Below are positions 1 to 64,000 of a DNA stretch of 64,000 nucleotides, one piece after another. The stretch comes from Candidatus Omnitrophota bacterium (GTDB lineage: Bacteria; Omnitrophota; Gorgyraeia; Duberdicusellales; 4484-171): positions 256,001 through 320,000 of the forward strand of contig JAIPGM010000002.1 of NCBI GenBank assembly GCA_021735655.1, given 5' to 3'. The notes beneath the pieces are model-generated. The model was not told the origin of the DNA and searched no databases. It saw nothing but the letters and a program-made list of their open reading frames with translations. Position numbers and translations under genes: made by a program. Positions within the stretch are counted from its first letter, which is position 1, and the number at the start of each line of letters is the position of its first letter.

Positions 1-210
1 AGAAATAACATACTTTTCATATTTTTTTTCAGCAATAGTGTTAAAAAGAGCGCCAACCACCGAAGAAAGAGCTAATAACCATATTGTAATTGCAAGGACT
101 CTACCAAATTTTTTTAGGTTTTCAGAGTCAGTTTTAGATGCTCCTAGCAGTACAAAAAAACTCACAATCACCAAACCAACAGCCTTCATTAGCATTGCAT
201 AACTTTCCAT
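1..210 (-). CDS. Small hypothetical membrane protein, partial (runs off window start); start ATG at 210
   Basis: Seen in sequence: manual reverse-complement translation from ATG at 210..208 gives MESYAMLMKAVGLVIVSFFVLLGASKTDSENLKKFGRVLAITIWLLALSSVVGALFNTIAEKKYEKYVIS... with no stop before the window edge. A GGGAGGTG Shine-Dalgarno lies 5 nt upstream. The translation has two hydrophobic helices. Not in the ORF track because it is truncated. Confidence 0.35.
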   Translation of the reverse strand, partial: MESYAMLMKAVGLVIVSFFVLLGASKTDSENLKKFGRVLAITIWLLALSSVVGALFNTIAEKKYEKYVIS

Positions 211-236
211 ATAAACACCTCCCTTTTTTTAATAAC

Positions 237-1169
237 CTAGGCTTTCGTCCAAATACGTGTATTTAAATTGAGATCTTCGGCTATGCTAACAGCCATACCT
301 AAATCTTCATAGTATTGTTTTATCGGCGCAAAGTCCAAGAGAGTTTTAAATATCCGCGGCTCAAAGAGCCTTCGGGCATAAGGTATTGCGACAAATATTT
401 TTGATTTTACAAATGAAATGTAGATTGCTTTTTTGGTTTTCTTTCTGAAGTCAGCGATTCGTTTCATTAAGCTTGTTGAAAGAATATAGCGAGCCTCGAT
501 CTGGTCACTTCCGTATACTGCAAAAAATTTTTCAAACTCCGGGTCTTCTAACCTTATGGGTTCTCCTCGCATCTTATTCCAGGATTGTAGCATTTTTCCA
601 ATACCACCAAAGAGCCGTTCGGCAATATCTGGCAAAACCACAGTAATACCCTTAAAGGACTTATTAAAATCAGCAATAAAAAATAGTCCATTAAAAATCG
701 GAGTTCGGTTTCTATTTTTGCCGCTACCGGATTCATGCGCGGCGTGCAATTCTGAAAATCTAACCTGGGTTTTATCTATGGTTCCTTGGATATAATCGTC
801 ACCTTTATATCTGTTCGGCCGCAAGTTAAAAATCTTACTTTCAGTAAAATCATCTAAGGATATGTACTTGGTTGGCGAATATTGCAGATTGCCATCAACC
901 GCCTTAATAATTTTCTCAATTATGCTACTTTTGAAATTTTTCCGGTAAGCACTTGAAATTATCTGTGTGGCTACAATACAGCCAACAATGCCGAAAAATA
1001 TAAAGTGAACCACATGGGCTAGAAGGGCTAAGATTATGGCCAAAGGCGTAATGATCGCCACTACTATATAGATTTTTTTTAATACTTGCTTGCGTTGCTG
1101 CTCTAGGATTTTTAATTCTGACCAAAGCACGGTGCTATAGTAATCTTCTAGTTCTCTTATCGTTTTCAT
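237..1169 (-). CDS. DUF3137-family membrane protein (commonly paired with LemA)
   Basis: A 310-aa ORF with an N-terminal TM segment. Overall similarity is to the DUF3137 family, which typically sits next to lemA, and lemA is immediately upstream here. This is an established-knowledge family assignment made from memory, not a search. Confidence 0.55.
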   Translation of the reverse strand: MKTIRELEDYYSTVLWSELKILEQQRKQVLKKIYIVVAIITPLAIILALLAHVVHFIFFGIVGCIVATQIISSAYRKNFKSSIIEKIIKAVDGNLQYSPTKYISLDDFTESKIFNLRPNRYKGDDYIQGTIDKTQVRFSELHAAHESGSGKNRNRTPIFNGLFFIADFNKSFKGITVVLPDIAERLFGGIGKMLQSWNKMRGEPIRLEDPEFEKFFAVYGSDQIEARYILSTSLMKRIADFRKKTKKAIYISFVKSKIFVAIPYARRLFEPRIFKTLLDFAPIKQYYEDLGMAVSIAEDLNLNTRIWTKA

Positions 1170-1191
1170 TAAGGCTTCTTTTTTCTAGAAA

Positions 1192-1752
1192 TTACTTATT
1201 AAAAAGATCCTTTACGCTAACGTTTTTACGTTCTTTTTCAACTATTTCAAATACTTGCTTGCGTTTATAATTCATCATTGAAGCTACTATATTAGTCGGA
1301 AACATTTCAACCGCATTATTGTAATCAGTAACTGAAGCATTGTAGGCTCGGCGAGCTGCCGAAATCTGTTCCTCTACTTCATTTAAAGTCCCCTGAAGCT
1401 GTAGGAAATTCTGATTGGCCTTAAGATCTGGATAATTCTCAACAGCGACCATTATTCCGCCCAAAGCTTTGGTCATTTTATTATCCAGGTCAACCTTTTG
1501 ATCATCAGAAAGTGAACTGGAAACAGCCTTAGCTCTCATCTCAGTTATTTCAGTTAAGGTGCCCCTTTCATGTTGCATGTAAGTTTTAACTGTAGCGATT
1601 AGATTCGGAATAAGGTCATACCTTTTCTTCAGTAAAGTGTCGATACTGGCAAATACATTTTGGACCTGGTTCTTTTTTCCAACCAAGCTATTGTAAAGAA
1701 AAACCGGAATTAAAACCAGTACCCCGAGAATAATAATTGTTGGTAACATCAC
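1192..1752 (-). CDS. lemA: LemA family protein
   Basis: A 186-aa ORF with an N-terminal TM helix (MMLPTIIILGVLVLIPVFL) and LemA-like conserved regions (RYDLIPNL, ERGTLTEITEMRA, AVENYPDLKANQNF). Confidence 0.8.
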   Translation of the reverse strand: MMLPTIIILGVLVLIPVFLYNSLVGKKNQVQNVFASIDTLLKKRYDLIPNLIATVKTYMQHERGTLTEITEMRAKAVSSSLSDDQKVDLDNKMTKALGGIMVAVENYPDLKANQNFLQLQGTLNEVEEQISAARRAYNASVTDYNNAVEMFPTNIVASMMNYKRKQVFEIVEKERKNVSVKDLFNK

Positions 1753-1821
1753 AAACCTCCTTTTTTACCTCTGTATATATTATCATAATTGACTTACTAT
1801 CTCAAGACTGAGACTATTACT

Positions 1822-2994
1822 TTAGCTTAAAAATGTTTTTTTGGCTCGATAAATAGCCTGGTTGCCGAATTTATTTCTTATTGAATCTACTGCCTGATGA
1901 ACCCTTTCTTTCTTTTTATCTTTTTCTCCCTCAAAAAGACTATCTTTGATTTCAGAGTCCATACAGTTCGATGCTTTAACACCTAACAGGCGTACTTCTC
2001 TTTTTTTAAGTTCAAAGTCCGACAAAAGTTTTCTAGCCGTCTTATAGATTGTATCGACAAAGTTAGTAGCGGCAATCAAGGTTAACGATCGAGTGTAGGT
2101 TTTGTAACCTTTAAGACGTATCTTTAAAGTTATCGTCCTTGCCTTTAAACCTTCTGAACGCAGGCGGCGTGAAACCTTCTCTGAAAGCCCAACCAGGGTA
2201 TCTTTAATTAGCTCTTTATCGTTAGTGTCACGCTCGAAAGTAATTTCGTTGCTTATTGATTTTATTTGATCGTTGGCTTCTACTGGACGTTGATCAATTC
2301 CTTTGGCTAGCTCCCACCAGTGTCGACCATTTTCACCAAAAATTTCGATTATCGTTTCTAATTTTTTTTCCGCTAAATCACCGATAGTTTTTATGCCTCG
2401 CTCTTTAAAAACTGCAGTACTTTTTTTACCTAATCCCCAAATTTTATTAATTTCTAAAGGATGAAGAAAGTCACGCAAATTACTTTCGGTAACCATAACT
2501 AAGCCGTCAGGTTTTTCAAGATCAGAAGCAATCTTGGCAGCCATCTTGGTCGGAGCGCAACCAACTGAAGCGGTAAGTCCAGTTGTTTTTTTTATCTGGT
2601 CTTTAAGTGCTTGGCAGGTTTTCTTTGGGCCGCCAAAAAGGTGAAAACTCCCAGTTATATCCAAAAAAGCTTCGTCAATACTAATCGGCTCGACCTTAGG
2701 TGTAAAATTATAAAATATTTTATAGATTTCTTCTGAGGCTTGATGATATTTATCCATATTAACCGGAAGAAAAACGCCCTGAGGACATTTCTTGTAGGCC
2801 AAGGATATCGGCAAGCTTGAATATATCCCAAATTTCCGAGCCTCATAAGAACAAGTTGAAACCACCCCCCTACCATTTCCTTTTTTGGGGTCAGCACCAA
2901 TAATTATTGGTTTACCAGCTAAATTCGGATTATCGCGCTGCTCAACAGCAGCGAAAAAGGCATCCATATCTACATGCAGGATGTACTTTAGCAT
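1822..2994 (-). CDS. dinB: DNA polymerase IV (Y-family translesion polymerase)
   Basis: A 390-aa ORF beginning ILHVDMDAFFAAVEQRDNP and containing SIDEAFLDITGS, with a GLG fingers/thumb region. This is the canonical DinB architecture. Confidence 0.9.
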   Translation of the reverse strand: MLKYILHVDMDAFFAAVEQRDNPNLAGKPIIIGADPKKGNGRGVVSTCSYEARKFGIYSSLPISLAYKKCPQGVFLPVNMDKYHQASEEIYKIFYNFTPKVEPISIDEAFLDITGSFHLFGGPKKTCQALKDQIKKTTGLTASVGCAPTKMAAKIASDLEKPDGLVMVTESNLRDFLHPLEINKIWGLGKKSTAVFKERGIKTIGDLAEKKLETIIEIFGENGRHWWELAKGIDQRPVEANDQIKSISNEITFERDTNDKELIKDTLVGLSEKVSRRLRSEGLKARTITLKIRLKGYKTYTRSLTLIAATNFVDTIYKTARKLLSDFELKKREVRLLGVKASNCMDSEIKDSLFEGEKDKKKERVHQAVDSIRNKFGNQAIYRAKKTFLS

Positions 2995-3119
2995 AATTTT
3001 GGGTTTATTTGGCCTATTTGAAGCCTATCGGTTTTAAATGCCCTAATTATATATATTATTGATATTGTCCAAAATAGAGCTATTTTTGAGCTAAATAGGG
3101 GCATTCTAGGGGGCACTTT

Positions 3120-4358
3120 TTAGGGCATCTTACGAATAGCTTCGACCCGTTTCAATACCGGCGGATGACTATAATCCAAAAATACCTTTAATCGATGCGG
3201 GCTTAAATTAGAAAGATTGTTTACAGTGAGCTTTTTAAGCGCCGAGATAAAGGCCTCCGGATTTTGATAGGTCCTTACCGCATAGCGATCAGCTTCATAT
3301 TCATGTTTTCGCGAAAGCAAATTACCGAATATTGAAAAAATAAAACTAATTGGTGTATAAAGGAAGCTAAAGAATATAAGCCCAGCGTAAACTGATATTT
3401 CATCCATTCTAAAAGCATTGAATAGCCCAGGATTTTTTATAAAAAATGAAAGCAGGTAAAACATCAGACCTTTAGTTAATGCTGAGAGTAAAAGACGTTT
3501 TATAATATGTTTCTTTTTATAGTGGCCAACTTCATGTGCTAAAACAGAAACAATTTCTTCAGTAGTGTGTTTTTGAATTAAAGTGTCAAATAAAGCAATC
3601 CGACGAGATTTGCCTAAACCAGTAAAAAAAGCGTTAGACTTACTTGACCGACGCGACCCATCAATTTTAAAAATACCCTTTATCTTGAACTTTTGCGAAT
3701 TAGCATAATCGCTAACCGCCTTTTTAAGCTCCCCATCTTCTAAGGGGGTAAATTTGTTAAAAAGCGGTAAAATTAACACCGGAGCAATAAAAATAAAAAA
3801 AGTACTTAAGAGAACCGTAGCCAACCAACACCAAAGCCAAGCTCCCTGATCGCTAAACTCGACAAAAAGACGTACAATTAAATAGAAAGCCGGACCGGCA
3901 ATAATTACCAACAATATCCAGTTTTTAATTAGATCAGTAATAAAAGTTTTTACGGTAGTTTTATTGAATCCATACTTCTCTTCAATAACAAAGGTCTGAT
4001 AAATAGAAAAAGGTATCTCAATAATTTGAAGTCCGAAAACAATAATTCCGGCAAAAATTAAACCGCTAAACTCAATATTTGAGCTCAAATCTCGGGAGAT
4101 TCGGTCAACTAAATTGAATCCTCCGCTTAGAATAAAAATGATAACAACTGTCGTAAAGACGGTTTTTTGAATAAGACTAAAGTAAGTATTTTCTTTAAGG
4201 TATTTTTGCGAACGACTATAGTCCTCAGGATTATAATAACCTTCAAATTCTGCAGGTAGACTAAAACCAACTGAGGAAATATTTAACATCTCTACGGTCA
4301 CCCGCAAGACATACTCGCCGATTAAAATAGCTAAAATAATAACTAAATAAGGATTCAT
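3120..4358 (-). CDS. M48 family zinc metallopeptidase (Ste24/HtpX-like), polytopic membrane protein
   Basis: A 412-aa ORF with multiple TM segments, an HEXXH motif (LAHEVGHYKKKH) and a downstream Glu (EYEADRYA). It sits immediately downstream of the GEMM-I riboswitch. Confidence 0.8.
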   Translation of the reverse strand: MNPYLVIILAILIGEYVLRVTVEMLNISSVGFSLPAEFEGYYNPEDYSRSQKYLKENTYFSLIQKTVFTTVVIIFILSGGFNLVDRISRDLSSNIEFSGLIFAGIIVFGLQIIEIPFSIYQTFVIEEKYGFNKTTVKTFITDLIKNWILLVIIAGPAFYLIVRLFVEFSDQGAWLWCWLATVLLSTFFIFIAPVLILPLFNKFTPLEDGELKKAVSDYANSQKFKIKGIFKIDGSRRSSKSNAFFTGLGKSRRIALFDTLIQKHTTEEIVSVLAHEVGHYKKKHIIKRLLLSALTKGLMFYLLSFFIKNPGLFNAFRMDEISVYAGLIFFSFLYTPISFIFSIFGNLLSRKHEYEADRYAVRTYQNPEAFISALKKLTVNNLSNLSPHRLKVFLDYSHPPVLKRVEAIRKMP

Positions 4359-4479
4359 AAAACTATTTATTTTTTGAAGTTGAAACTGACAAGATTAAAA
4401 AAACCGACAAGGGCTTCACGGTGTGTCTACCGGCAACTCAGCCACCATCATAGTCTAAGGCTCATACTCGCAAAGTTGG

Positions 4480-4595
4480 GGAGCGTTGCGTTTTAGGAGA
4501 GCTTGCGAATCATCTCGCCCAAGAACTATCTTAGGTCTGTCAGTTTTGCGCCCCTTACTTTCGTAAGGTTTGCCCTTATCGGCACCTTAATTATA
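4480..4595 (-). promoter_or_regulatory. c-di-GMP-I (GEMM) riboswitch in the leader of the M48 peptidase gene
   Basis: The minus-strand RNA reads GAUAAGGGCAAACCUUACGAAAGUAAGGGGCGCAAAACUGACAGACCUAAGAUAGUUCUUGGGCGAGAUGAUUCGCAAGCUCUCC. It matches the Vc2-type GEMM-I core GGCAAACC-(stem with GAAA tetraloop)-GGGACGCAAAGC-...-CCUAAAC... with two mismatches in the ACGCAAAGC box. It lies in the 290-nt gap between mscS and the M48 gene and is followed by a GC-rich segment and a U7 run at about 4393..4425. Confidence 0.7.
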
Positions 4596-4649
4596 CAATA
4601 TTTTTGGTGCTAATTTCAACCCAATATTCAGAATATATATACAATATCG

Positions 4650-5708
4650 TTACTTTGTCAGATGAACAGTCTGAGTAGGAAAAGCAAATTCAATCTTTTT
4701 CTTCTCAAATTCACCCTTAATGCCCAGGTTTATCTCTTGTTGAATATCCATATATTTATTATAATCACTGCTAAGCACGTAATAGACTACCTCAAAAATA
4801 AGATTAAACTCACCATAAGAAAAGAAATGAGCTCGATCCAAAGTGGCACCCTCAACACCTTCAATTATCTCCCCAATAATCTTAGGTATTTCTTTTAACT
4901 TAGAAAGAGATGTGTCATAAGTAGTACCCAGCTGAAACATCACTCTTCGTTTCTGCATTCGCTTATAATTACGTAAGCGAGAATCCGTCAAATCAGAGTT
5001 AGAAAAAACTAGCTGTTCGCCGCCTAAACTGCGAATTCGAGTAGTTTTAATTCCAATGTTTTCTACTGTTCCCAAAAGATCGCCAACAATAACAAAATCG
5101 CCAACTTCAAAGGGACGGTCAAAAATAATTGAAAAATAACTAAATAAATCCTTTAGAACTGCTTGGGCAGCCAAAGCAATGGCTACACCACCAATACCCA
5201 ACCCGGCAATAACCGTTGATATTTTAAAACCTAAGTTGTCTAAATAGAAAATAATAGCCAGGGCCCAAATAATAAACTTAGTAACCCTCAAAACACCCTC
5301 TAGACTATTCTTTAAAGTTTCACTGCGCCTAGACTTTCGCCAATAAACATCTAAACTATAGGTAATTATACGAATCAATAAACGGACCGTAAAAAAAGTT
5401 ATTAGCGCCATCACTAGAACGCCTAGGCCGCGATTAACCTGTTCACTTAAGGTCAAGGTTTTAAGACTTAAGTAGAAGGCCGCAAGGTAAAAAATCGGAA
5501 TAGCTATTTTCTCAATAATTTCAGCTAAGAAATCATCAATACTAGTAAGCGTCTTTGCAGCTAAACTTCTGAGTTTTTTTAAAATGATGAGCTCGAATAT
5601 CTTTATTACAACACAAGCTAACAGGAATGCACCAATATGAACAATATAATCCTGTAATGAGTTGCCAAGTATAATGTACTCTGAAAATTCTTGCATAGTT
5701 ACCCCCAA
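4650..5708 (-). CDS. Mechanosensitive ion channel, MscS family
   Basis: A 352-aa ORF with N-terminal TM helices and the MscS beta-domain signature (FDRPFEVGDFVIVGDLLGTVENIGIKTTRIRSLGGEQLVFSNSDL). Confidence 0.85.
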   Translation of the reverse strand: MGVTMQEFSEYIILGNSLQDYIVHIGAFLLACVVIKIFELIILKKLRSLAAKTLTSIDDFLAEIIEKIAIPIFYLAAFYLSLKTLTLSEQVNRGLGVLVMALITFFTVRLLIRIITYSLDVYWRKSRRSETLKNSLEGVLRVTKFIIWALAIIFYLDNLGFKISTVIAGLGIGGVAIALAAQAVLKDLFSYFSIIFDRPFEVGDFVIVGDLLGTVENIGIKTTRIRSLGGEQLVFSNSDLTDSRLRNYKRMQKRRVMFQLGTTYDTSLSKLKEIPKIIGEIIEGVEGATLDRAHFFSYGEFNLIFEVVYYVLSSDYNKYMDIQQEINLGIKGEFEKKKIEFAFPTQTVHLTK

Positions 5709-5727
5709 AAAAATATCAGTTAAACTG

Positions 5728-6921
5728 TTAATTTTCCGAAATCGAATACCGAACTTTAGATTTTTGTATTTCCAAAGTGCTAGCCAGTTCGGTTTCAGTT
5801 ACAAACCCGAGTTCTTTTAAAATTTCTCCAAGCATAATTCCTCTTTTCCAATGAATTAAAAGAGCTTCATCGAGCTGATTTTGAGAAATTGCCTTTCGTT
5901 CAATTAATATCTGACCTAAAGGTTTATCATTGGTTGTCTTTCGATGATAGATTTCCGGTGTTGCGTCTTTATTTGTTTTGGTGTCACGACGATCAACCAT
6001 AAATTTGCTCTCAGGGATAGTTTTGAGGTAACGCTTTATTTCGGTAACTTTTTCATTAAGCTGAATCATATTTTCGATACCAGAAGTGTACTCTCGATTG
6101 ACTACGGCAATCGAAATTGTCATCAAAGGTGTATTTGTTAATTTACGAGTTCGATCGCGATTAACCACAAAACCTTGGTTGCGATCTATTTCAGAGTAAT
6201 GAAAAGGAATAATCGTATCGAAACTTTTAATAAAATTGTGGCATATTTGTGCGTATTTATCCATGGTGCTGATAAAAACAAAATCATCTCCTCCAATATG
6301 ACCGATAAAATCATCAGAATTTCCGAATTTTTTTACCGCGTCAATTAACAAGTGAGTTGTATGAAGAATTACTCCGTCACCTTTACGGTAGCCATAGACA
6401 TCATTGAAAGATTTAAAATTATCAATATCTAAATAAGCAAATGAAAATGGTTTTCCAGTTTTAAACTTTTCATTTAAGGCATCCTCAAATATTTTAGCAC
6501 CAGGAAGACCAGTTAAGGAACTCGCATAAATACTGTGTTGGGCGCGTCTTGCAGCCATTTCAATTCGAATACGTAAATCAAGCGGGTCTGGTGGTTTTAT
6601 CAAATAATCATCGACTCCTTGCTTTAGACTTAATAATTGAGCGCGTAATTGCCGCTTATTGATTAAAGTTATGACCGGAGTAAAAGCAGTGGCAAAATTT
6701 TCTTTTAAAAGCCGACACATGGCTAATTGTTCTTTACGGGCTGATTGAATATCAATGACTATGACATCAGGGGAAATTCTTTTTATTTTTTCGATATCTT
6801 GCGGTTGAGTAAATTCACGTAGGAAAACTTCGTATCCCCAACCGTCAAAACAAAAGCGCAGAACCTCTTTTAATTGACTATCCGAAGAGATAATTAAAAT
6901 TTTATGTATAGTATCAATCAT
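5728..6921 (-). CDS. Response-regulator receiver - GGDEF (GGDDF variant) - MshEN/T2SSE_N-like c-di-GMP-binding domain protein
   Basis: The REC domain has the phospho-Asp context VIVIDIQ, T in PVITLI and K in DYLIKP. The GGDEF domain has LDIDNFKSFNDVYGYRKGDGVI and the signature GGDDF in place of GGDEF, and the RxxD I-site is replaced by NSDD. The C-terminal 50 aa, LGEILKELGFVTETELASTLEIQ, fit the MshEN c-di-GMP-binding motif LGxxLLxxGLLxxxxLxxxLxxQ almost exactly. Confidence 0.8.
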   Translation of the reverse strand: MIDTIHKILIISSDSQLKEVLRFCFDGWGYEVFLREFTQPQDIEKIKRISPDVIVIDIQSARKEQLAMCRLLKENFATAFTPVITLINKRQLRAQLLSLKQGVDDYLIKPPDPLDLRIRIEMAARRAQHSIYASSLTGLPGAKIFEDALNEKFKTGKPFSFAYLDIDNFKSFNDVYGYRKGDGVILHTTHLLIDAVKKFGNSDDFIGHIGGDDFVFISTMDKYAQICHNFIKSFDTIIPFHYSEIDRNQGFVVNRDRTRKLTNTPLMTISIAVVNREYTSGIENMIQLNEKVTEIKRYLKTIPESKFMVDRRDTKTNKDATPEIYHRKTTNDKPLGQILIERKAISQNQLDEALLIHWKRGIMLGEILKELGFVTETELASTLEIQKSKVRYSISEN

Positions 6922-6929
6922 TTAAACTA

Positions 6930-9900
6930 TTATACCACTTTCTTCTGTTCCTCAATTATTTTTTGGGCTATTTCCTTTGGTACCTGGGTGTACTTTTTAA
7001 AATGCATTGAGCAACTTGCCCGGCCACTAGATAAAGACCTAAGATTGGTTACGTAACCAAACATTTCCGAAAGTGGAGCCTCAGCCGAAATTAGCTTTTG
7101 GTTACCTTTTGAATCCATACCTAAAATTTTCCCCCGACGCGCACAAAGATAACCAACAATACCACTAGTATGCTCTTCTGGAGTAAGTACTTCCAAGCTC
7201 ATGCAAGGCTCAAGAAGAACCGGACTCGCTTTTAAAAAAGCGTTTTTAAAGCAAGTTCTTGCAGCAATTTTAAACGCTAACTCTGAAGAATCAACTTCAT
7301 GGTATGAACCATCAACGAGCTTTACCTTAACATCGACCACCGGATAACCGGCATAAGAACCTTTTTTCATTGCTTCAATAATACCTTTCTCAACTGCCGG
7401 TATATAGTTTTTAGGTATTGCTCCACCTTTAATGCTATCTTTAAATTCAAAACCAGCAGCTTCTTCATTAGGAGAAAGCTCAATCGCTACGTGGCCGTAT
7501 TGGCCTCTGCCTCCGCTTTGCTTAGCATGTTTATACTCTTCGCTAGTAGACTGAAGGATTGTTTCTTTATAGGCAACTTTAGGCTGACCGGCCTGCGCTG
7601 AAACCTTAAATTCTTCCTTCAAACGTTCAACGATTATTTCAAGATGTAATTCTCCCATACCAGAAAGAATTGTTTCAGAGGTTTCCTCGTCGGTATGAGC
7701 GTTAAAAGTGGGGTCTTCTTCTGCTAGTTTAGCTAAACCCTTGGCCATCCTATCCTGATCGGAACGACTCTCCGGTTTTATGCTGATTGAAACGACTGGC
7801 TCAGAAAATTCAATTGACTCAAGTAATATTGGATTTTGAATGTCAGAGAGTGTATCGCCGGTTAAAGTGGAACTGAGACCGACAATTGCCGCAATATCAC
7901 CGGCAAACACTGCGTCAACATTTTCTCGTTGGTTAGCATGCATTCGAACAATTCTCCCGATACGCTCTTTTTTATTTTTAGTTGCATTTAAAACATAAGT
8001 TCCGGCCCTTAAGCATCCCGAATAGATTCGAGCATAGATCAATTTACCTACATGCTGGTCAGCTTGGACCTTAAAAGCAAGCGCTGAAAAAAATTCATCA
8101 TCTTGAGGCTTACGTTCCAAGCTTTTTTCTTTATCATCGGGGTCAGAACCAATAACTGGCGGAATTTCAGCCGGAGAAGGTAGATAGGCAACAACTGCAT
8201 CAAGCAAGTCTTGAACACCCTTATTTTTTAATGCTGACCCGCAAAAAACCGGAACAATCTTATTTGAAACTGTAGCTTTGCGCAAAGCCTCAGTCAGATC
8301 GTCTTTGCTGATTGACTCCTCTGACTGTAAGTATTTTTCCATTAATTTACCATCATAAGAGGCTACCCGATCAACCAAACTATGGCGGTATCTTTGAGCG
8401 ATTTCTTTATAGCTTTCATGAATATCTTCCGACCTAATATCTTTGCCTAAGGATTCGTCATTATAAAGATGCATTTTCATATTAATAAGATCAATTATGC
8501 CTTTAAAGTCACCTTCCTTACCGATCGGTATCTGTAAGGCAACTGGTTTAGCCCCAATAGTATTTTCGATCTCTTCTAAAACCTTAAAAAAATCAGCCCC
8601 GACCCGATCCATTTTATTTATAAAGGCTATCTTCGGTACATGATATTTATCCGATTGGCGCCATACGGTTTCAGTTTGAGACTCTACTCCTCCCACCGCA
8701 CAAAATACAGCAACTGCCCCATCTAGGACCCTTAACGATCTTTCAACTTCAGCGGTAAAATCAACGTGGCCGGGGGTATCAATAATAGTAATTTGGCAAT
8801 CTTTCCAACTACAAGTGGTTGCAGCTGAAGTTATAGTTATACCTCTTTCCTGTTCTTGTTTCATCCAATCCATCTGAGCTGCCCCGTCATGAACTTCGCC
8901 GATTTTGTGCGACCGGCCGGTATAGAAAAGAACTCTTTCAGTAAGAGTAGTTTTCCCAGCATCAATATGGGCCATAATCCCAATATTACGGATCTTGCCC
9001 AGTTCTATTTTTCTCTCCGGCAGTGGCTCCTCTACTTTTTTTACTGCTTCAGGCTTAGGCTCGGCTTGTATTTCTGGTTCTTGAGCCGATAGCTCCGGAG
9101 TCACTTCTTCACTTGCGGTTTCAGGTTGCCCTTGGGTCAAATCTTTAGTTTCACCTTCCTGCCCTTGGATTAAAGATTCGTCTTCCTTTAGCGATTCTTT
9201 ATCTGAAGGTAACTCTTCAAATTCCTTAGTTTCTGAAATAGGTTCACTTGGCTGCGCCTGAACTAACTCATTCTCAAGATTGGAAGATTCTTTTTGAGAA
9301 TCACCGTCCTCAATTAAAAGAATATCTGCTAACTCATCGTCCTTAATAACGCCGCTTCGTTTAATCTCGCGTAATTTATTAAGAATACGAATCCGCTCCT
9401 GATCAATTTTTTCGATATCTTTACCTTTTAGCTCCAACTCCTTAGATTTAATCTCTAACTCATTTTTTAATTCTTCACTTTGTTCTTCTAAAAGAGAGTA
9501 CTCTTCTTTAGATACCCATTCGCTTTGACGTTGTTTTTCTTTCATTTGAGCAACTTCAGCAGCATGTGCGACAGTTTCTTTAGATAGCTGGTGCATTCTT
9601 TGAGTCTGATCTTTTAGCTCACTTTCCAAAGAAATAATCTTATCTTTCAATTGATTGATATTGACTTCACGAATTTTGATTACTTCTTCAGCTTGATCAA
9701 GTTCTTTTTTAAACTGCACACTCCGGGAAAACTCTTTCTCTAAATCCTTTTCCTTAGTAATCAATTTAACTCTCAAAGCCTCATAGGGACCTTTTCCTTT
9801 TTTCAAAGTAAGCTGCTGACTATTAAGCCATTTTTTATTGCGGTTAATTTCCTCGCCCAATTCTTTAGCCTTGAGGCTAAGCTTTTGATGCTCATCTTGC

Positions 9901-10139
9901 AAGCTGAGATACTCAGCCTGAGTTTTTGTTAAGGCGACAATTTCATTTTTTAATTTTGTTAGTTCCCTTTTTGAAGATTTAAGGTTTTCTGACAAGGCAG
10001 AAATTTTTTGTTGTTGCAAGTCAGGCTTAAGGCCAAACTTTGTACCCAGAGTACCTTTTAAAACTGAATCATCTTCGTTGTTAACTAAATACAGTACTAG
10101 GGCAATCGATACTCCAATTACAACAAAAATTAAAGTCAT
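6930..10139 (-). CDS. Elongation factor G paralog with a ~390-aa N-terminal extension (TM anchor + long coiled coil + acidic linker)
   Basis: The 1069-aa ORF is continuous. Residues 1-22 form a TM helix ([21 protein letters not shown]). Residues ~40-260 form a K/E/L/Q heptad-rich coiled coil. Residues ~260-390 are an acidic E/S/P/Q-rich linker. From [27 protein letters not shown]...[25 protein letters not shown] onward it is a full-length EF-G (G domain through domain V, ~678 aa). The ATG at 10139 has a TGnTATAAT element 6 nt upstream and no SD. There is no in-frame stop between the extension and the EF-G body. Confidence 0.8.
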
Positions 10140-10145
10140 ATTAAA

Positions 10146-10204
10146 ATTATATCATATCTTTGCTATAAACAAAGACTTGAGAGTTAAAATATGCGTGCTA
10201 TAAT
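10146..10204. promoter_or_regulatory. Divergent promoters with -10 hexamers 6 nt from the ATGs (likely leaderless transcripts) for the EF-G fusion (-) and gatB/yqeY (+)
   Basis: Plus strand: TTGAGA(10177..10182), a 16-nt spacer, TATAAT(10199..10204), then 6 nt to the ATG at 10211. Minus strand: an extended -10 TGaTATAAT (TATAAT at 10151..10146), then 6 nt to the ATG at 10139. Neither gene has an SD. Confidence 0.35.
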
Positions 10205-10210
10205 AAGACC

Positions 10211-10657
10211 ATGTTAGAAGAAAAAATTTACCAGGATTTTATAGCTGCCCGCAAAGCCAAAGAAAAGGTGAGTTCTGACCTTCTCGGTATTATTCGCTCA
10301 GAACTCAAAAACAAGGCTATTGATTTAAAAAAAGATAAAGTTGATGATACGGAAGGTTTAACAGGACTCAAAAAACAGCAAAAACGCCTCCTTGATACTA
10401 AAAAAAGTATTGCTCAGTCACAAAGAAACGATTTGATTGCTAACACTAATCAAGAAATCGCCCTTTTAGAAAAATATCTGCCTAAACCGCTTGCTGATGA
10501 TGAATTGATAAAAATTATCGAAATAGCTATTTCGGATGCTAATGCTTCCTCAATTAAAGATATGGGTCGAGTAATGAAAGAAGTGATCGCTAAGGTTGGC
10601 GTTCGGGCTGATTCGAAAAAAGTTAGCCAAATAGTTAAAGAGAAACTTTCAGCTTAA
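10211..10657 (+). CDS. GatB/YqeY domain-containing protein
   Basis: A 148-aa ORF whose pattern of conserved residues (ARKAKEKVSSDLLGIIRSELKN...LEKYLPKPL...IKDMGRVMKEV) is typical of YqeY. Confidence 0.85.
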   Translation: MLEEKIYQDFIAARKAKEKVSSDLLGIIRSELKNKAIDLKKDKVDDTEGLTGLKKQQKRLLDTKKSIAQSQRNDLIANTNQEIALLEKYLPKPLADDELIKIIEIAISDANASSIKDMGRVMKEVIAKVGVRADSKKVSQIVKEKLSA

Positions 10658-10658
10658 T

Positions 10659-10982
10659 TTACCACTCTCCAGACCATTCAACATCGCCACTTTTGCCTAT
10701 GTCTTGAAAAAGCTCCTGAATGAATTCAATAATTGGATGAGTGTTTTTTTGAGCGGCCTTTTTAATTAGATTTTCTAAACGTTGAGGTTTTTCTATTTCC
10801 TCACTAACTTTATCAAAATTAAAATCAACTTCCTTGTCAAAATAGTTTTCTAGATCTTTCATGAAAATTTTTGAATTGTAGTTTTGACGATAATCAGCTA
10901 ACCTAGTTATTTTCTCAGCTCTTTGACGACGAAAAGATTCAAGTCTAGGATCCTCTTTTTCGGGCCTTTTTGAATCACTCAT
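10659..10982 (-). CDS. Hypothetical acidic protein
   Basis: A 107-aa ORF with no recognisable family. It is the last gene of the minus-strand operon. Confidence 0.4.
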   Translation of the reverse strand: MSDSKRPEKEDPRLESFRRQRAEKITRLADYRQNYNSKIFMKDLENYFDKEVDFNFDKVSEEIEKPQRLENLIKKAAQKNTHPIIEFIQELFQDIGKSGDVEWSGEW

Positions 10983-10990
10983 CTTAAATT

Positions 10991-11617
10991 TTAAGGGTTA
11001 ATCTTGTCACGATTCCAAGAATGCCAAGTCCGTTGTTGGTTTTCAATTTTCCAAGAACCATCTTTTTGCTTAACAACTGAAAGATAAATCCCGGCTCCAG
11101 TAGAGCGATTCCATTGATTAGCGACATGCAAGATAGCACGAGTTCTTTGACGGTTAAAACCTACCCGAGAAAGAGTTAAAATTCCTCCTGAACTAGGATA
11201 ACGGTCATAATAACTATCCCAGTGAGGATTATGATCAAAAATATAGTCAATTTCTTTTTGACTAATAATAATGTAATCGACCCGTTGATTTATAAAGCTC
11301 TCTAAAGAATAAGTCCTTACATTCTTGGCCTTAAAATCATTAATAATTTCATCTTCTAGGACAGGCATTTGCTGTCTAACGTAGTCTAGCTCAGTTTCAA
11401 TCGGTCTGCCTAATTGGTAAACGCTGGTATGATCTCGAATCAATATCTCTTTATTTTGCTCATTTGAATACCACTCGTCAACCACCGTTGAGTAAATTAA
11501 ATACTCATCCAGTTCAAAGCCATATTCATTAATACCTAAGGCATTACCTTGGGGTAAAATGATTAAGCAGACAATCACTATGAAGATATAGCGCTTGATT
11601 TCCATTAAAAATATCAC
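10991..11617 (-). CDS. Hypothetical secreted protein (N-terminal signal/TM)
   Basis: A 208-aa ORF with a hydrophobic N-terminus (YIFIVIVCLIILPQGNA). No family recognised. Confidence 0.4.
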   Translation of the reverse strand: MIFLMEIKRYIFIVIVCLIILPQGNALGINEYGFELDEYLIYSTVVDEWYSNEQNKEILIRDHTSVYQLGRPIETELDYVRQQMPVLEDEIINDFKAKNVRTYSLESFINQRVDYIIISQKEIDYIFDHNPHWDSYYDRYPSSGGILTLSRVGFNRQRTRAILHVANQWNRSTGAGIYLSVVKQKDGSWKIENQQRTWHSWNRDKINP

Positions 11618-11639
11618 TAGCTCTAAAGAGGTGAGCTCT

Positions 11640-11873
11640 TTACATCAAAGTTACTGCTTCTTGAATGAATGGTAAGATTGCTTCAGCTTCTTCTTTAGAA
11701 ACTCTTCCTAAACGGGTAAGCCTAAAGTCACCGTTTGAATCCCGATTTTCGCGGGTAATTTGCAACTTCTTAGCACCTTTGTTGTAAGAAAATACCCCGA
11801 CTGTGACTTTTGTTGTTTCTGATTCCCAAGATTTAGAAAAAATCTTCTCGTCTAAATTGCTATCGTATGGCAT
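11640..11873 (-). CDS. Small PC4/YdbC-like putative ssDNA-binding protein
   Basis: A 77-aa ORF. The pattern SKSWESETTKVTVGVFSYNKGAKKLQITRENRD...RLGRVSKEEAEAIL resembles the bacterial PC4-like YdbC fold (W...R/K...ISLSEEE motif). This is a weak, memory-based call. Confidence 0.4.
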   Translation of the reverse strand: MPYDSNLDEKIFSKSWESETTKVTVGVFSYNKGAKKLQITRENRDSNGDFRLTRLGRVSKEEAEAILPFIQEAVTLM

Positions 11874-11922
11874 ATGCCCTCCTTTTTAACCGATTTATTA
11901 TATCACATAATTTACAATTCGA

Positions 11923-12642
11923 CTATTCCTGTGCCGAATGAGTTGTATGTTTTTCAACAAAAAGTACTATTTTTTCTTGAATTTCAGGATTTATGTCATT
12001 AAATTCAAGCCCCATACCGGGAAAATCTTCCGGCTGTATCTCTTGGTCAGAAATCCAGACTATTTTAGCATCAACTTCAAGTGTACCTGGTTCAGGAATT
12101 AGGTGTATTCGAGTATGTAATAAATCACCCATTGAAAATAATTTTTGGGCAGCTACAAAAACTCCATCCCCGCTTAAATTGATAATTTTTCCGCTATAGA
12201 ACTCATCTTGACTAGAAAACTTCTGTCGGTATTCAATACTGGAGTTAAACGGTATTCGTTTAAAGCGTCGACGAAACTGACTGTCTGATGACTCAATGAT
12301 ATTCTTTTCTTCCTTAATCTTCTTTATCGCATGATCTTCGGTAACATGATATTCAAAGATTCGATCTAAACCTACGATTGAAAATAATTTCATTACATGG
12401 GAGGGAACATTGCATAGCTTCATTGCTCCCTGATGATTCGATACATTTTTATAAATTACGGCAATAAGTGATATGCCTACATAATCAATTAAATTAACAC
12501 CTTCAAAATTACAAATGACGTTCTTGGATTTATTACTAAGAACCCAGCCAACAGTTTCAACAAAATTAGAGGCATTGATATCAATATTCCCTTCTAGGTC
12601 CAAAATGGCCATGCCCTCTTTTTCACGAATATCTATCTTCAT
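11923..12642 (-). CDS. STAS (anti-sigma-factor antagonist, SpoIIAA-like) - PilZ fusion protein
   Basis: The N-terminal ~110 aa resemble an anti-anti-sigma STAS domain (MKIDIREKEGMAILDLEGNIDINASNFVETV...). The C-terminal domain carries both canonical PilZ c-di-GMP motifs, RRFKR (RxxxR) and NLSGDG (D/NxSxxG), about 25 aa apart. Confidence 0.7.
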   Translation of the reverse strand: MKIDIREKEGMAILDLEGNIDINASNFVETVGWVLSNKSKNVICNFEGVNLIDYVGISLIAVIYKNVSNHQGAMKLCNVPSHVMKLFSIVGLDRIFEYHVTEDHAIKKIKEEKNIIESSDSQFRRRFKRIPFNSSIEYRQKFSSQDEFYSGKIINLSGDGVFVAAQKLFSMGDLLHTRIHLIPEPGTLEVDAKIVWISDQEIQPEDFPGMGLEFNDINPEIQEKIVLFVEKHTTHSAQE

Positions 12643-12686
12643 TTGTCTCGACGAAATTACCCCTCTAGGGATTTGGTTAAGTTACC

Positions 12687-13421
12687 TTAGACAATTATGC
12701 TCAGAATTGCTACTAAAATACAGTAATAACCAAAAATAGCAAATTTCTCAGATTTTAGCACTTTTTTGACTATTTTCAAAGCTAAAAATCCTGAAGCAAA
12801 TGCGGCCACAAAACCTCCACTAGCAGCCAAAATTGACATATTTAAGTCGGGTAGCTCCTTCATTTTTAGCAAAAATGCCCCTAAGGTAACTGGGATCATC
12901 ATTAAAAACGAGGTCGTAAACGCCTCTTTTGGTTTAAAACCCCTACCGATCAATCCAACGATAGTAATCCCTGAACGAGATATCCCTGGAAATATAGCTA
13001 AGCCCTGCAATAACCCGATAAATAATGATTCTTTTGTGGTAACAGTATCATAATTTCGCTGTCCGAAAACTTTTTTCATACTAAGCAAAATTAGACCATT
13101 TATGATGAGAAGTAAACCAATCCAAAGTTTATTTTCAAAAAAACCAACTAAAAAAGTGTTAATAGCTAGGCCAATTATTGCAGTAACTAGGGTAGTTATC
13201 CCTAATTGAATCAAAATCCTTCTTTTAGACAAAACTGACAATATGTCTCGACGTAAAAAAATAACGACTGCCAACAAAGTTGCTAAATGAAGAAGAACAA
13301 AGAAAGGAAGTAAATTTTGGCTAAAAGACAAAAGTCTTTTTATGATATAAAGATGTCCGGAGCTACTTATTGGAAGGAATTCAGTTAATCCTTGAGTAAT
13401 GCCCAAAGCTATGGTTTTCAC
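12687..13421 (-). CDS. uppP: Undecaprenyl-diphosphate phosphatase (BacA/UppP)
   Basis: A 244-aa polytopic membrane protein with the UppP signatures TEFLPISSSGHL and PGISRSGITI. Confidence 0.9.
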   Translation of the reverse strand: MKTIALGITQGLTEFLPISSSGHLYIIKRLLSFSQNLLPFFVLLHLATLLAVVIFLRRDILSVLSKRRILIQLGITTLVTAIIGLAINTFLVGFFENKLWIGLLLIINGLILLSMKKVFGQRNYDTVTTKESLFIGLLQGLAIFPGISRSGITIVGLIGRGFKPKEAFTTSFLMMIPVTLGAFLLKMKELPDLNMSILAASGGFVAAFASGFLALKIVKKVLKSEKFAIFGYYCILVAILSIIV

Positions 13422-13425
13422 TAAA

Positions 13426-14121
13426 TTAACCCTTTAAAAGAAGATAAAGCAAAGCGCCAAAAATAATTATACCAATAGCCAGTATGGTATATTCAAGAAT
13501 CCCTGCCTTGCTTTTATTAAGTGGGATATCATCTAACACAAATTCCTCTTCAGGTTCGCTAACCGGTGTTTTTTTCGGCTCTGGCTCCGGTTCTGGTTCT
13601 GGCTCGGGAAGAATTTCCTCTTTTTCTGGTTCGGCCAAAGTTTCAGCGGGAACTGGCTCAATATTTTCGGAAGGCTTTCCTTGATTAGACTCTGGTTCCA
13701 AAGAAGCCAAGGCCTCTTCGGTTTTTTCAGGAACAATTTCAGTTATCTCCTCAGAAACAACTGGCGTTTCTTTAATTTCTGGCTCTGGTTCTATAGCTGG
13801 TATCTCTGAAGAAATATCAGCTGCACCAGGCACATATTCCATATCCTCTCTTGGCTCAACCGGCAAAGCCGGTTCAGGAGCTAACTCTGGTTGAATCTCT
13901 GGAACTTCTTTTTCAACTGAAGGTGTTATTACTGGCTCTGGCTGAGCTTCTTCTGATTTTACCGATTCTTCGTCAATAGCCAACTTATCCATGAGTTCGC
14001 CTAAAGTACTCCGACAATCATGGCAAACACAAAGATGCTCTTCAACATTTTTTATTTCATCTTCATTCGCAGTGTGATTAAAATATTTAGGAATTATAAT
14101 TTTAATTTCTTCGCAGTCCAT
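13426..14121 (-). CDS. Putative membrane-anchored zf-HC2 anti-sigma factor with a Pro/Glu-rich repeat linker
   Basis: The N-terminus carries HLCVCHDC, the Hx3Cx2C zinc motif of ChrR/RsrA-type anti-sigma factors. The middle ~130 aa are PE-rich and include PEPEPEPEPEP. The C-terminus has one TM helix (ILAIGIIIFGALLYLLL). No ECF sigma gene is adjacent. Confidence 0.55.
   Translation of the reverse strand: MDCEEIKIIIPKYFNHTANEDEIKNVEEHLCVCHDCRSTLGELMDKLAIDEESVKSEEAQPEPVITPSVEKEVPEIQPELAPEPALPVEPREDMEYVPGAADISSEIPAIEPEPEIKETPVVSEEITEIVPEKTEEALASLEPESNQGKPSENIEPVPAETLAEPEKEEILPEPEPEPEPEPKKTPVSEPEEEFVLDDIPLNKSKAGILEYTILAIGIIIFGALLYLLLKG
13545..13625. repeat. Short tandem GGYTCYGGY-type repeat encoding a (PE)n low-complexity run
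   Basis: Seen in sequence: ggctctggctccggttctggttctggctcggg. It generates the spurious plus-strand ORFs 13484..13684 and 13533..13736. Confidence 0.5.
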
Positions 14122-14160
14122 ACAGCCTCTCCTTTTTTTAAGGATATATGATTTTGTAAT

Positions 14161-14188
14161 ATTATAGCATAGAGAGACCCTATCGCAA
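14161..14188 (-). promoter_or_regulatory. Sigma-70-like promoter for the anti-sigma / uppP / STAS-PilZ operon
   Basis: On the minus strand: TTGCGA (14188..14183), a 16-nt spacer, TATAAT (14166..14161). The SD AAAGGAGAGG precedes the ATG at 14121. Confidence 0.35.
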
Positions 14189-14230
14189 GAAAATATTTTA
14201 ACCAGAGAGGTTATTTAACTTAAAATAGCC

Positions 14231-16201
14231 CTAAAAGCTTACTTTACAACCGGCAAAGAAGTTTCTTTCTGGAGAAGGATAAAGTCCTCGCGTGGTACCG
14301 GTAAGATTAGTTGCAGCGTACTCACTGTAAAGTTCGTTAAATAAATTATTAACACCGGCAAAAAGCTCTAACTTTTTTCCGGTATAACTTAATTTTATAT
14401 TAGTTGTGTTGTAACTTTTTAACTTAGGGCTGATATTATTAAGATCATTAATTAAATAAACTTTATCTCGATAAAGATAATCAGCAAAAAATGAAAAGCG
14501 TTCAAAAAAATCATATTTTACCGAAGCTGTAAGCATAGCCTTAGGAACGAAAGGAACTTCCTTTCCAGCGTAAACACCGCCACGGAATTTCGCATCGATA
14601 AAGCGATAGCCGAGAGTAAACTTTGTATTGTCAAATGGGGTAAGGGTTGTAGTGAGATTCGCACCTTGACGACGAATTTTACTATAATTTTCGTTAGCGA
14701 ACGTCCCTGGGTTGTAGTATATTTCGTTATTAACATTCATTTGAAAATAATCCAAAGATGTGGTTAAAAAGTCAGTTAAACGCATATTGGCCCCCAAACT
14801 TATAGTTTTAGAACGTTGTGGTTTTAAATTTGTATTAATTGCTGCAGCCGGCCAAGTAACTAAGTATTCATCGGTCTTACCGACCCTCAAACCTCGCGAA
14901 AAATTAAGATAAATATTACTTTCGTTATCGATTTTATAGTTAAGTCCAGTTTCATACAAGCCTTCTCGAAAATTCAATCCATCATCAGTGCTTGTAGAAC
15001 CAAAATAATCAAAAGTAAACTTTTCTTTTTGCACCCTAGCCCCTAAATGCCCAGCAAGTTTTTCATTAAAGCTAATTTCATCCTGTAAAAACCAAGCTAG
15101 GCTCTGTCGATCAATGTCAGTAGCCGCGCTTGAGGTATCAGCTGATAAATCCGAACTATAAAATTCAAATCCGGCAATTAGCTCTTGTTGAATTCCTCTA
15201 GTATCAAAAGACAATAATAGTTGTGGCCGCGCTTGAAAATTAGTTATATGTTTGTCAGTAGACATGCTATAAGAAAGTAAATCCTCCAACTCATTTCGGT
15301 TACGATAAAATAAATCAACTGAAGCAATCAGCTCAGGTGAAAACTCGTTTTTAATAGTTAAGCCTAAAGTATTATCCTCTCGTTGATAGTTATTTAAAGG
15401 AGTTGTTGAGTCACGACGTGAAGTTCCAGCTAACCGTTCAGCTTCGGTTATATCATCTGGCAATCCATAGATATATTCGTGATGAGTCAAGTCAGCACTT
15501 ATCTCTAACTGTTCGGTAGGCCTAGAGTTTAGTTCTATTGAGCTGTATTTTGAGCGGTAATGACTATTTTGACGATAACCACTTGTTGAATGGTACTCAG
15601 AAAATGTGCGAAACGATAAAAGGTCTTCTCCACCTGAGGCTGAAATAGACTCTTTGGTCGAGCGGTAACTTCCGGCTTCAAAGTTAACTTCAACTGAAAG
15701 ATCCTTAGCTTGAGGATCTTTTGAAATAATATTAACTATTCCTCCGGCAGCACCCTCTCCATACAGGACAACTCCGCCACCCCGGATTACTTCTATTCGT
15801 TCAACATTTTTTAAGGGCAACTCAGTCCAGTTAACTCCGCTCATATCGATTTCATTAATTTTTCGACCATTCACTAAAACCAGCATGTTTGATGCAGCAT
15901 TATCACCAAAACCCATCATATCAACAGTTGTCTTAACGTTAGTTCCGTAATAATCGCTGACGTGTAACGACGGAACATTTCTTAAGAAATCAATTACTGT
16001 GCTTGATCCGCTAGCCTTGATATGTTTCTCGGTATATACTTTGGTCGCATAAGGAGTTTCAGAAATTGTTGTTTCTTCTACTCCGGCATAAGGAGTTACT
16101 ACTATTTGCTCTAAATCTATTTGTCCTTGCGCCAACAAAGGACTTAATGATCCAAATTGAATAGTCAAAAATAATATTAAAAATACAAAACACCTTTTCA
16201 T
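14231..16201 (-). CDS. TonB-dependent outer-membrane receptor (BtuB-like, downstream of a cobalamin riboswitch)
   Basis: A signal peptide (MKRCFVFLILFLTIQFGSLSPLLAQG) is followed by a plug domain and a 22-strand barrel that ends in a terminal Phe (GCKVSF). The start is taken as the ATG at 16201, which has a GGAGGGGG SD, rather than the upstream GTG used by the ORF track. Confidence 0.85.
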   Translation of the reverse strand: MKRCFVFLILFLTIQFGSLSPLLAQGQIDLEQIVVTPYAGVEETTISETPYATKVYTEKHIKASGSSTVIDFLRNVPSLHVSDYYGTNVKTTVDMMGFGDNAASNMLVLVNGRKINEIDMSGVNWTELPLKNVERIEVIRGGGVVLYGEGAAGGIVNIISKDPQAKDLSVEVNFEAGSYRSTKESISASGGEDLLSFRTFSEYHSTSGYRQNSHYRSKYSSIELNSRPTEQLEISADLTHHEYIYGLPDDITEAERLAGTSRRDSTTPLNNYQREDNTLGLTIKNEFSPELIASVDLFYRNRNELEDLLSYSMSTDKHITNFQARPQLLLSFDTRGIQQELIAGFEFYSSDLSADTSSAATDIDRQSLAWFLQDEISFNEKLAGHLGARVQKEKFTFDYFGSTSTDDGLNFREGLYETGLNYKIDNESNIYLNFSRGLRVGKTDEYLVTWPAAAINTNLKPQRSKTISLGANMRLTDFLTTSLDYFQMNVNNEIYYNPGTFANENYSKIRRQGANLTTTLTPFDNTKFTLGYRFIDAKFRGGVYAGKEVPFVPKAMLTASVKYDFFERFSFFADYLYRDKVYLINDLNNISPKLKSYNTTNIKLSYTGKKLELFAGVNNLFNELYSEYAATNLTGTTRGLYPSPERNFFAGCKVSF

Positions 16202-16227
16202 ACTACCCCCTCCTTTAAAACTAATCT

Positions 16228-16262
16228 TAAAATAAAAAAACCCTATACCTTCTGGTATAGGG
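16228..16262 (-). terminator. Rho-independent terminator / riboswitch expression-platform hairpin upstream of the TonB receptor
   Basis: Minus-strand RNA CCCUAUACC-AGAA-GGUAUAGGG is followed by UUUUUUUAUUUU. It forms a perfect 9-bp stem, lies between the cobalamin aptamer and the receptor start codon, and fits attenuation control. Confidence 0.55.
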
Positions 16263-16329
16263 TGCACCCTGATTTACTTGGCCCTAAAATAAAAAAATTC
16301 AGGTAATGTTTCCACGCAAAACCTAAACT

Positions 16330-16520
16330 TTGCTTCTTACGGCAGGTCTTCTGACTTCCCTACATCTTTTAGCTACCTTCCCACCTGCATTTTAAAACAG
16401 ATAGTGGTTTAAATCGCTAAAAGGGCCCTAAAATTATCTCTAGGGGTCGGGATCACAGCACCGGGAGTGTCTCCGATTCTCACGGAGTTCCCTATTAAGC
16501 TCCTTTTGAGCACCGTAAAA
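16330..16520 (-). promoter_or_regulatory. Cobalamin (AdoCbl) riboswitch
   Basis: The minus-strand RNA contains GGUGCU...UUAAUAGGGAACUCCGUGAGAAUCGGAG...CCCGGUGCUGUGA...ACCACUAUC...GCAGGUGGGAAGGUAGC. It matches the cobalamin aptamer consensus elements AGGGAA, GUGnnAAUC, CCCG-ACUGU-like, a B12-box-like CCACU and a distal GGGAAGG. It lies upstream of the TonB receptor (the classic btuB arrangement), with a consensus promoter upstream and a terminator downstream. Confidence 0.6.
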
Positions 16521-16550
16521 TTAGCTACTTTTATACAAAGAACATCTGTA

Positions 16551-16578
16551 TTATAACTTACAACTTTAACCTGTCAAC
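16551..16578 (-). promoter_or_regulatory. Consensus sigma-70 promoter driving the cobalamin-riboswitch leader
   Basis: On the minus strand: TTGACA (16578..16573), a 16-nt spacer, TATAAT (16556..16551). This is a perfect consensus. Confidence 0.5.
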
Positions 16579-16720
16579 ATAAATAGCTCTTCATTTTCGC
16601 TAATTTCAAGGCTTTAATTTTACTGAAACTACTTTCAGCAAAGTTAAAAACTACCTTGAAATATGCATATAAATATGTTATATTTTCCTGAATCGCTAAT
16701 ATATTTAAATAGCAATAACT

Positions 16721-16873
16721 ATGAAAAAATCATTTACTTTAATCGAACTCATTGTAATTATGATAATCACCGCTCTCCTAACGATCATTATTAAGCCTCG
16801 GGTTTTTATAAGCGCAGAAAAAGCCTATATGGGGCAAAAAAATAAAGCCTTCTTCCTTTCATCTTTCCAATAA
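16721..16873 (+). CDS. Small type IV prepilin-like peptide (50 aa; class III signal-like N-terminus)
   Basis: Manual translation gives MKKSFTLIELIVIMIITALLTIIIKPRVFISAEKAYMGQKNKAFFLSSFQ*. FTLIELIV(I) is the hallmark N-terminal motif of type IV pilins/pseudopilins, with Ser rather than Gly at -1. A TTGAAA-17-TATATT promoter-like element lies at ~16657..16685. It is absent from the ORF track, probably because it is too short. Confidence 0.45.
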   Translation: MKKSFTLIELIVIMIITALLTIIIKPRVFISAEKAYMGQKNKAFFLSSFQ

Positions 16874-16883
16874 AATGACCGAT

Positions 16884-16956
16884 TTTAAAACATGCCCCCA
16901 TCCCGACTCGAACGGGAATTTCAGCCTTAGGAGGGCCGCGCTCTATCCTGTTGAGC
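16884..16956 (-). tRNA. tRNA-Arg (anticodon CCU)
   Basis: The 73-nt sequence is GCCCCTATAGCTCAACAGGATAGAGCGCGGCCCTCCTAAGGCTGAAATTCCCGTTCGAGTCGGGATGGGGGCA. The cloverleaf was checked by hand. The acceptor has 7 bp (one G-U). The D stem is GCTC/GAGC. The anticodon stem has 5 bp around the loop CUCCUAA (U33, CCU, A37). The T stem has 5 bp around the loop TTCGAGT. The discriminator is A and no CCA is encoded. Confidence 0.9.
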
Positions 16957-16974
16957 TATAGGGGCGACGAATGG

Positions 16975-17487
16975 TTAGTATTTGATGAGGGAATAAACTG
17001 GATAGTCTATAATCTTGTCTTTACCTTTAAGGCCAACAAGCTCGATTAAAAAAGCAATACCAACAATCTCGGCCTTGAGTTCTTTTGCTAGATTAACCAT
17101 AGCATTAGCAGTTCCGCCAATTGCCAGTAAATCGTCTAGGATTAAGACCTTAGCTCCTTCAGGGAAAGCATCCTTGTGAATTTCTAAGGAGTCCTCTCCG
17201 TACTCTAAAGCATAAGTATGACTATGAGTCTCAGCCGGAAGCTTTCCCGGTTTTCTGACCGGGACAAAACCACAACCTAATTTATAAGCCAATGCTCCAC
17301 CAAAAATAAAACCGCGAGATTCAGCAGCCACAATATAGTCAAACTGAAGATCTTTAAGTAATTCTGCCAATTGATCAATCGCCAATCTAAAAGCCTCTTT
17401 ATTATTCAATAATGTAGTAATGTCACGAAACAAAATACCTTTCCTAGGGAAGTCAGGAATAGCCCTTATGTATTTGCTAAGTTCCAT
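16975..17487 (-). CDS. apt: Adenine phosphoribosyltransferase
   Basis: A 170-aa ORF with the PRTase motif VLILDDLLAIGGTA and the typical Apt N-terminus (IPDFPRKGILFRDIT). Confidence 0.9.
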   Translation of the reverse strand: MELSKYIRAIPDFPRKGILFRDITTLLNNKEAFRLAIDQLAELLKDLQFDYIVAAESRGFIFGGALAYKLGCGFVPVRKPGKLPAETHSHTYALEYGEDSLEIHKDAFPEGAKVLILDDLLAIGGTANAMVNLAKELKAEIVGIAFLIELVGLKGKDKIIDYPVYSLIKY

Positions 17488-18305
17488 TACTCTACCTCCC
17501 TTTTTCGCTCTTCTTGAGTATACTTACGTAATTTCTTTAAAGCTTCTTGCTCGATTTGTCTTACTCGTTCTCGAGATACATTTAAAACACTCGCCACCTC
17601 GGCTAAAGTATGCGGTCGACCATCAGTTATTCCAAAGCGTAGATCAAGCACCGACTTCTCACGGTCACCAATCGAAGTAAGTAGCTGCTTGACTCTTTCT
17701 TTAGTAAAAGCCATCTCAACGTTAGCTTCGGTGTCGGCATATTCGCTACTCTCGATAAAATCACTTAATTGTGATTCGCCTTCGCTTCCTACCGGGGCCT
17801 CAAGCGAGGATTTTTTCTGAGACCAAAGTTCAATCTCAGAAATTTTATCAACTTTCATCTTTAGCTTTTTAGAAAGCTCAAGTCTAGTTGGTTCGCGACC
17901 ATTTTTTTGACGTAACTGCTCGCAAGCTTTCTTATACTTTGATTGTAGCTCACTCATATATACCGGAATGCGAATAGTTTTACCTTGATCGATTAAAGAT
18001 CTCGTTACGGCTTGGCGTATCCACCAAGCAGCGTAAGTTGAAAAGCGGTAGCCTCTGCGAGTATCGAATTTGTCGATCGCCCGCATAAGACCAATATTTC
18101 CTTCAGCAATTAAATCCATCAAGGTGAGATTAAAGTGACTGTAGTGTTTAGAAATATTTACCACTAATTTTAAATTACAATTAATTACTTTACGACGAGC
18201 ATCTCGGCTGCCTTTTTTTGCCTTTTGAATTAAATCTATCTCTTCTTTTTTAGTAAGCAGCGGTAGATCTTTGATTCTTTCTAAATAGGCTTTAATTGCG
18301 TCCAT
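17487..18305 (-). CDS. RNA polymerase sigma factor, sigma-70 group 1/2 family (compact RpoD/RpoS-like, no region 1.1)
   Basis: Region 2 reads DLIAEGNIGLMRAIDKFDTRRGYRFSTYAAWWIRQAVTRSLIDQGKTIRIPVYM. Region 4 is an HTH (TLAEVASVLNVSRERVRQIEQEALKKLR). The protein is 272 aa. Confidence 0.85.
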   Translation of the reverse strand: MDAIKAYLERIKDLPLLTKKEEIDLIQKAKKGSRDARRKVINCNLKLVVNISKHYSHFNLTLMDLIAEGNIGLMRAIDKFDTRRGYRFSTYAAWWIRQAVTRSLIDQGKTIRIPVYMSELQSKYKKACEQLRQKNGREPTRLELSKKLKMKVDKISEIELWSQKKSSLEAPVGSEGESQLSDFIESSEYADTEANVEMAFTKERVKQLLTSIGDREKSVLDLRFGITDGRPHTLAEVASVLNVSRERVRQIEQEALKKLRKYTQEERKREVE

Positions 18306-18313
18306 AGTATTTT

Positions 18314-21034
18314 TTACTTTTTAGATTTAGTTTTCTTTTTTTGTCCGTTTTCCATTATTACTGCTTGAGCAGCAGCCAATTTGGCAATCGGCACTCGGTA
18401 AGGAGAGCAACTAACATAATTTAATCCGGCCTTGTGACAAAACTTAACTGACTCAGAATCTCCGCCATGCTCTCCACAAATACCACATTTGAGCTTCTCA
18501 TTGGTTGTTCGGCCTAAGCGTACTGCAGTTTTTACAAGTTGCCCGACACCTTCTTGATCAATTGTTTGAAAAGGATCATCAGGTAAAATTTTCTTTTCGA
18601 TGTATTCCGGAAGAAAAACTCCGGCATCATCGCGACTGTACCCGAAAGTCATCTGAGTAAGGTCATTTGTACCAAAAGAGAAAAATTCAGCTTTTTTGGC
18701 AACTCGGTCAGCAGTTAATGCTGCCCGAGGAATTTCAATCATTGTCCCAACCATATACTTTACCTTAGATTGCGATTTAGCAAGAACTTCCTCAGCAGTC
18801 TTACGAACGATTTCTTCTAAATATTCAAATTCATTAGTTGTTCCAATAAGTGGGATCATGATTTCCGGAAGAACTTTTACCCCTTTCTTGGCCATGTTAC
18901 AAGCAGCTTCGATAATCGCTGTTGTTTGCATAACACAAAGTTCAGGATAAGTAATTGATAACCGACAACCACGATGACCAAGCATCGGATTTAACTCGTG
19001 TAATTTTTTAACCAACTCATTTACTTTTGCTGGTGTAATATCCAAGCGTTTTGCCATTTCCTTTTGCCCGGCCTCATCATTAGGTAAAAATTCATGTAAT
19101 GGCGGATCAAGAAGTCGAATTGTTACCGGCAGACCATTCATCTCTTTAAAAATCCCTTCAAAGTCTTTTCTTTGAAAGGGAAGTAATTTCTTGAGTGCTG
19201 CCTCTCGGCCTTTCAAATCTTGAGCTAAAATAAACTCGCGCACAGCCCAAATTCTTTCTCCCTCAAAAAACATATGTTCGGTCCGGGTAAGCCCAATGCC
19301 TTCGGCGCCCAATTTCCGAGCTGCCGCTGAGTCTTTAGGGGTATCAGCATTGGTTCGAACATTAAGCTTTCGATATTGATCAGCCCAAGCCATTACCTGA
19401 ACAAACATTTTGTAAATCGGGCTCTTTTTAGCAATTGGATTGTTCTCAACAACTCCGGCGATTACTGGACTCACCGTAGCTGTTACATCTCCGAGCATAA
19501 CTTCTCCGGTTGATCCGTCCAAGGAAAGACAATCACCCTCGTTAATTATAATATTGCCAACTGATATTTGTTTTTTAGCGTAGTTAATATTTAAAGCGCT
19601 ACATCCAGCAATACAACATTTACCCCAACCTCTAGCAACTACAGCTGCATGGGAAGTCATTCCACCGGTTGAAGTCAATATTCCTTCGGCAGCATGCATT
19701 CCAGCCACATCTTCAGGAGAAGTTTCGTGACGGACAAGTATAACCTTTTTTCCTTTTTTCTTCCAAGCTTCGGCATCTTCAGCGGTAAATACGACTGATC
19801 CGGAAGCAGCCCCTGGTCCAGCCGGAAGGCCTTTAGCCACTCTTTGAGCTTTATTTTTAGCTGCGGGCTCAAAGATTGGAAAAAGAAGCTGATTGAGTTG
19901 GTCACCCTCAATCCGCATGATTGCTTCTTTCGGTGTAATCATTTTTTCTTGTACCATATCATAGGCAATCTTAACTGCCGCAAGCCCAGTACGCTTTCCA
20001 GTACGAGTCTGAAGCATAAATAGTCTGCCTTCCTGTATGGTGAATTCTACATCTTGTATATCTTTGTAGTGTTGTTCGAGTTTTTCCTTAATCGCATAAA
20101 GTTGTTTGTAAATTTTCGGCATTTCTGTTTTAAGGTCCTCTATCGGCTCAGGGGTTCTTATTCCAGCAACCACATCTTCACCTTGAGCATTAATAAGAAA
20201 CTCGCCAAAGAATTTCTTTTCTCCATTTGAAGGATTACGAGTAAAAGCCACTCCAGTTCCCGAAGTATTACCCATATTTCCAAAAACCATAGCTTGAACA
20301 TTAACTGCTGTTCCCAAGAGTCCGGTGATTTTATTTATTCTTCGATAAATTACGGCTCGCTCAATATTCCAGGAAGCAAATACGGCATTAACTGCCGCCA
20401 TTAATTGATCTTTTGCGTCAGTTGGAAATGCCTTCTTTACATGTTTTTTATACACATCTTTATACTCCGCAACCAACTCTTTAAGCTGTGCGGCGGTAAG
20501 ATCATTGTCCTGCTTTGCTTTATATTTTTTCTTAATCAAGGTTAGTTTTTCTTCAAAATGTTCATGGTCAACACCCATAACTACATTTCCAAACATATCA
20601 ATAAAACGTCGGTAAGCATCCCAAGCAAGACGTTCGTTACCAGTTTTCTTTGCTAGACCGATTACCGCAGCATCATTTAAGCCTAGATTAAGAACTGTAT
20701 CCATCATTCCCGGCATTGAAACCGCGGCACCGCTGCGTACTGAAACTAACAAAGGGTTATTAGAATCACCCAATTTTGCCTGCATGCTTTTTTCTAAATT
20801 GCTAATGTTAGCATCGATTTGTCTTTGCAAATCAGCTGGATATTTTTTTCCGTGTTTATTATAATAGTCGCAAACTTCAGTCGAAATCGTAAACCCCGGC
20901 GGCACCGGTACTCCGATGCTACACATTTCAGCCAAATTTGCACCTTTTCCACCAAGAATATTCTTCATTTTTGCATTACCATCAGATTTTTCCTTGCTGA
21001 AAAAATATACGTACTTTTTCTTCTTGTCAGCCAT
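18314..21034 (-). CDS. ppdK: Pyruvate, phosphate dikinase
   Basis: A 906-aa ORF with the N-terminal ATP-grasp [10 protein letters not shown], the central phospho-His domain ([18 protein letters not shown]) and the C-terminal PEP-utilising TIM barrel. Confidence 0.95.
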
Positions 21035-21060
21035 TTTTAGCCTCTCCTTATTTTGCTGCT

Positions 21061-22392
21061 TTAACCTATTTTTGAAGTAATAAATCCAAGCAATTTATCA
21101 ATTGAAAGTCTTTCCTGCTTCATGGTGTCGCGATCTCGAACTGTAACACACTTATCAGTTAGACTATCAACGTCAACGGTTATACAAAACGGTGTACCAA
21201 TCTCATCCTGCCTCCGGTAAAGTTTCCCGATCGCGCCGGTATCATCGTAGGTAGCAGGAACCTTATCTTTTATATCATAAAAAATATTTTTTGCAAGTTC
21301 AACTAGCTCGGCTTTATTCTTCAATAAAGGAAATATCGCCGCTGCATATGGGGAAAGCTTCGGCTTTATCTTTAGAACCGTTCTAAGCTTACCTTTCACC
21401 TCTTCTTCATGGTAAGCATCGGAAATTATGGCGAAAAAGGTCCGATCCACTCCAGCTGAAGGCTCAATCACAAAAGGAACTACCTTTTCTTTACTTAGTG
21501 GATCAAAAAAAGACAGTTCTTTTTTACTTACCCGAGCATGTTCAGATAAATCAAAATCACCCCGGTTAGCTATACCTTCCAATTCGCTCCAACCAAAGGG
21601 AAAATTAAACTCAATATCGGTGCAAGCTTTAGCATAGTGAGCCAACTCATCCTTTGCGTGCTCACGTAACCTTAAACTATCTTTTCTTAAGCCAATTTTA
21701 TCAGTATAAAAACTCAAGCGATCGCTTACCCAATTTTTATATGAATTATTAGCATCCTTGGGATAAACGAAATACTCTATTTCCATTTGTTCGAATTCTT
21801 TCATTCGAAAAATAAAACTACCGGTTGTAACCTCGTTACGAAAAGCCTTTCCGATTTGGGCAATACCTAAAGGGAGCTTTTTATGGGTAGTGTTTAAAAC
21901 GTTAGCAAAGTTAACAAATATTCCTTGAGCAGTTTCCGGACGAAGATAGCCATAGTAAGGATCGTCTTCGGTTGCGCTCATATTTGTTTTAAACATAAGA
22001 TTAAAACTACGCGGTTTATTTTTAGTAGTATCTATCTTTTCGCTGCATTCAGGACAAATATACAGATCCTCTTTACTCTTCTCCATTTTATCAATTCGGA
22101 AGCGTTTTTTACAACCTGGGCAATCGACCAAAGAATCAGTAAAACCTTCAAGATGGCCAGAGGCCCTAAACACATCCTCATGCATAATAATGCTGGAATC
22201 GAGACCAACAATATCTTCGCGGGAGTCAACATAGGTTTTCCACCAAATGTCTTTTATCTTTTTTTTAAGACGAGCTCCCAATGGTCCATAGTCCCAAACA
22301 CTGGAAAGCCCTCCATAGAGCTCAGAACCGCCAAAGATAAAGCCCCGGCGCTTACATAAAGAAACTATCTTAGATAAACGATCTTCAGCCAT
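21061..22392 (-). CDS. glyQS: Glycine--tRNA ligase (dimeric alpha2 type)
   Basis: A 443-aa ORF with class II aaRS motifs, a zinc-ribbon-like insertion (CPGC...CPEC) and a C-terminal anticodon-binding domain. Confidence 0.9.
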
Positions 22393-22460
22393 AAGGGTAC
22401 AATTATACCTTAAAAATTGATTTTTTTAAGCATTATTTTGAAGTTCTAAAAGATGGGTTT

Positions 22461-23000
22461 TTACTTCTGCTTCCAGATATATTGGCCATTTTCCGGAACC
22501 TGAAACCACCAACCACTAGAGGCTCGATCGTAATCATCTTCCAAGAACACCTTTCTTGTCTCGGAAATGCTAACCGAATTTCTGGTAGCGGTGTAGGTAT
22601 ATACAGCCTCACGGTCGAAATTCTCCTGAGCGATTAACTCAGCTGCATCAGCCGGAGCGCCCTTGCGTGTCTCAAGCAAAGCGTTCTGATTTTCGCCAAT
22701 AAATCCTTGATTAAAATAGCTCTCAACCTTTTGAGCCCTAGCTCTTCTTCTATCAATAATTGCCTGAATGTCGGCCGATAAATCAGAAGCATAGGCTTCA
22801 GCAAAGTTAAAAAGAGCATTAAATTTCTTTTCTTTATTACCATAAATCTGATCGTTGATTGATTCAGCATCTTTAGCAACATGTTGATAAACATCAATTC
22901 GCATATTTATGTCGACTTTAATCGGATTTTTAGTCTCAACGCTTACCTTAGCGCAACCGAACACAACTAAAGCTAACAAAATTAAACCAAGTTTCCTCAT
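22461..23000 (-). CDS. Lipoprotein, DUF1318/YdbL-like (tentative)
   Basis: A lipobox (LVVFGCA) and the motif QGFIGENQNALLETR, which is reminiscent of YdbL. Weak call. Confidence 0.35.
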   Translation of the reverse strand: MRKLGLILLALVVFGCAKVSVETKNPIKVDINMRIDVYQHVAKDAESINDQIYGNKEKKFNALFNFAEAYASDLSADIQAIIDRRRARAQKVESYFNQGFIGENQNALLETRKGAPADAAELIAQENFDREAVYTYTATRNSVSISETRKVFLEDDYDRASSGWWFQVPENGQYIWKQK

Positions 23001-23764
23001 TGAACACCTCCACCTTTTAATTCCTTCAATTTAGAACTTATATTTTTTATCCTCTGATCACTGTTTGGATGTGAACTTAGATAAAAAGGTGGCCTGGCCA
23101 TCCCTTTATTTGCCTCCTTAAGCTTTTCGAATAAACTAATCGCTGCCCTAGGATCATACCCAGCATCTGAAACATAGTTAAAAGCTAAATTGTCAGCTTG
23201 TAACTCATCGCTTCTAGAATAGCCTTTTGCCACAAGACCAAACAACTGATTAACTAACTGTTTTGCTTGAGCCTGATCAGGACTCCTTAAAAGGGTAGTC
23301 GCCAAGATGCTAAAGCCCAAAGTTGCCCCTAGTTTTTTCAAACTGTGTCGAGCAGAAATATGACCAATTTCATGAGCTAAAACAAAAGCTAACTCTGAGT
23401 CATCAACCGTATCTAATAAACCTTTATATATAAAGACATGCCCTCCGGGAATAGCCAAAGCATTCATTTGATCCTGATCAATGATATAAAACTTATAGTT
23501 AAGGTTGCTGCGATGACTCACCTTTGCTAAAGACACACCGATATCTTTAATATAATTGATTCGCTTCTGATCATCAAGAAGTTTATTTTCTTTAATAAAT
23601 TCATTAGCCATGGCGTCGCCCCAGGAAATCTCTCCTTTTTCATCAAAAAGATACCATTCCTTTTTACCGGTTACCGGATTATAAACTGAGACACATCCAG
23701 TTGAGAAAATAATAAAAGTTAAAAAACCAAACCAACTAATCTTAATCCAAAATTTGTATCTCAT
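22997..23764 (-). CDS. M48 family periplasmic/lipoprotein metalloprotease (LoiP/BepA-like)
   Basis: A signal + Cys lipobox (FSTGC) and an HEXXH motif (VLAHEIGHISARH). The protein is 255 aa. Confidence 0.7.
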   Translation of the reverse strand: MRYKFWIKISWFGFLTFIIFSTGCVSVYNPVTGKKEWYLFDEKGEISWGDAMANEFIKENKLLDDQKRINYIKDIGVSLAKVSHRSNLNYKFYIIDQDQMNALAIPGGHVFIYKGLLDTVDDSELAFVLAHEIGHISARHSLKKLGATLGFSILATTLLRSPDQAQAKQLVNQLFGLVAKGYSRSDELQADNLAFNYVSDAGYDPRAAISLFEKLKEANKGMARPPFYLSSHPNSDQRIKNISSKLKELKGGGVQ

Positions 23765-24503
23765 AAGGGGTATTCACAATAATTTCCGGACCATTATACT
23801 CTCTAATTCGGCCGGAAACTTCAACTATTTTATTTCGATAAAAAGTTATAGGATCTATCTTCTGTTGAGTAAACGCACTAAAAGCGTTGTTAAAAATAAC
23901 TACAGTGAAATCATGCTTATAGTCACCGCCGAAATTTAAGAATAGACACTTAGACGATTTGTAGGTACTGAGAACTCTTCCCCGAACAGTCCTTATTTGA
24001 CCAATATATTTATAAGCCTGTTCCTGGTCTATAACTTCGTAGCTTTCCCAAAGCCCTTGTTTTTTTGCCCGGGCTTGCTTTTGTAAGCTAACAAATTTAT
24101 CGACATATTTTACATTAGGTGGATAGGTGTAAAGCACCGCCAACCCTTCTTGAATCAATTTAGCATTAACGAAAGTATCTCCGATAAAGCAATAGCCTAG
24201 TAGTCGACCGTACTTATCCTGTTTTTCTAAATCAAACTCTATTCTTACAGCCTTTCCCTCTACTAATTTTCGGTTATATTCTGTAGCTTCTAACGAAAAA
24301 GGTTGAGGATCGTAGATAAATTTTCCATCTTTTTTGCTTCGTACTTCAGGAGTATCAAGTCCGATATAACGCAAAAGTTTCCCGTTAGAAAGCTTGATCG
24401 TATCACCATCAATAACTTTTGAAACAAAGATTTGTGAATAATCCGTAGGAATTCCCGTGCAGGCAATTAAAAAAAGGGCTAAAAAAAGAAGTTTTTTCTT
24501 CAC
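23742..24503 (-). CDS. Thermonuclease (SNase-like) family protein with a C-terminal extra domain
   Basis: A signal peptide followed by the SNase core (VIDGDTIKL...RYIGLDTPE...YGRLLGY...). Confidence 0.75.
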   Translation of the reverse strand: MKKKLLFLALFLIACTGIPTDYSQIFVSKVIDGDTIKLSNGKLLRYIGLDTPEVRSKKDGKFIYDPQPFSLEATEYNRKLVEGKAVRIEFDLEKQDKYGRLLGYCFIGDTFVNAKLIQEGLAVLYTYPPNVKYVDKFVSLQKQARAKKQGLWESYEVIDQEQAYKYIGQIRTVRGRVLSTYKSSKCLFLNFGGDYKHDFTVVIFNNAFSAFTQQKIDPITFYRNKIVEVSGRIREYNGPEIIVNTPYEIQILD

Positions 24504-24871
24504 TATAAGTCTTCAACAATCTTAAAAAAGACTTTTTGTGCAAGCTGTGGCTTAGGAAGGAAATTTCTTCGAGCAGAAACCTTTAAGCGTTGACTCTCAG
24601 GAGTAAGCGTATTTATCTTTATCACTACGCTGTGATCAGAAACTTTAGCCTTAATCATCCCCTTAGATTCATTAACAACTAATATTTCTGCCTCCATCAC
24701 CTCTAGGGTATCTAAACAAATATCCCAAAGTATCCGGTATTCACTTTTTACAGTACCATTGGCTGAATCATTGCTTATGCCATAACCGGTAACTACTCCG
24801 GCAGCAATCAAGGCCGGTACGCATCCGGCTAACAACAATATACCCACCATTAGGGAAATTATATTTTTCAT
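24503..24871 (-). CDS. Hypothetical lipoprotein
   Basis: A 122-aa ORF with a signal peptide and Cys lipobox (LLAGC). Confidence 0.4.
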   Translation of the reverse strand: MKNIISLMVGILLLAGCVPALIAAGVVTGYGISNDSANGTVKSEYRILWDICLDTLEVMEAEILVVNESKGMIKAKVSDHSVVIKINTLTPESQRLKVSARRNFLPKPQLAQKVFFKIVEDL

Positions 24872-24944
24872 AATTTATTCTCTTTCGTATTTACTATACC
24901 AAATATTTTTTTCTTTTGCAAGCTATAATCATAAAATATCTCAC

Positions 24945-25580
24945 TCATTCGATGATGACCTTTAAATGCTTAAGGCTTTTAATAAGTTGCTGATGATTTT
25001 CAAATTGAATACAGTTAAGTCCAAGTTTGCTTGCCTCAATTATTAAATCCTGACGATCGTCAATATAGATTATGTCTGAAAACCGGGCCCCAGAGATATT
25101 GCTTAAAGTCTGATAGATCTTAAGTTCTGGTTTAACTGATTTAACTTCATAAGACAAAATCAACCGATCAAAAAGAGAAAATACCTGTTTGTATTCTTGG
25201 TAAAGATATTCAAAATGAAGCTGATTAATATTAGAAATTAGATATAAAGGATATTGACCTTTAAGTAACTTAACTAATTCAATAGTCTCAGTAATCGGTG
25301 AAAATATTTTACACCAAACATCAACAAATTCAGAATAAGAAAAATTAATACCGAATTCATCACAAAAGTTCTTATGGAACTGCTCGCCGGAAACTAGACC
25401 TTTTTCAAAAGGAATAGTAAAGTTTTTATCATAAAGCGAATAAATAACCTCTGAAATAGACAACTTCATCCTGTCTTTAATCTTATTCAGAGCTAAAGTA
25501 TAGTCAAACTTAAAAAGAACATTGCCGAGGTCAAAAGCTAAAATTTTACTTTTATTTTCCATAGTACAGTTTTTCAGCAC
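24945..25580 (-). CDS. HAD-superfamily hydrolase (tentative)
   Basis: An N-terminal FDLGNVLF (motif I-like) and a C-terminal YIDDRQD (motif IV-like). Confidence 0.45.
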   Translation of the reverse strand: MLKNCTMENKSKILAFDLGNVLFKFDYTLALNKIKDRMKLSISEVIYSLYDKNFTIPFEKGLVSGEQFHKNFCDEFGINFSYSEFVDVWCKIFSPITETIELVKLLKGQYPLYLISNINQLHFEYLYQEYKQVFSLFDRLILSYEVKSVKPELKIYQTLSNISGARFSDIIYIDDRQDLIIEASKLGLNCIQFENHQQLIKSLKHLKVIIE

Positions 25581-26484
25581 TGATAATAAGACTTTTTTTG
25601 GCCTCGAAATGAGGCTTAAATCCTAAAGATTCTATCCTTTTTAAGCTGTATATTCGATCTTTCAAAAAAAAGCTAATTTTTTTACCTATACCTGGTAAAT
25701 TAAGCAATAAAAGTTCGGTTAATTTAAAAAGCCTGCCCGGAGGTTTTGCGCCTATCCCCTTTGCCAAGGCTTTGAAGATATCTTTAACCCTTAGGGCTTC
25801 TTTATCGGCAACAAAAAAAGAACCTTTTAAGAATTCATCACTCTCTAAGCAAAACAGCATCGCCGAAACAACATTTTCAACATAAGCAAGATGAAGTATA
25901 TTTTCTCCTTGATTAATTAAAGGCAGAAGCCTTGCCTTAAGCAACTTGAGTAGAAATTTTAAAGCATGGGGCTCATCCTCGCCATAAACTATTGGCGGTC
26001 GGAGTATGGTTATGGCTAAGCCTTTATTTCGAAATTCCAAAGCAACTTTTTCAGCCTCAATTTTAGACTCACCATAAGCATTAGTAGCTGCGAAAGGTAA
26101 ATCTTCCCTCAAGGGAAGTTCAGTATTTCCGCTAATAACGGCAACCGAGCTCAAGTATACCAACCTCGACACTCGATGCTCTAGGCAAATATCACAAACA
26201 TTCCTTGTGCCTTGAACATTAACCTGGTGCAGTTTTTTAATATTTTTATTCTCAACATAGGCTGCACAATGAAAAGCAAGGTCAATCTTATACCCTTTAA
26301 GCTTAGCTAACGACTTTTTATCGGTGATATCGCCATAAATAAGCTGAGCCCCTAACCCTTCAAGTAATTTTGCTTTTTTCGGATTACGAACAAAACAAAA
26401 AACATCATATTTTTTATGATGTAGCAACTCACGTACTAGATGTCGCCCGATAAATCCAGTTGCCCCAGTAACTAATACATTCAT
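25552..26484 (-). CDS. NAD-dependent epimerase/dehydratase (extended SDR)
   Basis: A Rossmann-fold VLVTGATGFIGRHL and a YxxxK-type catalytic region. The protein is 310 aa. Confidence 0.8.
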   Translation of the reverse strand: MNVLVTGATGFIGRHLVRELLHHKKYDVFCFVRNPKKAKLLEGLGAQLIYGDITDKKSLAKLKGYKIDLAFHCAAYVENKNIKKLHQVNVQGTRNVCDICLEHRVSRLVYLSSVAVISGNTELPLREDLPFAATNAYGESKIEAEKVALEFRNKGLAITILRPPIVYGEDEPHALKFLLKLLKARLLPLINQGENILHLAYVENVVSAMLFCLESDEFLKGSFFVADKEALRVKDIFKALAKGIGAKPPGRLFKLTELLLLNLPGIGKKISFFLKDRIYSLKRIESLGFKPHFEAKKSLIISAEKLYYGK

Positions 26485-27449
26485 AGCCCCTCTATTTCTC
26501 CTTGACGTTGGGTAAGAATTTTATTTATTTTCTGCATATCAACTTCAGATATTGTCCAACCTAAGCCACCTAAGTTATCTTTAACTTGTTCTAAGTTCCG
26601 CATACCAACGATAGTTGAAGTAACCCCCTTCTGGCTAAAATTCCAATTTATCGCTAGTTGAGTTAATGTCTTTTTGTAATTAACGGCAATGGTTTTTAAC
26701 TGACTAAGTGCTTCTTTATTTATCGAAAAAAGCGGTTCTCGCAAATGTCTTTTTTTCATTTTTCTATTAGTATCATTAGGAATTGAAACCTTATCGAAAA
26801 AAAACTTACCAGTTAATAAACCACTATAAAGCGGTGCGTAAGCTATTACCGCTATATTATTTTTTAGACAAAATGGAATGATCTCCTCTTCGATACCACG
26901 ATTAAACATGCTGTATTCGGGTTGTAAACAATGTAGTGGTGCATATTTCATAAATTCGCGCATTTGAGCAACTGAATGATTACTTACACCAATGGATTTG
27001 ATAATTCTCCGTTGATATAATTCATAGATCACCTCGGCGGTTTCGCCAATCGGTATATTAGAATCAGGCCAATGGACTTGGTAAAGATCAAAATAATCAG
27101 TTTCAAGACGTTTACGTGATATATCTACCTCTTCTAAAATCCTTTTTTTACTAAGATTATGTAAAATCTTTGGCCCTTCCCAGGAAAGACCGACTTTAGT
27201 AGCCAAAACTACCCTTTCACGAAGTTTCCTTTTTCTAATAAAAGCTCCGATGATCCTTTCTGAACGACCCTTACCATATATCGGCGCAGTATCAATAAGC
27301 GTAATGCCACTAGAAATAGCTTTATCTAAAACCGCTACTGAGTTAGCATCTTCCTGAGGCCCCCACCAACTATCGCCGCCAAAAGACCAAGTGCCTAAAG
27401 ATATTGGTAAAATAGCTTGATCCAATCCTTTTATTTTTCGATAATCCAT
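26481..27449 (-). CDS. Aldo/keto reductase
   Basis: AKR signatures LIDTAPIYGKGRSERIIG and IGVSNHS. Confidence 0.85.
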   Translation of the reverse strand: MDYRKIKGLDQAILPISLGTWSFGGDSWWGPQEDANSVAVLDKAISSGITLIDTAPIYGKGRSERIIGAFIRKRKLRERVVLATKVGLSWEGPKILHNLSKKRILEEVDISRKRLETDYFDLYQVHWPDSNIPIGETAEVIYELYQRRIIKSIGVSNHSVAQMREFMKYAPLHCLQPEYSMFNRGIEEEIIPFCLKNNIAVIAYAPLYSGLLTGKFFFDKVSIPNDTNRKMKKRHLREPLFSINKEALSQLKTIAVNYKKTLTQLAINWNFSQKGVTSTIVGMRNLEQVKDNLGGLGWTISEVDMQKINKILTQRQGEIEGL

Positions 27450-27463
27450 ATTTATTTTTTAAT

Positions 27464-28384
27464 TTAAATTTTTATCTTAATGCCGTCGGCAATAACTGTT
27501 GGTTTTAAAAAAACAAAATCCAAATGAGACGGGCAACTTACACGGCCACCAAAAGATTTATTATTGCCAAAGGCAATGTGAGCAGTGCCCAAACTCTTCT
27601 CATCTTCAAGAATGCTTCCAGTTACCTTCGCCTTAGGATTAAGACCAATGCCCAATTCAGCGACGTTAAGAATCTTTCTACCGTATAAATGCACTAAAGG
27701 CCTCATCTTTGCTATCGGAACATTCTCAGCATAACCATTTTTTATTTTTATTTTAAGCGACTTTTTTAATTTACCAAGAAATGGAGCACTGCCATCAATA
27801 ACTAACTGCCCATTAGCAGTTCCCTCTAGAGGACTAATACAAGCCTCACCGGCCGGTAAATTTCCGAAAGCACCGGATTTTATATATAAGCCGTTATCAC
27901 TAAAACCGCGCCGACCCTTAACTGACATTGTTAAATGAGTTCCGGCTTCAGTGTAGACTTCAATCTTTTTTGCTTTAGTCAAAGAATTGGCTAACTTTGT
28001 TGTTTTTTTTGCCAAATTTGAATAATTAAGACAAATAGCGCGATTAAGCATCGCCAGAGTTACCCCCGGAAGACTCCCAATGCGCGTCCCATACTTTTTA
28101 GAAGCAATTTTACGAGCCTTAGTGTGAGAAAGGGACATCGAAGTAAATAACAATGCGGCATCGGCTTTCTTTAAGGCTTCAGCGACCACAGCCGGAGGTT
28201 CTTGGCCGTGCATTTGGCGAGGTTTAATCAAAAAACAACTGCTTTCTATCCCTTGTGACTGCGCTAAACGATAGAACTCATAAGCAAGTTTACAAAGCTT
28301 ATCATCACACACAATCAAAAGCTCTTCTGATTTTCTCAAACCAAGACATTTTCTCGTTATGGTTTTGACGATTTGCTTTTTCAC
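27464..28384 (-). CDS. M29-family aminopeptidase (aminopeptidase T/AmpS-like), start uncertain
   Basis: Conserved M29-like blocks (GQEPP, HIAFGNN...GGRVSCPSHLDFVF). The ORF-track start at 28462 would overlap a well-formed small ORF in another frame, so the start is probably the GTG at 28384 or an internal codon. Confidence 0.45.
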   Translation of the reverse strand: MKKQIVKTITRKCLGLRKSEELLIVCDDKLCKLAYEFYRLAQSQGIESSCFLIKPRQMHGQEPPAVVAEALKKADAALLFTSMSLSHTKARKIASKKYGTRIGSLPGVTLAMLNRAICLNYSNLAKKTTKLANSLTKAKKIEVYTEAGTHLTMSVKGRRGFSDNGLYIKSGAFGNLPAGEACISPLEGTANGQLVIDGSAPFLGKLKKSLKIKIKNGYAENVPIAKMRPLVHLYGRKILNVAELGIGLNPKAKVTGSILEDEKSLGTAHIAFGNNKSFGGRVSCPSHLDFVFLKPTVIADGIKIKI

Positions 28385-28395
28385 TAAATTTAGTG

Positions 28396-28518
28396 TTAGT
28401 CGAAGGCTTGAGAAATGCCGTAGGCTGCAGCAGCTGAGATGCCGGCTCCGATAAGAGCGCAACCCTGCATAAGCGGTAATAATACTAAAATTGAAATGAT
28501 AACAATTCTTTTAATCAT
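28396..28518 (-). CDS. Small (40 aa) secreted/lipoprotein-like glycine-zipper peptide (entericidin-like)
   Basis: Manual translation gives MIKRIVIISILVLLPLMQGCALIGAGISAAAAYGISQAFD*, preceded by the SD GGAGGAAAAGAGG and a TGaTATAAT extended -10. It has a signal-like N-terminus, a Cys and a GxxxGxxxA glycine zipper. It is not in the ORF track. Confidence 0.4.
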   Translation of the reverse strand: MIKRIVIISILVLLPLMQGCALIGAGISAAAAYGISQAFD

Positions 28519-28559
28519 CCTCTTTTCCTCCTTTAAATAATTATATCACAAGATATGCT

Positions 28560-30056
28560 CTAGAAAAAGAGATCTCTTTCGCCTTCTTTAATCCTTCGAT
28601 AATAACTCATGAATTGGTCAAAAACCTGAGGGATGTTTTTGCGGACTTCCTCTATTTCTTTCGTGATTACTTTCTCAGCTATATTTTTAGTTTCCTCGCT
28701 GGCAAAATCATCTAACCATTCACGAAAAGTTAAAACAGCATTTAATTTACAAAATTTACCTTCTTGACCAGTTTTAAGTAACTCCATAATGCATTCACCC
28801 GTTCTGCCGCAGCGATAACCAGCAGTACAAAAAGAACTGATTACCCCCATTGAGGCAAACTCTCTAATCATCTCATCTAGGCTACGAGTATCAGCCAAAA
28901 TAAATTGCTGTCGGGGGCTGTCTTGAGTTTTACTCTGATCGCTGTATGAACCAATTCCTATTTTGGTAGAAGCATCAGTTTGAGTTATTCCTAGCCTGAT
29001 TGAATCTCTCTTCATCTGAGGGGTTTCCCGACAAGTAATAATTAGACCAGTATGAGGCACAGCCAGTCTAAGCACAGTAATTAACTTTTTAAACTGCTGA
29101 TCCGAAACCTTATATTTTAAATTATCATTAAAAGGCGTGTTTTCTGCCGGTTCAAGGCGTGGAAAAGATATCGTATGAGCTCCGACACCAAATTTATCCT
29201 CTAATTCACGATTATGCGCAACCAAGCTCATTAGCTCAAACTTCCAATCGTAAAGCCCAAATAAAACACCCAAGCCAACATCATCAACCCCAGCCTCAAA
29301 GGCACGATGCATCGCATAAAGTCGCCAGAAGTAATTTCCTTTTATTGTAGTTGGCGGATGAATAGTTTTATAGGTGGTCTTATGGTAAGTCTCTTGGAAA
29401 ACTTGATAGGTACCAATTCCGACATCTTTTAGACGACCCAATTCCTCTATCGATAAGGGCGGAGCATTCACATTTACCCGACGAATCTGACCAACGCCAT
29501 TTTTGGTTTTCTCCCGAACATTATAAATAGTACGAATTGAATCAACCATGTAATTTATATCATTCGAAGGATGCTCTCCATAAACGACAATTAAACGTTT
29601 ATGACCAATCTTACCAGCCAAAACAGCGGTTTCCTTCTCAACCTGCTTTAAGCTTAAGACTCGGCGTTCACTCTTTGTGTTAGATCGTCTGAAACCACAA
29701 TAAAGACAATCATTAACACAATAATTCCCAAGATAAAGCGGAGCAAAGGTGACGATTCGATTGTCATAAACCTTTCGCTTCACCCTTAAGGCGCATTCCT
29801 TCATCAATTCTAATGTTTTAGAATCAGTTACCCTTAAAAGGGTTGCCGTCTCATCAAGAGTTAAAGTTTTAATCGCTAAGGATTTATTTAAAATGTCTTC
29901 GACTTCTTTGGAATCAGGCTCCTGAGTGCATGATAATTTCGTAAAGATTTCTTTCTGAGGAATAAAATCCTTACCCTCAATCATATAACGCTCAATTTGG
30001 TCGCGCTTTATACGTTGAGACTCCCAACTCTGAAATTTATTAGTCTTAATTAACAT
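28560..30056 (-). CDS. hydG: HydG-family radical SAM tyrosine lyase ([FeFe]-hydrogenase maturase homolog)
   Basis: A 498-aa ORF with the motif CVNDCLYC (Cx3Cx2C) inside FAPLYLGNYCVNDCLYCGFR. Further HydG-diagnostic blocks are GHKRLIVVYGEHP, RRVNVNAPP, GIGTYQVFQETYH, DDVGLGVLFGLYDWKFE and FGVGAHTISFPRLEPA. The C-terminal auxiliary-cluster region FCTAGYRCGRTGEC...(x)...C aligns with the HydG CxxCx22C motif CTACYR-GRTG...C. The second Cys is replaced by Gly, and extra Cys residues sit at +6 and +12. Confidence 0.8.
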   Translation of the reverse strand: MLIKTNKFQSWESQRIKRDQIERYMIEGKDFIPQKEIFTKLSCTQEPDSKEVEDILNKSLAIKTLTLDETATLLRVTDSKTLELMKECALRVKRKVYDNRIVTFAPLYLGNYCVNDCLYCGFRRSNTKSERRVLSLKQVEKETAVLAGKIGHKRLIVVYGEHPSNDINYMVDSIRTIYNVREKTKNGVGQIRRVNVNAPPLSIEELGRLKDVGIGTYQVFQETYHKTTYKTIHPPTTIKGNYFWRLYAMHRAFEAGVDDVGLGVLFGLYDWKFELMSLVAHNRELEDKFGVGAHTISFPRLEPAENTPFNDNLKYKVSDQQFKKLITVLRLAVPHTGLIITCRETPQMKRDSIRLGITQTDASTKIGIGSYSDQSKTQDSPRQQFILADTRSLDEMIREFASMGVISSFCTAGYRCGRTGECIMELLKTGQEGKFCKLNAVLTFREWLDDFASEETKNIAEKVITKEIEEVRKNIPQVFDQFMSYYRRIKEGERDLFF

Positions 30057-30698
30057 CTAACTTCCCTGCTTTACAAAAAATATTAAACTCTCTAACTCAC
30101 AAGCCATATCAACGTTAGAAACAAATATATTATCAGGAACTTTCAAGGCAATTGGAGCGAAGTTAAGTATTCCCTTAATATTTGAATCGATTAACTGGTT
30201 AGCTATGTCTTGAGCTACTTCAGGCGGCGTAGCTATTATTGCTATTTTTATTCCATCTTTTTTAATCATTTCACTCAAATTATCAATAGCCTGAACTACG
30301 ATACCTTTTTTTGTTTTACCAATCTTTTTCTGATCATTATCAAAAATTGCAGTAATTTTTATATTAAACTTTGAAAAACCATCGAACCCCAACAAGGCCC
30401 CACCGACTCTACCTAGGCCTACCAAAGCAATATTCCAATCAATATGGGTTCCGACTATTTTTTGGATTTGTCCAATTAAAAAATCTACGTTATAGCCCAC
30501 ACCGCGCTTGCCAAATTCACCAAAATAAGACAAATCCTTTCTAAACTGAGACGGAGTTACGTTTAAAAACTTAGTTATTTTATCCGAAGAAATAACTTCA
30601 ACTCCCTGCTTTTTTATTTTTCGTAAGTTACGTAAATACAGAGTAAGCCTTCTGATCGTTTCCAAAGAAAAATGTTTCTTGTCTTTACTGTTTTTCAT
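30057..30698 (-). CDS. rex: Redox-sensing transcriptional repressor Rex
   Basis: A 213-aa ORF with a winged helix (ITKFLNVTPSQFRKDLSYFGEFGKRGVGYNV) and an NADH-binding Rossmann fold (IALVGLGRVGGALLGF). Confidence 0.85.
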   Translation of the reverse strand: MKNSKDKKHFSLETIRRLTLYLRNLRKIKKQGVEVISSDKITKFLNVTPSQFRKDLSYFGEFGKRGVGYNVDFLIGQIQKIVGTHIDWNIALVGLGRVGGALLGFDGFSKFNIKITAIFDNDQKKIGKTKKGIVVQAIDNLSEMIKKDGIKIAIIATPPEVAQDIANQLIDSNIKGILNFAPIALKVPDNIFVSNVDMACELESLIFFVKQGS

Positions 30699-32016
30699 CA
30701 GATACTCTAGTATCCCGAGCTATACCTAAATCGGTAGGCGCCCGGCCTAAAGATTTAAGTAAATTAATAGTCTCAGTAATCTGATCATTAATCTCCGCTT
30801 CGCCATAGGCCTTATTAGGATAAATTGCATAATACTTTCGATATTTACGCGGAGTTAAATTGAGCATTACCGAATTTCCACCCGAAGACAATCCTTTCTT
30901 GCGTGCCTCTAAAGATAAGGTCTCAAAGGCTGTGGTTATAAGAATTTTAGCCGCTTCTGGATCGATTAAACGAGCCAAAGCAAGGTTTTTTAAAACTTCT
31001 TCTTCAGAAGGAGCTTTGCAATTGGCCAAGAGACTATTCGGGTGAGGCAAAAATGGCCCAAATGAGTACATCTCAGAGCCCAAAGCCTTAGTTAGATAAA
31101 TATCATTTATCGTATCTTGATTAGTTTGACCAGGCAAACCAATCAAGGCACCAGTCATAACTAAATACCCTAATTCATGGGCTTTTTTTAGATGATCCAG
31201 GCGACTATCTAAAGTTTGGCCAGGATGTAATTTCTCATAGATTTTAGGATTTGAAGTTTCAAAACGCATCAACAATGCTCTTGCCCCAGCCTGATAAAGC
31301 TTAAGCAATCCATCAAGCCCGACTTCACCAAAGCTTATACAAATCAAAACTGGAACCGTTTCTTTAATTTTTCTTATAATTTCCGCTAGATCATCTATGC
31401 TATAGTGTGGGTCTTCTCCCGATTGCAAAACTAAAGCCTGGAAACCATACTCTTTAACGGCACCAACTGCCGTCTCAATGATTTCCGCCGCTGACATTCG
31501 ATAACGCATAAGATTCTGGTTGTCAGCTGAAATACCACAATATTGACAACTCTGCTTACAAAAATTAGATATTTCGATTATCCCATGAATACAACATGAA
31601 TTTTTATGGTACTTTTGACGCAAAAAGTTAGCGGTTCGATAAAGAATATCTTGAGCCTCAGGCTTATCTAACTTAAGTAAATAAAATAACTCTTCTTTAC
31701 TCAATTGAATATTTTCTAAAGCTTTATCTAAAATAAGACTTAGCTGCCTGTCGATATTTTTTTTGCTAAGATCCAAGCGAGACAATCGTAAGTCCATATC
31801 CTGAAGTTCGAAAAAAAGCTCATTCCAAGCTGCCAAGGTCTCCTCAGCCTCCTTTGGGGAAACTTTTTTAATTACAAACCCGCCTTGAGCCGACACATAA
31901 TCACCGGGTTTGATATCATAAAACTCATTGATTGCTTTTTTTTCTTCACCAAAGTAATCAACCAGAACGGTTTTCCCAACTATTTCTTTTACCTTGCCAG
32001 GTATTGCATAACACAT
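30685..32016 (-). CDS. HypC/HupF-like domain fused to a HydE-family radical SAM enzyme
   Basis: The N-terminal ~75 aa begin MCYAIPGKVKEIVGK...GDYVSAQGGFVI...EAEETLAAWNELF, which carries the HypC signature (MC-x-IP, essential Cys2). The start is taken as the second Met so that Cys is residue 2. The remainder is a radical SAM with CKQSCQYC and HydE-like blocks (IIEISNFC, YRMSAAEI, LVLQSGEDP, GLPGQT, GPFLPHP, YAIYPNK). Confidence 0.8.
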   Translation of the reverse strand: MCYAIPGKVKEIVGKTVLVDYFGEEKKAINEFYDIKPGDYVSAQGGFVIKKVSPKEAEETLAAWNELFFELQDMDLRLSRLDLSKKNIDRQLSLILDKALENIQLSKEELFYLLKLDKPEAQDILYRTANFLRQKYHKNSCCIHGIIEISNFCKQSCQYCGISADNQNLMRYRMSAAEIIETAVGAVKEYGFQALVLQSGEDPHYSIDDLAEIIRKIKETVPVLICISFGEVGLDGLLKLYQAGARALLMRFETSNPKIYEKLHPGQTLDSRLDHLKKAHELGYLVMTGALIGLPGQTNQDTINDIYLTKALGSEMYSFGPFLPHPNSLLANCKAPSEEEVLKNLALARLIDPEAAKILITTAFETLSLEARKKGLSSGGNSVMLNLTPRKYRKYYAIYPNKAYGEAEINDQITETINLLKSLGRAPTDLGIARDTRVSDEKQ

Positions 32017-32030
32017 AACAAACTCCAATT

Positions 32031-32273
32031 TTACTCTACATCAAACGATAGCACCTGTATCACTGTTCCCGGGAAAAAAGTTAGCTCTAGCTCAGCCTTA
32101 GCACAAGGAGTCCCCTCAGCTAAAATTTTAAAGGTTTCTCTAAATGAATCCTCCTTGATCCCGTTCAGCTCACCGATTTTTATATGTATCTTAGACACTA
32201 CCTTTGAGCCTTCTTTTTCAGCGTGTTCACAAATTCCTTTAATCAATGGTTTTATGATATGGGTTTCGTGCAT
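32031..32273 (-). CDS. hypA: HypA-like nickel metallochaperone lacking the zinc-finger domain
   Basis: An 80-aa ORF starting with MHE, the HypA Ni-binding N-terminus, and ending in the HypA-like VIQVLSFDVE. The two CxxC pairs of canonical ~113-aa HypA are absent. Confidence 0.55.
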   Translation of the reverse strand: MHETHIIKPLIKGICEHAEKEGSKVVSKIHIKIGELNGIKEDSFRETFKILAEGTPCAKAELELTFFPGTVIQVLSFDVE

Positions 32274-32728
32274 GTTTTTACCTCAATAATTAAATTAGTT
32301 AATTCCTTTAATGTTTTAGCAACACTTTGTGAAATCTCATCACCAAACTCAAGAGTTTTCGGTTGCACCCCTAAAAGAAAAATATCAGCTTCGGTTTCTT
32401 TACCCAAAAAATCTAAAAACATCCTTGGTGATAAATCATGAGTAGTGAATCCCGATTTCACGATATCTTCCTTAACTAAAATCTCATAATCTCCTGGCTC
32501 TTTACCAAGATCAACAACATCAACTATTAAAATCGTATTTGGACGTTCTTTGGTTATTTTGCCAATATAGTTTTCTGGTGCTGAACCAACATCAATACAG
32601 GTTGCATCCACTTTCTGGTAAACAGTCTCAATGAACTTAGGACCGAAAGCATCGTCACCACGCATAATATTTCCTACCCCAACGATAACGACTTTCCCTT
32701 TAAAAACATTCCGAAAAATATTATTCAT
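32252..32728 (-). CDS. hycI: Hydrogenase maturation endopeptidase (HycI-type)
   Basis: A 158-aa ORF with VVIVGVGNIMRGDDAFGP and a conserved His/Asp pattern. Its short length fits the HycI subtype that serves group-4 hydrogenases. Confidence 0.8.
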   Translation of the reverse strand: MNNIFRNVFKGKVVIVGVGNIMRGDDAFGPKFIETVYQKVDATCIDVGSAPENYIGKITKERPNTILIVDVVDLGKEPGDYEILVKEDIVKSGFTTHDLSPRMFLDFLGKETEADIFLLGVQPKTLEFGDEISQSVAKTLKELTNLIIEVKTCTKPIS

Positions 32729-32768
32729 AGTGTAAAATAAAATTTAAATGAAACTGTCTTAGTTGATA

Positions 32769-33380
32769 TTACTCAGCAGTAAGGGTGGTTTCACGTCGAC
32801 AGCGGGCGCATAGAATCTTAACTCGATCAGAACGCCCATCATCCCTTAAAGCTGAAACAATATTTTCATCTACAATACCAAGACTTTTAAGATGGGAAAG
32901 ATAAAGCGTAGGACTTGAGTAGGTAAGCTCACCTAATTTTTGAGAAATCCATTTAAGGTGATCTTTGCAGGCTATTACATCGCCGCAAACTTCACAAAGT
33001 TGTAGTTCTTTTTCTATTTGTTCTTGGGCTTGAGCGCGGTCAAAAAATGATAACTCCCAATCAGTAGATAACTTAATACCTTGCTTATCAGCCAAACAGG
33101 CTGCTTCACACTGTCCACAAAAAATACAAGTATCAGTATAATGAATCATCAGCCGCTTAGGATCATCTTTATTTTCAGTAATATCCTTATGAGAAATCGC
33201 TTCAACTGGGCAAACCTCTTCACAACCGCAACAACCAACACATTTTTGATCATTAAACTTCGGCTGACCGCGAAAGTTAGGATGAGCCACATGGGCCTCT
33301 TTAGGGAACTTTGACGTGTAAGGCCCCTTAATCAATGCCTTGATTGCTTCAACCAACTCTCTTAATTTTGGCAACTTCAT
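32769..33380 (-). CDS. 2x[4Fe-4S] ferredoxin subunit of group-4 hydrogenase (NuoI/HycF/MbhN-like) with a Cys-rich C-terminal extension
   Basis: CVGCCGCEEVCP and CIFCGQCEAAC are followed by a ~90-aa tail containing CEVCG...C and CARC. Confidence 0.8.
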   Translation of the reverse strand: MKLPKLRELVEAIKALIKGPYTSKFPKEAHVAHPNFRGQPKFNDQKCVGCCGCEEVCPVEAISHKDITENKDDPKRLMIHYTDTCIFCGQCEAACLADKQGIKLSTDWELSFFDRAQAQEQIEKELQLCEVCGDVIACKDHLKWISQKLGELTYSSPTLYLSHLKSLGIVDENIVSALRDDGRSDRVKILCARCRRETTLTAE

Positions 33381-33391
33381 AAATTTATCTT

Positions 33392-33474
33392 AAAAAAGAA
33401 GCGTAAAACGTAGTCTAGACTCAATATTCTTGAATCACCCGTGGCTAAAACTTTTCGTCTACGTTTACGCTTCT
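33392..33474 (-). terminator. Large hairpin + U6 between mrpG and the NuoI-like ferredoxin gene (intra-operon terminator/attenuator candidate)
   Basis: In the minus-strand RNA, GAAGCGUAAACGUAG, then ~45 nt, then CUACGUUUUACGCUUC, followed by UUUUUU. This is a ~15-bp stem with one bulge. The 5' arm overlaps the last codons of mrpG, and the downstream ferredoxin gene has no SD. Confidence 0.4.
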
Positions 33475-33803
33475 CCTTCCTTATCCTCTTTATATTTATC
33501 AATTACACTACCTTCCCAAAGTTTAACCCCGGCCCGATGGGCTCCTCTGGCTACAGCATGGGCAGCTACCGGCGAGGTTAACAAAAGAAAAACCGCACAA
33601 AGAAGCGCCTTAAAGCCCGCGGCAATAAAGCCAACAATTAAAAATGTTCCAAAAAGAATACTACAAGTTCCTAAAGTAACACACTTGGTGGCTGCTTGAA
33701 GACGATTATATACATCCGGAAGTCTTACCAAACCTAAGCAACCAACTATATCAAAAGCTAACCCACCGGAAATGAATATCAAACCAATAATATCACTCAT
33801 CAA
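33465..33803 (-). CDS. Mrp-type cation/H+ antiporter subunit G-like hydrogenase membrane subunit
   Basis: A 112-aa ORF with 3 TM helices and an MnhG/PhaG-like pattern. Confidence 0.75.
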   Translation of the reverse strand: MMSDIIGLIFISGGLAFDIVGCLGLVRLPDVYNRLQAATKCVTLGTCSILFGTFLIVGFIAAGFKALLCAVFLLLTSPVAAHAVARGAHRAGVKLWEGSVIDKYKEDKEGEA

Positions 33804-34188
33804 ACCCTCTTCCCTCTAAATATTTCGAAAGAGCTAAGGTGCTAATAAAACTTTGAAGCGCCCAAGCAATTCCAATATCCAGATACCAAGATCTTCCAGT
33901 CGAAATAGTTAAAACTGCACAAAGCCCCACAATCATAATCCCTAAAATATCAATCGCTACAATTCTGTCGGCTCCGGTAGGACCTTTAGCAATACGATAA
34001 AGCGCCAGTACACATCCTAGAATTAGAATGTAAAGTGCCCTCCCAACAAGACCACTATAGACGAGATTTTCAGGAAAAAGAAAACCAAAAGGCCTAAAAA
34101 TAATTAAGCCTAAAACAATACTAAGGGTAGTTGCTCCAAACAGCCAATTTAACATCTTTTTGCTTTCAGCTTTTTTCTTTTTAGCCAT
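33793..34188 (-). CDS. Mrp subunit F-like
   Basis: GPTGADRIVAIDIL is a MnhF hallmark. Confidence 0.75.
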   Translation of the reverse strand: MAKKKKAESKKMLNWLFGATTLSIVLGLIIFRPFGFLFPENLVYSGLVGRALYILILGCVLALYRIAKGPTGADRIVAIDILGIMIVGLCAVLTISTGRSWYLDIGIAWALQSFISTLALSKYLEGRGFDE

Positions 34189-34193
34189 AGTAA

Positions 34194-34691
34194 TTATTCA
34201 AATATTTTTCTTAATATTTTCTCAAACCGCTCAATAATAACTTTGGTAGCAGCTTCAGTCTGAGTTTCCTTCACGTCAATCCAATGTACATATAAAACAC
34301 CATCATCCTTGTCAATATCTACAGTTAAAGTTCCTGGAGTAAGTGTTATTGAATTCGCTAAAAATGTAAGCGCTGTATCTGTCTTAAGCGTAGTTTTCAC
34401 CTTAACAATGCCAGGTTTTATCGGTAAATTAGGATGTAGAATCCTGTAGGCAACATCAATATTTGCTTTAAAACACTCCCATAGAAATCTCGGAAGATAA
34501 TAAACAAAAAAATACCAGTATCTCAAAGGGTGCTTAAGGACATGAGGACGTTTTACAAACAAATCTCCGGTTAAAAAAGCACAAAGAGCGGCTGCGAATA
34601 CACCAATAGCTAGATGCTGCCAATCCGGTACCCAGTTCAATAAGCACCATACAACAAAGGCAACTAAAAATAAAACTATTTTTCTTTTCAT
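34194..34691 (-). CDS. Mrp subunit E-like
   Basis: The SITLTPGTL motif and two N-terminal TM helices. Confidence 0.75.
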   Translation of the reverse strand: MKRKIVLFLVAFVVWCLLNWVPDWQHLAIGVFAAALCAFLTGDLFVKRPHVLKHPLRYWYFFVYYLPRFLWECFKANIDVAYRILHPNLPIKPGIVKVKTTLKTDTALTFLANSITLTPGTLTVDIDKDDGVLYVHWIDVKETQTEAATKVIIERFEKILRKIFE

Positions 34692-36187
34692 TGGACTGCT
34701 CTGATAATATTTATTGTGTAGTTTTTTGTGCCAAGCAAAACCCCAGAGGCTTTAAGCAGGAATTGTTCTCTTATCCCCGGAAAAAATAAAAACCCACCTA
34801 AAAGGCAAACTAAAACTAAGATAATCATCGAAGCCTTCATGAAAGCAGGCACTTCAGTAATATTTTCCCACTGTTTCCTAAGATTTCCAAAAAATGCATA
34901 CTTCATAACCTTGGTAAAAGAAGCAAGGGTCAAAATACTAGCCAACACTGCCCAAAAACCATACCAATACTGGTTGGCCTGAACACAAGCAATAATAATA
35001 ATTAACTTGCTCCAAAAACCATTAAACGGCGGAATTCCAGCGATTGACATAGAAGCTCCAAAAGCAGTAGCTGAGGTAACTGGCATTCTTTGACTTAATC
35101 CCCCCATTTTTTTTAAATCTCTGGTTCCGGTTGTGTATTCAACAGCACCAGAATTTAAAAAAAGAAGAGATTTGAATATTGAGTGATTGAACAAATGGAA
35201 TAAGCCTCCGATTATACCTAAAGGAGTGCCCAAACCTATCCCCAAAATAACATAACCAATCTGGCTTATTGAATGATAGGCAAGCAAACGTTTCAAATCC
35301 CACTGTCCGATAGCCAAAAATACACCAACCACCATTGAGAGCGCACCGAGCGCCATCAAAATCATTGAAAGCTGACTATTCACACCTAAAATATTAAAGA
35401 ATATACGGCAAAGAGTGTATACTCCTAATGATTTAATCAATACCCCAGAAAGCATAGCTGATATTGGAGCTGGTGCTGAAGGATGAGCATCAGGAAGCCA
35501 GGCATGAAACGGCACCAAAGCTGCTTTTAAACCAAAACCCATAAGAAACAATACACTTACTAATATTAAAACATTTGGGCAGTCGGCTTGAGACAAAACT
35601 AAACCCATATCAGCCATATTTAGGGTTGAAGTGCAACTATATAGAAATACAATACCTAAAAGAATAAATAATGACCCTACGGTACTCATCAGGGCATATT
35701 TAAAGGCGGCTTCAAGCTCATGGCGTTCAGTTCCAAAAGCAACCAGAGCATAACTAGCAACAGAGGCAATCTCTAAAAAAACAAAAAGGTTAAATATGTC
35801 GCCAGTTATCAAAACCCCGTTCATCCCTCCCAACATCAATAGAAATAAGGTGTAAAATTTCCATTTAGCGGTGAACTTTTCCATGTAGTTAATTGAAAAA
35901 AGAGCTACACAAAAAGCAACTAAATTAACCGTAACTAACATAAAACTAGTTAGACCGTCTAAGACAAAAGTTATCCCGATTGGCGGCTTCCAAGATCCAG
36001 CAGCATAAACCAACACTCCATGCTCAGCCACAAGTTTTACACTGTAAAGCGACAAAAATAAAAGAGCTGTTGTGCATAAATTACCAATTAAATCCGGCAG
36101 CCATTTACTTTTTTTACCAAACAAAACAGTTAAAAAGGCACCCGAAAGACAAACTACAACAAAAATTGGTATAATATTAGAACTCAT
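34688..36187 (-). CDS. Mrp subunit D / NuoN-like proton-pumping membrane subunit (second copy)
   Basis: A 499-aa ORF with ~14 TM helices and the NuoL/M/N family core. Confidence 0.8.
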   Translation of the reverse strand: MSSNIIPIFVVVCLSGAFLTVLFGKKSKWLPDLIGNLCTTALLFLSLYSVKLVAEHGVLVYAAGSWKPPIGITFVLDGLTSFMLVTVNLVAFCVALFSINYMEKFTAKWKFYTLFLLMLGGMNGVLITGDIFNLFVFLEIASVASYALVAFGTERHELEAAFKYALMSTVGSLFILLGIVFLYSCTSTLNMADMGLVLSQADCPNVLILVSVLFLMGFGLKAALVPFHAWLPDAHPSAPAPISAMLSGVLIKSLGVYTLCRIFFNILGVNSQLSMILMALGALSMVVGVFLAIGQWDLKRLLAYHSISQIGYVILGIGLGTPLGIIGGLFHLFNHSIFKSLLFLNSGAVEYTTGTRDLKKMGGLSQRMPVTSATAFGASMSIAGIPPFNGFWSKLIIIIACVQANQYWYGFWAVLASILTLASFTKVMKYAFFGNLRKQWENITEVPAFMKASMIILVLVCLLGGFLFFPGIREQFLLKASGVLLGTKNYTINIIRAVQ

Positions 36188-36189
36188 AT

Positions 36190-36525
36190 CTATCCCCGCA
36201 ACTCTCTAATTTTAGTAATATCAAATGTTTGATACTTTTCATAAATTCGCATAGCGATTGCAATAAGCAAAGCTGTTGATGCCAAACCAATAACAATTGA
36301 AGTCAAAACTACTGCCTGAGGTAAGGCATCGACCATATTATTAATTGTTGTGTCTGGTGAATATATCGGAGAACGCCCCTTTATCCGATAAGCAACTAAG
36401 ATAAATAAAAGATTTACTGCATATTCAGCGATGATAACACCAATAATAATCTTAATTATATTACGTTTACGTAAAATACAATAAAGACCAACACAAAAAA
36501 GCACCAAACAAAGCAAGTAGATCAT
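36190..36525 (-). CDS. Mrp subunit C / NuoK-like
   Basis: A 111-aa ORF with 3 TM helices and VDALPQAVVLTSIVIGLA. Confidence 0.8.
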   Translation of the reverse strand: MIYLLCLVLFCVGLYCILRKRNIIKIIIGVIIAEYAVNLLFILVAYRIKGRSPIYSPDTTINNMVDALPQAVVLTSIVIGLASTALLIAIAMRIYEKYQTFDITKIRELRG

Positions 36526-36977
36526 TTTCCTTCGGTTCCTCCATCAAATTTAAGCAAAGTAAGGGCAATAAATATAGCAAACAAACCGGCCCCGACCTTT
36601 AAACTAATTGCAATATTACAAAGTGGAATAATCCCAGCTGAAAAAAGTCTAAACGGCTCCCCCTTAGGAAGAAAGTTTAAAAAGAAATACCCACCAGTAA
36701 ACCCCAAAAGGGCAATTGCTAAAAACATTATTGCTCCAAAACCTTCAAAAAAAGAAATAGCTTTCTTAGGCATTCTTTTTAAAGCCGCGTCTTTACCATA
36801 AGCAAGCATTAAATGAATAAAGCTGAGTGCAATAATTACCCCTCCGGCAAATCCTCCACCGGGGGAAACATGACCATGAGAAAGAATATAAATACCAAAA
36901 AGAAGTATTATGCCCACGGTAAGACGAGTAATTGTCTTAACGATTACCGACATTCCCTTTTCATGCTCTTTGCTCAT
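36522..36977 (-). CDS. Mrp subunit B-like (MnhB domain)
   Basis: The HGHVSPGGGFAGG MnhB motif. Confidence 0.8.
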   Translation of the reverse strand: MSKEHEKGMSVIVKTITRLTVGIILLFGIYILSHGHVSPGGGFAGGVIIALSFIHLMLAYGKDAALKRMPKKAISFFEGFGAIMFLAIALLGFTGGYFFLNFLPKGEPFRLFSAGIIPLCNIAISLKVGAGLFAIFIALTLLKFDGGTEGK

Positions 36978-37526
36978 TTATTCATCCTCTGGGTCTACTT
37001 TCTCATTAATTTTTTTACGCCCGACCCTGCGCACTAGGGTTAAAACACCTATTACTGCGGTAAATAAAACTGTAGCTTCACCTAAGGTGTCATAGGCTCG
37101 ATAATCAAGAATAACTGAAGCAACAATATTAGTTGCTCCGGTCTTAGCTAAGCCTTGCTTAAGATAAGTATCGGCCACCCGCATAATTGGATAACCAAAA
37201 CGTGGCAAATCACCAATTGCCTTATAGGCTGCAAATAAAAATAAACTAACAAAGCCTAAAATAATTGAGGTATTAAGTAACCATCGACCACTAGTTGAAA
37301 AAGGTAAATCTTTTTTTAAAGTTGCCCGAATCAAAATGATTAAACATAATATCTCAACTACTAATTGAGTAATTGCAACATCGGGAGCTTTGAGAATAAT
37401 AAACGTTATCGAAAGCCCTAGCCCTACGGCACCGACGGCAATAACTGAGGAAAGCAGATCTTTAAGCTCAACGGCGACAATTGCCCCAACAATCATAAAA
37501 ATTAATAAAATATATAGCTCAAACAT
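36978..37526 (-). CDS. MnhB-related membrane subunit (MbhD/E-like)
   Basis: A 182-aa polytopic ORF resembling the N-terminal MrpB/DUF4040 portion. Confidence 0.55.
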   Translation of the reverse strand: MFELYILLIFMIVGAIVAVELKDLLSSVIAVGAVGLGLSITFIILKAPDVAITQLVVEILCLIILIRATLKKDLPFSTSGRWLLNTSIILGFVSLFLFAAYKAIGDLPRFGYPIMRVADTYLKQGLAKTGATNIVASVILDYRAYDTLGEATVLFTAVIGVLTLVRRVGRKKINEKVDPEDE

Positions 37527-37533
37527 ATTTAAG

Positions 37534-39192
37534 TTACTTTAAAAGTATATAAAAAAGTATCCCCATACCTAAAAGACACCAGGACAAATAAGTAGATAAA
37601 ATGCCATTATGCAAATAACGCAAAATACTGTTAAAGCCAAAAGTAATTTTACTACCGACTTCATAAATATCGAATAATTTCTTATTAGCTAAACTATAGA
37701 TAACCTTTAACAGGCCCAACTCTTTGATTGTGTTATAAAAATCAGTTCCTGAAACTCTCATCTCGGGATATTTTTCAGTGCTTTCTCCGCCCATAAAAAT
37801 ATTAACCTGGCGACTCTTTGAAACTGTGCCCAAAAGATAAACTATTAGACCAATGACCATGCCAGCAAGAATCAAAGCCGTAGCTAAACTTGCATTCCAG
37901 ACTCCGGAAAACTCTACTGGCTGCCAAATAACCGGAAAGATAAAAAACTTAAGCGGAAGCCGGTAAGCAAATACACCAAAAACTACACATAGTAAGGCTA
38001 AAATTGCTCCCGGTATCCACATCGCTAGCCCAACCTCTTTTTTCTGATCTTTACTGAGTGCTTTTACGGTTGTGCTTTCTTGACCCAAAAATACAGCATG
38101 AACAAGTTTCATGAAACTTGCCAAAGTTAAGGCACTTCCAAACATGGCTGAAACTAACCAAACGACCCATAACCCACCACTGTTTTTAGCCGTCTCAATG
38201 ATACCCTGGTAGATCATCCATTTAGAAACAAAACCATTAAATGGCGGAACCCCAGAGATAGCAAATGAAGCAATCAAAAAAGTAATAAAAGTAATCGGCA
38301 TATATTTAGCAAGACCGCCAAGTTTATCTAAATTAGTAGTTTTGGTCCTTTTTTCTACAGAGCCACTGGTTAAAAATAAACAAGACTTATAAATCGCATT
38401 ATTCAGCATATGAAATAGTCCACCGGCAATACCGATAATTGTACCCGTACCAATACCTAAAATCATATAACCAACTTGACTTACCGCATGATAACCAAGG
38501 AGTCTCTTTAAGTCATGTTGGACTAAAGCCATCATAACCGCAGCTATAATAGTAAAGCTACCGATAAACATCAAAAATGTATTCATGCTTAAACCTAAAC
38601 GAAACATTTCCAAGGAAATTCTAATTAAAAGATATATTCCCAAAAGTTTGTCCAAAGAAGCAGGCAAATAAGCCGCAACCGGAGTTGGTGAGTCTTCAGC
38701 TGCGTCAGGAACCCAGGTATGAAAAGGCATAGCCCCGGCTTTAGCAAAAGCTCCGACCGCCAAACAAAGATAGGCAAAAGTAGCCACCTTAGAAGTCAAT
38801 GGTATTGATATTAAATCCATCTCGAATAAACCGGTAAGTTTCCAAATTAAGGCAACTCCCAAAAGCATTAAAGCATCGGTTCCACCAATTATAATAAATG
38901 CTTTCTTTGCCGTAGCTGAGCTATTATCCTTTTTACCAAAGCCAATTAAAAGATAAAGAAGCAACCCCAAGAATCCCCAGAAAACCATGAACAGAATTAA
39001 ATTATTGGCAAAAACCACACCCAAAGAAGCAATCAAAGTAAAAAAGATATAAAGGTAGTAACGTGAAATTCCACGTTGGGCACGCATGTACCCCATCGAA
39101 TATACAGTTACCAAAATAGAAAAAAACCAAATAAATATTCCGACAAATATCGACAAAGCATCAAATCTAAAATAATTCGCTAAAAAATTCAT
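37534..39192 (-). CDS. Mrp subunit D / NuoL-like antiporter membrane subunit (MbhH-like)
   Basis: A 552-aa ORF with the NuoL/M/N family core. Confidence 0.8.
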   Translation of the reverse strand: MNFLANYFRFDALSIFVGIFIWFFSILVTVYSMGYMRAQRGISRYYLYIFFTLIASLGVVFANNLILFMVFWGFLGLLLYLLIGFGKKDNSSATAKKAFIIIGGTDALMLLGVALIWKLTGLFEMDLISIPLTSKVATFAYLCLAVGAFAKAGAMPFHTWVPDAAEDSPTPVAAYLPASLDKLLGIYLLIRISLEMFRLGLSMNTFLMFIGSFTIIAAVMMALVQHDLKRLLGYHAVSQVGYMILGIGTGTIIGIAGGLFHMLNNAIYKSCLFLTSGSVEKRTKTTNLDKLGGLAKYMPITFITFLIASFAISGVPPFNGFVSKWMIYQGIIETAKNSGGLWVVWLVSAMFGSALTLASFMKLVHAVFLGQESTTVKALSKDQKKEVGLAMWIPGAILALLCVVFGVFAYRLPLKFFIFPVIWQPVEFSGVWNASLATALILAGMVIGLIVYLLGTVSKSRQVNIFMGGESTEKYPEMRVSGTDFYNTIKELGLLKVIYSLANKKLFDIYEVGSKITFGFNSILRYLHNGILSTYLSWCLLGMGILFYILLK

Positions 39193-40376
39193 TTTATGCC
39201 TAGTTTACTTTTTATCTTTTCGGTTTTACTTTGTGAAAGGCGAACTAAATCCTCACCGTTATATATTTTTTTACCCTTAGTGTTACGTACCGCCACTCTC
39301 TCAGTACAACAATAACAAGGATCAATGGACGCTAAAATTATCGTTGCATCAGAAATCGTCTCGCCAACCACAGTTGCCTTATAGGTCGGTAAATTCATAA
39401 AAGTAGGTGCTCTTACTTTGTGACGAGCCGGTCGATTGGTCCCATCGCTTTTCACATAATGAAAACATTCACCCCGCGGCGCCTCAATATGACCGATACC
39501 TTCACCTGAAGGAATACTTTTAATCTTAGCATCAATTTCTGTATCCGGAAGGTTTAAAAGGCAATACTTAACCATATCTATCGATTCAAAAGTCTCTAAA
39601 ATTCTTACTACCGCTTTATCGAAAACATCGCCATTTTTAGTCACAATCATATTCCAGTTAAACTGATCATATGCCCCATAAGGAGAATTTTTACGTAGAT
39701 CTCTGGCCACCCCCGAAGCCCGAGATACCGGACCGAGAGCACAAAAGTTAATTGCCTCATCCTTAGTGAGGATACCTATTCCTTTAGTCCTAGCATGTAA
39801 CACCGGGTCATCGATTACTGCCTTTTTAAGCATTTCAAGAGTCGGGATAATCGAATCTATCTTTTTTATCGCAAAAGGTATATCTTCTTTTTTTATGTCT
39901 CGCCGAACCCCTCCCGGCTTAAACATAGCATAGTTGTTGCGATTTCCCGAAAGTGCCTCCATAACATCAAGGATTTCCTCACGCAACTTCCAAGCCCACA
40001 TATAAACAGTATTGTAACCTAAAAAATGTCCGGCAAGACCCAACCATAAAAGATGTGAATGAATACGTTCTCCCTCAGCGATAATTGTTCGGATATATTT
40101 AGCCCTCATTGGCACTTCTAGAGGGATAACATCCTCAACTGCCCGAGTATAAGCATAAGGATGACTGGTTGAACAAATACCACAGATTCTCTCAATTACA
40201 AAAGTAGATTGGTCGAAGGTTTTTCGCTCAGAAAGCTTTTCAATGCCGCGATGGTTATAACCAATCTGAACATCGATATCAACAACTGTCTCCCCATCTA
40301 CAGTTAAGCTGAAAAACTCAGGCTCTTCCTGTAAAGGGTGATATGGTCCGATTGGAACTATAGTTCGTTTTCCCAT
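39189..40376 (-). CDS. [NiFe] hydrogenase large (catalytic) subunit, group 4 (NuoD/EchE/MbhL-like)
   Basis: The L1 motif RICGICSTSH (RxCGxCxxxH) is near the N-terminus. The L2 motif DPCYCCTER (DPCxxCxxR, the Arg form typical of group 4) is near the C-terminus. A ~30-aa tail follows, as expected for a HycI-processed precursor. Confidence 0.9.
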   Translation of the reverse strand: MGKRTIVPIGPYHPLQEEPEFFSLTVDGETVVDIDVQIGYNHRGIEKLSERKTFDQSTFVIERICGICSTSHPYAYTRAVEDVIPLEVPMRAKYIRTIIAEGERIHSHLLWLGLAGHFLGYNTVYMWAWKLREEILDVMEALSGNRNNYAMFKPGGVRRDIKKEDIPFAIKKIDSIIPTLEMLKKAVIDDPVLHARTKGIGILTKDEAINFCALGPVSRASGVARDLRKNSPYGAYDQFNWNMIVTKNGDVFDKAVVRILETFESIDMVKYCLLNLPDTEIDAKIKSIPSGEGIGHIEAPRGECFHYVKSDGTNRPARHKVRAPTFMNLPTYKATVVGETISDATIILASIDPCYCCTERVAVRNTKGKKIYNGEDLVRLSQSKTEKIKSKLGIK

Positions 40377-40849
40377 TATAATCCTCGATCTCTAATTGAT
40401 GAGTCGTCCCACTCTTGATAATCGCGTCTCAAAGGATATACACCTTGTGGCCACTCATCGGGCAAAAGCAACCGCTTCAACTCTGGATGACCGCGAAAAT
40501 TGACTCCTAACATTTCAGCTATCTCACGTTCAATCCAATTAGCACCTTCAAATATTGGGGCTAATGAATCTATTTCTAATTTGCTCTTATCCAACTTAAC
40601 CCGGAAAGAAACTACTAAATTTATATCTTCAAAGGTAAAATGATAAAGAATTTCTATATGTTTAAATGTATCTACTCCCGAAGCAATATTGAATCTGGCC
40701 CCCAAATTTTTAAAAACATAGGTCGCAACCTTAACAATCGCCTGAGGTTTAATCTCAATATAGACCCGAGTTAAGGTCTTATCGAAAATATCTAAAATAT
40801 CTTCGTCGAATCTTTTCTTTAAATCTTTAATAACTTCGCTTCTGGTCAT
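40376..40849 (-). CDS. NuoC-like (30-kDa) hydrogenase subunit
   Basis: A 157-aa ORF with a NuoC/HycE-N domain pattern. Confidence 0.75.
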   Translation of the reverse strand: MTRSEVIKDLKKRFDEDILDIFDKTLTRVYIEIKPQAIVKVATYVFKNLGARFNIASGVDTFKHIEILYHFTFEDINLVVSFRVKLDKSKLEIDSLAPIFEGANWIEREIAEMLGVNFRGHPELKRLLLPDEWPQGVYPLRRDYQEWDDSSIRDRGL

Positions 40850-41286
40850 TTTGCTTGAGGGTTTCCAGCCCCACTTAATTTATCGATTAACTTAACAACC
40901 CCGGCAATAATCGCCTCTGGTTTCGGCGGGCACCCAGGTATATATACGTCTACCGGAATAATTTTATCAACTGGCAAAGGACAGTTATAGCTATGAATAA
41001 ACATACCTCGCGACAAAGAGCACTCACCAACAGCCACTACTACACAAGGCTTCGGCATCTGCTCATATACTTCTTTAATCCGAGGAATGCACTTTCGATT
41101 AGCAGAACCAGTTACTAAAAGCACGTCAGCATGTTTTATGCTTCCGGCTAAAAGCATGCCAAACCTTTCGATATCAAAGCGTGGGGTTAAACAATCCAAT
41201 ATTTCAATATCGCAATTATTGCAACTACCAGTTGAAAGATGAAAAACCCATGGTGACTTGAGTAATGCTTTAAGTTTTATGCTCAT
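40846..41286 (-). CDS. NuoB-like [NiFe] hydrogenase small subunit (proximal 4Fe-4S)
   Basis: GSCNNCDIE ... VGECS ... PGCPPKPEA. The start is trimmed to the Met of MSIKLKALL to avoid overlap with the upstream gene. Confidence 0.85.
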   Translation of the reverse strand: MSIKLKALLKSPWVFHLSTGSCNNCDIEILDCLTPRFDIERFGMLLAGSIKHADVLLVTGSANRKCIPRIKEVYEQMPKPCVVVAVGECSLSRGMFIHSYNCPLPVDKIIPVDVYIPGCPPKPEAIIAGVVKLIDKLSGAGNPQAK

Positions 41287-42206
41287 AAACCCTTTAAGGC
41301 TAAAATAACTGCGATTATAGCAATAATCAACATTGGCCCCCAAAAAAATCTTATTGCCTGATCAATTCTAACTCTAGGATTAGTATTACGAATAACGGTG
41401 ATCAAGGCAACCAAACCAACATACCTCAACACCCCGTATATAAGATTTAAGCCGTTTAGTCTTAACCCACCAATAAAAGTAATCATTATAAAGAAAGGCA
41501 AGACAAAGAACAACATATTTTTCATAAGTTTGTATACCGCAAGCGGGGCTCCCGAATACTCAACTAACGGTCCACCAATAATTTCGGTCTCAGCTTCAGG
41601 AATATCAAAAGGCACTAAGGCTAGTTTTGCCTGTACACACATAATAATTACAATAAAAGCCAAAAACCCCGACCAGCTTCCTAAGATTACGCCATTTTGA
41701 GCCTGATAAGTGATAATTTCACCTAAACGCAAGCTAAACCCGCTTTGAATAACCGGAACTAAAACCGCTAGAATAAATGGCAATTCATAACTTAAAACTA
41801 ATTTCATTTCTCGTGATGCACCAATACTAGCTAAAGGATTGCCTGAAGCAAAGCCTCCGATAATTATGCTTATTGAAGGAATAGCCAATAAATAAACTAC
41901 AACAACAATATCACCAACAAAGGTCCTCAGCGGATTAAAATTATTAAACCAAAGCACCGTAGACACAACAATAACACTCCCTAAACCAATAATCGGAGCG
42001 CTCAAAAAACTAAACTGAGAAGCGCCTTTAGGAACCAAAGTCTCTTTTCCAAGAAGCTTCACCAAATCAATAAGCGGCTGTAGGATTGGCGGCCCAACGC
42101 GATACTGAACTCGAGCGGTAACTTTACGGTCAACCCAGCTAGTTAACAAACCAATAATGGCGGTTAACAAGAATCCGAAAATAAAAAGATAAACTAAATA
42201 AATCAT
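41283..42206 (-). CDS. NuoH/HycD/EchB-like integral membrane hydrogenase subunit
   Basis: DRKVTARVQYRVGPP is the NuoH motif. The ORF has 8 TM helices. Confidence 0.85.
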   Translation of the reverse strand: MIYLVYLFIFGFLLTAIIGLLTSWVDRKVTARVQYRVGPPILQPLIDLVKLLGKETLVPKGASQFSFLSAPIIGLGSVIVVSTVLWFNNFNPLRTFVGDIVVVVYLLAIPSISIIIGGFASGNPLASIGASREMKLVLSYELPFILAVLVPVIQSGFSLRLGEIITYQAQNGVILGSWSGFLAFIVIIMCVQAKLALVPFDIPEAETEIIGGPLVEYSGAPLAVYKLMKNMLFFVLPFFIMITFIGGLRLNGLNLIYGVLRYVGLVALITVIRNTNPRVRIDQAIRFFWGPMLIIAIIAVILALKGL

Positions 42207-42769
42207 ACTTTTTCTCTATCCCAATGAGTAGAATGTACTATTAAATTGTCACCAACTAAAAATGAATCTTTGGTTAATAAATCATCCGAATTTACTAATT
42301 TTAATGCTCCGTATGGGCATGATTTTATGCAAAGCGGTTCATTTTTTTTATCTCTTCGATCAAAACAAAAATCACAATTATGAATTAAATAAGGCACATG
42401 CTCAGGATAAATGGTTCCGTAAGGGCAAGCATGAGAACAAGTTTTGCAACTTACGCAACGCATATTATGCCTAATCAAAAGGTTGTCTTTTTCGGTTTGT
42501 TGTTCCAAAGCCTCAAATGGGCAAGCATTAACACAGTGAGGTTCTTGGCATCTACGACAAACCAAAGCATAAGTTGCCAATTCAGCTACTGAAACTATTC
42601 CATTATTTATCGGATCTTGAGTGTGGTAAAAATAGCTGCACTCTAACTTACATTTTTTGCATTCTCCGGCCGCACAAATATCAAGATCAACAAAAAGCCG
42701 TTGACCACTATCAGATTTAGCTTCGGTATTTAATTTTCCTTGATGTAGTTGTTCGGCACTTGTATCCAT
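42203..42769 (-). CDS. Poly-[4Fe-4S] ferredoxin-like electron-transfer subunit (HycB-like)
   Basis: Four Cys clusters (C..C..C...C patterns). The protein is 188 aa. Confidence 0.7.
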   Translation of the reverse strand: MDTSAEQLHQGKLNTEAKSDSGQRLFVDLDICAAGECKKCKLECSYFYHTQDPINNGIVSVAELATYALVCRRCQEPHCVNACPFEALEQQTEKDNLLIRHNMRCVSCKTCSHACPYGTIYPEHVPYLIHNCDFCFDRRDKKNEPLCIKSCPYGALKLVNSDDLLTKDSFLVGDNLIVHSTHWDREKV

Positions 42770-42776
42770 AATAGCT

Positions 42777-43601
42777 CTAATCCCAAATATTAGGAAAATT
42801 CTTTATTTTGTCGTAAGTAAACACTGGTCCATCTTTGCAGGCATAATAAGTCCCTAGCCGACAATGACCGCATTTACCAATTCCACAAGACATATTTTTT
42901 TCCATTGAAAGATAGATATTCTTCTCCTTAAAACCCAACTCAAGCAATTTTTTAGTAGAAAACTTCATGGCGATTGGCGGCCCGCAAACAATAGCTATTG
43001 CCTCAGGGCAATTCATATCTAAATCATCCAAAATTGTAGTAACAACACCTACGTTACCTTTCCAATCAGGGCTAGCTTTATCAACAGTAAGTCTTAAATT
43101 TAAATCATCTCGCTTTGCCCAGCCGGCTATCTCAGTTTTATAGAGTAGCTCCTGTGAGGTTTTACAGCCACCCCGAAAAGACAGCTTCTTAAACTCCCCG
43201 CTTCGGGCAAAAAACTCATACATCAAACTACGCAAAGGAGCAAATCCACATCCACCACCGACGACAACGATTTCCTTACCTTTAAATTCATCAATCGGGT
43301 AACCAGTCCCAAAAGGGCCTCTCACTCCAATCAAATCGCCTTTTTTAAGCTGATGAACTTTATCGGTAACCTTGCCAACTTTCATTACCGTGACTTCCAT
43401 TACATCTCTCACTGATGGCCTCGATGAAGGTGTAAATGGCGCCTCACCCACGCCGGGAACAGTTAATTCGATAAATTGACCGGTCTCAAAACCCAAAGGC
43501 TCTTTAGGACGAAAACGTATGGTTTTAATCGTTGGCGTTTCGGTTATTACATCAAGAACTTCGGCCTCAATCGATCTGTAAGGATTCTCGATTTTATGCA
43601 T
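42777..43601 (-). CDS. FAD/NAD(P)-binding oxidoreductase with a C-terminal [2Fe-2S] (sulfhydrogenase gamma / PyrK / AsrB-like)
   Basis: A ferredoxin-NADP reductase-like fold (RFRPK, GQFIEL, VVVGGGCGFAPL) and a C-terminal CGIGKCGHCRLG...C. Confidence 0.75.
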   Translation of the reverse strand: MHKIENPYRSIEAEVLDVITETPTIKTIRFRPKEPLGFETGQFIELTVPGVGEAPFTPSSRPSVRDVMEVTVMKVGKVTDKVHQLKKGDLIGVRGPFGTGYPIDEFKGKEIVVVGGGCGFAPLRSLMYEFFARSGEFKKLSFRGGCKTSQELLYKTEIAGWAKRDDLNLRLTVDKASPDWKGNVGVVTTILDDLDMNCPEAIAIVCGPPIAMKFSTKKLLELGFKEKNIYLSMEKNMSCGIGKCGHCRLGTYYACKDGPVFTYDKIKNFPNIWD

Positions 43602-44619
43602 TATCCACCAACTTCTTTAAGACTTTTCGAATATCAATTTTAGCCGGGCAAGCTGTTATACAACGGCCACAGCCGGTACAAGCATACTCAGCGGCCACCT
43701 TGGGAAAAAAATCAAATTTTTTCTCAAACCTATTACGCAATCTCATCCAAAGCCTCTCTCGAGGATTGGCTCCGCCAGCAACCCGAGCAAAATCTTTTAT
43801 CATACAAGAATCCCAAATGCGTAAACGCTCCATCTTGTCTTTATCTTTTTGATCATACAAAAGAAAACAATGGCAGGTTGGGCAAATTGCATTACAGGCT
43901 CCACATTCAACGCAAGTTTTTGCTTCGTCTTCCCAAATTTTAGACTCATAGTTTTTCTGAACCACATCTTTGAAGCTGCTTTGGTCAGGAACGGTATTTT
44001 TACTTAGGTTAGCGTTAGCTTCTCCAGTTATTTTTTCACGCTTCTTATCTCTGGTAACAACTAGATCTTCTCGAGTTTGACGAAAAAGAAGAGTATATTG
44101 CTTCAGAATACTCTCACCTTTATCGGATCCGCTTTCAACAACAAAGCCATCATCAACCACAGAAAGATTTAGATCAAAATTATCTTTAGGATACGGTTTT
44201 AGACCTAAAGCCGCACAAAAGCAAGTATCAATTACGCAAGTGCAATCAGCTGAAATAATAAGGCTATCCTGACGTAACTTTAAATAAAAAGGATCCTGAT
44301 AATCGGGATTATCAAAAACATAGTCTTGAATTTTAAAACCTTTCAGATCACAAGCCTTGACTCCGACAATAGCAAAAGGCTTACTCGGAGACTGCGGAAG
44401 ATCCGGACTAAAACCAGAAGCTACCTTCTGACGAGCCTTCAAAAAAAATGATTTTACCGGCTCAAAAGCCCTTACCTCGCCAACAACGAATTCACTAGTC
44501 GAGCTATCGAACTTATCGTAAAACCGCTGCTGACCTTTTTTGACCGGAACAAATACCTGATAATCTTTATTTAGGTTTTCAAGAAATTTAGAAAAATTAT
44601 CGGAAGAGATATAATACAT
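43594..44619 (-). CDS. [4Fe-4S]-binding sulfhydrogenase beta / AsrA-like subunit
   Basis: CVECGACNAICPTCHC and CTGCGRCITACP. The ~340-aa length is typical of HydB/AsrA. Confidence 0.7.
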   Translation of the reverse strand: MYYISSDNFSKFLENLNKDYQVFVPVKKGQQRFYDKFDSSTSEFVVGEVRAFEPVKSFFLKARQKVASGFSPDLPQSPSKPFAIVGVKACDLKGFKIQDYVFDNPDYQDPFYLKLRQDSLIISADCTCVIDTCFCAALGLKPYPKDNFDLNLSVVDDGFVVESGSDKGESILKQYTLLFRQTREDLVVTRDKKREKITGEANANLSKNTVPDQSSFKDVVQKNYESKIWEDEAKTCVECGACNAICPTCHCFLLYDQKDKDKMERLRIWDSCMIKDFARVAGGANPRERLWMRLRNRFEKKFDFFPKVAAEYACTGCGRCITACPAKIDIRKVLKKLVDNA

Positions 44620-44663
44620 CAGAAGTCCTTGTTCTGTTTATGATTGATACTTAAATTAACCAT

Positions 44664-44688
44664 ACTTTGTGATTTTATTCACAAAGTA
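44664..44688. promoter_or_regulatory. Rex operator (TTGTGAtTTTATTCACAA) upstream of the hydrogenase operon
   Basis: A perfect palindrome ACTTTGTGA-TTTTAT-TCACAAAGT. The 18-bp core TTGTGATTTTATTCACAA matches the Rex consensus TTGTGAAnnnnTTCACAA at 17 of 18 positions. It lies 45-65 bp upstream of the first hydrogenase-operon gene, and rex is encoded in the same operon. Confidence 0.6.
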
Positions 44689-44748
44689 TTAAAGGCTAAA
44701 TTAACATAAATGCTATAATCTGTCAAATATTTTTTATCTAATCGTTGA

Positions 44749-45042
44749 TTAGGTAGGTTTTTTAATATCTACATAATTCGTTAGGGTCGGGTTAAACTTA
44801 GCCAGAAAAAGCATTATCCCCCAAATTATAATCGTAGCTAAAGCAATAACTACCCCCAACAGCAAATCTCTGCCTATATTTTCAGTAACCAGAAATAGTT
44901 CACGATTCCAAAGGTGATCGATAAAACCAAATAAGGCACCACCGTAAAACAATAGGGTTAACCACCAAATTTTTACATTTTTACTTTTATACCAAGCTAA
45001 CGATGTTGCGGCAGCGCCCAGTAAAGATACAGCATAACACAT
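44749..45042 (-). CDS. Small hypothetical membrane protein
   Basis: A 97-aa ORF with 3 predicted TM helices and a GGAGGTG SD. Confidence 0.4.
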   Translation of the reverse strand: MCYAVSLLGAAATSLAWYKSKNVKIWWLTLLFYGGALFGFIDHLWNRELFLVTENIGRDLLLGVVIALATIIIWGIMLFLAKFNPTLTNYVDIKKPT

Positions 45043-45137
45043 TTAAACACCTCCGTAGTAAAATTAACCTTTTTATAATTAAACTAACGAAACTTTACCA
45101 GATTCGAGTCTCATCAAAAATAGTCACTTATCATACC

Positions 45138-46169
45138 CTAAGTTTTATTTAAAATCAAGAGCGATTTTTCAACTACTTCTTGAGGGGTAATTTTTCCAAG
45201 GCAAATAAAATCTTCTTTACAATTATGAGCAAAACAAACCGAACAACCAGAATCCTTATGAAGGTAAGTTGAATTTTCTCCTAAAGGTTTCCAGCGTTTT
45301 GGAGAAAGACCAGAATCCTTTCGACCAAAGATAGAAATTACTGGTGTATTAACGCTAGCGGCAATGTGTACTGGTCCAGAATCATTAGAAATAAAAAGAC
45401 TTGCCCGTTGCAGAATGGCCCCAATTTCAGAAATATTAAGTCTTCCACGAAAATCAATAACCTTATTTTGCTTAGTAATCTTTTGCGCAAAGCTGGCTTC
45501 TTTTTTCGAAGTTATAACTACCACCTTAATCTTTAGTTTATCCTGTAGAATTTTGATAACTTCTGAAAAATAATCTTGCGGCCAACGCTTAGAAGGACAC
45601 GACGCTGAAGGATGAATTACAATAAACTCATCCTCTACTCCCAAATCGGCTTCTTTAAGTAATTTATCTACCCTCTTTTTCGCCTCAACAGATACTGGAA
45701 AAAACAACTCCTTATCTTTTACCGGTATCTTTAAATAACGCAAAATATCTAAGGTGTATTCTAACTCATGCTTCTGGCCTTCTTGTTTAGTATGCGGTAA
45801 CCTTTCACTAAGTGACCAATCCATATTTTTGGCCCAACCAATACGTCTAGGAATAGCAGCAAAAAAAGACACCAGATGCATTCGATTCGTCGGATGCAAA
45901 ATTAAAGCTAAATCAAATTTCTTTTTTTTCAGCTCCCAAGCAAATTTTATCGTTCCCCAAATACTTTTATGCTTACCATATTTATCATAAACAATAATTT
46001 CATCCAGATAAGGATTTCCGATCAAAACTTCTTGCGTGTAGGGACGGCAGATAAAAGCAATGTGCGCCTTCGGATAGTAAAGACGTAAGTTTTTAATTAC
46101 TGGAGTCGAAAGAATAACATCACCCAATCGATCGGTTCTTGCGATTAGTATCTTTTTGGGTATACCCAT
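45138..46169 (-). CDS. GT9 glycosyltransferase (ADP-heptose:LPS heptosyltransferase family)
   Basis: An N-terminal ILIARTDRLGDVILSTP and a C-terminal GPVHIAAS-type motif. Confidence 0.8.
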   Translation of the reverse strand: MGIPKKILIARTDRLGDVILSTPVIKNLRLYYPKAHIAFICRPYTQEVLIGNPYLDEIIVYDKYGKHKSIWGTIKFAWELKKKKFDLALILHPTNRMHLVSFFAAIPRRIGWAKNMDWSLSERLPHTKQEGQKHELEYTLDILRYLKIPVKDKELFFPVSVEAKKRVDKLLKEADLGVEDEFIVIHPSASCPSKRWPQDYFSEVIKILQDKLKIKVVVITSKKEASFAQKITKQNKVIDFRGRLNISEIGAILQRASLFISNDSGPVHIAASVNTPVISIFGRKDSGLSPKRWKPLGENSTYLHKDSGCSVCFAHNCKEDFICLGKITPQEVVEKSLLILNKT

Positions 46170-46172
46170 TAG

Positions 46173-47102
46173 CTATTTTCCGATTGTTTTTTCTATTGCC
46201 TTAAGCACCTGCTCGGGCTCTATCTCCATCCGCTTGAGCAAAACTTGATAATTCTGTTTTCTCTGCGCTGACGAAGGCGCCATATATTTATTTTTTTGCA
46301 AAACCGAATATTTAGCAGACCAGGGTCCGTATCGAACTGGATCACTGTGCCCAAAAAGAGCAACTATCGGCAAGTCGAGATAACTAGCCAAATGCATAAT
46401 GCTTGAATCAACACAAAGAAGCAAATCAACATAATTTTTGAGTAAGAAATAAACCTCGTTCATTTCAGTTTTGCCAACAAGATCAATCACCCCCGGAAAA
46501 TATAAAATATCCTTATAAAAATCCCGGTCCTTAGCCACACCAAGAATGGCCACTGAATGCTTAGCAATTAATTCGCTAACTACCACTTTTAAATATTCGT
46601 AAGGATATTGTTTGAGTTTTTCTCTGGAAGAACAAGCAATAAACACGGATTTTTTTAACTTTAAACTCTCTAAATTTTTCTTTTTGGACTCCTCAAGGAT
46701 AAGCTCACTTTTCAATCTCGCTTCTTTAGGGGCAACTTTAGCAATCAGACTTAAAACTTCATCTTTTGCATGCATTCCTTTAGGGAATTTGCGCACGAAT
46801 GATGTGCTTTTTCGAACCCCTAAAGCAACCGGAAGAAAAGTGTTTTTTAAATCAATCATTAAATCATATTTTCCACGAAGATCTAAAACGAACTTCAATT
46901 TTTGACCCCAAGGCCAAAGTTTATTGTAAAGAATAACTTCGTCAATAAAATTATTCTCAAGAAGAAAAGTTTTTGTTTTTAAAGACGCAATTGCGGTTAT
47001 TTTTGAATCAGGGTAATTAGTCTTCAAGCGATCGAGTGCCGGCAAGCTGACAATCGTATCGCCAAGATTACTAAGAAAATTTATCAGTATACTTTTAACC
47101 AC
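46173..47102 (-). CDS. GT9 glycosyltransferase (heptosyltransferase-like, shorter)
   Basis: An N-terminal SNLGDTIVSLP and an overall GT9 fold pattern. Confidence 0.65.
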   Translation of the reverse strand: MVKSILINFLSNLGDTIVSLPALDRLKTNYPDSKITAIASLKTKTFLLENNFIDEVILYNKLWPWGQKLKFVLDLRGKYDLMIDLKNTFLPVALGVRKSTSFVRKFPKGMHAKDEVLSLIAKVAPKEARLKSELILEESKKKNLESLKLKKSVFIACSSREKLKQYPYEYLKVVVSELIAKHSVAILGVAKDRDFYKDILYFPGVIDLVGKTEMNEVYFLLKNYVDLLLCVDSSIMHLASYLDLPIVALFGHSDPVRYGPWSAKYSVLQKNKYMAPSSAQRKQNYQVLLKRMEIEPEQVLKAIEKTIGK

Positions 47103-48105
47103 AGGACAATTGTTTGGCCGCAGCAGCTGCGACCTCTTCTACGGTTATATTGCTCATACATTTATTATTTAAACAATTAAGATCATAACAAGGAATTTTA
47201 CAGTCAAAATCTTTTTGGATTATAATAACTTTTCTGCCACGGGGAGCTGTTAATTCCCTTGCTGTGGGTCCAAAAAGAGCTATCGTTGTAACACCCAAAG
47301 AAGCGGCTAAATGCGCCGGACCAGAGTCATTAGAAATAAAAAGTTCACTATTTTTTATTAAAGCACCTAACTCCTTAAGGCTGGTTTTACCGCAAAAATC
47401 ATAAGCCTTAAACTCCATATTTTTTATAACTTCATCGACAATCGACCTCTGATCTTTGGCTCCGATAAAAATTATCGCTGCCCTATGCTTCTTGATTAAA
47501 AAATCCGCAAGCCTGGAAAAATTTTTGGCTGGCCAACGCTTCAGCTTCCAATTTGCCGAAGGATTAATCCCAACAATTAAGCTATGTTTTTGTTTTAAAA
47601 CCTGCAAGGATACGTCTACCTGTTGCTGTGTTTTACGGTCAATAAAAAAAGTAGGTATTTTTTCGTTAATTACTATATCCTGACTCTCAAAAAGATTCAA
47701 ATAGTAATCCTGTCGATGAAGAAAACCTTGAGGCACTGAAACCGTTTTAGTTAAGAAAAATAAATTTTTGAGTCGCTTGTAACCAATTCGCAAGCTAATA
47801 CCAGACAACCAGCAAATAATGGCCTTAGTTGCTGAGCGATGTATAAGAAACGCCGTATCAAACTTTTTTTCTTTTAAAAACTTAATAAACCGTAACTTAG
47901 CGATCAATCCCTTCTGATTATTTTTCTCATCAAAAACAATAACTTCGTCAATAAATGGATTATCATCAAAAACGCCTCGCACTCGCTCAGGAACCATTAC
48001 CCCTAAATAAGAAGAAGGAAATTGGTCCTTAATCGCCTTAAAAACCGGGGTAGTCATTAACGCGTCACCTAACCAATTAACCGTAACTATCAGTATTCTT
48101 TCCAT
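47095..48105 (-). CDS. GT9 glycosyltransferase (heptosyltransferase family)
   Basis: VNWLGDALMTTP and a C-terminal SGPAHLAAS. Confidence 0.8.
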   Translation of the reverse strand: MERILIVTVNWLGDALMTTPVFKAIKDQFPSSYLGVMVPERVRGVFDDNPFIDEVIVFDEKNNQKGLIAKLRFIKFLKEKKFDTAFLIHRSATKAIICWLSGISLRIGYKRLKNLFFLTKTVSVPQGFLHRQDYYLNLFESQDIVINEKIPTFFIDRKTQQQVDVSLQVLKQKHSLIVGINPSANWKLKRWPAKNFSRLADFLIKKHRAAIIFIGAKDQRSIVDEVIKNMEFKAYDFCGKTSLKELGALIKNSELFISNDSGPAHLAASLGVTTIALFGPTARELTAPRGRKVIIIQKDFDCKIPCYDLNCLNNKCMSNITVEEVAAAAAKQLSCG

Positions 48106-48116
48106 TATTGCAATAC

Positions 48117-48881
48117 TTAATAAGGATGCTTGGGTTTTCTAAAAATATCATAAAAACCGCTTAATTTAGCCCAAAGCCTTACTCCGCGATCGCGATCAGT
48201 GATTTTAATCCTTCGAAGAGTGAACGGAGTTAACTTTTTAGAAAAACCACGATTGGTAGTGCAAGCACATAAATAACCTGCCAATTCAACCTCTTTTAAT
48301 GTTTGCCGATTATACCCACCAATCGTATAAGAAAAAAATTTAATCGTTTTCGAAAACAGATCCTCTAAGGCTGCCTTTGAATTTCTAATTTCATAGCTAA
48401 GCTCATTCGGCCCTAAACTCGGCAAATAAGCCTCGCTTACTGTATGAGAACCAATAGTTATTTTAGGATTCTCTAAGGCCTGGGCGATATCAACTCTTGA
48501 TAGATAGCTCGGACTATTTAACTTATCGACAATAATAAAAAATGTAGCCGGAAAATTAAATCTTTTCAATACCTCAAAAGCAACCAGATTATCTTTATGC
48601 CCGTCGTCAAAAGTTATAACCAATGACTTTTTAGGAACTGGTGCTCCGGCTCGGCGCAAGCGACAATATTCATCAAGCTCAATCACCCGATAACCATGTC
48701 TGTCGATATACTCCATCTGCTTAATAAAATTATCCGGAGCAACAGCCGCATAGTTATCTATCCTTTCTGGGTCAAGTGAATGATACATAAAAATCGGAGT
48801 TTCGTAGTTACGATTAAGATACCAAAAAAACGAAAAGAAGATAATCCATACAATTAACAAAGGAATAAAAATCTTTTTCAT
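48117..48881 (-). CDS. Polysaccharide deacetylase (NodB homology domain)
   Basis: TFDDGHKDN and downstream His motifs, with an N-terminal TM. Confidence 0.75.
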   Translation of the reverse strand: MKKIFIPLLIVWIIFFSFFWYLNRNYETPIFMYHSLDPERIDNYAAVAPDNFIKQMEYIDRHGYRVIELDEYCRLRRAGAPVPKKSLVITFDDGHKDNLVAFEVLKRFNFPATFFIIVDKLNSPSYLSRVDIAQALENPKITIGSHTVSEAYLPSLGPNELSYEIRNSKAALEDLFSKTIKFFSYTIGGYNRQTLKEVELAGYLCACTTNRGFSKKLTPFTLRRIKITDRDRGVRLWAKLSGFYDIFRKPKHPY

Positions 48882-49951
48882 TGCCCAGCCTCCTGATATA
48901 CTTTTACGGTTTCAGAAACCATACGTTGCAAGGAAAAATTAAAAACGTCCCTATAGGCCTGTTCAACGATTCTCTCTCTCAATTCTTTACCCGAAATAAC
49001 TTCCTCAATCGCCGAAGCTAAAGCAAAAGGTTTATAGTCATAAAATAAAATTCCATTTTCACCGTTCCTAATAATTTCTGATATTCCTCCAGTATTGTAG
49101 CCAACTACCGGAACCTTTTTAGCAAAAGCTTCAACCACTGAATAACCAAAACCTTCTTTTATCGAAGGAGCAATCAATAAATCTACCAGGTCAAGAAACT
49201 CCTCGGAAGTAGTTTGAATAAACTTTACATTGCGATTAAGCTCACTAGCCTCTATCGCCTCTTTTAATTCGTCTTTTAATTTACCTTCACCAGACACTAA
49301 AAGATAGGCATCCTTATGCCGGGGAAGTAATTTTTTCATTGCTTCAAGAGCTAAAAAATGTCCTTTCTCTTGAGATATTCTACCAAGAATCCCAATTAGA
49401 TAATCTCCGGATCCAAACCCATACTGCTTACGATTGATAACCTTAGGAGAAAACTCTTCGGCGTCAATACCATTATAAACCACCCGAATCTTTTTTTCAC
49501 TAATCCCTAAATCATCAACTAAGTGATGCTTTACTTTTTTACTAACAGCAATTGACAGAACTCCCGAAAACGAAAATAATTTTCGAAACAACCCCGGCTT
49601 ATAGAACCCGTGGAATGCACAAATGTAAGGAACCTGATATCTTTTCTGAATCAAAGCTCCAAGGCTTTGAGTCGCCCGAGTATTAGCATGAATTAGATCA
49701 ATTTTAGTTTTACGGATTAATCTTTTCAAAACAAAACAAGAAAACAATATTTTAAAACTAAAAATAGCCTTTGTTTTTATTGGAATATATTTATGTACTA
49801 TGCCAACTTTCACTAATTCCGGAACCCAACTCCCACCGCTTGAAGCCACGAAAACCGTATGTCCTTGTTTAACCAATCCTTTAGCTAAATTTAAAACATA
49901 GCGAGAAACTCCACCGGGATTTAGATGGGTCGCTAAAATCAGAATATTCAT
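48878..49951 (-). CDS. GT4 family glycosyltransferase
   Basis: A C-terminal EGFGYSVVEAFAKKVPVV (EX7E). Confidence 0.8.
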   Translation of the reverse strand: MNILILATHLNPGGVSRYVLNLAKGLVKQGHTVFVASSGGSWVPELVKVGIVHKYIPIKTKAIFSFKILFSCFVLKRLIRKTKIDLIHANTRATQSLGALIQKRYQVPYICAFHGFYKPGLFRKLFSFSGVLSIAVSKKVKHHLVDDLGISEKKIRVVYNGIDAEEFSPKVINRKQYGFGSGDYLIGILGRISQEKGHFLALEAMKKLLPRHKDAYLLVSGEGKLKDELKEAIEASELNRNVKFIQTTSEEFLDLVDLLIAPSIKEGFGYSVVEAFAKKVPVVGYNTGGISEIIRNGENGILFYDYKPFALASAIEEVISGKELRERIVEQAYRDVFNFSLQRMVSETVKVYQEAGQ

Positions 49952-52005
49952 TACTTAAACAAGCTCCTAAGCTTATTAAATACTTCCTGCGGTGTTATTT
50001 TTTCTAAACAAAGTGAACTTTCAGAAAATTTACATTTTGGTTTATAGCAAAAGGAACAAGGTAATTTTTGACAGAAAGTACTAAGGTTACTAGCCTCCAC
50101 AGTATGCCGACTAGGGTCAGTTGGTCCAAAAAGAGCAACCACTGGTATTCCGATAGCCATCGCTAGATGAAGAGTTGCTGTGTCGGGGGTGATAAAGACT
50201 TTAAGCCTACGCAAGGCTTGAGCTAAACCGCCAAGAGTAGTTTTGCCGCAAAGGCTGATTGGCGGAATTTTCAAAGCAGCTTCAATCTCGGTGGCTAGTT
50301 TCTTAGACTGTTCTTCACCGAAAAGCAGAACTTTAGTTCCTGGTAAATTTTTTTGAATCAATTCAATTAACCTAACAATATGTCTAGCCGGCCAATTCTT
50401 TGAAACCCAACGTGAAGAGGCCGCTATATTGATTCCAATAAGATTAGCCTCGGGTAAATTAACCTCAGCTCGATTGTTAGTTTCCCAAAAAATTAACTTT
50501 TTTTCTTTAAGCCTTACGCCCAATAATTCTAAAATTGACTCTTGAGAGCTAAGCGGATCTAAGTTACGTTTACAAGTTATTCGATTGGAGAGCAACTTAC
50601 CCCAACGAAGACTATAGCCAAATGAGTAGCGTCCAAAACTTAAAAAAGAAATTAAATGCGAAGCATGATTATTCTGAAAATCAATTATATAATCAAAACT
50701 CTCGCGACGTAAATTCTTTGAAAGCTTACAAAGATTAGTAAATTTCTTATAATTATCCTCCACGGTAATAATCTTATCGACATAAGGGCACCCGTCTAAT
50801 AAGGAATAATACTTCCTTGAAGTCAAAAGAGAAATTTTAGCCTTCGGGTAGGCTTGACGAATCGCTTTAAGCGAAGGGAAACTTAAAATAAGATCACCCA
50901 AAGAAGAAATTTTAACTACTAAAATATTTAAACCGCTAATCGTGGACTCATAAACTTTTTTGGTCTCATCTAAACATTGCTCTGAAGCATAAAACCGTTC
51001 TACCTTCCTGCGTGCGCACTCAGTAAGCCTTTGGGCATATTGCGGATCCTTCACTAGTTGTAAAATAGCTTGGCCTATTGCTTCAGAGTTTTTAGGTTCA
51101 ACCAAAATACCATCTTTACCCTGTTCAATTATCTCCTTGAATCCTCCAAGGTTGCTTGCAATTACCGGAACTCCACAAGCAAAAGCCTCAATCACCACCC
51201 GGCCAAATGACTCCTCAATTACTGAAGGTGCAATCAGGACTCGTGCTTTACTCAAAGCATCTTCGATATCTTTCTTAAAACCAATAAACTCAACATTGTA
51301 ATTTAAAGAAAAACGGCTTACCAAACTTTTCAAATAATCCAAATATCTTAGCTTAGATTTATCGGCCGAACCTATTATTTTTAACTTAAAATAAGGATTA
51401 AATCGCACCACTCGCCTAAAACCCTCTATCAAATATTCATAACCCTTAGTCGATGAAATACGCCCAATACTAACAATCAAATTACTTTGAGCTCTACTCT
51501 GATAATCACAAAAGTTAAACTTAGCTAAATCTACCCAACGTGGTATAACTTTAATCTTCTCGTCACTAACCCCAAACTGTTCCTTCATATGGCGAGCAAC
51601 TACTTTGGAAGGACAAATAACATATTTACCCCAGCCCATAACATCACTAGACAAAGGGCTTTTGTAAACACCGTGAGCCGTGGTAATAAAGTGGGTCTGA
51701 GTTGTCCGTGTTGCAAAAAAGCTTATCCAGGCTGGCACGCGGCTTCGAGCATGAACAATATCAATATTTTCTTTACGAATAATCTCTCTTAATTTTCGTA
51801 TATAGAGCAAACTAAAGATAGATTTCCTATGCACTGGTAGTTTATAGTGAGTAATACCTTGCTTTTCTAGCTCCTCAACGAGTCTCCCTCCGGAGCTAAC
51901 CACAATATTGTCCACCCCGCGGTCCTTAAAATATTTTACTAAATCGATCACTCCCCGCTCGATACCACCAATATTCATAGCTGGAAGAATCTGCATTATG
52001 CGCAT
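49951..52005 (-). CDS. Bifunctional GT4 - GT9 fusion glycosyltransferase
   Basis: Residues 1-~350 are GT4 (ESFGRVVIEAFACGVPVIAS). Residues ~355-684 are GT9 (ISSLGDLILSFPSLKAIRQAYP ... TPDTATLHLAMAIG). Confidence 0.8.
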   Translation of the reverse strand: MRIMQILPAMNIGGIERGVIDLVKYFKDRGVDNIVVSSGGRLVEELEKQGITHYKLPVHRKSIFSLLYIRKLREIIRKENIDIVHARSRVPAWISFFATRTTQTHFITTAHGVYKSPLSSDVMGWGKYVICPSKVVARHMKEQFGVSDEKIKVIPRWVDLAKFNFCDYQSRAQSNLIVSIGRISSTKGYEYLIEGFRRVVRFNPYFKLKIIGSADKSKLRYLDYLKSLVSRFSLNYNVEFIGFKKDIEDALSKARVLIAPSVIEESFGRVVIEAFACGVPVIASNLGGFKEIIEQGKDGILVEPKNSEAIGQAILQLVKDPQYAQRLTECARRKVERFYASEQCLDETKKVYESTISGLNILVVKISSLGDLILSFPSLKAIRQAYPKAKISLLTSRKYYSLLDGCPYVDKIITVEDNYKKFTNLCKLSKNLRRESFDYIIDFQNNHASHLISFLSFGRYSFGYSLRWGKLLSNRITCKRNLDPLSSQESILELLGVRLKEKKLIFWETNNRAEVNLPEANLIGINIAASSRWVSKNWPARHIVRLIELIQKNLPGTKVLLFGEEQSKKLATEIEAALKIPPISLCGKTTLGGLAQALRRLKVFITPDTATLHLAMAIGIPVVALFGPTDPSRHTVEASNLSTFCQKLPCSFCYKPKCKFSESSLCLEKITPQEVFNKLRSLFK

Positions 52006-53810
52006 TAAATTAACTCCTTTAAAGCAAAGGCTAGCTTCTCTTTATTCTTTAAAAACATATTCGAAGAGCGCAAGGTTATTGATTCTAAGTCATAGGGTGG
52101 CTTGAGAAAATTAATCTCATCCTTTATCGAATCTAAAAACACTTTATGCTTATCATCTTCAATGCCCAGCCAAACACAAACAGTAAACGGATTAATTGAA
52201 ACACTTTCTGATATCATTGAAATACTATCATTGGATACAAAAGCAATATCCGCTAAAGCATTAAAACCTTCAAAAACAAAATCGAAATTAGCTTGACTTG
52301 CCCTGACCCAAGCCTCGGTGTGAGAAAAATGATTAAACTCTTGCTGTAGATATTCCTCAACCTCCTTAGGCGTACGCCGTGAGCTACTTAAAATGATTTT
52401 ATAATTATTTTTCTCAGCAAATATTTTCAATCCAAACACGAAAGACCTTAAGTTTGTAAAAAACTCTTTTCCGTCTAACAATGGTCCACCGACAAAAAAA
52501 GAAATCTTTTTTTCTTCACTTAGTTGAAAAATACTTTTACATTTATTAATTTTATCAGTTAAATTTTCAGGATAGCAAAGTGCTCCTTTAATTGACACTG
52601 CTTGTGGGCTACGAATTCGATCATGTTCAGGAATAACTGCTAAATCAAATTTTCGCAATGGCACGTTGGGACGTAAAATAACCGCTGACCTTGCACCTAG
52701 ATATGAAGCCAGTAACTTATTAACTGGAGCAACAATGCTTCCAGTGCTTATTACAATATCCATGCAAACGCTATCTAAAGCCTGCCAGCTCTTTTTATCA
52801 ACCAACAACGAAAGCAACCTTCCGGCAAAAACCATATTTGATCCGATACAAGTTGCTAAGATATCGGCAATAAATCTATGCACTTGGCTACGGTAAGTAA
52901 TTTTAATCACTTGGCTACGTACCGGGTTTTCTCCTTCTTCCAATATTTTAAGTAAAGCTTTGGACTGCTTAAGGTGACCAATCTTACCATCGCTTAAAAT
53001 TACAACATCGCGATTTATCTTGCGCTTGAAGCGTTTATAATACCAAAAATATTCCCAGGGGTACTTTCTCAAATAATTTTCATAAATCTTATATAAAGAT
53101 CTCAGAACTTCCTTATCGTCCCTACCAACAACATCAATCGGCTTTCCAATCTCGCTTACATGATAAAAACGTTCCTTGCGATAACAAAAATCAGGAAATA
53201 TTTTTTTATTAAACTTTTTAGCTAAATATACCGACCCCCTCGGGGTAGGAACTAAATGAGAAAAAAACTCAACTACCGGTGCATCTTTTTCAGCGCCATG
53301 ATCAATAACTATGCCGATTAAATTCTTCTGCTTTAAATAGCGAATTAATTCCTTTAGGGAAAAAACTACATTGATTTTACCGTCCTGACGTACTTCATTT
53401 AAAAAACGGTCCAGCTCTTTATTTTTTTGTTGCTTGGCGAAAACAGCAAAAGTATGCTTATGAGCGAACAAAGATATTGCTGTCTCCCAATTTCCGGCAT
53501 GGATTCCGACAAAGATACCACCATCAGCAGTAAGGTTTTCCTCTCCTTTTATCGTCACATAAGGATATATCCTAGAAGCAATAAGATTTTCAATAACATC
53601 TAAAGCTAAATAACAAAAACTCCGCTTAAGAATTGAATGTACCTCTGAATAAGATTTCTCAGGAAAGGCTAATTTTATGTTTCTAAAAGCTACCCGCCGC
53701 TTGCGTGGATGGTAATAAAACCCAAGTCCGATCGTTTTTCCTAAAAACCAAATAATCCAAAGTGGCGTTTTTAATAATATTTTTTGCAGCTGCTTACAAA
53801 AACGATACAT
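52005..53810 (-). CDS. Lipid A late acyltransferase (LpxL/LpxM family) fused to an ELM1/DUF1022-like domain
   Basis: The N-terminal domain has HAGNWE (an HX4D-type acyltransferase). The C-terminal ~330 aa have ILSDGKIGHLKQSKAL and SSRRTP, the Elm1 family hallmarks. Confidence 0.7.
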   Translation of the reverse strand: MYRFCKQLQKILLKTPLWIIWFLGKTIGLGFYYHPRKRRVAFRNIKLAFPEKSYSEVHSILKRSFCYLALDVIENLIASRIYPYVTIKGEENLTADGGIFVGIHAGNWETAISLFAHKHTFAVFAKQQKNKELDRFLNEVRQDGKINVVFSLKELIRYLKQKNLIGIVIDHGAEKDAPVVEFFSHLVPTPRGSVYLAKKFNKKIFPDFCYRKERFYHVSEIGKPIDVVGRDDKEVLRSLYKIYENYLRKYPWEYFWYYKRFKRKINRDVVILSDGKIGHLKQSKALLKILEEGENPVRSQVIKITYRSQVHRFIADILATCIGSNMVFAGRLLSLLVDKKSWQALDSVCMDIVISTGSIVAPVNKLLASYLGARSAVILRPNVPLRKFDLAVIPEHDRIRSPQAVSIKGALCYPENLTDKINKCKSIFQLSEEKKISFFVGGPLLDGKEFFTNLRSFVFGLKIFAEKNNYKIILSSSRRTPKEVEEYLQQEFNHFSHTEAWVRASQANFDFVFEGFNALADIAFVSNDSISMISESVSINPFTVCVWLGIEDDKHKVFLDSIKDEINFLKPPYDLESITLRSSNMFLKNKEKLAFALKELI

Positions 53811-53812
53811 AA

Positions 53813-54832
53813 CTACTCACCCTTGCCAATAACCTTCGACCTTACCTCAGCCAAAAATTCAAGTTCATTCTCAATTTGCAGTTCTATTTCCATAACAATA
53901 ATATTAAGCTTACAACTCATAGCCGGAAGATGATATCTATCCTTACTGGTAATTATTAAGTCATGAATATCTTGCGACAATAAATCAGTTTCAATCTTTT
54001 TATATTCTAAATCCGAAAGCTCATGATGATCCGGATAGATAATTTCAGATACAAGATTCAACCCCGACTCTTTTAACTTATTAAGAAAACCTTGTGGATA
54101 TCCAATCGCCGTAAAAACTGCTACCCTTTTATTTTGAAGTTTTTTAGTCTCAATTACTTTCGAACTTAAATCGATAAATTGCCCGAGTCTATAATTAGAA
54201 AAATACAAAGAACTGTTACCTGTCAACCGCTTGATTTCTGATATAATTTTGTCGCGATCGGAAATCTCATCCGCATAGTTAATAAGCACCAAATCTGCTC
54301 TCTTTAGGGAACTCCAAGGTTCCCTAAAAAAATCTGCTGGGATTAGCTGCCGGCTTCGTGAAAACTCCCTGGCCCCGATAACAACAAGATTAAGCTCCCT
54401 TTTTAATCTACGATACTGAAATCCATCATCAAGGATCAGAATCTCAAATCGAGAACCTAACTCTTTTGCTAGGCGACACCTGTCGGGGCTTGAGTATACA
54501 TTTTGAGATATCTCTTTGAGCAGCAACTCTTCGTCCCGACCGTAGCCGCGACGCAATATCGCAACTTTAAATTCAACCGATAGTCTTTCGTTCAGCCAAA
54601 TCGCTAAAGAAGTTTTTCCTGAACCTGCCCAAGAAATATTACCGATACTAATAACTTTTGCCTGCGACCGATAAGAACTAAACATATTGTGGTCGTAGAA
54701 AAAATTACGTAAGCCTACTACAGCTCCATAAACCCAAGAAAGTATCTCCAAAAACCAATGAAAAACTATTTCCGCTGCGTTTTTTTTATCTTTTTCTAAA
54801 AAGCTCAAATAAAGCTGTTTTAATTTAAACAT
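53813..54832 (-). CDS. lpxK: Tetraacyldisaccharide 4'-kinase
   Basis: A P-loop GNISWAGSGKTS and the typical LpxK length. It lies between waaA and lpxL. Confidence 0.85.
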   Translation of the reverse strand: MFKLKQLYLSFLEKDKKNAAEIVFHWFLEILSWVYGAVVGLRNFFYDHNMFSSYRSQAKVISIGNISWAGSGKTSLAIWLNERLSVEFKVAILRRGYGRDEELLLKEISQNVYSSPDRCRLAKELGSRFEILILDDGFQYRRLKRELNLVVIGAREFSRSRQLIPADFFREPWSSLKRADLVLINYADEISDRDKIISEIKRLTGNSSLYFSNYRLGQFIDLSSKVIETKKLQNKRVAVFTAIGYPQGFLNKLKESGLNLVSEIIYPDHHELSDLEYKKIETDLLSQDIHDLIITSKDRYHLPAMSCKLNIIVMEIELQIENELEFLAEVRSKVIGKGE

Positions 54833-56129
54833 TGCCTTTATTTAGTGCTAACGACTGTAAAACTATTTTTAAATTTTTATCTAAGCTTTGTCGCTCTTGC
54901 TGAAAAACCTCATGACAACGACTGCTTAAATTCTTACGTAATGCTTCATCCTTAACTAACCTTAAGAGAACCTGTCTTAATTGCTCCTTATCCTCTACTT
55001 TAATTCCAGCCCCCTTTTCCAAAACAACTTCTTCAACATCGAGAAAGTTATCCATATGACAGCCAAAGATAGTCGGCTTCTCGAGGTAAATCGGCTCCAG
55101 GATATTGTGTCCTCCATCGGGAGATAAACTCCCGCCAACAAAACAAATATCAGCAAGACCGTAAAAATAAAATAGTTCACCTATTGTATCTAGAATAAAA
55201 ACTGGATTTTTGCTCTTGTTTGCGCCCTGCAAAAAGCAATTAGAGATTTGACTTACCTTGAAGGGTTCAAAACCTTTAAAACGAGCCAACTTTTCAACAG
55301 CTGCCACTCGTTCAGGATGCCGCGGAGCAATCAAAAACCGGAAATTACCCGACGGCTCAACAACATCTTTATATACCTCTAACAAAATCTCTTCTTCCCC
55401 GGGATGAGTACAACCAGCAACAAAAAGAAGTTTATCACTGCCCTTGAGAATTGGCTCATAAACTTTTTTGATGTTGGCGGAAACCTTTTGATCAATCGAA
55501 ATGCTTTCAAATTTCATATTTCCACTAACCACTATCTTACCTTCATCGGCTCCCAAAAAACAAAAACGCTCTTTATACATTTCATTTTGAACCGCTATGT
55601 AACTACACTTATTAATTACCACCTTAAGTACCGACCGAATTAGCTTATAGCGCTTAAAGGCCTTATCGGAAATCCTCCCGTTAATAATCAGAATTGGTAT
55701 TTTACGAGCTGCCAGCTGAAAAAAAAGGTTTGGCCAAATTTCAGTTTCAACGGCAATAAAAACCTTTGGCCGGAACACCTTTATGAAATGCTTAATAACA
55801 ATAGAAAGGTCTAAAGGAAAAAAGACTACTTGAGCGCAATCAGAATATTTATTTTTCGCTATTCTGTTTCCGGTTAAGGTCGTAGTTGATATGATAATTT
55901 GATTATCGTAATATTCCCTTATTTTTTGAATTAAACTTCCAATTACATTTGCCTCGCCAACACTAACTACCTGTATCCAGATAGCTTCTCCGGAAGCTAA
56001 ATTCTTTACTAATCCAAATTTCTGGCAAAAAGCTGAAAAATTTATTTTCTTACGCCAAATATAAACCGGAAGATAAATAATAAAACCTAGAAAAAAAATA
56101 CAATCATAAAGTAAAAGTAGTACCTTCAT
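54825..56129 (-). CDS. waaA: 3-deoxy-D-manno-octulosonic acid (Kdo) transferase
   Basis: A 434-aa ORF with QVVSVGEANV (the HAASVGE-type motif) and a GT30 fold. Confidence 0.9.
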   Translation of the reverse strand: MKVLLLLYDCIFFLGFIIYLPVYIWRKKINFSAFCQKFGLVKNLASGEAIWIQVVSVGEANVIGSLIQKIREYYDNQIIISTTTLTGNRIAKNKYSDCAQVVFFPLDLSIVIKHFIKVFRPKVFIAVETEIWPNLFFQLAARKIPILIINGRISDKAFKRYKLIRSVLKVVINKCSYIAVQNEMYKERFCFLGADEGKIVVSGNMKFESISIDQKVSANIKKVYEPILKGSDKLLFVAGCTHPGEEEILLEVYKDVVEPSGNFRFLIAPRHPERVAAVEKLARFKGFEPFKVSQISNCFLQGANKSKNPVFILDTIGELFYFYGLADICFVGGSLSPDGGHNILEPIYLEKPTIFGCHMDNFLDVEEVVLEKGAGIKVEDKEQLRQVLLRLVKDEALRKNLSSRCHEVFQQERQSLDKNLKIVLQSLALNKGNV

Positions 56130-57007
56130 CGTGCTCGTGGGTGCGCTTTTTGGTAAACGTTTTTTAAAGAATCTATCGTAAGATGGGTATATATTTGAGT
56201 AGTAGCTATTGTTGAATGACCTAAAAGCTCTTGGACACTTCGCAAATCAGCCCCTCGGTTAAGAAGATGGGTTGCGAAAGAATGCCGAAAAGTATGTGGT
56301 GACACATGTAAATTAAGCGCAGCTTTTTTTATATACTTAGAAATAATTAACCTAACTCCGCGATCGCTTAGAGGGCCGTTTCTTCGATTCACGAATAAAG
56401 CCTTAGTGTCATCCAGACGGGCATCTACGTATTGCTTAATACTAACCACTGCCGGTTCCCCCAAAGGAAGAAGTCGTTCCTTGCGCCCTTTTCCCTTAAC
56501 TTTGACAATTCCTCCAATAAGATCTACCTCATCTATTTTTAAGGCGGTCATTTCAGAAACTCGGGCCCCAGTTGAATAGAGAAACTCTAAAATTGCCTTA
56601 TCGCGAAGAACTAAAACACCATCTCCTTTAGGGAGATTCAAAACCAGGCCAACTTCTTTTTCAGTTAAAAATTTAGGTAACGGCTTATCAAGACGGGGGT
56701 AAATTAACGAAGCTGCCGGATTATTCTTCATAATACCTTCGCGTAGAATAAATTTAAAAAAACTTTTAAGAGTAGATATCTTGCGCGATATGGTTCGCTT
56801 ATCCAATCTCTTTTCACTCAAAACCCCCAGGAACTTACGTAGCAAAAAGTAATCAATGCTTTTAATATCCCTGCAGTTACGTGAGTCCAAAAATTCGGAA
56901 AACTCGTTTAAGTCCCGTTGATAATTAATAGCCGTATGCTGGGAATAATTTTTCTCAATAGTTAGATAATTAATAAATTTATCGATATAGTATGAAAAAG
57001 AGTTCAT
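56126..57007 (-). CDS. Tyrosine site-specific recombinase, XerC/XerD family
   Basis: The R..HxxR..Y catalytic set (HTFRHSFATHLL, LLGHSTIATTQIYTHL). The context is housekeeping (topA, dprA), not a mobile element. Confidence 0.85.
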   Translation of the reverse strand: MNSFSYYIDKFINYLTIEKNYSQHTAINYQRDLNEFSEFLDSRNCRDIKSIDYFLLRKFLGVLSEKRLDKRTISRKISTLKSFFKFILREGIMKNNPAASLIYPRLDKPLPKFLTEKEVGLVLNLPKGDGVLVLRDKAILEFLYSTGARVSEMTALKIDEVDLIGGIVKVKGKGRKERLLPLGEPAVVSIKQYVDARLDDTKALFVNRRNGPLSDRGVRLIISKYIKKAALNLHVSPHTFRHSFATHLLNRGADLRSVQELLGHSTIATTQIYTHLTIDSLKNVYQKAHPRAR

Positions 57008-58980
57008 TAGTTAACTATAGTTTGTTCTTCTTCTCCTGGCGACTTATCATCAGGAAGACTACGGTTAGTATAAGTACACTTTGGAAAAGAACTGCAACCA
57101 AAGAATATTTGACCACGCCGGTTTCTACGCTCAACCAACTCTCCCTGTTTACACTCCGGACAAACTATTCCAGTGGTAATACTTTCAGCATACTTACATT
57201 TAGGAAAATGCTCGCAACTCAAGAAACGACCCTTTCTTGACCATTTAATTATCATTCGGCCATCACACTTGGTGCAATTTTTATCCGAATATTCAATTTC
57301 TTTTTTCGCTAAAATTAATGACCTGTCCACTCGTTCCTTAAACTGCGGATAAAAATCCTTCAAAATCTTATGCCACTCTATTTTGCCACGCTCAACTTCA
57401 TCTAGCTTTTCTTCCATCGAAGCGGTGAACCCTTCATCCATAATCTTAGGAAAAAACTCTACTAAAAGTTTAATTACCTTTGCCCCTAAATCAGTCGGAA
57501 TAAAAGCACGTTTTTCTCGACGGGCATAATTCCTTCTAATCAAAGTAAATATAGTCGGCGCGTAAGTGGATGGCCTACCGATACCTTTTTCTTCAAGCAA
57601 GCGCACCAAAGATGCATCGTTATAGCGCGGTGGGGGCTTAGTTACGTGTTCAATCACGTTAAATTCCCCAGCCTCTAAATCTTGCCCTTTTTTAAGGTCG
57701 GGCAAAGGGTTATCTTCAGCTCCCGAATCAAGAACTTTAAGATATCCCGGAAAAACTACCCGCCTCCCATCGGCGGCAAATTCACTGTCCTTTGACAAAA
57801 TTATTGCTTTTTTTTGCTCCAACAAAGCCTCTTTCATAACTGTCGAGAGAAATCTTCGCCAAATTAGTTCATACAGCCGTAGTTCATCATCAGAAAGAGA
57901 AGAGGCTAAATCCTCAGGTCTACGATATACGCTAGTCGGTCGTATGGCTTCATGGGCAAGCTGAGCCCCCTTTTTCTTTTTGTAGCGATACTCTTTATCG
58001 GCAATATAATCCTGACCAAAGGTTTCACCAACGAACTCTTTAGCTTCATTTTTAGCTTTTGAGCTTACATGAAAAGAATCAGTACGCATATACGTGATCA
58101 GACCGACGCTTTCATCATTAATTTGGATACCTTCGTATAGCTTCTGGGCAATCATCATTGTTTTTTGAGCCGAGAAATGTAATTTGTTAAAAGCTTCTTG
58201 CTGTAAAAGTGAAGTAATATGTGGCGAAGGTGGTTTTCTCGTAGAGTTTTTCTTTATTATATCTTTTACCGAAAAATCTTGATCTTTAACTATCGCTATA
58301 CACTGATCGGCATCGGTTATTTTAGTAAATATTCCTTTTTTACTTCTGTACTTATTAAGTTTGGCCTTAAAAGTTAAATCCTGAGTCTTAAATTGAGCTT
58401 CAACTGAATAAGTAGTTTGTGGTTTAAATTTTTCTATTTCTTTTTCACGCTCAACGATAAACTTTAAAGCTATCGACTGTACTCTTCCGGCTGAAAGACC
58501 GCGAACTATCTTTTTCCACAAAAGCGGTGAAAGACTATAACCAACAACTCGGTCTAAAACTCTTCGGGCAATCTGTGAATTAACCCTATTAACATCTAGC
58601 TTACTCGGATGCTTAAAAGCCTCAATTAAAGCCTCCTTAGTAATTTCATGAAAGGTCACCCGACTGAACTTCGTTGTTACTTCTGATAGCTGTTCTTTTA
58701 TATGCCAACTTATCGCCTCCCCTTCTCGATCCGGGTCAGTAGCCAAATAAACTACCTTTTTCTTTTTGGCTTTTTTCTTTAACTGCTTTACTGCTTTTTC
58801 TTTTCCCGAAATAATCTTATAGTTTGGTTCAAAATTATTTTCGATGTCTATTGAAATTTTATTGACCGGTAAATCTACTAAATGCCCCATTGAAGAGACA
58901 ACTTCGTAATCTTTTCCTAAAATCGAGCCAATGGTCTTTGCTTTTGTCGGCGATTCAACTATAACTAAATACTTACTCAT
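57007..58980 (-). CDS. topA: DNA topoisomerase I
   Basis: A TOPRIM N-terminus (LVIVESPTKAKTI), catalytic Tyr region and C-terminal Cys4 zinc ribbons. The protein is 657 aa. Confidence 0.95.
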   Translation of the reverse strand: MSKYLVIVESPTKAKTIGSILGKDYEVVSSMGHLVDLPVNKISIDIENNFEPNYKIISGKEKAVKQLKKKAKKKKVVYLATDPDREGEAISWHIKEQLSEVTTKFSRVTFHEITKEALIEAFKHPSKLDVNRVNSQIARRVLDRVVGYSLSPLLWKKIVRGLSAGRVQSIALKFIVEREKEIEKFKPQTTYSVEAQFKTQDLTFKAKLNKYRSKKGIFTKITDADQCIAIVKDQDFSVKDIIKKNSTRKPPSPHITSLLQQEAFNKLHFSAQKTMMIAQKLYEGIQINDESVGLITYMRTDSFHVSSKAKNEAKEFVGETFGQDYIADKEYRYKKKKGAQLAHEAIRPTSVYRRPEDLASSLSDDELRLYELIWRRFLSTVMKEALLEQKKAIILSKDSEFAADGRRVVFPGYLKVLDSGAEDNPLPDLKKGQDLEAGEFNVIEHVTKPPPRYNDASLVRLLEEKGIGRPSTYAPTIFTLIRRNYARREKRAFIPTDLGAKVIKLLVEFFPKIMDEGFTASMEEKLDEVERGKIEWHKILKDFYPQFKERVDRSLILAKKEIEYSDKNCTKCDGRMIIKWSRKGRFLSCEHFPKCKYAESITTGIVCPECKQGELVERRNRRGQIFFGCSSFPKCTYTNRSLPDDKSPGEEEQTIVN

Positions 58981-58985
58981 AATTA

Positions 58986-59900
58986 CTAATTACTCTCCAG
59001 TTTTACTAAATTTTCCTCTTTATCTTTAAATTTATCAAAATTAATATTTAATTCATCTAAAATATCCTCTAAAGTCTCAACTAATTTTGCTCCATCTTTG
59101 ATTAAAAAATGCGGCCCTTTGCTCAAAAGAGAATTGACTGGCCCCGGAATAGCGAACACTTCACGATTCTGTTCGCAAGCTAACCGAGCAGTAATTAAGG
59201 CGCCGCTTCTTTTGGCTGCCTCAACAACTAATACCCCACATGAAAGACCGCTAACAATTCGGTTACGTCGCGGAAAATTTTCCGGTAAAGGCGGGGTATT
59301 AAGCGGAAACTCGCTAATAACCACTCCCTTTGCGGTAATTTTTTCAAAAAGAGCCTGATTTTCCCGAGGATAAACATTAAGCAAACCACTACCTAAAACC
59401 GCAACCGTCTCACCGGTCTCTATTGCTCCTTTGTGAGCTGCGGTATCAACCCCCCTAGCTAAACCAGAAATAATAACAATACCTAAAGAAGAAAGCTTAA
59501 CAGCATAATCGTGAGCCAAAGAAATTCCATAATTAGTCGCATTTCTACTTCCAACGATAGCAAATAAGGGCTTATTCAAAACAGTTAAATCACCCTCCAG
59601 ATAAAGAAGTAGCGGCGCTGAATCGATTTCTCTTAATAGGCTCGGATAACCAGGGTCAAAAATATCCAGACAAATAACTTTATTCTTTTCAATCAAACGT
59701 AGTTCATCATCGAAAACTTTAGAATTTCGAAACTTTAAAATTTTTTCGATATCATTATTAGTTAAAGAAGAAATCTCCCTTAACTCAGCAACATTTACTC
59801 TCAATAGTGAATCTAAATCCGAAAAACTAGCGACTAAGTCTTTTATCTTCTTAGGTGAAAGATTTATAAGATTAAGTAAAATTGAACTTTTTTTAGCCAT
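58986..59900 (-). CDS. dprA: DNA processing protein DprA (Smf)
   Basis: The Rossmann-like DprA core (AIVGSRNAT...GLARGVDTAAH...AVLGSGL). Confidence 0.9.
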   Translation of the reverse strand: MAKKSSILLNLINLSPKKIKDLVASFSDLDSLLRVNVAELREISSLTNNDIEKILKFRNSKVFDDELRLIEKNKVICLDIFDPGYPSLLREIDSAPLLLYLEGDLTVLNKPLFAIVGSRNATNYGISLAHDYAVKLSSLGIVIISGLARGVDTAAHKGAIETGETVAVLGSGLLNVYPRENQALFEKITAKGVVISEFPLNTPPLPENFPRRNRIVSGLSCGVLVVEAAKRSGALITARLACEQNREVFAIPGPVNSLLSKGPHFLIKDGAKLVETLEDILDELNINFDKFKDKEENLVKLESN

Positions 59901-60405
59901 TAGTTAACTTTAACAACTCGATAATTTTATAAACTACTCCCTCTGGGTCTAGTTTATCAGTGTCAACTGTATAGTCAGCCTGTTCATAGTATGGTTTTCG
60001 AGCAACAAGTAACCTTTCGATTACCGCCAAAGGATCCTTAGTGTTTAGCAACGGTCGGTGAATCTTATGCTTAGTTCTTTCATGAATTGTTGAAGCCTTT
60101 GCCGAAAGAGAGACCACTACTCCGCTTTCTTTTAAAATACCTAGATTATCTTCATTACAGATAAGCCCACCGCCACAGCTAATCACTAAATCACTTTTTG
60201 CTGACAATTCCCTAAGTAATTCTTGCTCGAGACGACGAAAATGGGCTTCGCCCGAATCGGCAAAAATGTTCGTAATCGACTTGCCTTGGTCTTCTTCAAT
60301 GGCTACATCCATATCAACAAAGCCACGATTTAACTTCTTAGCCAAAAAACTAGCAACCGTCGTCTTACCGGTTCCCATAAACCCTACGATATATATATTA
60401 TTCAT
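59893..60405 (-). CDS. aroK: Shikimate kinase
   Basis: A P-loop GFMGTGKTT and a typical 170-aa length with a lid region. Confidence 0.9.
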   Translation of the reverse strand: MNNIYIVGFMGTGKTTVASFLAKKLNRGFVDMDVAIEEDQGKSITNIFADSGEAHFRRLEQELLRELSAKSDLVISCGGGLICNEDNLGILKESGVVVSLSAKASTIHERTKHKIHRPLLNTKDPLAVIERLLVARKPYYEQADYTVDTDKLDPEGVVYKIIELLKLTNG

Positions 60406-60500
60406 AAAAATAAAATGGTTTCTTGTGTGCTATATAGGTAAGTAGTATTATCAACAGATTTATGAAAAAAGTCAAGCTGGAGATTAAAAAGACAGTAAAT

Positions 60501-60545
60501 TATAAAAAATAAAACCCTAACCGATTGATTAACAGTCAGTTAGGG
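60501..60545 (-). terminator. Rho-independent terminator downstream of the acyl-CoA dehydrogenase gene
   Basis: Minus-strand RNA CCCUAAC-(17 nt)-GUUAGGG is followed by UUUUAUUUUUU. Confidence 0.5.
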
Positions 60546-60579
60546 TTAGTAAACCGATATCTGGTTTCTTTAGGCTCGT

Positions 60580-61749
60580 TTACTTACCGTATTTCTTTAT
60601 CAGTTCAAGAGCAATAATATTCCTCTGAATTTGGTTTGTGCCTTCATAAATTTGAGTAATTTTGGCATCGCGCATAAATTTCTCAATCGGATAGTCACGC
60701 ATATAGCCATAGCCACCATAGATTTGAACAGCATTGGTAGTAACCTCCATGGCCACATCTGAAGCAAACATCTTAGCGGCAGCCGAAGCTACCCCAACAT
60801 CCTTTGACCCCCGATCAACCATCGAAGCGCAAGCATAAACTAGGCTTCGAGCAGCCTCAATCTTAGTAGCCATATCCGCCAACATCCATTGTATACCCTG
60901 AAATGAGCTTATCGGTTTGCCAAACTGTATACGTTCATGTGCATATTTGGTTGCAAGTTCTAAAGCTCCTTGAGCAATACCAACAGCCTGAGCAGCTACC
61001 CCCGGACGAGATTGATCAAAAGTCCTCATAGTAGCAATAAAACCTAATCCTTCACGGCCACCAAGTAGATTTTCCTGAGGAACCTTAACATCATTAAAAA
61101 CAAGTTCTCCAGTAGAAGAAGCTCTTATGCCTAATTTTTCTTCCTTTTTACCAAAAGTAAATCCCTCAGCCCCTTTCTCGACTATAAACGCTGAAACTCC
61201 TCGCGGCCCCCTGGATTTATTGGTTACTGCAACAACCGTATAAACTTGAGCATCACCAGCATTAGTAATAAAATGCTTAGTGCCATTTAAAATATAATAA
61301 TCACCGTCTTTTTTAGCAGTTGTTTTTACCGCTGCGGCATCTGATCCGGCCTCTGGTTCAGTTAAACCAAAAGCAGTCAAATGTTTGCCGGAAGCAATGT
61401 CCGGTAAATATTTCTTTTTTTGATCTTCAGTTCCATGTAGTAAAATTGGAAACATACCCAAAAATGATGCTGCATAAGAAGTTGCCACGCCTCCGTCAAC
61501 ACGAGATATCTCTTCAGTTGCAATACACAGCTCAGCTAGCCCCGAACCCATTCCGCCATAGGCCTCTGGGATACAAAGTGAAAAAAGATCCGATTGAGCA
61601 AGGATTTGCATAATATCTTTAGGAAATTCCTCCTTCTCATCGAGTTCCCTGGACTGAGGACGAATCTTTTCCTCAGCAATTTGGCGACATAGCTCCCGTA
61701 ACATTTTTTGATCTTCAGTTAGATTATGATCAACAATAAACATAATCAA
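60580..61749 (-). CDS. Acyl-CoA dehydrogenase (short-chain/butyryl-CoA type)
   Basis: A 389-aa ORF with ACAD N, M and C domains (YGGMGSG, TEPEAGSD, a C-terminal catalytic Glu region YEGTNQIQR). Confidence 0.9.
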   Translation of the reverse strand: MIMFIVDHNLTEDQKMLRELCRQIAEEKIRPQSRELDEKEEFPKDIMQILAQSDLFSLCIPEAYGGMGSGLAELCIATEEISRVDGGVATSYAASFLGMFPILLHGTEDQKKKYLPDIASGKHLTAFGLTEPEAGSDAAAVKTTAKKDGDYYILNGTKHFITNAGDAQVYTVVAVTNKSRGPRGVSAFIVEKGAEGFTFGKKEEKLGIRASSTGELVFNDVKVPQENLLGGREGLGFIATMRTFDQSRPGVAAQAVGIAQGALELATKYAHERIQFGKPISSFQGIQWMLADMATKIEAARSLVYACASMVDRGSKDVGVASAAAKMFASDVAMEVTTNAVQIYGGYGYMRDYPIEKFMRDAKITQIYEGTNQIQRNIIALELIKKYGK

Positions 61750-61759
61750 TCCTCCTAGA

Positions 61760-62221
61760 TTATTTACCCTTTAATTTTAAAATTACCGCCTCCTCAGAAC
61801 AATTAGGAAAACTCATACAATGTATGCAGTCACTCCAAATTTTATGCGGTAACTTCTTACGAGATATTTTTTTAAAACCTAACTTTTTAAAAAACTGAGG
61901 AACAAAGGTTAATGCAAAAATATTACTTACCTCTAACCTTCTAGCTTCCTCTAAACATTTTAAAACTAGTTTTTTTCCAATGCCGCGGCCTTGAAAACTC
62001 TTAGCAATGGCTAAAGACTTTACTTCACCGAGATCTTGCCAACCGACAACGCTAAGAGCGCAACAGCCAATTATTCGTTTACCCTGGGTATAAACCCAAA
62101 AATCACGTATATGCTCATAGATATAATTTAAAGAACGCTCTAAAACTCTGCCCTCTTTGGCCCAAGCATTAATAAGAGCTTGAATTTTTTTACTATCAGT
62201 TAGAGTAGCTTTTCTTATCAT
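61760..62221 (-). CDS. GNAT family N-acetyltransferase
   Basis: QGRGIGKKLV acetyl-CoA binding motif. Confidence 0.75.
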   Translation of the reverse strand: MIRKATLTDSKKIQALINAWAKEGRVLERSLNYIYEHIRDFWVYTQGKRIIGCCALSVVGWQDLGEVKSLAIAKSFQGRGIGKKLVLKCLEEARRLEVSNIFALTFVPQFFKKLGFKKISRKKLPHKIWSDCIHCMSFPNCSEEAVILKLKGK

Positions 62222-62853
62222 TCAAAAAAGAATGTGATGCCAGCTAAATACATTTTTGCATCTATACCTTTGTTCGGATGTTTTATGCTGGCATTAGAAA
62301 GGTGGCGGTGACGATATTCACAACTAAAAGCAATATTATCCTTCAAGCTCCAATGAAACCCAACCGACCCCTGAGGTAAAAAATTCCACTGTGTTCCCTG
62401 CTCTTTCGTCTCCTGAGACATATAAATTAAACCAAGACCGCCTTTAATATAAGGTTGGAACCAATCAGTAAGCGGAAAATCATATTCAACTAGAAAATTC
62501 GAACCTACCTCAAACTCATCGCTGGGACTGGTAATAACATTAAAAAATGGTTCGAGTACAAAATCTAGGTAACCTTTAGTGCTAATGCCAACTTTTGAAA
62601 AAAAAGGCCTTGCATCGTAACCCAAAGAAACCAAAAGAGATACGCCTCGATTATCATGCTCGTGCTTCATTCGCTCGTCTAAAAACCCGGTAAAGATTCC
62701 AATTTTACGCAAGCCTCCTTCTTTGGCGGTTGGGACTTCAGTAGCAACTTTAGCCTGGCCTTTACCTTCAATGCTATCTAAAGTGTCGCTAATACCGGCA
62801 TAAGTAAAACCTGGAATAAAAAGAAAAACTAAAACAACTACTATCTTTTTCAT
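62218..62853 (-). CDS. Outer-membrane beta-barrel, PagL-like lipid A deacylase family (tentative)
   Basis: A signal peptide, alternating beta-strand pattern, an HxSN motif (HLSNAS) and a terminal aromatic residue (FFFE). It sits beside LPS genes. Confidence 0.45.
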   Translation of the reverse strand: MKKIVVVLVFLFIPGFTYAGISDTLDSIEGKGQAKVATEVPTAKEGGLRKIGIFTGFLDERMKHEHDNRGVSLLVSLGYDARPFFSKVGISTKGYLDFVLEPFFNVITSPSDEFEVGSNFLVEYDFPLTDWFQPYIKGGLGLIYMSQETKEQGTQWNFLPQGSVGFHWSLKDNIAFSCEYRHRHLSNASIKHPNKGIDAKMYLAGITFFFE

Positions 62854-62892
62854 CGTTATATTGTAGCAAAAATACTTACTATTGCAACTTTT

Positions 62893-64000
62893 TTATTGCA
62901 CTAATAAGGGAATGATTTCAGAAAGGGTAGGATGAATAAAAAGGCATTTCTTTAAATCATTCAAATTTAATTGATTCTTTATGCAAAGCGAAAAAATACT
63001 GATTAGCTCGCCAGCATGCTTTGAAATTATCCCGGCACCAATTATCTTCCCCTGGTCATCGATCAAAACCTTCATAAATCCGTCGCTATCGTCATAGACA
63101 TGAGCCGAAGAAAACTTTAAAAAGTTTGACTTTATAACTTTAAAATTAATTCCTTCTAACTTAGCCTCAGCTTCTAAAATACCAACCTTAGCTAGCTGGG
63201 GTTGAGAAAATACACATTCCGGTAATCCACTATAATCTTCAAGAATATTTTTACCGCTTATATTGTCAACCGCAAGACGCCCTTGATATTCCGCCACATA
63301 GGCCAGAAGGCGTTTTCCAATCACGTCGCCACAAGCATAAATATTATCCTGAGAAGTTTTAAGGTAATTGTCTGTTTTAATCCAGCCATTACCGTCAACT
63401 AAAACAGCAGCATTTTCTAATTTTAAGCCTTCCAAGCTCGGGCTTCGGCCAACTGCTTGGACGATCATAGAAAACTTACTGAAATCATACTTATTAGCAT
63501 CGACTCCGGTTTCCAGCTCAACCCCCTGCCGCTTGAGAATTACTTCTAAACGCGAGCTAAGTTGGCTATCAAAACTAGGTAAAATCTGATTTTCTTTTTC
63601 AATCAGAAGTACTTTTTTACCGAATTTGTGTAAAAGCGAAGATAATTCTACCCCCACATAGCCGGCTCCAATAATTAAAATATTATCAGCTAAAATTTTT
63701 TGATCAAGAACCGATTCAACTGAAATAGTTTTTGATGATTTAAAAATATCTTTGGAAAGAGACCCTGAAGCGATAATAATATTTTTAGCTAAGACTTTTT
63801 CTCCGTTTACAGCTAAAGTATTTTTATCGACAAAAGAAGCTTCCCCGAAAATAATATCTAACCCTTGCTTCTTTAGAGAACCGATTATCGGTAACTTAAT
63901 TTTTTCAATCAGAGCTTGCTTTAATACCAATAAGTCAGACCAAGATTTACTTGAGTTAGAATTTTGAATAAAAAATTTGGTAGGAATGCAACCTTGATTC
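62893..64000 (-). CDS. Pyridine nucleotide-disulfide oxidoreductase (dihydrolipoyl dehydrogenase family), 5' end beyond the window
   Basis: Reading the same frame past the ORF-track start gives ...GCIPTK..., the redox-active disulfide motif, and there is no in-frame stop up to position 64000. The remainder has an NAD-binding GAGYVGVE and a C-terminal dimerisation domain. The track start at 63930 is a TTG inside the gene. Confidence 0.8.
   Translation of the reverse strand, partial: NQGCIPTKFFIQNSNSSKSWSDLLVLKQALIEKIKLPIIGSLKKQGLDIIFGEASFVDKNTLAVNGEKVLAKNIIIASGSLSKDIFKSSKTISVESVLDQKILADNILIIGAGYVGVELSSLLHKFGKKVLLIEKENQILPSFDSQLSSRLEVILKRQGVELETGVDANKYDFSKFSMIVQAVGRSPSLEGLKLENAAVLVDGNGWIKTDNYLKTSQDNIYACGDVIGKRLLAYVAEYQGRLAVDNISGKNILEDYSGLPECVFSQPQLAKVGILEAEAKLEGINFKVIKSNFLKFSSAHVYDDSDGFMKVLIDDQGKIIGAGIISKHAGELISIFSLCIKNQLNLNDLKKCLFIHPTLSEIIPLLVQ

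Follow-up and report, generated by a model that had tools for sequence, protein, structure and literature searches.

A Hun-type [NiFe] hydrogenase operon of Candidatus Omnitrophota with a predicted NAD(P)H-linked input module

The Hun operon was named from metagenomes (Atribacteria, Omnitrophica and Kosmotoga) by Glass et al. (10.1101/536078), who proposed ferredoxin as the electron donor. Related clusters have previously been seen in Saganbacteria and Elusimicrobia, and were described as an 'enigmatic' Saganbacteria hydrogenase by Matheus Carnevali et al. (PMC6349859) and as the 'Mbh-Mrp-oxidoreductase type' by Meheust et al. (10.1101/765248); the donors proposed for such clusters in earlier papers are ferredoxin, "ferredoxin or NADH", or NADPH. 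More recently (2026; PMC13582414), homologs of the beta and gamma subunits of Pyrococcus furiosus SHI were tied to NADPH in related group-4b clusters, which additionally encode an Fdh-like protein and HyfC/E-like subunits.

Analysis of a 64-kb window (the whole stretch of Candidatus Omnitrophota DNA considered here) confirmed the presence of a real and intact operon of this type, putatively NAD(P)H-linked, which comprises 16 closely spaced ORFs (44619-32769). All of their coordinates were verified, and all features described below lie on the minus strand. The subunit assignments obtained for these ORFs with Pfam and NCBIfam models bore out the sequence-only reading of the locus as a hydrogenase operon combined with Mrp genes and sulfhydrogenase-like subunits, and revealed (i) a sulfhydrogenase-like beta/gamma pair, (ii) a four-cluster ferredoxin, (iii) NuoH/B/C/D-type hydrogenase subunits, (iv) a full Mrp module and (v) a NuoI-like protein. 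The novelty implied by that reading has to be withdrawn, since the same 16-gene operon had already been named Hun (10.1101/536078): the genes and their order (AsrAB-like HunAB, HunC, HunD-G, Mrp-type HunH-O, HunP) and the CGIC and CYCC metal-binding motifs are those of Glass et al. (2021), as are the phyla, which include Omnitrophica, Atribacteria and Kosmotoga. A molybdopterin protein encoded between HunB and HunC in some Hun loci (10.1101/536078, PMC6349859) is absent from this copy, which otherwise shows no structural difference from the Hun and Saganbacteria operons.

Adjacent genes from hunA to hunP overlap or are separated by at most 11 nt, with the exception of hunO/hunP (84 nt), and there is no space for a promoter or terminator 3' of hunA or hunB. 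Terminator-like elements occurred at chance level (18 found, 15.3 expected), none of them after hunB. The beta/gamma genes do not form a separate transcription unit; they open the operon, directly behind a Rex-controlled upstream region. The unit extends past hunP to about 28560 and includes hycI, hypA, a hypC::hydE-like fusion, rex and hydG.

The hydrogenase core is encoded by hunD (41283..42206; NuoH/MbhM-like membrane subunit, PF00146, E 4e-66), hunE (40846..41286; NuoB-like small subunit with the proximal [4Fe-4S] cluster, PF01058, E 2e-28), hunF (40376..40849; NuoC-like, PF00329, E 3e-28) and hunG (39189..40376; 395-aa [NiFe] large subunit, PF00346 and PF00374). HunE has four invariant cysteines (C41, C44, C108 and C138), and its conserved part starts at M20 of the ORF call; the gene most likely starts at ATG 41286 (ATGA overlap with hunD) rather than at TTG 41343. 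Both motifs recognized earlier in the large subunit (RxCGxCxxxH and DPCxxCxxR) are intact, as RICGICSTSH (L1; R63-H72, 40161-40190) and DPCYCCTER (L2; D352-R360, 39297-39323), with C65, C68, C354, C356 and C357 retained across 81 sequences. HunG carries a 35-aa extension at its C-terminus.

The best solved-structure match of HunG is P. furiosus Mbh (group 4d; 6cfw_L, E 6e-90), with 43.6% identity to MbhL; HycE of the E. coli formate hydrogenlyase (FHL; 7z0s_E, E 2e-81) is 39% identical. Hun and Mbh share a NuoB/C/D/H/I-type module and Mrp-derived membrane subunits. However, Mbh has its Mrp genes first, a single antiporter-like subunit, no beta/gamma or CooF-like input module and ferredoxin as donor, whereas Hun has a pair of antiporter-like subunits, the complete MrpA-G series and an input module made of three proteins. 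In a rough NJ tree HunG formed a separate clade, nesting in neither the ferredoxin-dependent Mbh enzymes nor FHL, and thus did not cluster with ordinary Mbh, in keeping with the earlier reading. No beta/gamma genes accompany the Mbh-type relatives at 41-44% identity.

The two antiporter-like subunits had been taken for two MrpD copies; instead, one is of the MrpA/NuoL type (HunH, 552 aa; 37534..39192; Proton_antipo_M, E 2e-61) and the other of the MrpD type (HunL, 499 aa; 34688..36187; Proton_antipo_M, E 5e-69; MrpD models, 353-393 bits). HunH lacks about 70 N-terminal residues (its NCBIfam matches start at profile positions ~70-78), and the C-terminal part of MrpA is represented by hunI (36978..37526; MbhD+MbhE, PF13244 and PF20501, matching MrpA residues ~600-790). 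The module is completed by hunJ (36522..36977; MrpB/MnhB, PF04039, E 5e-26), hunK (36190..36525; MrpC/NuoK, PF00420, E 8e-25), hunM (34194..34691; MrpE, PF01899, E 2e-49), hunN (33793..34188; MrpF, PF04066, E 2e-17) and hunO (33465..33803; MrpG, PF03334, E 3e-24). The last gene, hunP (32769..33380), encodes a 203-aa NuoI/HycF-like subunit with two [4Fe-4S] clusters (Fer4_7, Fer4; HycF-type model, E 2e-24), in which the eight cluster cysteines and C129, C132, C191 and C194 of a C-terminal extension are conserved. HunP and HunC could still take ferredoxin electrons, as MbhN does, which counts against the model favoured below.

The input module consists of HunA, HunB and HunC. HunA (341 aa; 43594..44619; Fer4_22; PF17179, E 4e-31) is a sulfhydrogenase-beta/AsrA-like, HydB/ShyB-like Fe-S subunit in which 15 cysteines are invariant across 58 orthologs, and which matches SHI beta (9nez_B) with an E value of 1.8e-42. 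HunB (274 aa; 42777..43601; FAD_binding_6, NAD_binding_1, DHODB_Fe-S_bind) is a sulfhydrogenase-gamma/HydG/AsrB/PyrK-like subunit for FAD, NAD(P)H and [2Fe-2S], and matches SHI gamma (9nez_C; E 5e-56); its nucleotide-binding motifs (G115-GG-x-G-x-AP122 and C206-GPP) and [2Fe-2S] cysteines (C239, C244, C247 and C255) are conserved in 64 orthologs. The NCBIfam scores of HunA (ShyB 188, HydB 158 and AsrA 135 bits) and HunB (AsrB 243 and HydG 188 bits) all fall below the equivalog cutoffs, those of the SHI/SHII families by far, and the two proteins therefore represent a family of their own. HunC (42203..42769; Fer4_11; PF13247, E 4e-16) is a CooF/HycB/DmsB-type ferredoxin whose 16 cysteines, sufficient for four [4Fe-4S] clusters, each show a conservation of at least 99% among 69 orthologs. 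Taken over the complex, the motifs for NAD(P) and FAD and every Fe-S cysteine were conserved in sets of 57-81 orthologs.

The claim of a dedicated NAD(P)H-binding pair is supported: HunA and HunB are full-length homologs of the beta and gamma subunits of the soluble P. furiosus sulfhydrogenases SHI/SHII (group 3b, 9nez), which oxidise NADPH in SHI, with the FAD/NAD(P) domain, [2Fe-2S] motif and Fe-S cysteines in common. The catalytic pairs differ: SHI/SHII have a group-3 alpha/delta pair, and Hun has a group-4 pair of the NuoD/NuoB type within a membrane complex. NAD(P)H as the probable partner of the Hun complex is well supported by sequence, which sets the model favoured here apart from the published one, with ferredoxin as donor.

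Relatives of HunG at 80% identity or more were found in more than 560 species genomes. The hunA-hunP order, with both beta and gamma genes, was kept in all 80 related loci as far as contigs reach, so that the pair is conserved in orthologous operons; these loci span Omnitrophota, Atribacterota, Fermentibacteria, Hydrogenedentota, Spirochaetota, Elusimicrobiota and Sumerlaeota. Kosmotoga has the same gene order at 56-58% large-subunit identity, and cultured carriers include Kosmotoga olearia and Ignavibacterium album. A locus whose large subunit is 43% identical has beta, gamma and ferredoxin genes upstream and no Mrp module; the input module is therefore the older part and varies less than the antiporter.

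In its layout (input module, then hydrogenase, then Mrp) the operon resembles formate- and CO-linked complexes, with beta/gamma replacing the formate dehydrogenase (FDH) or CO dehydrogenase (CODH). FHL and the Thermococcus Mrp-linked formate/CO complexes (4a/4b) share this modular logic with Hun (soluble input, HycB/CooF-like ferredoxin, HycF/NuoI-like subunit and hydrogenase, plus a Mrp module in 4b), and the best model for HunP is the FHL iron-sulfur subunit; Hun differs in having no FDH or CODH, and its NuoC and NuoD are separate genes. Complex I likewise connects a flavoprotein that oxidises NAD(P)H, by way of Fe-S clusters, with a NuoB/D/H/I core plus antiporter-like subunits, on the same ion-coupling logic, but with NuoEFG as input and quinone as acceptor, in contrast to the PyrK/SHI-gamma-type input of Hun and its acceptor, H+ at the NiFe site.

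A Rex operator, TTGTGAATAAAATCACAA (44667..44684), forms the core of a 28-nt palindrome located 47 nt 5' of the hunA ATG, with a candidate -35 hexamer TTGACA at 44726-44721. It has one mismatch to TTGTGAANNNNTTCACAA and is the sole match with at most one mismatch in 64 kb (0.02 expected). The rex gene itself (30057..30698; Rex models 258 bits, cutoff 126) overlaps the hypC::hydE-like gene by 14 nt and abuts hydG, and thus lies downstream, whereas in the Hun operons described before it is upstream. Operator and gene are conserved in both arrangements: the same box is kept 45-80 nt 5' of hunA in loci of the type found in the window, and a Rex-like box precedes rex in 18 of the 19 loci that have rex before hunA. 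The proposed Rex control is thereby upheld, but not its use as a pointer to NAD(P)H. Rex regulons in other bacteria include ferredoxin-dependent hydrogenases as well, and Rex therefore does not discriminate between donors.

The gene content, the motifs, the structure of the operon, its conserved synteny and the Rex operator, all directly observed, are consistent with a respiratory hydrogenase that is, somewhat probably, NAD(P)H-linked and ion-coupled, with a role as an NADH-disposal valve favoured. For the electron path, nucleotide partner, ion coupling and direction we infer the following. HunB, carrying FAD and [2Fe-2S], would exchange hydride with NAD(P)H, and electrons would pass reversibly through HunA, HunC, HunP and HunE to HunG, at whose NiFe site protons would be reduced to H2; movement of H+/Na+, at the interface of HunD, HunE and HunG and via the antiporter-type HunH-HunO, would be coupled to this redox step. 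With 1 bar H2, the formation of H2 from NADH is endergonic (about +18 kJ/mol), and it turns slightly exergonic only under about 10 Pa H2. The ion gradient would therefore serve to drive H2 evolution from NADH, or else would be generated, at very low H2 or when H2 is taken up. Rex would repress the unit at low NADH and expression would be expected when NADH accumulates, which argues for the disposal role.

In the published Hun proposal (10.1101/536078), also assumed in group-4g/Mbh annotations of Omnitrophota (PMC8542988), the enzyme would be ferredoxin-dependent and Mbh-like: reduced ferredoxin would feed HunABC or HunP, H2 would be evolved and an ion gradient built, HunB serving simply as an electron-transfer flavoprotein. 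This agrees with the homology of HunP to the ferredoxin-accepting MbhN/HycF and with MbhL being the best PDB match of HunG. Nevertheless, we consider it unlikely, since 64 orthologs keep the NAD(P)-binding signature found in HunB, the specific homologs of HunA and HunB are a pair that oxidises NADPH, and oxidation of ferredoxin needs no dedicated, always co-encoded FAD/NAD(P) subunit, which the Mbh-type relatives indeed lack.

A dual-donor or branched complex, whose Fe-S chain would take electrons from, or deliver them to, both ferredoxin and NAD(P)H, is also improbable; it would work as an ion-coupled oxidoreductase between ferredoxin and NAD(P)+ that has a proton/H2 valve, or confurcate the two donors to H2. 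The long Fe-S wiring (HunC has 16 Cys, HunA 15), the ferredoxin-type docking module and extra four-Cys extension retained by HunP, the molybdopterin protein of some Hun loci and the branched, bifurcation-like wiring proposed for related clusters that also have the Fdh-like subunit (PMC13582414) would all fit such a complex. This operon, however, lacks a third catalytic subunit, and nothing in its sequence requires two donors. In addition, FAD of the PyrK/SHI-gamma type is not known to bifurcate.

Under standard conditions the reduction of NAD+ by H2 releases ~18 kJ/mol, which would pay for about one ion, and H2 uptake that reduces NAD(P)+ while ions are exported could provide the reductant and energy of lithotrophic or acetogenic growth. 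Some Omnitrophota with this hydrogenase encode the Wood-Ljungdahl pathway (PMC8542988), and the paper on the SHI structure calls the enzyme reversible in its title. Uptake as the physiological direction is nonetheless distinctly unlikely, as an operon derepressed by Rex at high NADH should be expressed when NADH needs removing, not making, and the carriers are mostly fermenters in published reconstructions (10.1101/536078, PMC8542988). A sulfur-, polysulfide- or sulfite-reducing HunAB, as in sulfhydrogenase or AsrABC, giving an H2- or ion-coupled sulfur reductase, is very improbable: AsrB is the best NCBIfam score of HunB (243 bits), HunA matches AsrA (135 bits) and sulfur-compound reduction has been mentioned as possible (PMC6469976), but every Asr score is below its cutoff, no AsrC-like siroheme subunit was found in the operon or the 64-kb window, and the NiFe site is intact, unlike that of the sulfur-reducing MBS complex.

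The maturation set (the HypC::HydE-like fusion and a variant HydG) is a more novel lead than the operon architecture. Downstream of hunP lie a gene for a HycI-type endopeptidase for the large-subunit C-terminal extension (32252..32728; PF01750, E 1e-17) and hypA (32031..32273; 80 aa; PF01155, profile positions 1-70 of 112), whose product keeps the MHE nickel-binding N-terminus and lacks the Zn CxxC...CxxC domain. The hypC::hydE-like fusion (30685..32016; PF01455, PF04055) encodes 443 aa from ATG 32016 (MCYAIPG...), with the radical-SAM motif CKQSCQYC; it scored 248.9 bits with the HydE model (cutoff 254.6) and 43 bits with the HypC model, and at least 120 homologs are fused in this way. The HydG-type radical-SAM tyrosine lyase (28560..30056; TIGR03955, 448 bits, cutoff 312) has the variant motif CTAGYRCGRTGEC...C at its C-terminus. 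In the sister loci, the slot held here by the hypC::hydE-like gene and variant hydG is occupied by hypF-hypC-hypD.

Sixteen consecutive ORFs on the minus strand (hunA-hunP) fill positions 32769-44619 of the window, and the subunit assignments previously made from the sequence alone agree with their Pfam and NCBIfam matches. The first three genes encode (i) HunA, a Fer4_22 protein of 341 aa, (ii) HunB, a protein of 274 aa with FAD_binding_6, NAD_binding_1 and DHODB_Fe-S matches, and (iii) HunC, a Fer4_11 ferredoxin with 16 cysteines. Next come NuoH, NuoB and NuoC (HunD, HunE and HunF), the NuoD-like [NiFe] large subunit HunG (395 aa; 39189-40376), and the Mrp-type proteins: MrpA/NuoL-like HunH (552 aa), HunI (MbhD+MbhE), HunJ (MnhB), HunK (MrpC), HunL (MrpD; 499 aa), HunM (MrpE), HunN (MrpF) and HunO (MrpG). 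The last gene encodes NuoI/HycF-like HunP (203 aa; 32769-33380).

Adjacent hun genes overlap or are separated by no more than 11 nt, with the exception of an 84-nt gap ahead of the last gene. At the start of the operon, hunA and hunB overlap by 8 nt, hunB and hunC are 7 nt apart, and hunC and hunD overlap by 4 nt. The sequence-only reading had placed the beta/gamma genes (hunA and hunB) in the hydrogenase operon, and they do belong there: a separate transcription unit is ruled out by these tight junctions and by terminator-like matches that are no more frequent than expected by chance. One such match (44689-44662) is the Rex palindrome itself. A scan upstream of hunA revealed no convincing sigma-70 promoter, only a −35 TTGACA with a poor −10 hexamer.

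The transcription unit extends further than had been proposed. A gene for a hycI-type protease lies directly downstream of hunP, followed on the minus strand by hypA (32031-32273; 80 aa) and by a stretch (28560-32016) composed of a gene for a HypC::HydE-like radical-SAM fusion protein (443 aa), rex (258 bits; cutoff 126) and hydG (448 bits; cutoff 312), all equally tightly spaced.

The order of the 16 genes reproduces that of the "Hun" supercomplex, and the operon is this system, already described by Glass et al. (10.1101/536078). These authors reported 16 subunits, similarity of HunAB to AsrAB, and CGIC/CYCC motifs in HunG, which HydDB assigned, distantly, to group 4g and which formed its own clade apart from characterized group-4 enzymes; the carriers were Atribacteria, Omnitrophica, Elusimicrobia, Bacteroidetes, Firmicutes and Kosmotoga. 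Matheus Carnevali et al. (PMC6349859) noted a relative, termed "enigmatic", that comprises cooF, asrA, asrB and Mrp genes; the name "Mbh-Mrp-oxidoreductase type" was used by Meheust et al. (10.1101/765248), and Williams et al. (PMC8542988) listed the system for Omnitrophota as Mrp-linked and of group 4g. Our literature search found no further paper using the name Hun or HunG, and no biochemical study of the complex. The sequence-only reading had described the operon correctly, but its novelty is low, since the system was already known; the question of the electron donor keeps it of moderate interest.

HunG carries both metal motifs reported for Hun, CGIC in L1 (R63-ICGICSTS-H72) and CYCC in L2 (D352-PCYCCTE-R360). 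An extension of 35 residues follows L2, and 99% of 81 sequences share C356. The protein is NuoD-like (PF00346; 284-322 bits with NuoD models), and models of the alpha subunits of the P. furiosus sulfhydrogenases SHI and SHII match it at the N-terminal Ni motif only. Among 1.84 billion cluster representatives, members of the HunG family were 55-58% identical and all others at most 45%; gene contexts were examined for seven of these representatives.

The sequence-only reading would be contradicted if the large subunit clustered with ordinary ferredoxin-dependent Mbh enzymes that always carry beta/gamma, and no such grouping was observed. In a rough neighbor-joining tree lacking support values, HunG of the window grouped with Hun sequences, including that of Kosmotoga, while the P. 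furiosus Mbh and E. coli FHL large subunits (MbhL and HycE, recovered from PDB alignments) were placed elsewhere; a neighbor of the Hun group in this unsupported tree was an Mrp-less enzyme with beta/gamma subunits. In group 4d Mbh of the P. furiosus type, the operon starts with Mrp genes, only one antiporter-like subunit is encoded, and a dedicated input module is lacking. The operon of the window instead starts with the input module and has its Mrp genes behind the large subunit; it encodes two Proton_antipo_M subunits as well as beta, gamma and HunC. The operon likewise differs from group 3b sulfhydrogenases, which are soluble alpha-delta-beta-gamma tetramers with a group-3 large subunit in place of the NuoD-like one found here. 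In the formate- or CO-linked complexes of groups 4a and 4b, the catalytic subunit of a formate dehydrogenase or CODH is encoded together with the hydrogenase; neither a molybdopterin nor a CODH domain was found in the operon or its flanks.

Scanning of one genome per species identified more than 560 species-level genomes with a HunG relative. The best 80 (80-90% identical) come from Omnitrophota, Atribacterota, Fermentibacteria/Aegiribacteria, Hydrogenedentota, Spirochaetota, Elusimicrobiota and Sumerlaeota. A tblastn search with all window proteins revealed the A-P order in all of these 80 loci as far as the contigs extend, and within that reach the beta/gamma genes are missing from none. A Kosmotoga sp. 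representative has the complete 16-gene operon followed by hycI, hypF, hypC and hypD; other named relatives originate from Ignavibacterium album, Petrotogales, Bacillota, KSB1 and Marinimicrobia. HunG stays at 80-90% identity throughout at least seven phyla, versus 48-74% for HunA in the same loci, which suggests either an unusually strong constraint on the catalytic core or its recent horizontal spread.

Several variants were observed. In three Spirochaetota loci (L040, L074 and L075) hunP directly follows hunG and an in-line Mrp module is lacking; for L074, homologs of hunH, hunI and hunJ, located upstream and encoded on the opposite strand, were the only Mrp-type genes detected. A 43%-identical relative (L087, 10001-11239 and flanks), adjoining an rnf operon, comprises beta, gamma, ferredoxin, NuoH/B/C, large subunit and NuoI genes, and zero Mrp genes. 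Further relatives with 41-45% identity are of the Mbh or FHL type and lack beta/gamma. Another cluster (L092, 3698-4816 and flanks) shares the gene order of Hun and contains a full Mrp set, a "large subunit" without a NiFe-hydrogenase Pfam match, and a different, unannotated 412-aa protein encoded by the upstream input gene; it may represent a non-hydrogenase (Ehr/Mbx-like) offshoot.

The input module resembles that of SHI (9nez): HunA can be aligned along its whole length with the beta subunit (9nez_B; E 1.8e-42), and HunB aligns with the gamma subunit (9nez_C; E 5e-56). The NCBIfam rankings were ShyB, HydB, AsrA for HunA and AsrB, HydG, ShyC for HunB, and because every score fell below its equivalog cutoff, the two proteins form a subfamily of their own. 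Comparison of 58-64 orthologs revealed 15 invariant cysteines in HunA and conservation of the four [2Fe-2S] cysteines of HunB. HunB has the features of an FNR/PyrK-type flavoprotein, i.e. an FAD-binding domain (PF00970), PF00175, a GxGxxP nucleotide loop and a CGP motif; its GGG-x-G-x-AP loop and CGPP motif are conserved at ≥90-98% in 64 orthologs, as would be expected of a functional NAD(P)H-binding flavoprotein. Also conserved are all 16 cysteines of HunC, eight plus four extra in HunP, and the four of the proximal cluster in HunE. The extra cysteines of HunP (C129, C132, C191 and C194) lie in a C-terminal extension of approx. 85 residues, which could be an additional metal site without a counterpart in MbhN/NuoI.

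The best-supported reading, which we infer at every step and hold with slightly more confidence than doubt, is that Hun acts as a reversible, ion-coupled hydrogenase linked to NAD(P)H. The earlier proposal of an energy-conserving H2:NAD(P)+ oxidoreductase is reasonable. Electrons would pass from NAD(P)H to the FAD and [2Fe-2S] cluster of HunB, and then via HunA, HunC, HunP and HunE to the NiFe site, with ion coupling through HunD and the Mrp-type subunits; of the putative machinery for redox-coupled H+/Na+ translocation, a NuoH-type subunit and a complete MrpA-G-type set are encoded. SHI-beta/gamma homologs in related group-4b clusters have been linked to NADPH (2026 paper, PMC13582414).

One competing, less probable explanation is that ferredoxin is the only donor, as proposed by Glass et al. 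(10.1101/536078). The regulation of the operon does not decide between these donors. A Rex regulon is recognized by a Rex repressor gene and an upstream 18-bp TTGTGAAnnnnTTCACAA operator, and the window provides both: rex itself and a predicted operator, TTGTGAATAAAATCACAA (44684-44667), upstream of hunA, with one mismatch to the consensus used. It was the only site with ≤1 mismatch in the 64 kb, against a chance expectation of 0.02. The same box lies 45-80 nt ahead of hunA in loci of the window type (rex downstream of the hun genes), and Rex-like boxes precede rex in 18 of the 19 loci in which it is the first gene. Since boxes recur in both arrangements, Rex control of hun is, as predicted from these sites, conserved. 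Rex regulons include ferredoxin-dependent hydrogenases too, so the predicted Rex control, which the sequence-only reading took to fit an NAD(P)H-linked enzyme, does not single out the donor. The conserved nucleotide-binding motifs of HunB speak against a ferredoxin-only complex; in another rival reading, a dual-donor or branched complex would use both inputs.

A further alternative is that Hun works in the direction of H2 uptake. The potentials of NAD+/NADH (−320 mV) and H+/H2 (−414 mV) make NADH-driven H2 evolution uphill by approx. 18 kJ/mol at 1 bar H2; the reaction turns downhill only once H2 falls below approx. 10 Pa. The antiporter module may plausibly let an ion gradient pay for H2 evolution from NADH or, alternatively, harvest the reaction when H2 is very low or when the enzyme runs toward uptake. 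Rex logic would favor expression at high NADH, which fits NADH disposal. Sulfite or sulfur reduction is rejected, despite the likeness of HunAB to AsrAB: in AsrABC the siroheme catalytic subunit AsrC accompanies AsrA and AsrB, whereas in the window AsrC is absent, the NiFe site is intact, and the scores of HunA with AsrA (135; cutoff 323) and HunB with AsrB (243; cutoff 289) stay below the cutoffs.

If NAD(P)H oxidation is indeed coupled to gradient-assisted proton reduction, Hun would constitute a third route from NADH to H2, besides confurcating [FeFe] enzymes and soluble Hox/SH enzymes, and would in effect be a complex I with protons in place of quinone. This would help to explain how fermenters of many uncultured phyla balance redox in H2-scavenged sediments. 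Cultured carriers exist (Kosmotoga and Ignavibacterium album), which makes the question directly testable.

The maturation genes of the unit raise a separate possibility. Homologs of the HypC::HydE-like fusion, in which a HypC chaperone is joined to the radical-SAM enzyme, make up at least 120 protein clusters, among which all matches bearing organism names are from Omnitrophota or an unclassified bacterium. Besides the window it was found in loci L081-L083 and L093-L131, and in these 42 loci it adjoins a [NiFe] operon wherever the flanking sequence suffices to judge. The adjoining operons fall into three groups (Hun, group-3b-like and a Tat-type enzyme), the genes mostly follow the order hycI, hypA, fusion, (rex), hydG, and hypD or hypF occurs in none of the 42. 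Two contigs contain an additional, more distant hydG/hydE pair beside an [FeFe] hydrogenase. In the 28 Hun loci whose sequence continues for at least 2.5 kb beyond hypA, the fusion occupies the slot in 9 and hypF(C-terminal)-hypC-hypD in 13, with neither in 6 and both in none, so that the two are mutually exclusive.

The HydG proteins associated with the fusion have the C-terminal motif CTAGYRCGRTGEC, while the other HydG type in these loci has CTACYR, the canonical form; the variant motif CTAGYRCGRTGxC is conserved in 11 loci and the window. No hypB, hypD, hypE, hypF, hydF or hydA was found within the 64-kb window. Judged from gene content and motifs, the fusion and variant HydG point to a radical-SAM contribution to [NiFe] cofactor synthesis, and the fusion may supply [NiFe] sites with CO/CN ligands by an alternative route. 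It is possible, though rather doubtful, that the Fe(CN)2CO center is supplied wholly or partly by radical-SAM chemistry from [FeFe]-hydrogenase maturation, through these two proteins. If so, anaerobes would have a tyrosine-derived source of CO (and CN) ligands, and this would hold alongside the NAD(P)H-linked, ion-coupled reading of Hun. A 2025 review named the anaerobic origin of the CO ligand as the most pressing open question of the field, for which these genes are concrete candidates.

Two other maturation proteins are truncated. HypA (80 aa; the window and L007, 18216-18458) retains the MHE nickel-binding N-terminus and lacks the zinc CxxC...CxxC domain; both clades of Hun loci share this short form, with no hypB nearby. 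In loci with rex upstream of hunA (L007, 18460-19521), HypF consists of the C-terminal Kae1-like carbamoyltransferase part only (353 aa), without the acylphosphatase, zinc-finger and YrdC domains, versus a full HypF of 747 aa in Kosmotoga (L086).

In the window, the hun unit is flanked by LPS-core glycosyltransferase and housekeeping genes. Directly upstream, a minus-strand LPS-core run (45138-56129) encodes three GT9 heptosyltransferases, GT4 enzymes, a GT4-GT9 fusion, a lipid A acyltransferase fusion, LpxK and a Kdo transferase. Between this run and the Rex box, a 97-aa membrane protein without a Pfam match (44749-45042) is encoded, which is retained in loci of the window type. An EF-G-like protein of 1069 aa (6930-10139, minus strand) has approx. 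380 extra N-terminal residues ahead of its GTPase domain.

What the first reader, a model, noticed from the sequence alone, without database searches (positions are those of the whole stretch)
44664..44688. Rex operator upstream of the hydrogenase operon, with rex embedded in the same operon
A perfect 25-bp palindrome contains the 18-bp Rex box TTGTGATTTTATTCACAA, 45-65 bp upstream of the first gene. A TTGACA -35-like hexamer lies ~40 bp further upstream. This is direct sequence evidence that the whole ~16-kb hydrogenase/maturation operon responds to NADH/NAD+. A half-site-like TTGTGA also overlaps the extended -10 in front of the small ORF at 28541..28556.
Basis: seen in the sequence. Interest (0 to 1): 0.5.

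Follow-up and report, generated by a model that had tools for sequence, protein, structure and literature searches.

The report
Rex operator on Omnitrophota hydrogenase operon
A short inverted repeat just downstream of the promoter of a 16-kb membrane-bound hydrogenase operon is very probably the binding site of the NADH-sensing repressor Rex, which is encoded in that same operon; this is a familiar type of redox switch, seen here in an uncultivated phylum.

Summary
The 18-bp box TTGTGATTTTATTCACAA is real (44667-44684). It is the only exact match in the window and appeared in none of 100 shuffles. It lies 48-65 nt upstream of the first gene of a 21-gene operon on the minus strand. The palindrome is not a "perfect 25-mer": it has 11-bp arms around a 6-bp asymmetric spacer (44662-44689). 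The TTGTGA half-site near 28550 is at chance level.

The operon encodes a [NiFe] group-4, Mrp-linked hydrogenase with an NAD(P)H-type module, maturation genes and a bona fide rex (30057-30698).

Comparative evidence supports the Rex reading:
- In 163 related loci, mostly Candidatus Omnitrophota, the box is strongly concentrated in operon leaders. The first 80 loci gave 34 hits in 19.7 kb of leader against 3 in 455 kb elsewhere.
- The box sits 2-15 nt downstream of a conserved TTGACA-17-TGnTAnnnT promoter, which is a repressor position.
- It follows the promoter whether rex is embedded, as here, or is the first gene.
- Box variants track variants of the Rex DNA-binding region.

A CRP-type site, a terminator and chance are all poorly supported. 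Rex control of hydrogenase operons is already known, so this is a new member of a known kind. Binding and NADH response remain untested.

The parts
44667..44684 (-). Core 18-bp Rex box. It reads TTGTGAATAAAATCACAA on the coding (minus) strand and TTGTGATTTTATTCACAA on the plus strand.
   Evidence: It is the only exact match to TTGTGA-N6-TCACAA in the window, and 0 of 100 shuffles gave one. The identical or near-identical box occurs at the same place in orthologous leaders.
44662..44689 (.). Full inverted repeat: 11-bp arms ATACTTTGTGA / TCACAAAGTAT with a 6-bp spacer. This is the extended operator.
   Evidence: The flanking bases after TCACAA (A-G-T) are also largely conserved across loci, at 33, 19 and 27 of 35 unique sites.
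44721..44726 (-). -35 hexamer TTGACA of the predicted operon promoter.
   Evidence: A perfect TTGACA sits at the equivalent position in 16 of 18 window-type leaders; in 14 of them it has a 17-nt spacer and a TG-extended -10.
44698..44706 (-). Extended -10, TGTTAATTT: TG at 44706-44705 and hexamer TAATTT at 44703-44698. The spacer to the -35 is 17 nt, and the -10 ends 13 nt upstream of the box.
   Evidence: Read. The design TTGACA-17-TGnTAnnnT is conserved and ends 2-15 nt upstream of the box. The predicted transcription start is near 44690-44692, which is inferred and not mapped.
44617..44630 (-). Ribosome-binding site AAGGA (44630-44626) and start codon ATG (44619-44617) of the first gene.
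42777..44619 (-). Genes 1-2: an Fe-S subunit like ShyB/HydB/AsrA (341 aa) and an FAD/NAD(P)H-binding subunit like ShyC/HydG-gamma/AsrB (274 aa). Together they form a probable NAD(P)H module.
   Evidence: Pfam Fer4_22, and NAD_binding_1 + FAD_binding_6 + DHODB_Fe-S_bind. NCBIfam ShyB 187.8 bits, AsrB 243.3 bits and ShyC 176.7 bits, all below the equivalog cutoffs.
32769..42769 (-). Core of a [NiFe] group-4 hydrogenase with an Mrp-type antiporter module. It comprises a 2x[4Fe-4S] protein; NuoH-, NuoB-, NuoC- and NuoD-like subunits (large subunit at 39189-40376); MrpD-like, MbhD/E, MnhB, MnhC-like, MrpA/D-like, MnhE, MrpF and MnhG subunits; and a NuoI-like Fe-S subunit.
   Evidence: The large subunit has both Ni-binding motifs, RICGICSTSH and DPCYCCTER, plus a C-terminal extension.
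30685..32728 (-). Maturation genes: HycI endopeptidase (32252-32728), a short HypA (32031-32273), and a HypC fused to a HydE-like radical-SAM protein (30685-32028).
   Evidence: The fusion is conserved in L134, L081, L161-L164 and in at least 120 protein clusters.
30057..30698 (-). rex, encoding a 213-aa redox-sensing repressor. It overlaps the upstream gene by 14 nt and abuts the downstream gene.
   Evidence: Pfam Put_DNA-bind_N + CoA_binding. NCBIfam Rex 257.6 bits against a cutoff of 126. E=1.5e-46 to T. maritima Rex 5zz5 and 1.2e-43 to T-Rex 3ikt. The segment [22 protein letters not shown] is nearly identical to T. maritima Rex, and the Rossmann motif GLGRVG is present.
28560..30056 (-). 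HydG-type radical-SAM protein (498 aa), the last gene of the predicted transcription unit.
   Evidence: NCBIfam TIGR03955 HydG 448.5 bits against a cutoff of 312.

Best explanation
The inverted repeat at 44662-44689 is the operator of the NADH/NAD+-sensing repressor Rex, which is encoded in the same operon at 30057-30698.

The operator lies immediately downstream of a sigma-70-type promoter: TTGACA, a 17-nt spacer, then TGnTAATTT. It therefore covers roughly +2 to +29 of the transcript start region.

Proposed mechanism, by analogy with characterised Rex proteins (inferred):
- When the NADH/NAD+ ratio is low, a Rex dimer sits on the box and blocks RNA polymerase.
- When NADH rises, NADH-bound Rex leaves the DNA and the operon is transcribed.
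- The operon has 21 genes over about 16 kb: an NAD(P)H-type module, a [NiFe] group-4/Mrp hydrogenase, maturation genes, rex and hydG.
- Because rex is part of the unit it represses, the circuit is negatively autoregulated.
- The logic implies that the hydrogenase serves to dispose of excess reducing equivalents as H2.

Shown here: the box, its statistical rarity, the rex gene, the conserved promoter-operator geometry, the conservation across orthologous operons, and the co-variation with Rex.

Inferred: the transcription start, the single transcript, actual binding, the NADH response, and the direction of the enzyme.
For: 1. The box is the only exact match in 64 kb, and 0 of 100 shuffles gave one. 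It lies in the 129-bp gap between an unrelated LPS-core gene cluster and the first hydrogenase gene.
2. It matches all 12 core positions of the published Rex consensus TTGTGAANNNNTTCACAA (Ravcheev 2012, as quoted in PMC6391272 and PMC5317091).
3. The embedded gene is a bona fide Rex, with conserved recognition-helix and wing sequence and a Rossmann motif.
4. In 80 orthologous genome loci, boxes with up to 1 mismatch occur 34 times in 19.7 kb of operon leaders against 3 times in 455 kb elsewhere.
5. Across all loci, 33 of 38 leaders with an adjacent rex have a box with up to 2 mismatches. Only 1 of 294 background 200-nt windows does.
6. In 16 of 18 window-type leaders a perfect TTGACA -35 lies upstream of the box; in 14 it has a 17-nt spacer and a TG-extended -10, and the -10 ends 2-15 nt upstream of the box. 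This is a repressor position.
7. The box follows the promoter, not a fixed gene. Where rex is the first gene, the boxes lie upstream of rex, often as a tandem pair 21 bp apart, or between rex and gene 1. Where rex is embedded, the box lies at gene 1: the window, L134, L029/L161 and L042/L162.
8. In L062/L163 rex is detached from the operon, and both the rex leader and the hydrogenase leader carry the same variant box.
9. Box variants track variants of the Rex DNA-binding region.
10. There is precedent. Rex binds upstream of the [NiFe] Ech and [FeFe] hydrogenase operons of Caldicellulosiruptor bescii in EMSA (PMC6391272). Rex boxes are predicted upstream of CODH/ECH operons in Parageobacillus (PMC13077300) and of a rex-hydrogenase operon in Caldithrix (PMC5317091).
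Against: - There is no experimental evidence of binding, of an NADH response or of the transcription start for this organism.
- The core TGTGA-N6-TCACA is shared with CRP/FNR-type sites, and the rest of the genome could not be searched for such regulators.
- The enrichment statistics count related sequences, so the P values are inflated by shared ancestry.
- Co-occurrence of box and rex in the loci long enough to judge is only suggestive: 5 of 7 with rex against 1 of 7 without, Fisher P=0.10.
- The same repeat would fold into a stable RNA hairpin if transcribed (-18.9 kcal/mol, z=-5.5), so an RNA-level role cannot be excluded.
- An 84-bp gap (33381-33464) and a 40-bp gap (32729-32768) lie inside the operon, so co-transcription of rex with the structural genes is not proven.
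Confidence: 0.88

Rival explanations
1. The repeat is the binding site of a CRP/FNR-family regulator, whose consensus core TGTGA-N6-TCACA is the same, and which activates or represses the operon in response to another signal.
For: The core TGTGA-N6-TCACA is contained in the box. The genome outside the window could not be searched.
Against: - No CRP/FNR-family gene (cNMP-binding or HTH_Crp) was found among the window genes scanned.
- The outer T of TTGTGA and the outer A of TCACAA are almost invariant across loci, as in Rex boxes.
- The site lies downstream of the conserved -10, not at the -41.5 or -61.5 positions typical of CRP-type activation.
- The site is physically linked to rex in dozens of loci, and its variants co-vary with Rex.
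Confidence: 0.04
2. The repeat works at the RNA level. It is either an intrinsic terminator for the upstream co-directional genes or a 5'-UTR hairpin that stabilises or attenuates the hydrogenase mRNA.
For: - The terminator scan flags it on the minus strand: 11-bp stem, 3 G-C pairs, tail GGTTAATTTA.
- The RNA fold is -18.9 kcal/mol with z=-5.5.
- If the transcription start is near 44690, the hairpin would be at the very 5' end of the mRNA.
Against: - The stem is A+T-rich and the tail is not a proper U-tract.
- Orthologous sites keep the sequence TTGTGA/TCACAA rather than showing compensatory stem changes. Many are imperfect palindromes (GCACAA, GTACAA), and their downstream tails are not T-rich.
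- The site lies downstream of a conserved promoter.
- It occurs in loci where the upstream gene is divergent (L005, L052), where there is nothing to terminate.
- No Rfam family matches: the best hit scores 19.9 bits against a gathering score of 50.
- A secondary effect of the hairpin on mRNA stability is not excluded.
Confidence: 0.05
3. It is a chance palindrome or part of a dispersed repeat such as a REP or MITE element, with no regulatory role.
For: The sequence is A+T-rich (window GC 37%), which favours short palindromes.
Against: - None of 100 shuffles gave an exact match.
- There is a single copy in the window.
- It is conserved at the same promoter-proximal position in loci whose proteins are only 57-74% identical.
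Confidence: 0.01

Closest known systems
Rex operator (ROP) and Rex repressor of Streptomyces coelicolor, Thermus aquaticus (T-Rex, PDB 3ikt), Bacillus subtilis and Thermotoga maritima (PDB 5zz5). Generalised consensus TTGTGAANNNNTTCACAA (Ravcheev et al. 2012, quoted in PMC6391272).
   Same: - An 18-bp inverted repeat with identical outer hexamers TTGTGA/TCACAA.
- A Rex protein with a conserved winged-helix region ([22 protein letters not shown], against [22 protein letters not shown] in T. maritima) and a Rossmann fold.
- The operator overlaps the promoter and start region.
- rex is autoregulated.
   Different: - The host is an uncultivated Candidatus Omnitrophota-like bacterium.
- The palindrome extends to 11-bp arms (ATACTTTGTGA).
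- Only one of the two inner A/T consensus positions is kept on each strand.
- rex sits deep inside the regulated operon, 14 kb from its operator. Binding has not been tested.
Rex control of the [NiFe] Ech (group 4) and [FeFe] Hyd hydrogenase operons in Caldicellulosiruptor bescii and C. saccharolyticus (PMC6391272).
   Same: Rex boxes lie upstream of a multi-gene membrane-bound group-4 [NiFe] hydrogenase operon and of hydG. rex is itself in the regulon. The repressor logic is tied to disposal of reductant as H2.
   Different: - In C. bescii, binding was shown by EMSA and a rex deletion was studied; here there is only sequence and comparative evidence.
- The C. bescii enzyme is ferredoxin-dependent Ech. 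Here the operon starts with a ShyB/ShyC-like NAD(P)H module and carries a full Mrp module.
- rex is not embedded in the ech operon there.
Predicted Rex boxes upstream of Ni-CODH/ECH operons in Parageobacillus and Calderihabitans (PMC13077300, PMC7306483), and the rex-[FeFe] hydrogenase operon of Caldithrix abyssi (PMC5317091).
   Same: A consensus-like Rex box lies 30-40 bp upstream of the first gene of an energy-converting hydrogenase operon. In Caldithrix, rex is a gene of the operon and the box lies upstream of it, as in the many rex-first Omnitrophota loci found here.
   Different: The phyla and hydrogenase modules differ. In the window, rex is the penultimate gene of the operon rather than the first.
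CRP/FNR-family sites (TGTGA-N6-TCACA).
   Same: The core pentamers and the 6-bp spacing are shared.
   Different: - The outer T/A positions are conserved.
- The site lies downstream of the -10.
- It is linked to and co-varies with rex.
- No CRP/FNR gene was found in the window.

Membership tests
Rex operator (ROP) / Rex regulon | An 18-bp inverted repeat matching TTGTGAANNNNTTCACAA. | tested here: met
   All 12 outer positions match, and it is the only such site in the window. The consensus is quoted in PMC6391272 and PMC5317091. Read on the minus strand, TTGTGAATAAAATCACAA keeps A at position 7 but has A instead of T at position 12.
Rex operator (ROP) / Rex regulon | A Rex-family repressor (winged-helix domain plus NAD(H)-binding Rossmann domain) is encoded in the genome. 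| tested here: met
   The gene at 30057-30698 has Pfam PF06971 + PF02629. It scores 257.6 bits on NCBIfam Rex against a cutoff of 126. It gives E=1.5e-46 to 3.9e-36 against eight solved Rex structures, with the recognition region and GxGxxG aligned.
Rex operator (ROP) / Rex regulon | The site overlaps or directly follows the promoter, in a repressor geometry. | tested here: met
   The conserved TTGACA-17-TGnTAnnnT promoter ends 13 nt upstream of the box in the window and 2-15 nt upstream in related leaders. The transcription start itself is predicted, not mapped.
Rex operator (ROP) / Rex regulon | The site is conserved upstream of orthologous target operons (phylogenetic footprint). | tested here: met
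   There are 34 boxes in 19.7 kb of leaders against 3 in 455 kb elsewhere. Thirty-three of 38 rex-adjacent leaders have a box with up to 2 mismatches, against 1 of 294 background windows. The architecture is identical in L134, L161/L029 and L162/L042.
Rex operator (ROP) / Rex regulon | The operator co-varies with the DNA-binding region of the regulator. | tested here: met
   Three classes of Rex recognition-helix and wing sequence go with three classes of box: perfect boxes, tandem degenerate boxes, and TCGTTC-N6-TCACGA. This is a qualitative comparison, not a statistical test.
Rex operator (ROP) / Rex regulon | Rex binds the site in vitro and NADH releases it, with derepression in vivo at a high NADH/NAD+ ratio. 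| not testable with these tools
   This needs EMSA or footprinting with and without NADH/NAD+, reporter assays or transcriptomics.
Rex operator (ROP) / Rex regulon | The target genes act in NAD(H)-linked redox or fermentation metabolism. | tested here: met
   The operon begins with ShyB/ShyC-like (AsrA/AsrB-like) Fe-S and FAD/NAD(P)H-binding subunits and encodes a [NiFe] hydrogenase with intact Ni-binding motifs. The electron donor itself is inferred.
CRP/FNR-family binding site | A cognate CRP/FNR regulator is present and the site sits at -41.5 or -61.5 (activation) or overlaps the promoter. | tested here: inconclusive
   No such regulator is present in the 64-kb window, and the rest of the genome was not available. 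The site is downstream of the -10, which does not fit activator geometry.
Rho-independent terminator | A G+C-rich stem followed by a U-tract at the end of a transcription unit, with structure conserved rather than sequence. | tested here: not met
   The stem has 3 G-C pairs out of 11, and the tail is GGTTAATTTA. Orthologues conserve the sequence rather than the pairing. The site follows a promoter and occurs next to divergent upstream genes.
[NiFe] hydrogenase group 4, Mrp-linked (reported as group 4g in Omnitrophota MAGs, PMC8542988) | A NuoD-like large subunit with the L1 and L2 Ni-binding CxxC motifs, NuoB/C/H/I-like subunits, and Mrp antiporter subunits in one cluster. | tested here: met
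   The subgroup assignment (4g versus 4d) was not tested, because no HydDB-type classifier was available.

The most novel reading that the evidence does not exclude
The operator and the embedded rex form a self-contained redox switch for a hydrogenase type that has not been characterised. The enzyme would be an NAD(P)H-linked (ShyB/ShyC-like module), Mrp-coupled group-4 [NiFe] hydrogenase. Its active-site ligands would be supplied by [FeFe]-type radical-SAM enzymes, namely a conserved HypC-HydE fusion and HydG flanking rex, rather than or in addition to HypE/HypF. Rex control would then mark the enzyme as an NADH-consuming H2 producer assisted by the ion gradient.
Probability: 0.15. Interest if true: 0.7.

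Novelty: new member of a known kind. Interest (0 to 1): 0.3.

Why it matters
Omnitrophota are uncultivated, so their physiology is known only from inference on gene content. A well-supported Rex operator gives three things:
- A testable regulatory link between the cellular NADH/NAD+ ratio and their only membrane-bound hydrogenase.
- An argument that the enzyme works in the direction of reductant disposal, that is, H2 evolution.
- A motif, with lineage-specific variants, for reconstructing Rex regulons across the phylum.

It does not change what is known about Rex itself.

Tried and rejected
- **Half-site at 28546-28551.** Rejected. TTGTGA occurs 28 times against 32.7 expected, and there is no second half-site.
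- **Other Rex sites in the window.** The six hits with 2 mismatches all lie inside coding regions, and seven matches in total is close to chance (3.3 expected; 5 of 100 shuffles reached 7 or more).
- **Terminator reading.** It was flagged by the scan but rejected on comparative grounds.
- **Known RNA element.** Rfam gave nothing near its gathering scores.
- **CRP/FNR regulator in the window.** None was found.
- **Ravcheev et al. 2012.** The paper could not be read directly. Its consensus is taken from papers that quote it.
- **Box/rex co-occurrence test.** On the 14 metagenome loci long enough to judge, it gave only P=0.10. The strict anchor used also missed a few boxes that overlap the rex start (for example L018 and L019, seen).
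- **Literature searches.** Omnitrophota + hydrogenase + Rex, and Omnitrophota + HydG, both returned nothing.

Full report
**Observation**

All genes around the finding are on the minus strand. The sequence TTGTGATTTTATTCACAA is at 44667-44684. It sits inside an inverted repeat with 11-bp arms, 44662-44672 and 44679-44689, that are 100% complementary. The 6-bp spacer TTTTAT is not self-complementary.

The box is the only match to TTGTGA-N6-TCACAA in the window with 0 or 1 mismatch. None of 100 dinucleotide-preserving shuffles gave an exact match. The six additional hits with 2 mismatches are all inside genes and are close to chance.

The first gene starts at ATG 44619 and has an AAGGA ribosome-binding site at 44630-44626, so the box is 48-65 nt upstream. 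A perfect TTGACA is at 44726-44721. After a 17-nt spacer that ends in TG(T), there is a TAATTT -10 at 44703-44698, which ends 13 nt before the box.

The TTGTGA half-site at 28546-28551 exists. However, TTGTGA occurs 28 times in the window against 32.7 expected, and there is no partner half-site. That part of the finding is at chance level.

**What the operon is**

From 44619 down to 28560 there are 21 tightly packed or overlapping genes on the minus strand. The only gaps longer than 10 nt are 84 and 40 nt. In order, the genes are:
- a ShyB/HydB/AsrA-like Fe-S protein and a ShyC/AsrB-like FAD/NAD(P)H-binding protein;
- a 2x[4Fe-4S] protein;
- NuoH-, NuoB-, NuoC- and NuoD-like subunits;
- a full set of Mrp/Mbh membrane subunits;
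- a NuoI-like Fe-S protein;
- the HycI protease and a short HypA;
- a HypC fused to a HydE-like radical-SAM protein;
- rex;
- a HydG-type radical-SAM protein.

The large subunit carries both Ni-binding motifs, RICGICSTSH and DPCYCCTER, and a C-terminal extension for HycI. It is therefore a true [NiFe] group-4 hydrogenase.

The genes upstream of 44749 are LPS-core glycosyltransferases, LpxK and KdtA, which are unrelated. No convincing internal terminators stand out: 19 terminator-like sites were found against 15.1 expected.

The closest genomes are Candidatus Omnitrophota MAGs, with gene 1 at most 74% identical. Group 4g, Mrp-linked [NiFe] hydrogenases have been reported for Omnitrophota MAGs, with no mention of Rex (PMC8542988).

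**The regulator**

The 213-aa product of 30057-30698 scores 257.6 bits on NCBIfam Rex, against a cutoff of 126. It matches eight solved Rex structures with E=1.5e-46 to 3.9e-36. These include T. maritima Rex (5zz5) and the T. aquaticus Rex 3ikt.

Its segment [22 protein letters not shown] differs from the T. maritima protein at one residue. The Rossmann motif (VGLGRVGGAL), the FDND motif and the NFAP motif all align.

**Comparative evidence**

*Enrichment in leaders.* I fetched 80 genome loci through gene 1 and 80 metagenome loci through the large subunit with 10-kb flanks. In the first set, boxes with up to 1 mismatch occur 34 times in 19.7 kb of operon leaders and 3 times in the remaining 455 kb.

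*Box position follows rex position.* In about 31 of the first 80 loci, a rex homologue lies immediately upstream of gene 1. There the boxes lie upstream of rex, typically as a tandem pair 21 bp apart (for example TTGTGAAAAGTGGCACAAagtCTGTGAA...). In an Atribacterota-labelled group they lie between rex and gene 1.

Over both sets:
- 33 of 38 rex-adjacent leaders have a box with up to 2 mismatches;
- leaders without an adjacent rex are bimodal, with 20 of 60 having up to 1 mismatch and the rest at background level;
- only 1 of 294 background 200-nt windows has a box with up to 2 mismatches.

*Promoter geometry.* In 16 of 18 window-type leaders a perfect TTGACA lies upstream of the box. In 14 of them it is followed by a 17-nt spacer and a TG-extended -10, which ends 2-15 nt upstream of the box. 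The box therefore covers the transcription start region, which is the classical position of a repressor.

*Same architecture elsewhere.* Where enough DNA is available, loci with the box at gene 1 have rex embedded between the HypC-HydE fusion and HydG, exactly as in the window. This holds for L134, for L161 on the contig of L029, and for L162 on the contig of L042. The last two even share the downstream synteny.

*Detached rex.* In L062/L163, rex-hydG is detached from the hydrogenase operon. Both the rex leader and the hydrogenase leader carry a variant box right after a promoter: TCGTTCAAAATTTCACGA and TTGTTCTAAATTTCACGA.

*Co-variation with Rex.* That variant box occurs only in the lineages whose Rex is most divergent, at 32-34% identity with recognition and wing region IRKDISKFGRVGTPRIGY. 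The tandem degenerate boxes go with FGQFGVSGSGY. The perfect boxes go with [11 protein letters not shown] or FGQFGTRGRGY. This co-variation argues that Rex is the protein that reads the site.

*Caveats on the statistics.* The loci are phylogenetically related, so the P values are inflated. The direct box/rex co-occurrence test on the 14 long metagenome loci is only suggestive: 5 of 7 with rex against 1 of 7 without, P=0.10.

**Mechanism**

The best explanation has a confidence of about 0.88. [quoted passage not shown] NADH binding releases Rex and the whole unit is transcribed, rex included, which gives negative autoregulation.

The ShyB/ShyC-like module suggests that NAD(P)H is a substrate of the complex. 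Derepression at high NADH then fits a reductant-disposing, H2-evolving role, possibly assisted by the ion gradient through the Mrp module.

Binding, the NADH response, the transcription start, the single transcript and the direction of the enzyme are all inferred.

**Rivals**

*CRP/FNR-type site.* It shares the core TGTGA-N6-TCACA. Against it:
- the outer T/A positions are nearly invariant;
- the site is downstream of the -10;
- it is linked to and co-varies with rex;
- no CRP/FNR gene is in the window.

The rest of the genome is unknown.

*Terminator or 5'-UTR hairpin.* The scan flags the repeat, and its RNA fold is stable at -18.9 kcal/mol with z=-5.5. Against it:
- the stem is A+T-rich and lacks a U-tract;
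- orthologues conserve sequence, not pairing;
- the site follows a promoter and occurs beside divergent upstream genes;
- Rfam finds nothing.

A secondary effect of the hairpin on mRNA stability remains possible.

*Chance.* This is excluded.

**Comparison with what is known**

The generalised Rex consensus is TTGTGAANNNNTTCACAA (Ravcheev 2012, quoted in PMC6391272 and PMC5317091). Related precedents are:
- Rex binds upstream of the [NiFe] Ech and [FeFe] Hyd operons, hydG and rex itself in Caldicellulosiruptor bescii (EMSA, PMC6391272);
- Rex boxes are predicted upstream of CODH/ECH operons in Parageobacillus and Calderihabitans (PMC13077300);
- a box is predicted upstream of a rex-[FeFe] hydrogenase operon in Caldithrix (PMC5317091).

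The window's site is thus a new member of a known kind. What is new is the host phylum: no paper in the library combines Omnitrophota, hydrogenase and Rex. Also new are the breadth of the conservation, the lineage-specific operator variants, and the position of rex as the penultimate gene of the operon, 14 kb from its operator.

**Side observations**

The more unusual feature of the locus is its maturation module. It consists of a HypC-HydE-like fusion, conserved in at least 120 Omnitrophota protein clusters, and a full HydG flanking rex in a [NiFe] operon. No HypD/E/F, HydA or HydF is present in the window, and no literature was found.

Some related loci carry a decayed rex remnant followed by an intact box at the 3' end of the operon.

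**Verdict**

The novelty is that of a new member of a known kind, and I score the interest at about 0.3.

Noticed in passing
window 30685-32028 (-) and 28560-30056 (-): A [NiFe] hydrogenase operon carries [FeFe]-type maturases. One is a 447-aa fusion of HypC (aa 5-80) with a HydE-like radical-SAM protein (TIGR03956, 248.9 bits against a cutoff of 254.6). The other is a full HydG (448.5 bits against a cutoff of 312). They flank rex. The fusion is conserved in at least 120 Omnitrophota protein clusters and in loci L134, L081 and L161-L164. No HypD/E/F, HydA or HydF is present in the window. This could indicate an alternative route to the Fe(CO)(CN)2 ligands, or the two enzymes may serve an [FeFe] hydrogenase encoded elsewhere. 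No paper was found.
   Followed up: partly
window 42777-44619 (-): The group-4 Mrp-linked hydrogenase operon begins with ShyB/AsrA-like and ShyC/AsrB-like subunits, an Fe-S plus FAD/NAD(P)H module typical of cytoplasmic group-3b sulfhydrogenases. This suggests an NAD(P)H-coupled membrane-bound hydrogenase. The pairing is conserved in all related loci.
   Followed up: partly
L021, L065, L070, L071, L157, L163 (14191) and L062 (2766): A lineage-specific variant of the Rex box, T(C/T)GTTC-N6-TCACGA, always lies right after a promoter. It is found only where the Rex protein is most divergent (32-34% identity, wing sequence FGRVGTPRIGY).
   Followed up: partly
rex-first loci, e.g. L004 2302-2340, L036 771-809, L028, L039, L040: Tandem pairs of Rex boxes lie 21 bp apart centre to centre (TTGTGAAAAGTGGCACAAagtCTGTGAATATTATCACAA), directly after a cTTGACA -35. 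The spacing suggests that two Rex dimers bind on the same face of the helix.
   Followed up: partly
L100 17550-18010 (similar in L099 ~12270-12517, L106 ~17865, L112 13722-14001): A decayed, frameshifted remnant of rex lies at the 3' end of the hydrogenase operon. It is followed within about 20 nt by an intact Rex box (TTGTGATTACTTTCACAA). L100 also has an N-terminal Rex-like fragment just upstream of gene 1 (5470-5565). This suggests that rex has moved or been lost repeatedly within this operon family.
   Followed up: partly
window 28396-28518 (-): A 40-aa ORF, MIKRIVIISILVLLPLMQGCALIG..., has a lipoprotein-type signal and lipobox. It has a strong AAAGGAGG ribosome-binding site and a perfect extended -10, TGATATAAT (28549-28541). 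It is also called as a gene on the Logan contig. The following gene probably starts later than the 332-aa TTG ORF listed, since it is called as 282 aa and NicX-like.
   Followed up: partly
window 16324-16532 (-), 4429-4584 (-), 16893-16965 (-): A cobalamin riboswitch (81.7 bits) lies upstream of a TonB-dependent receptor gene (14231-16267). A c-di-GMP-I riboswitch (60.8 bits) lies upstream of an M48/CAAX-protease-like gene (3120-4358), next to GGDEF response-regulator and PilZ-STAS genes. There is also one tRNA.
   Followed up: no
window 6930-10139 (-): An EF-G-like protein of 1069 aa has its GTPase domain starting only at residue 382. It therefore has an N-terminal extension of about 380 aa with no Pfam match.
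   Followed up: no
window 49951-53810 (-): Two fused LPS-core enzymes: a 684-aa GT4 + GT9 (heptosyltransferase) fusion, and a 601-aa lipid A acyltransferase + ELM1-domain fusion.
   Followed up: no
whole window: Nearly every gene in the 64 kb is on the minus strand. The plus strand has far more C than G (13766 against 10116). This is a strong strand bias, consistent with one replichore.
   Followed up: no
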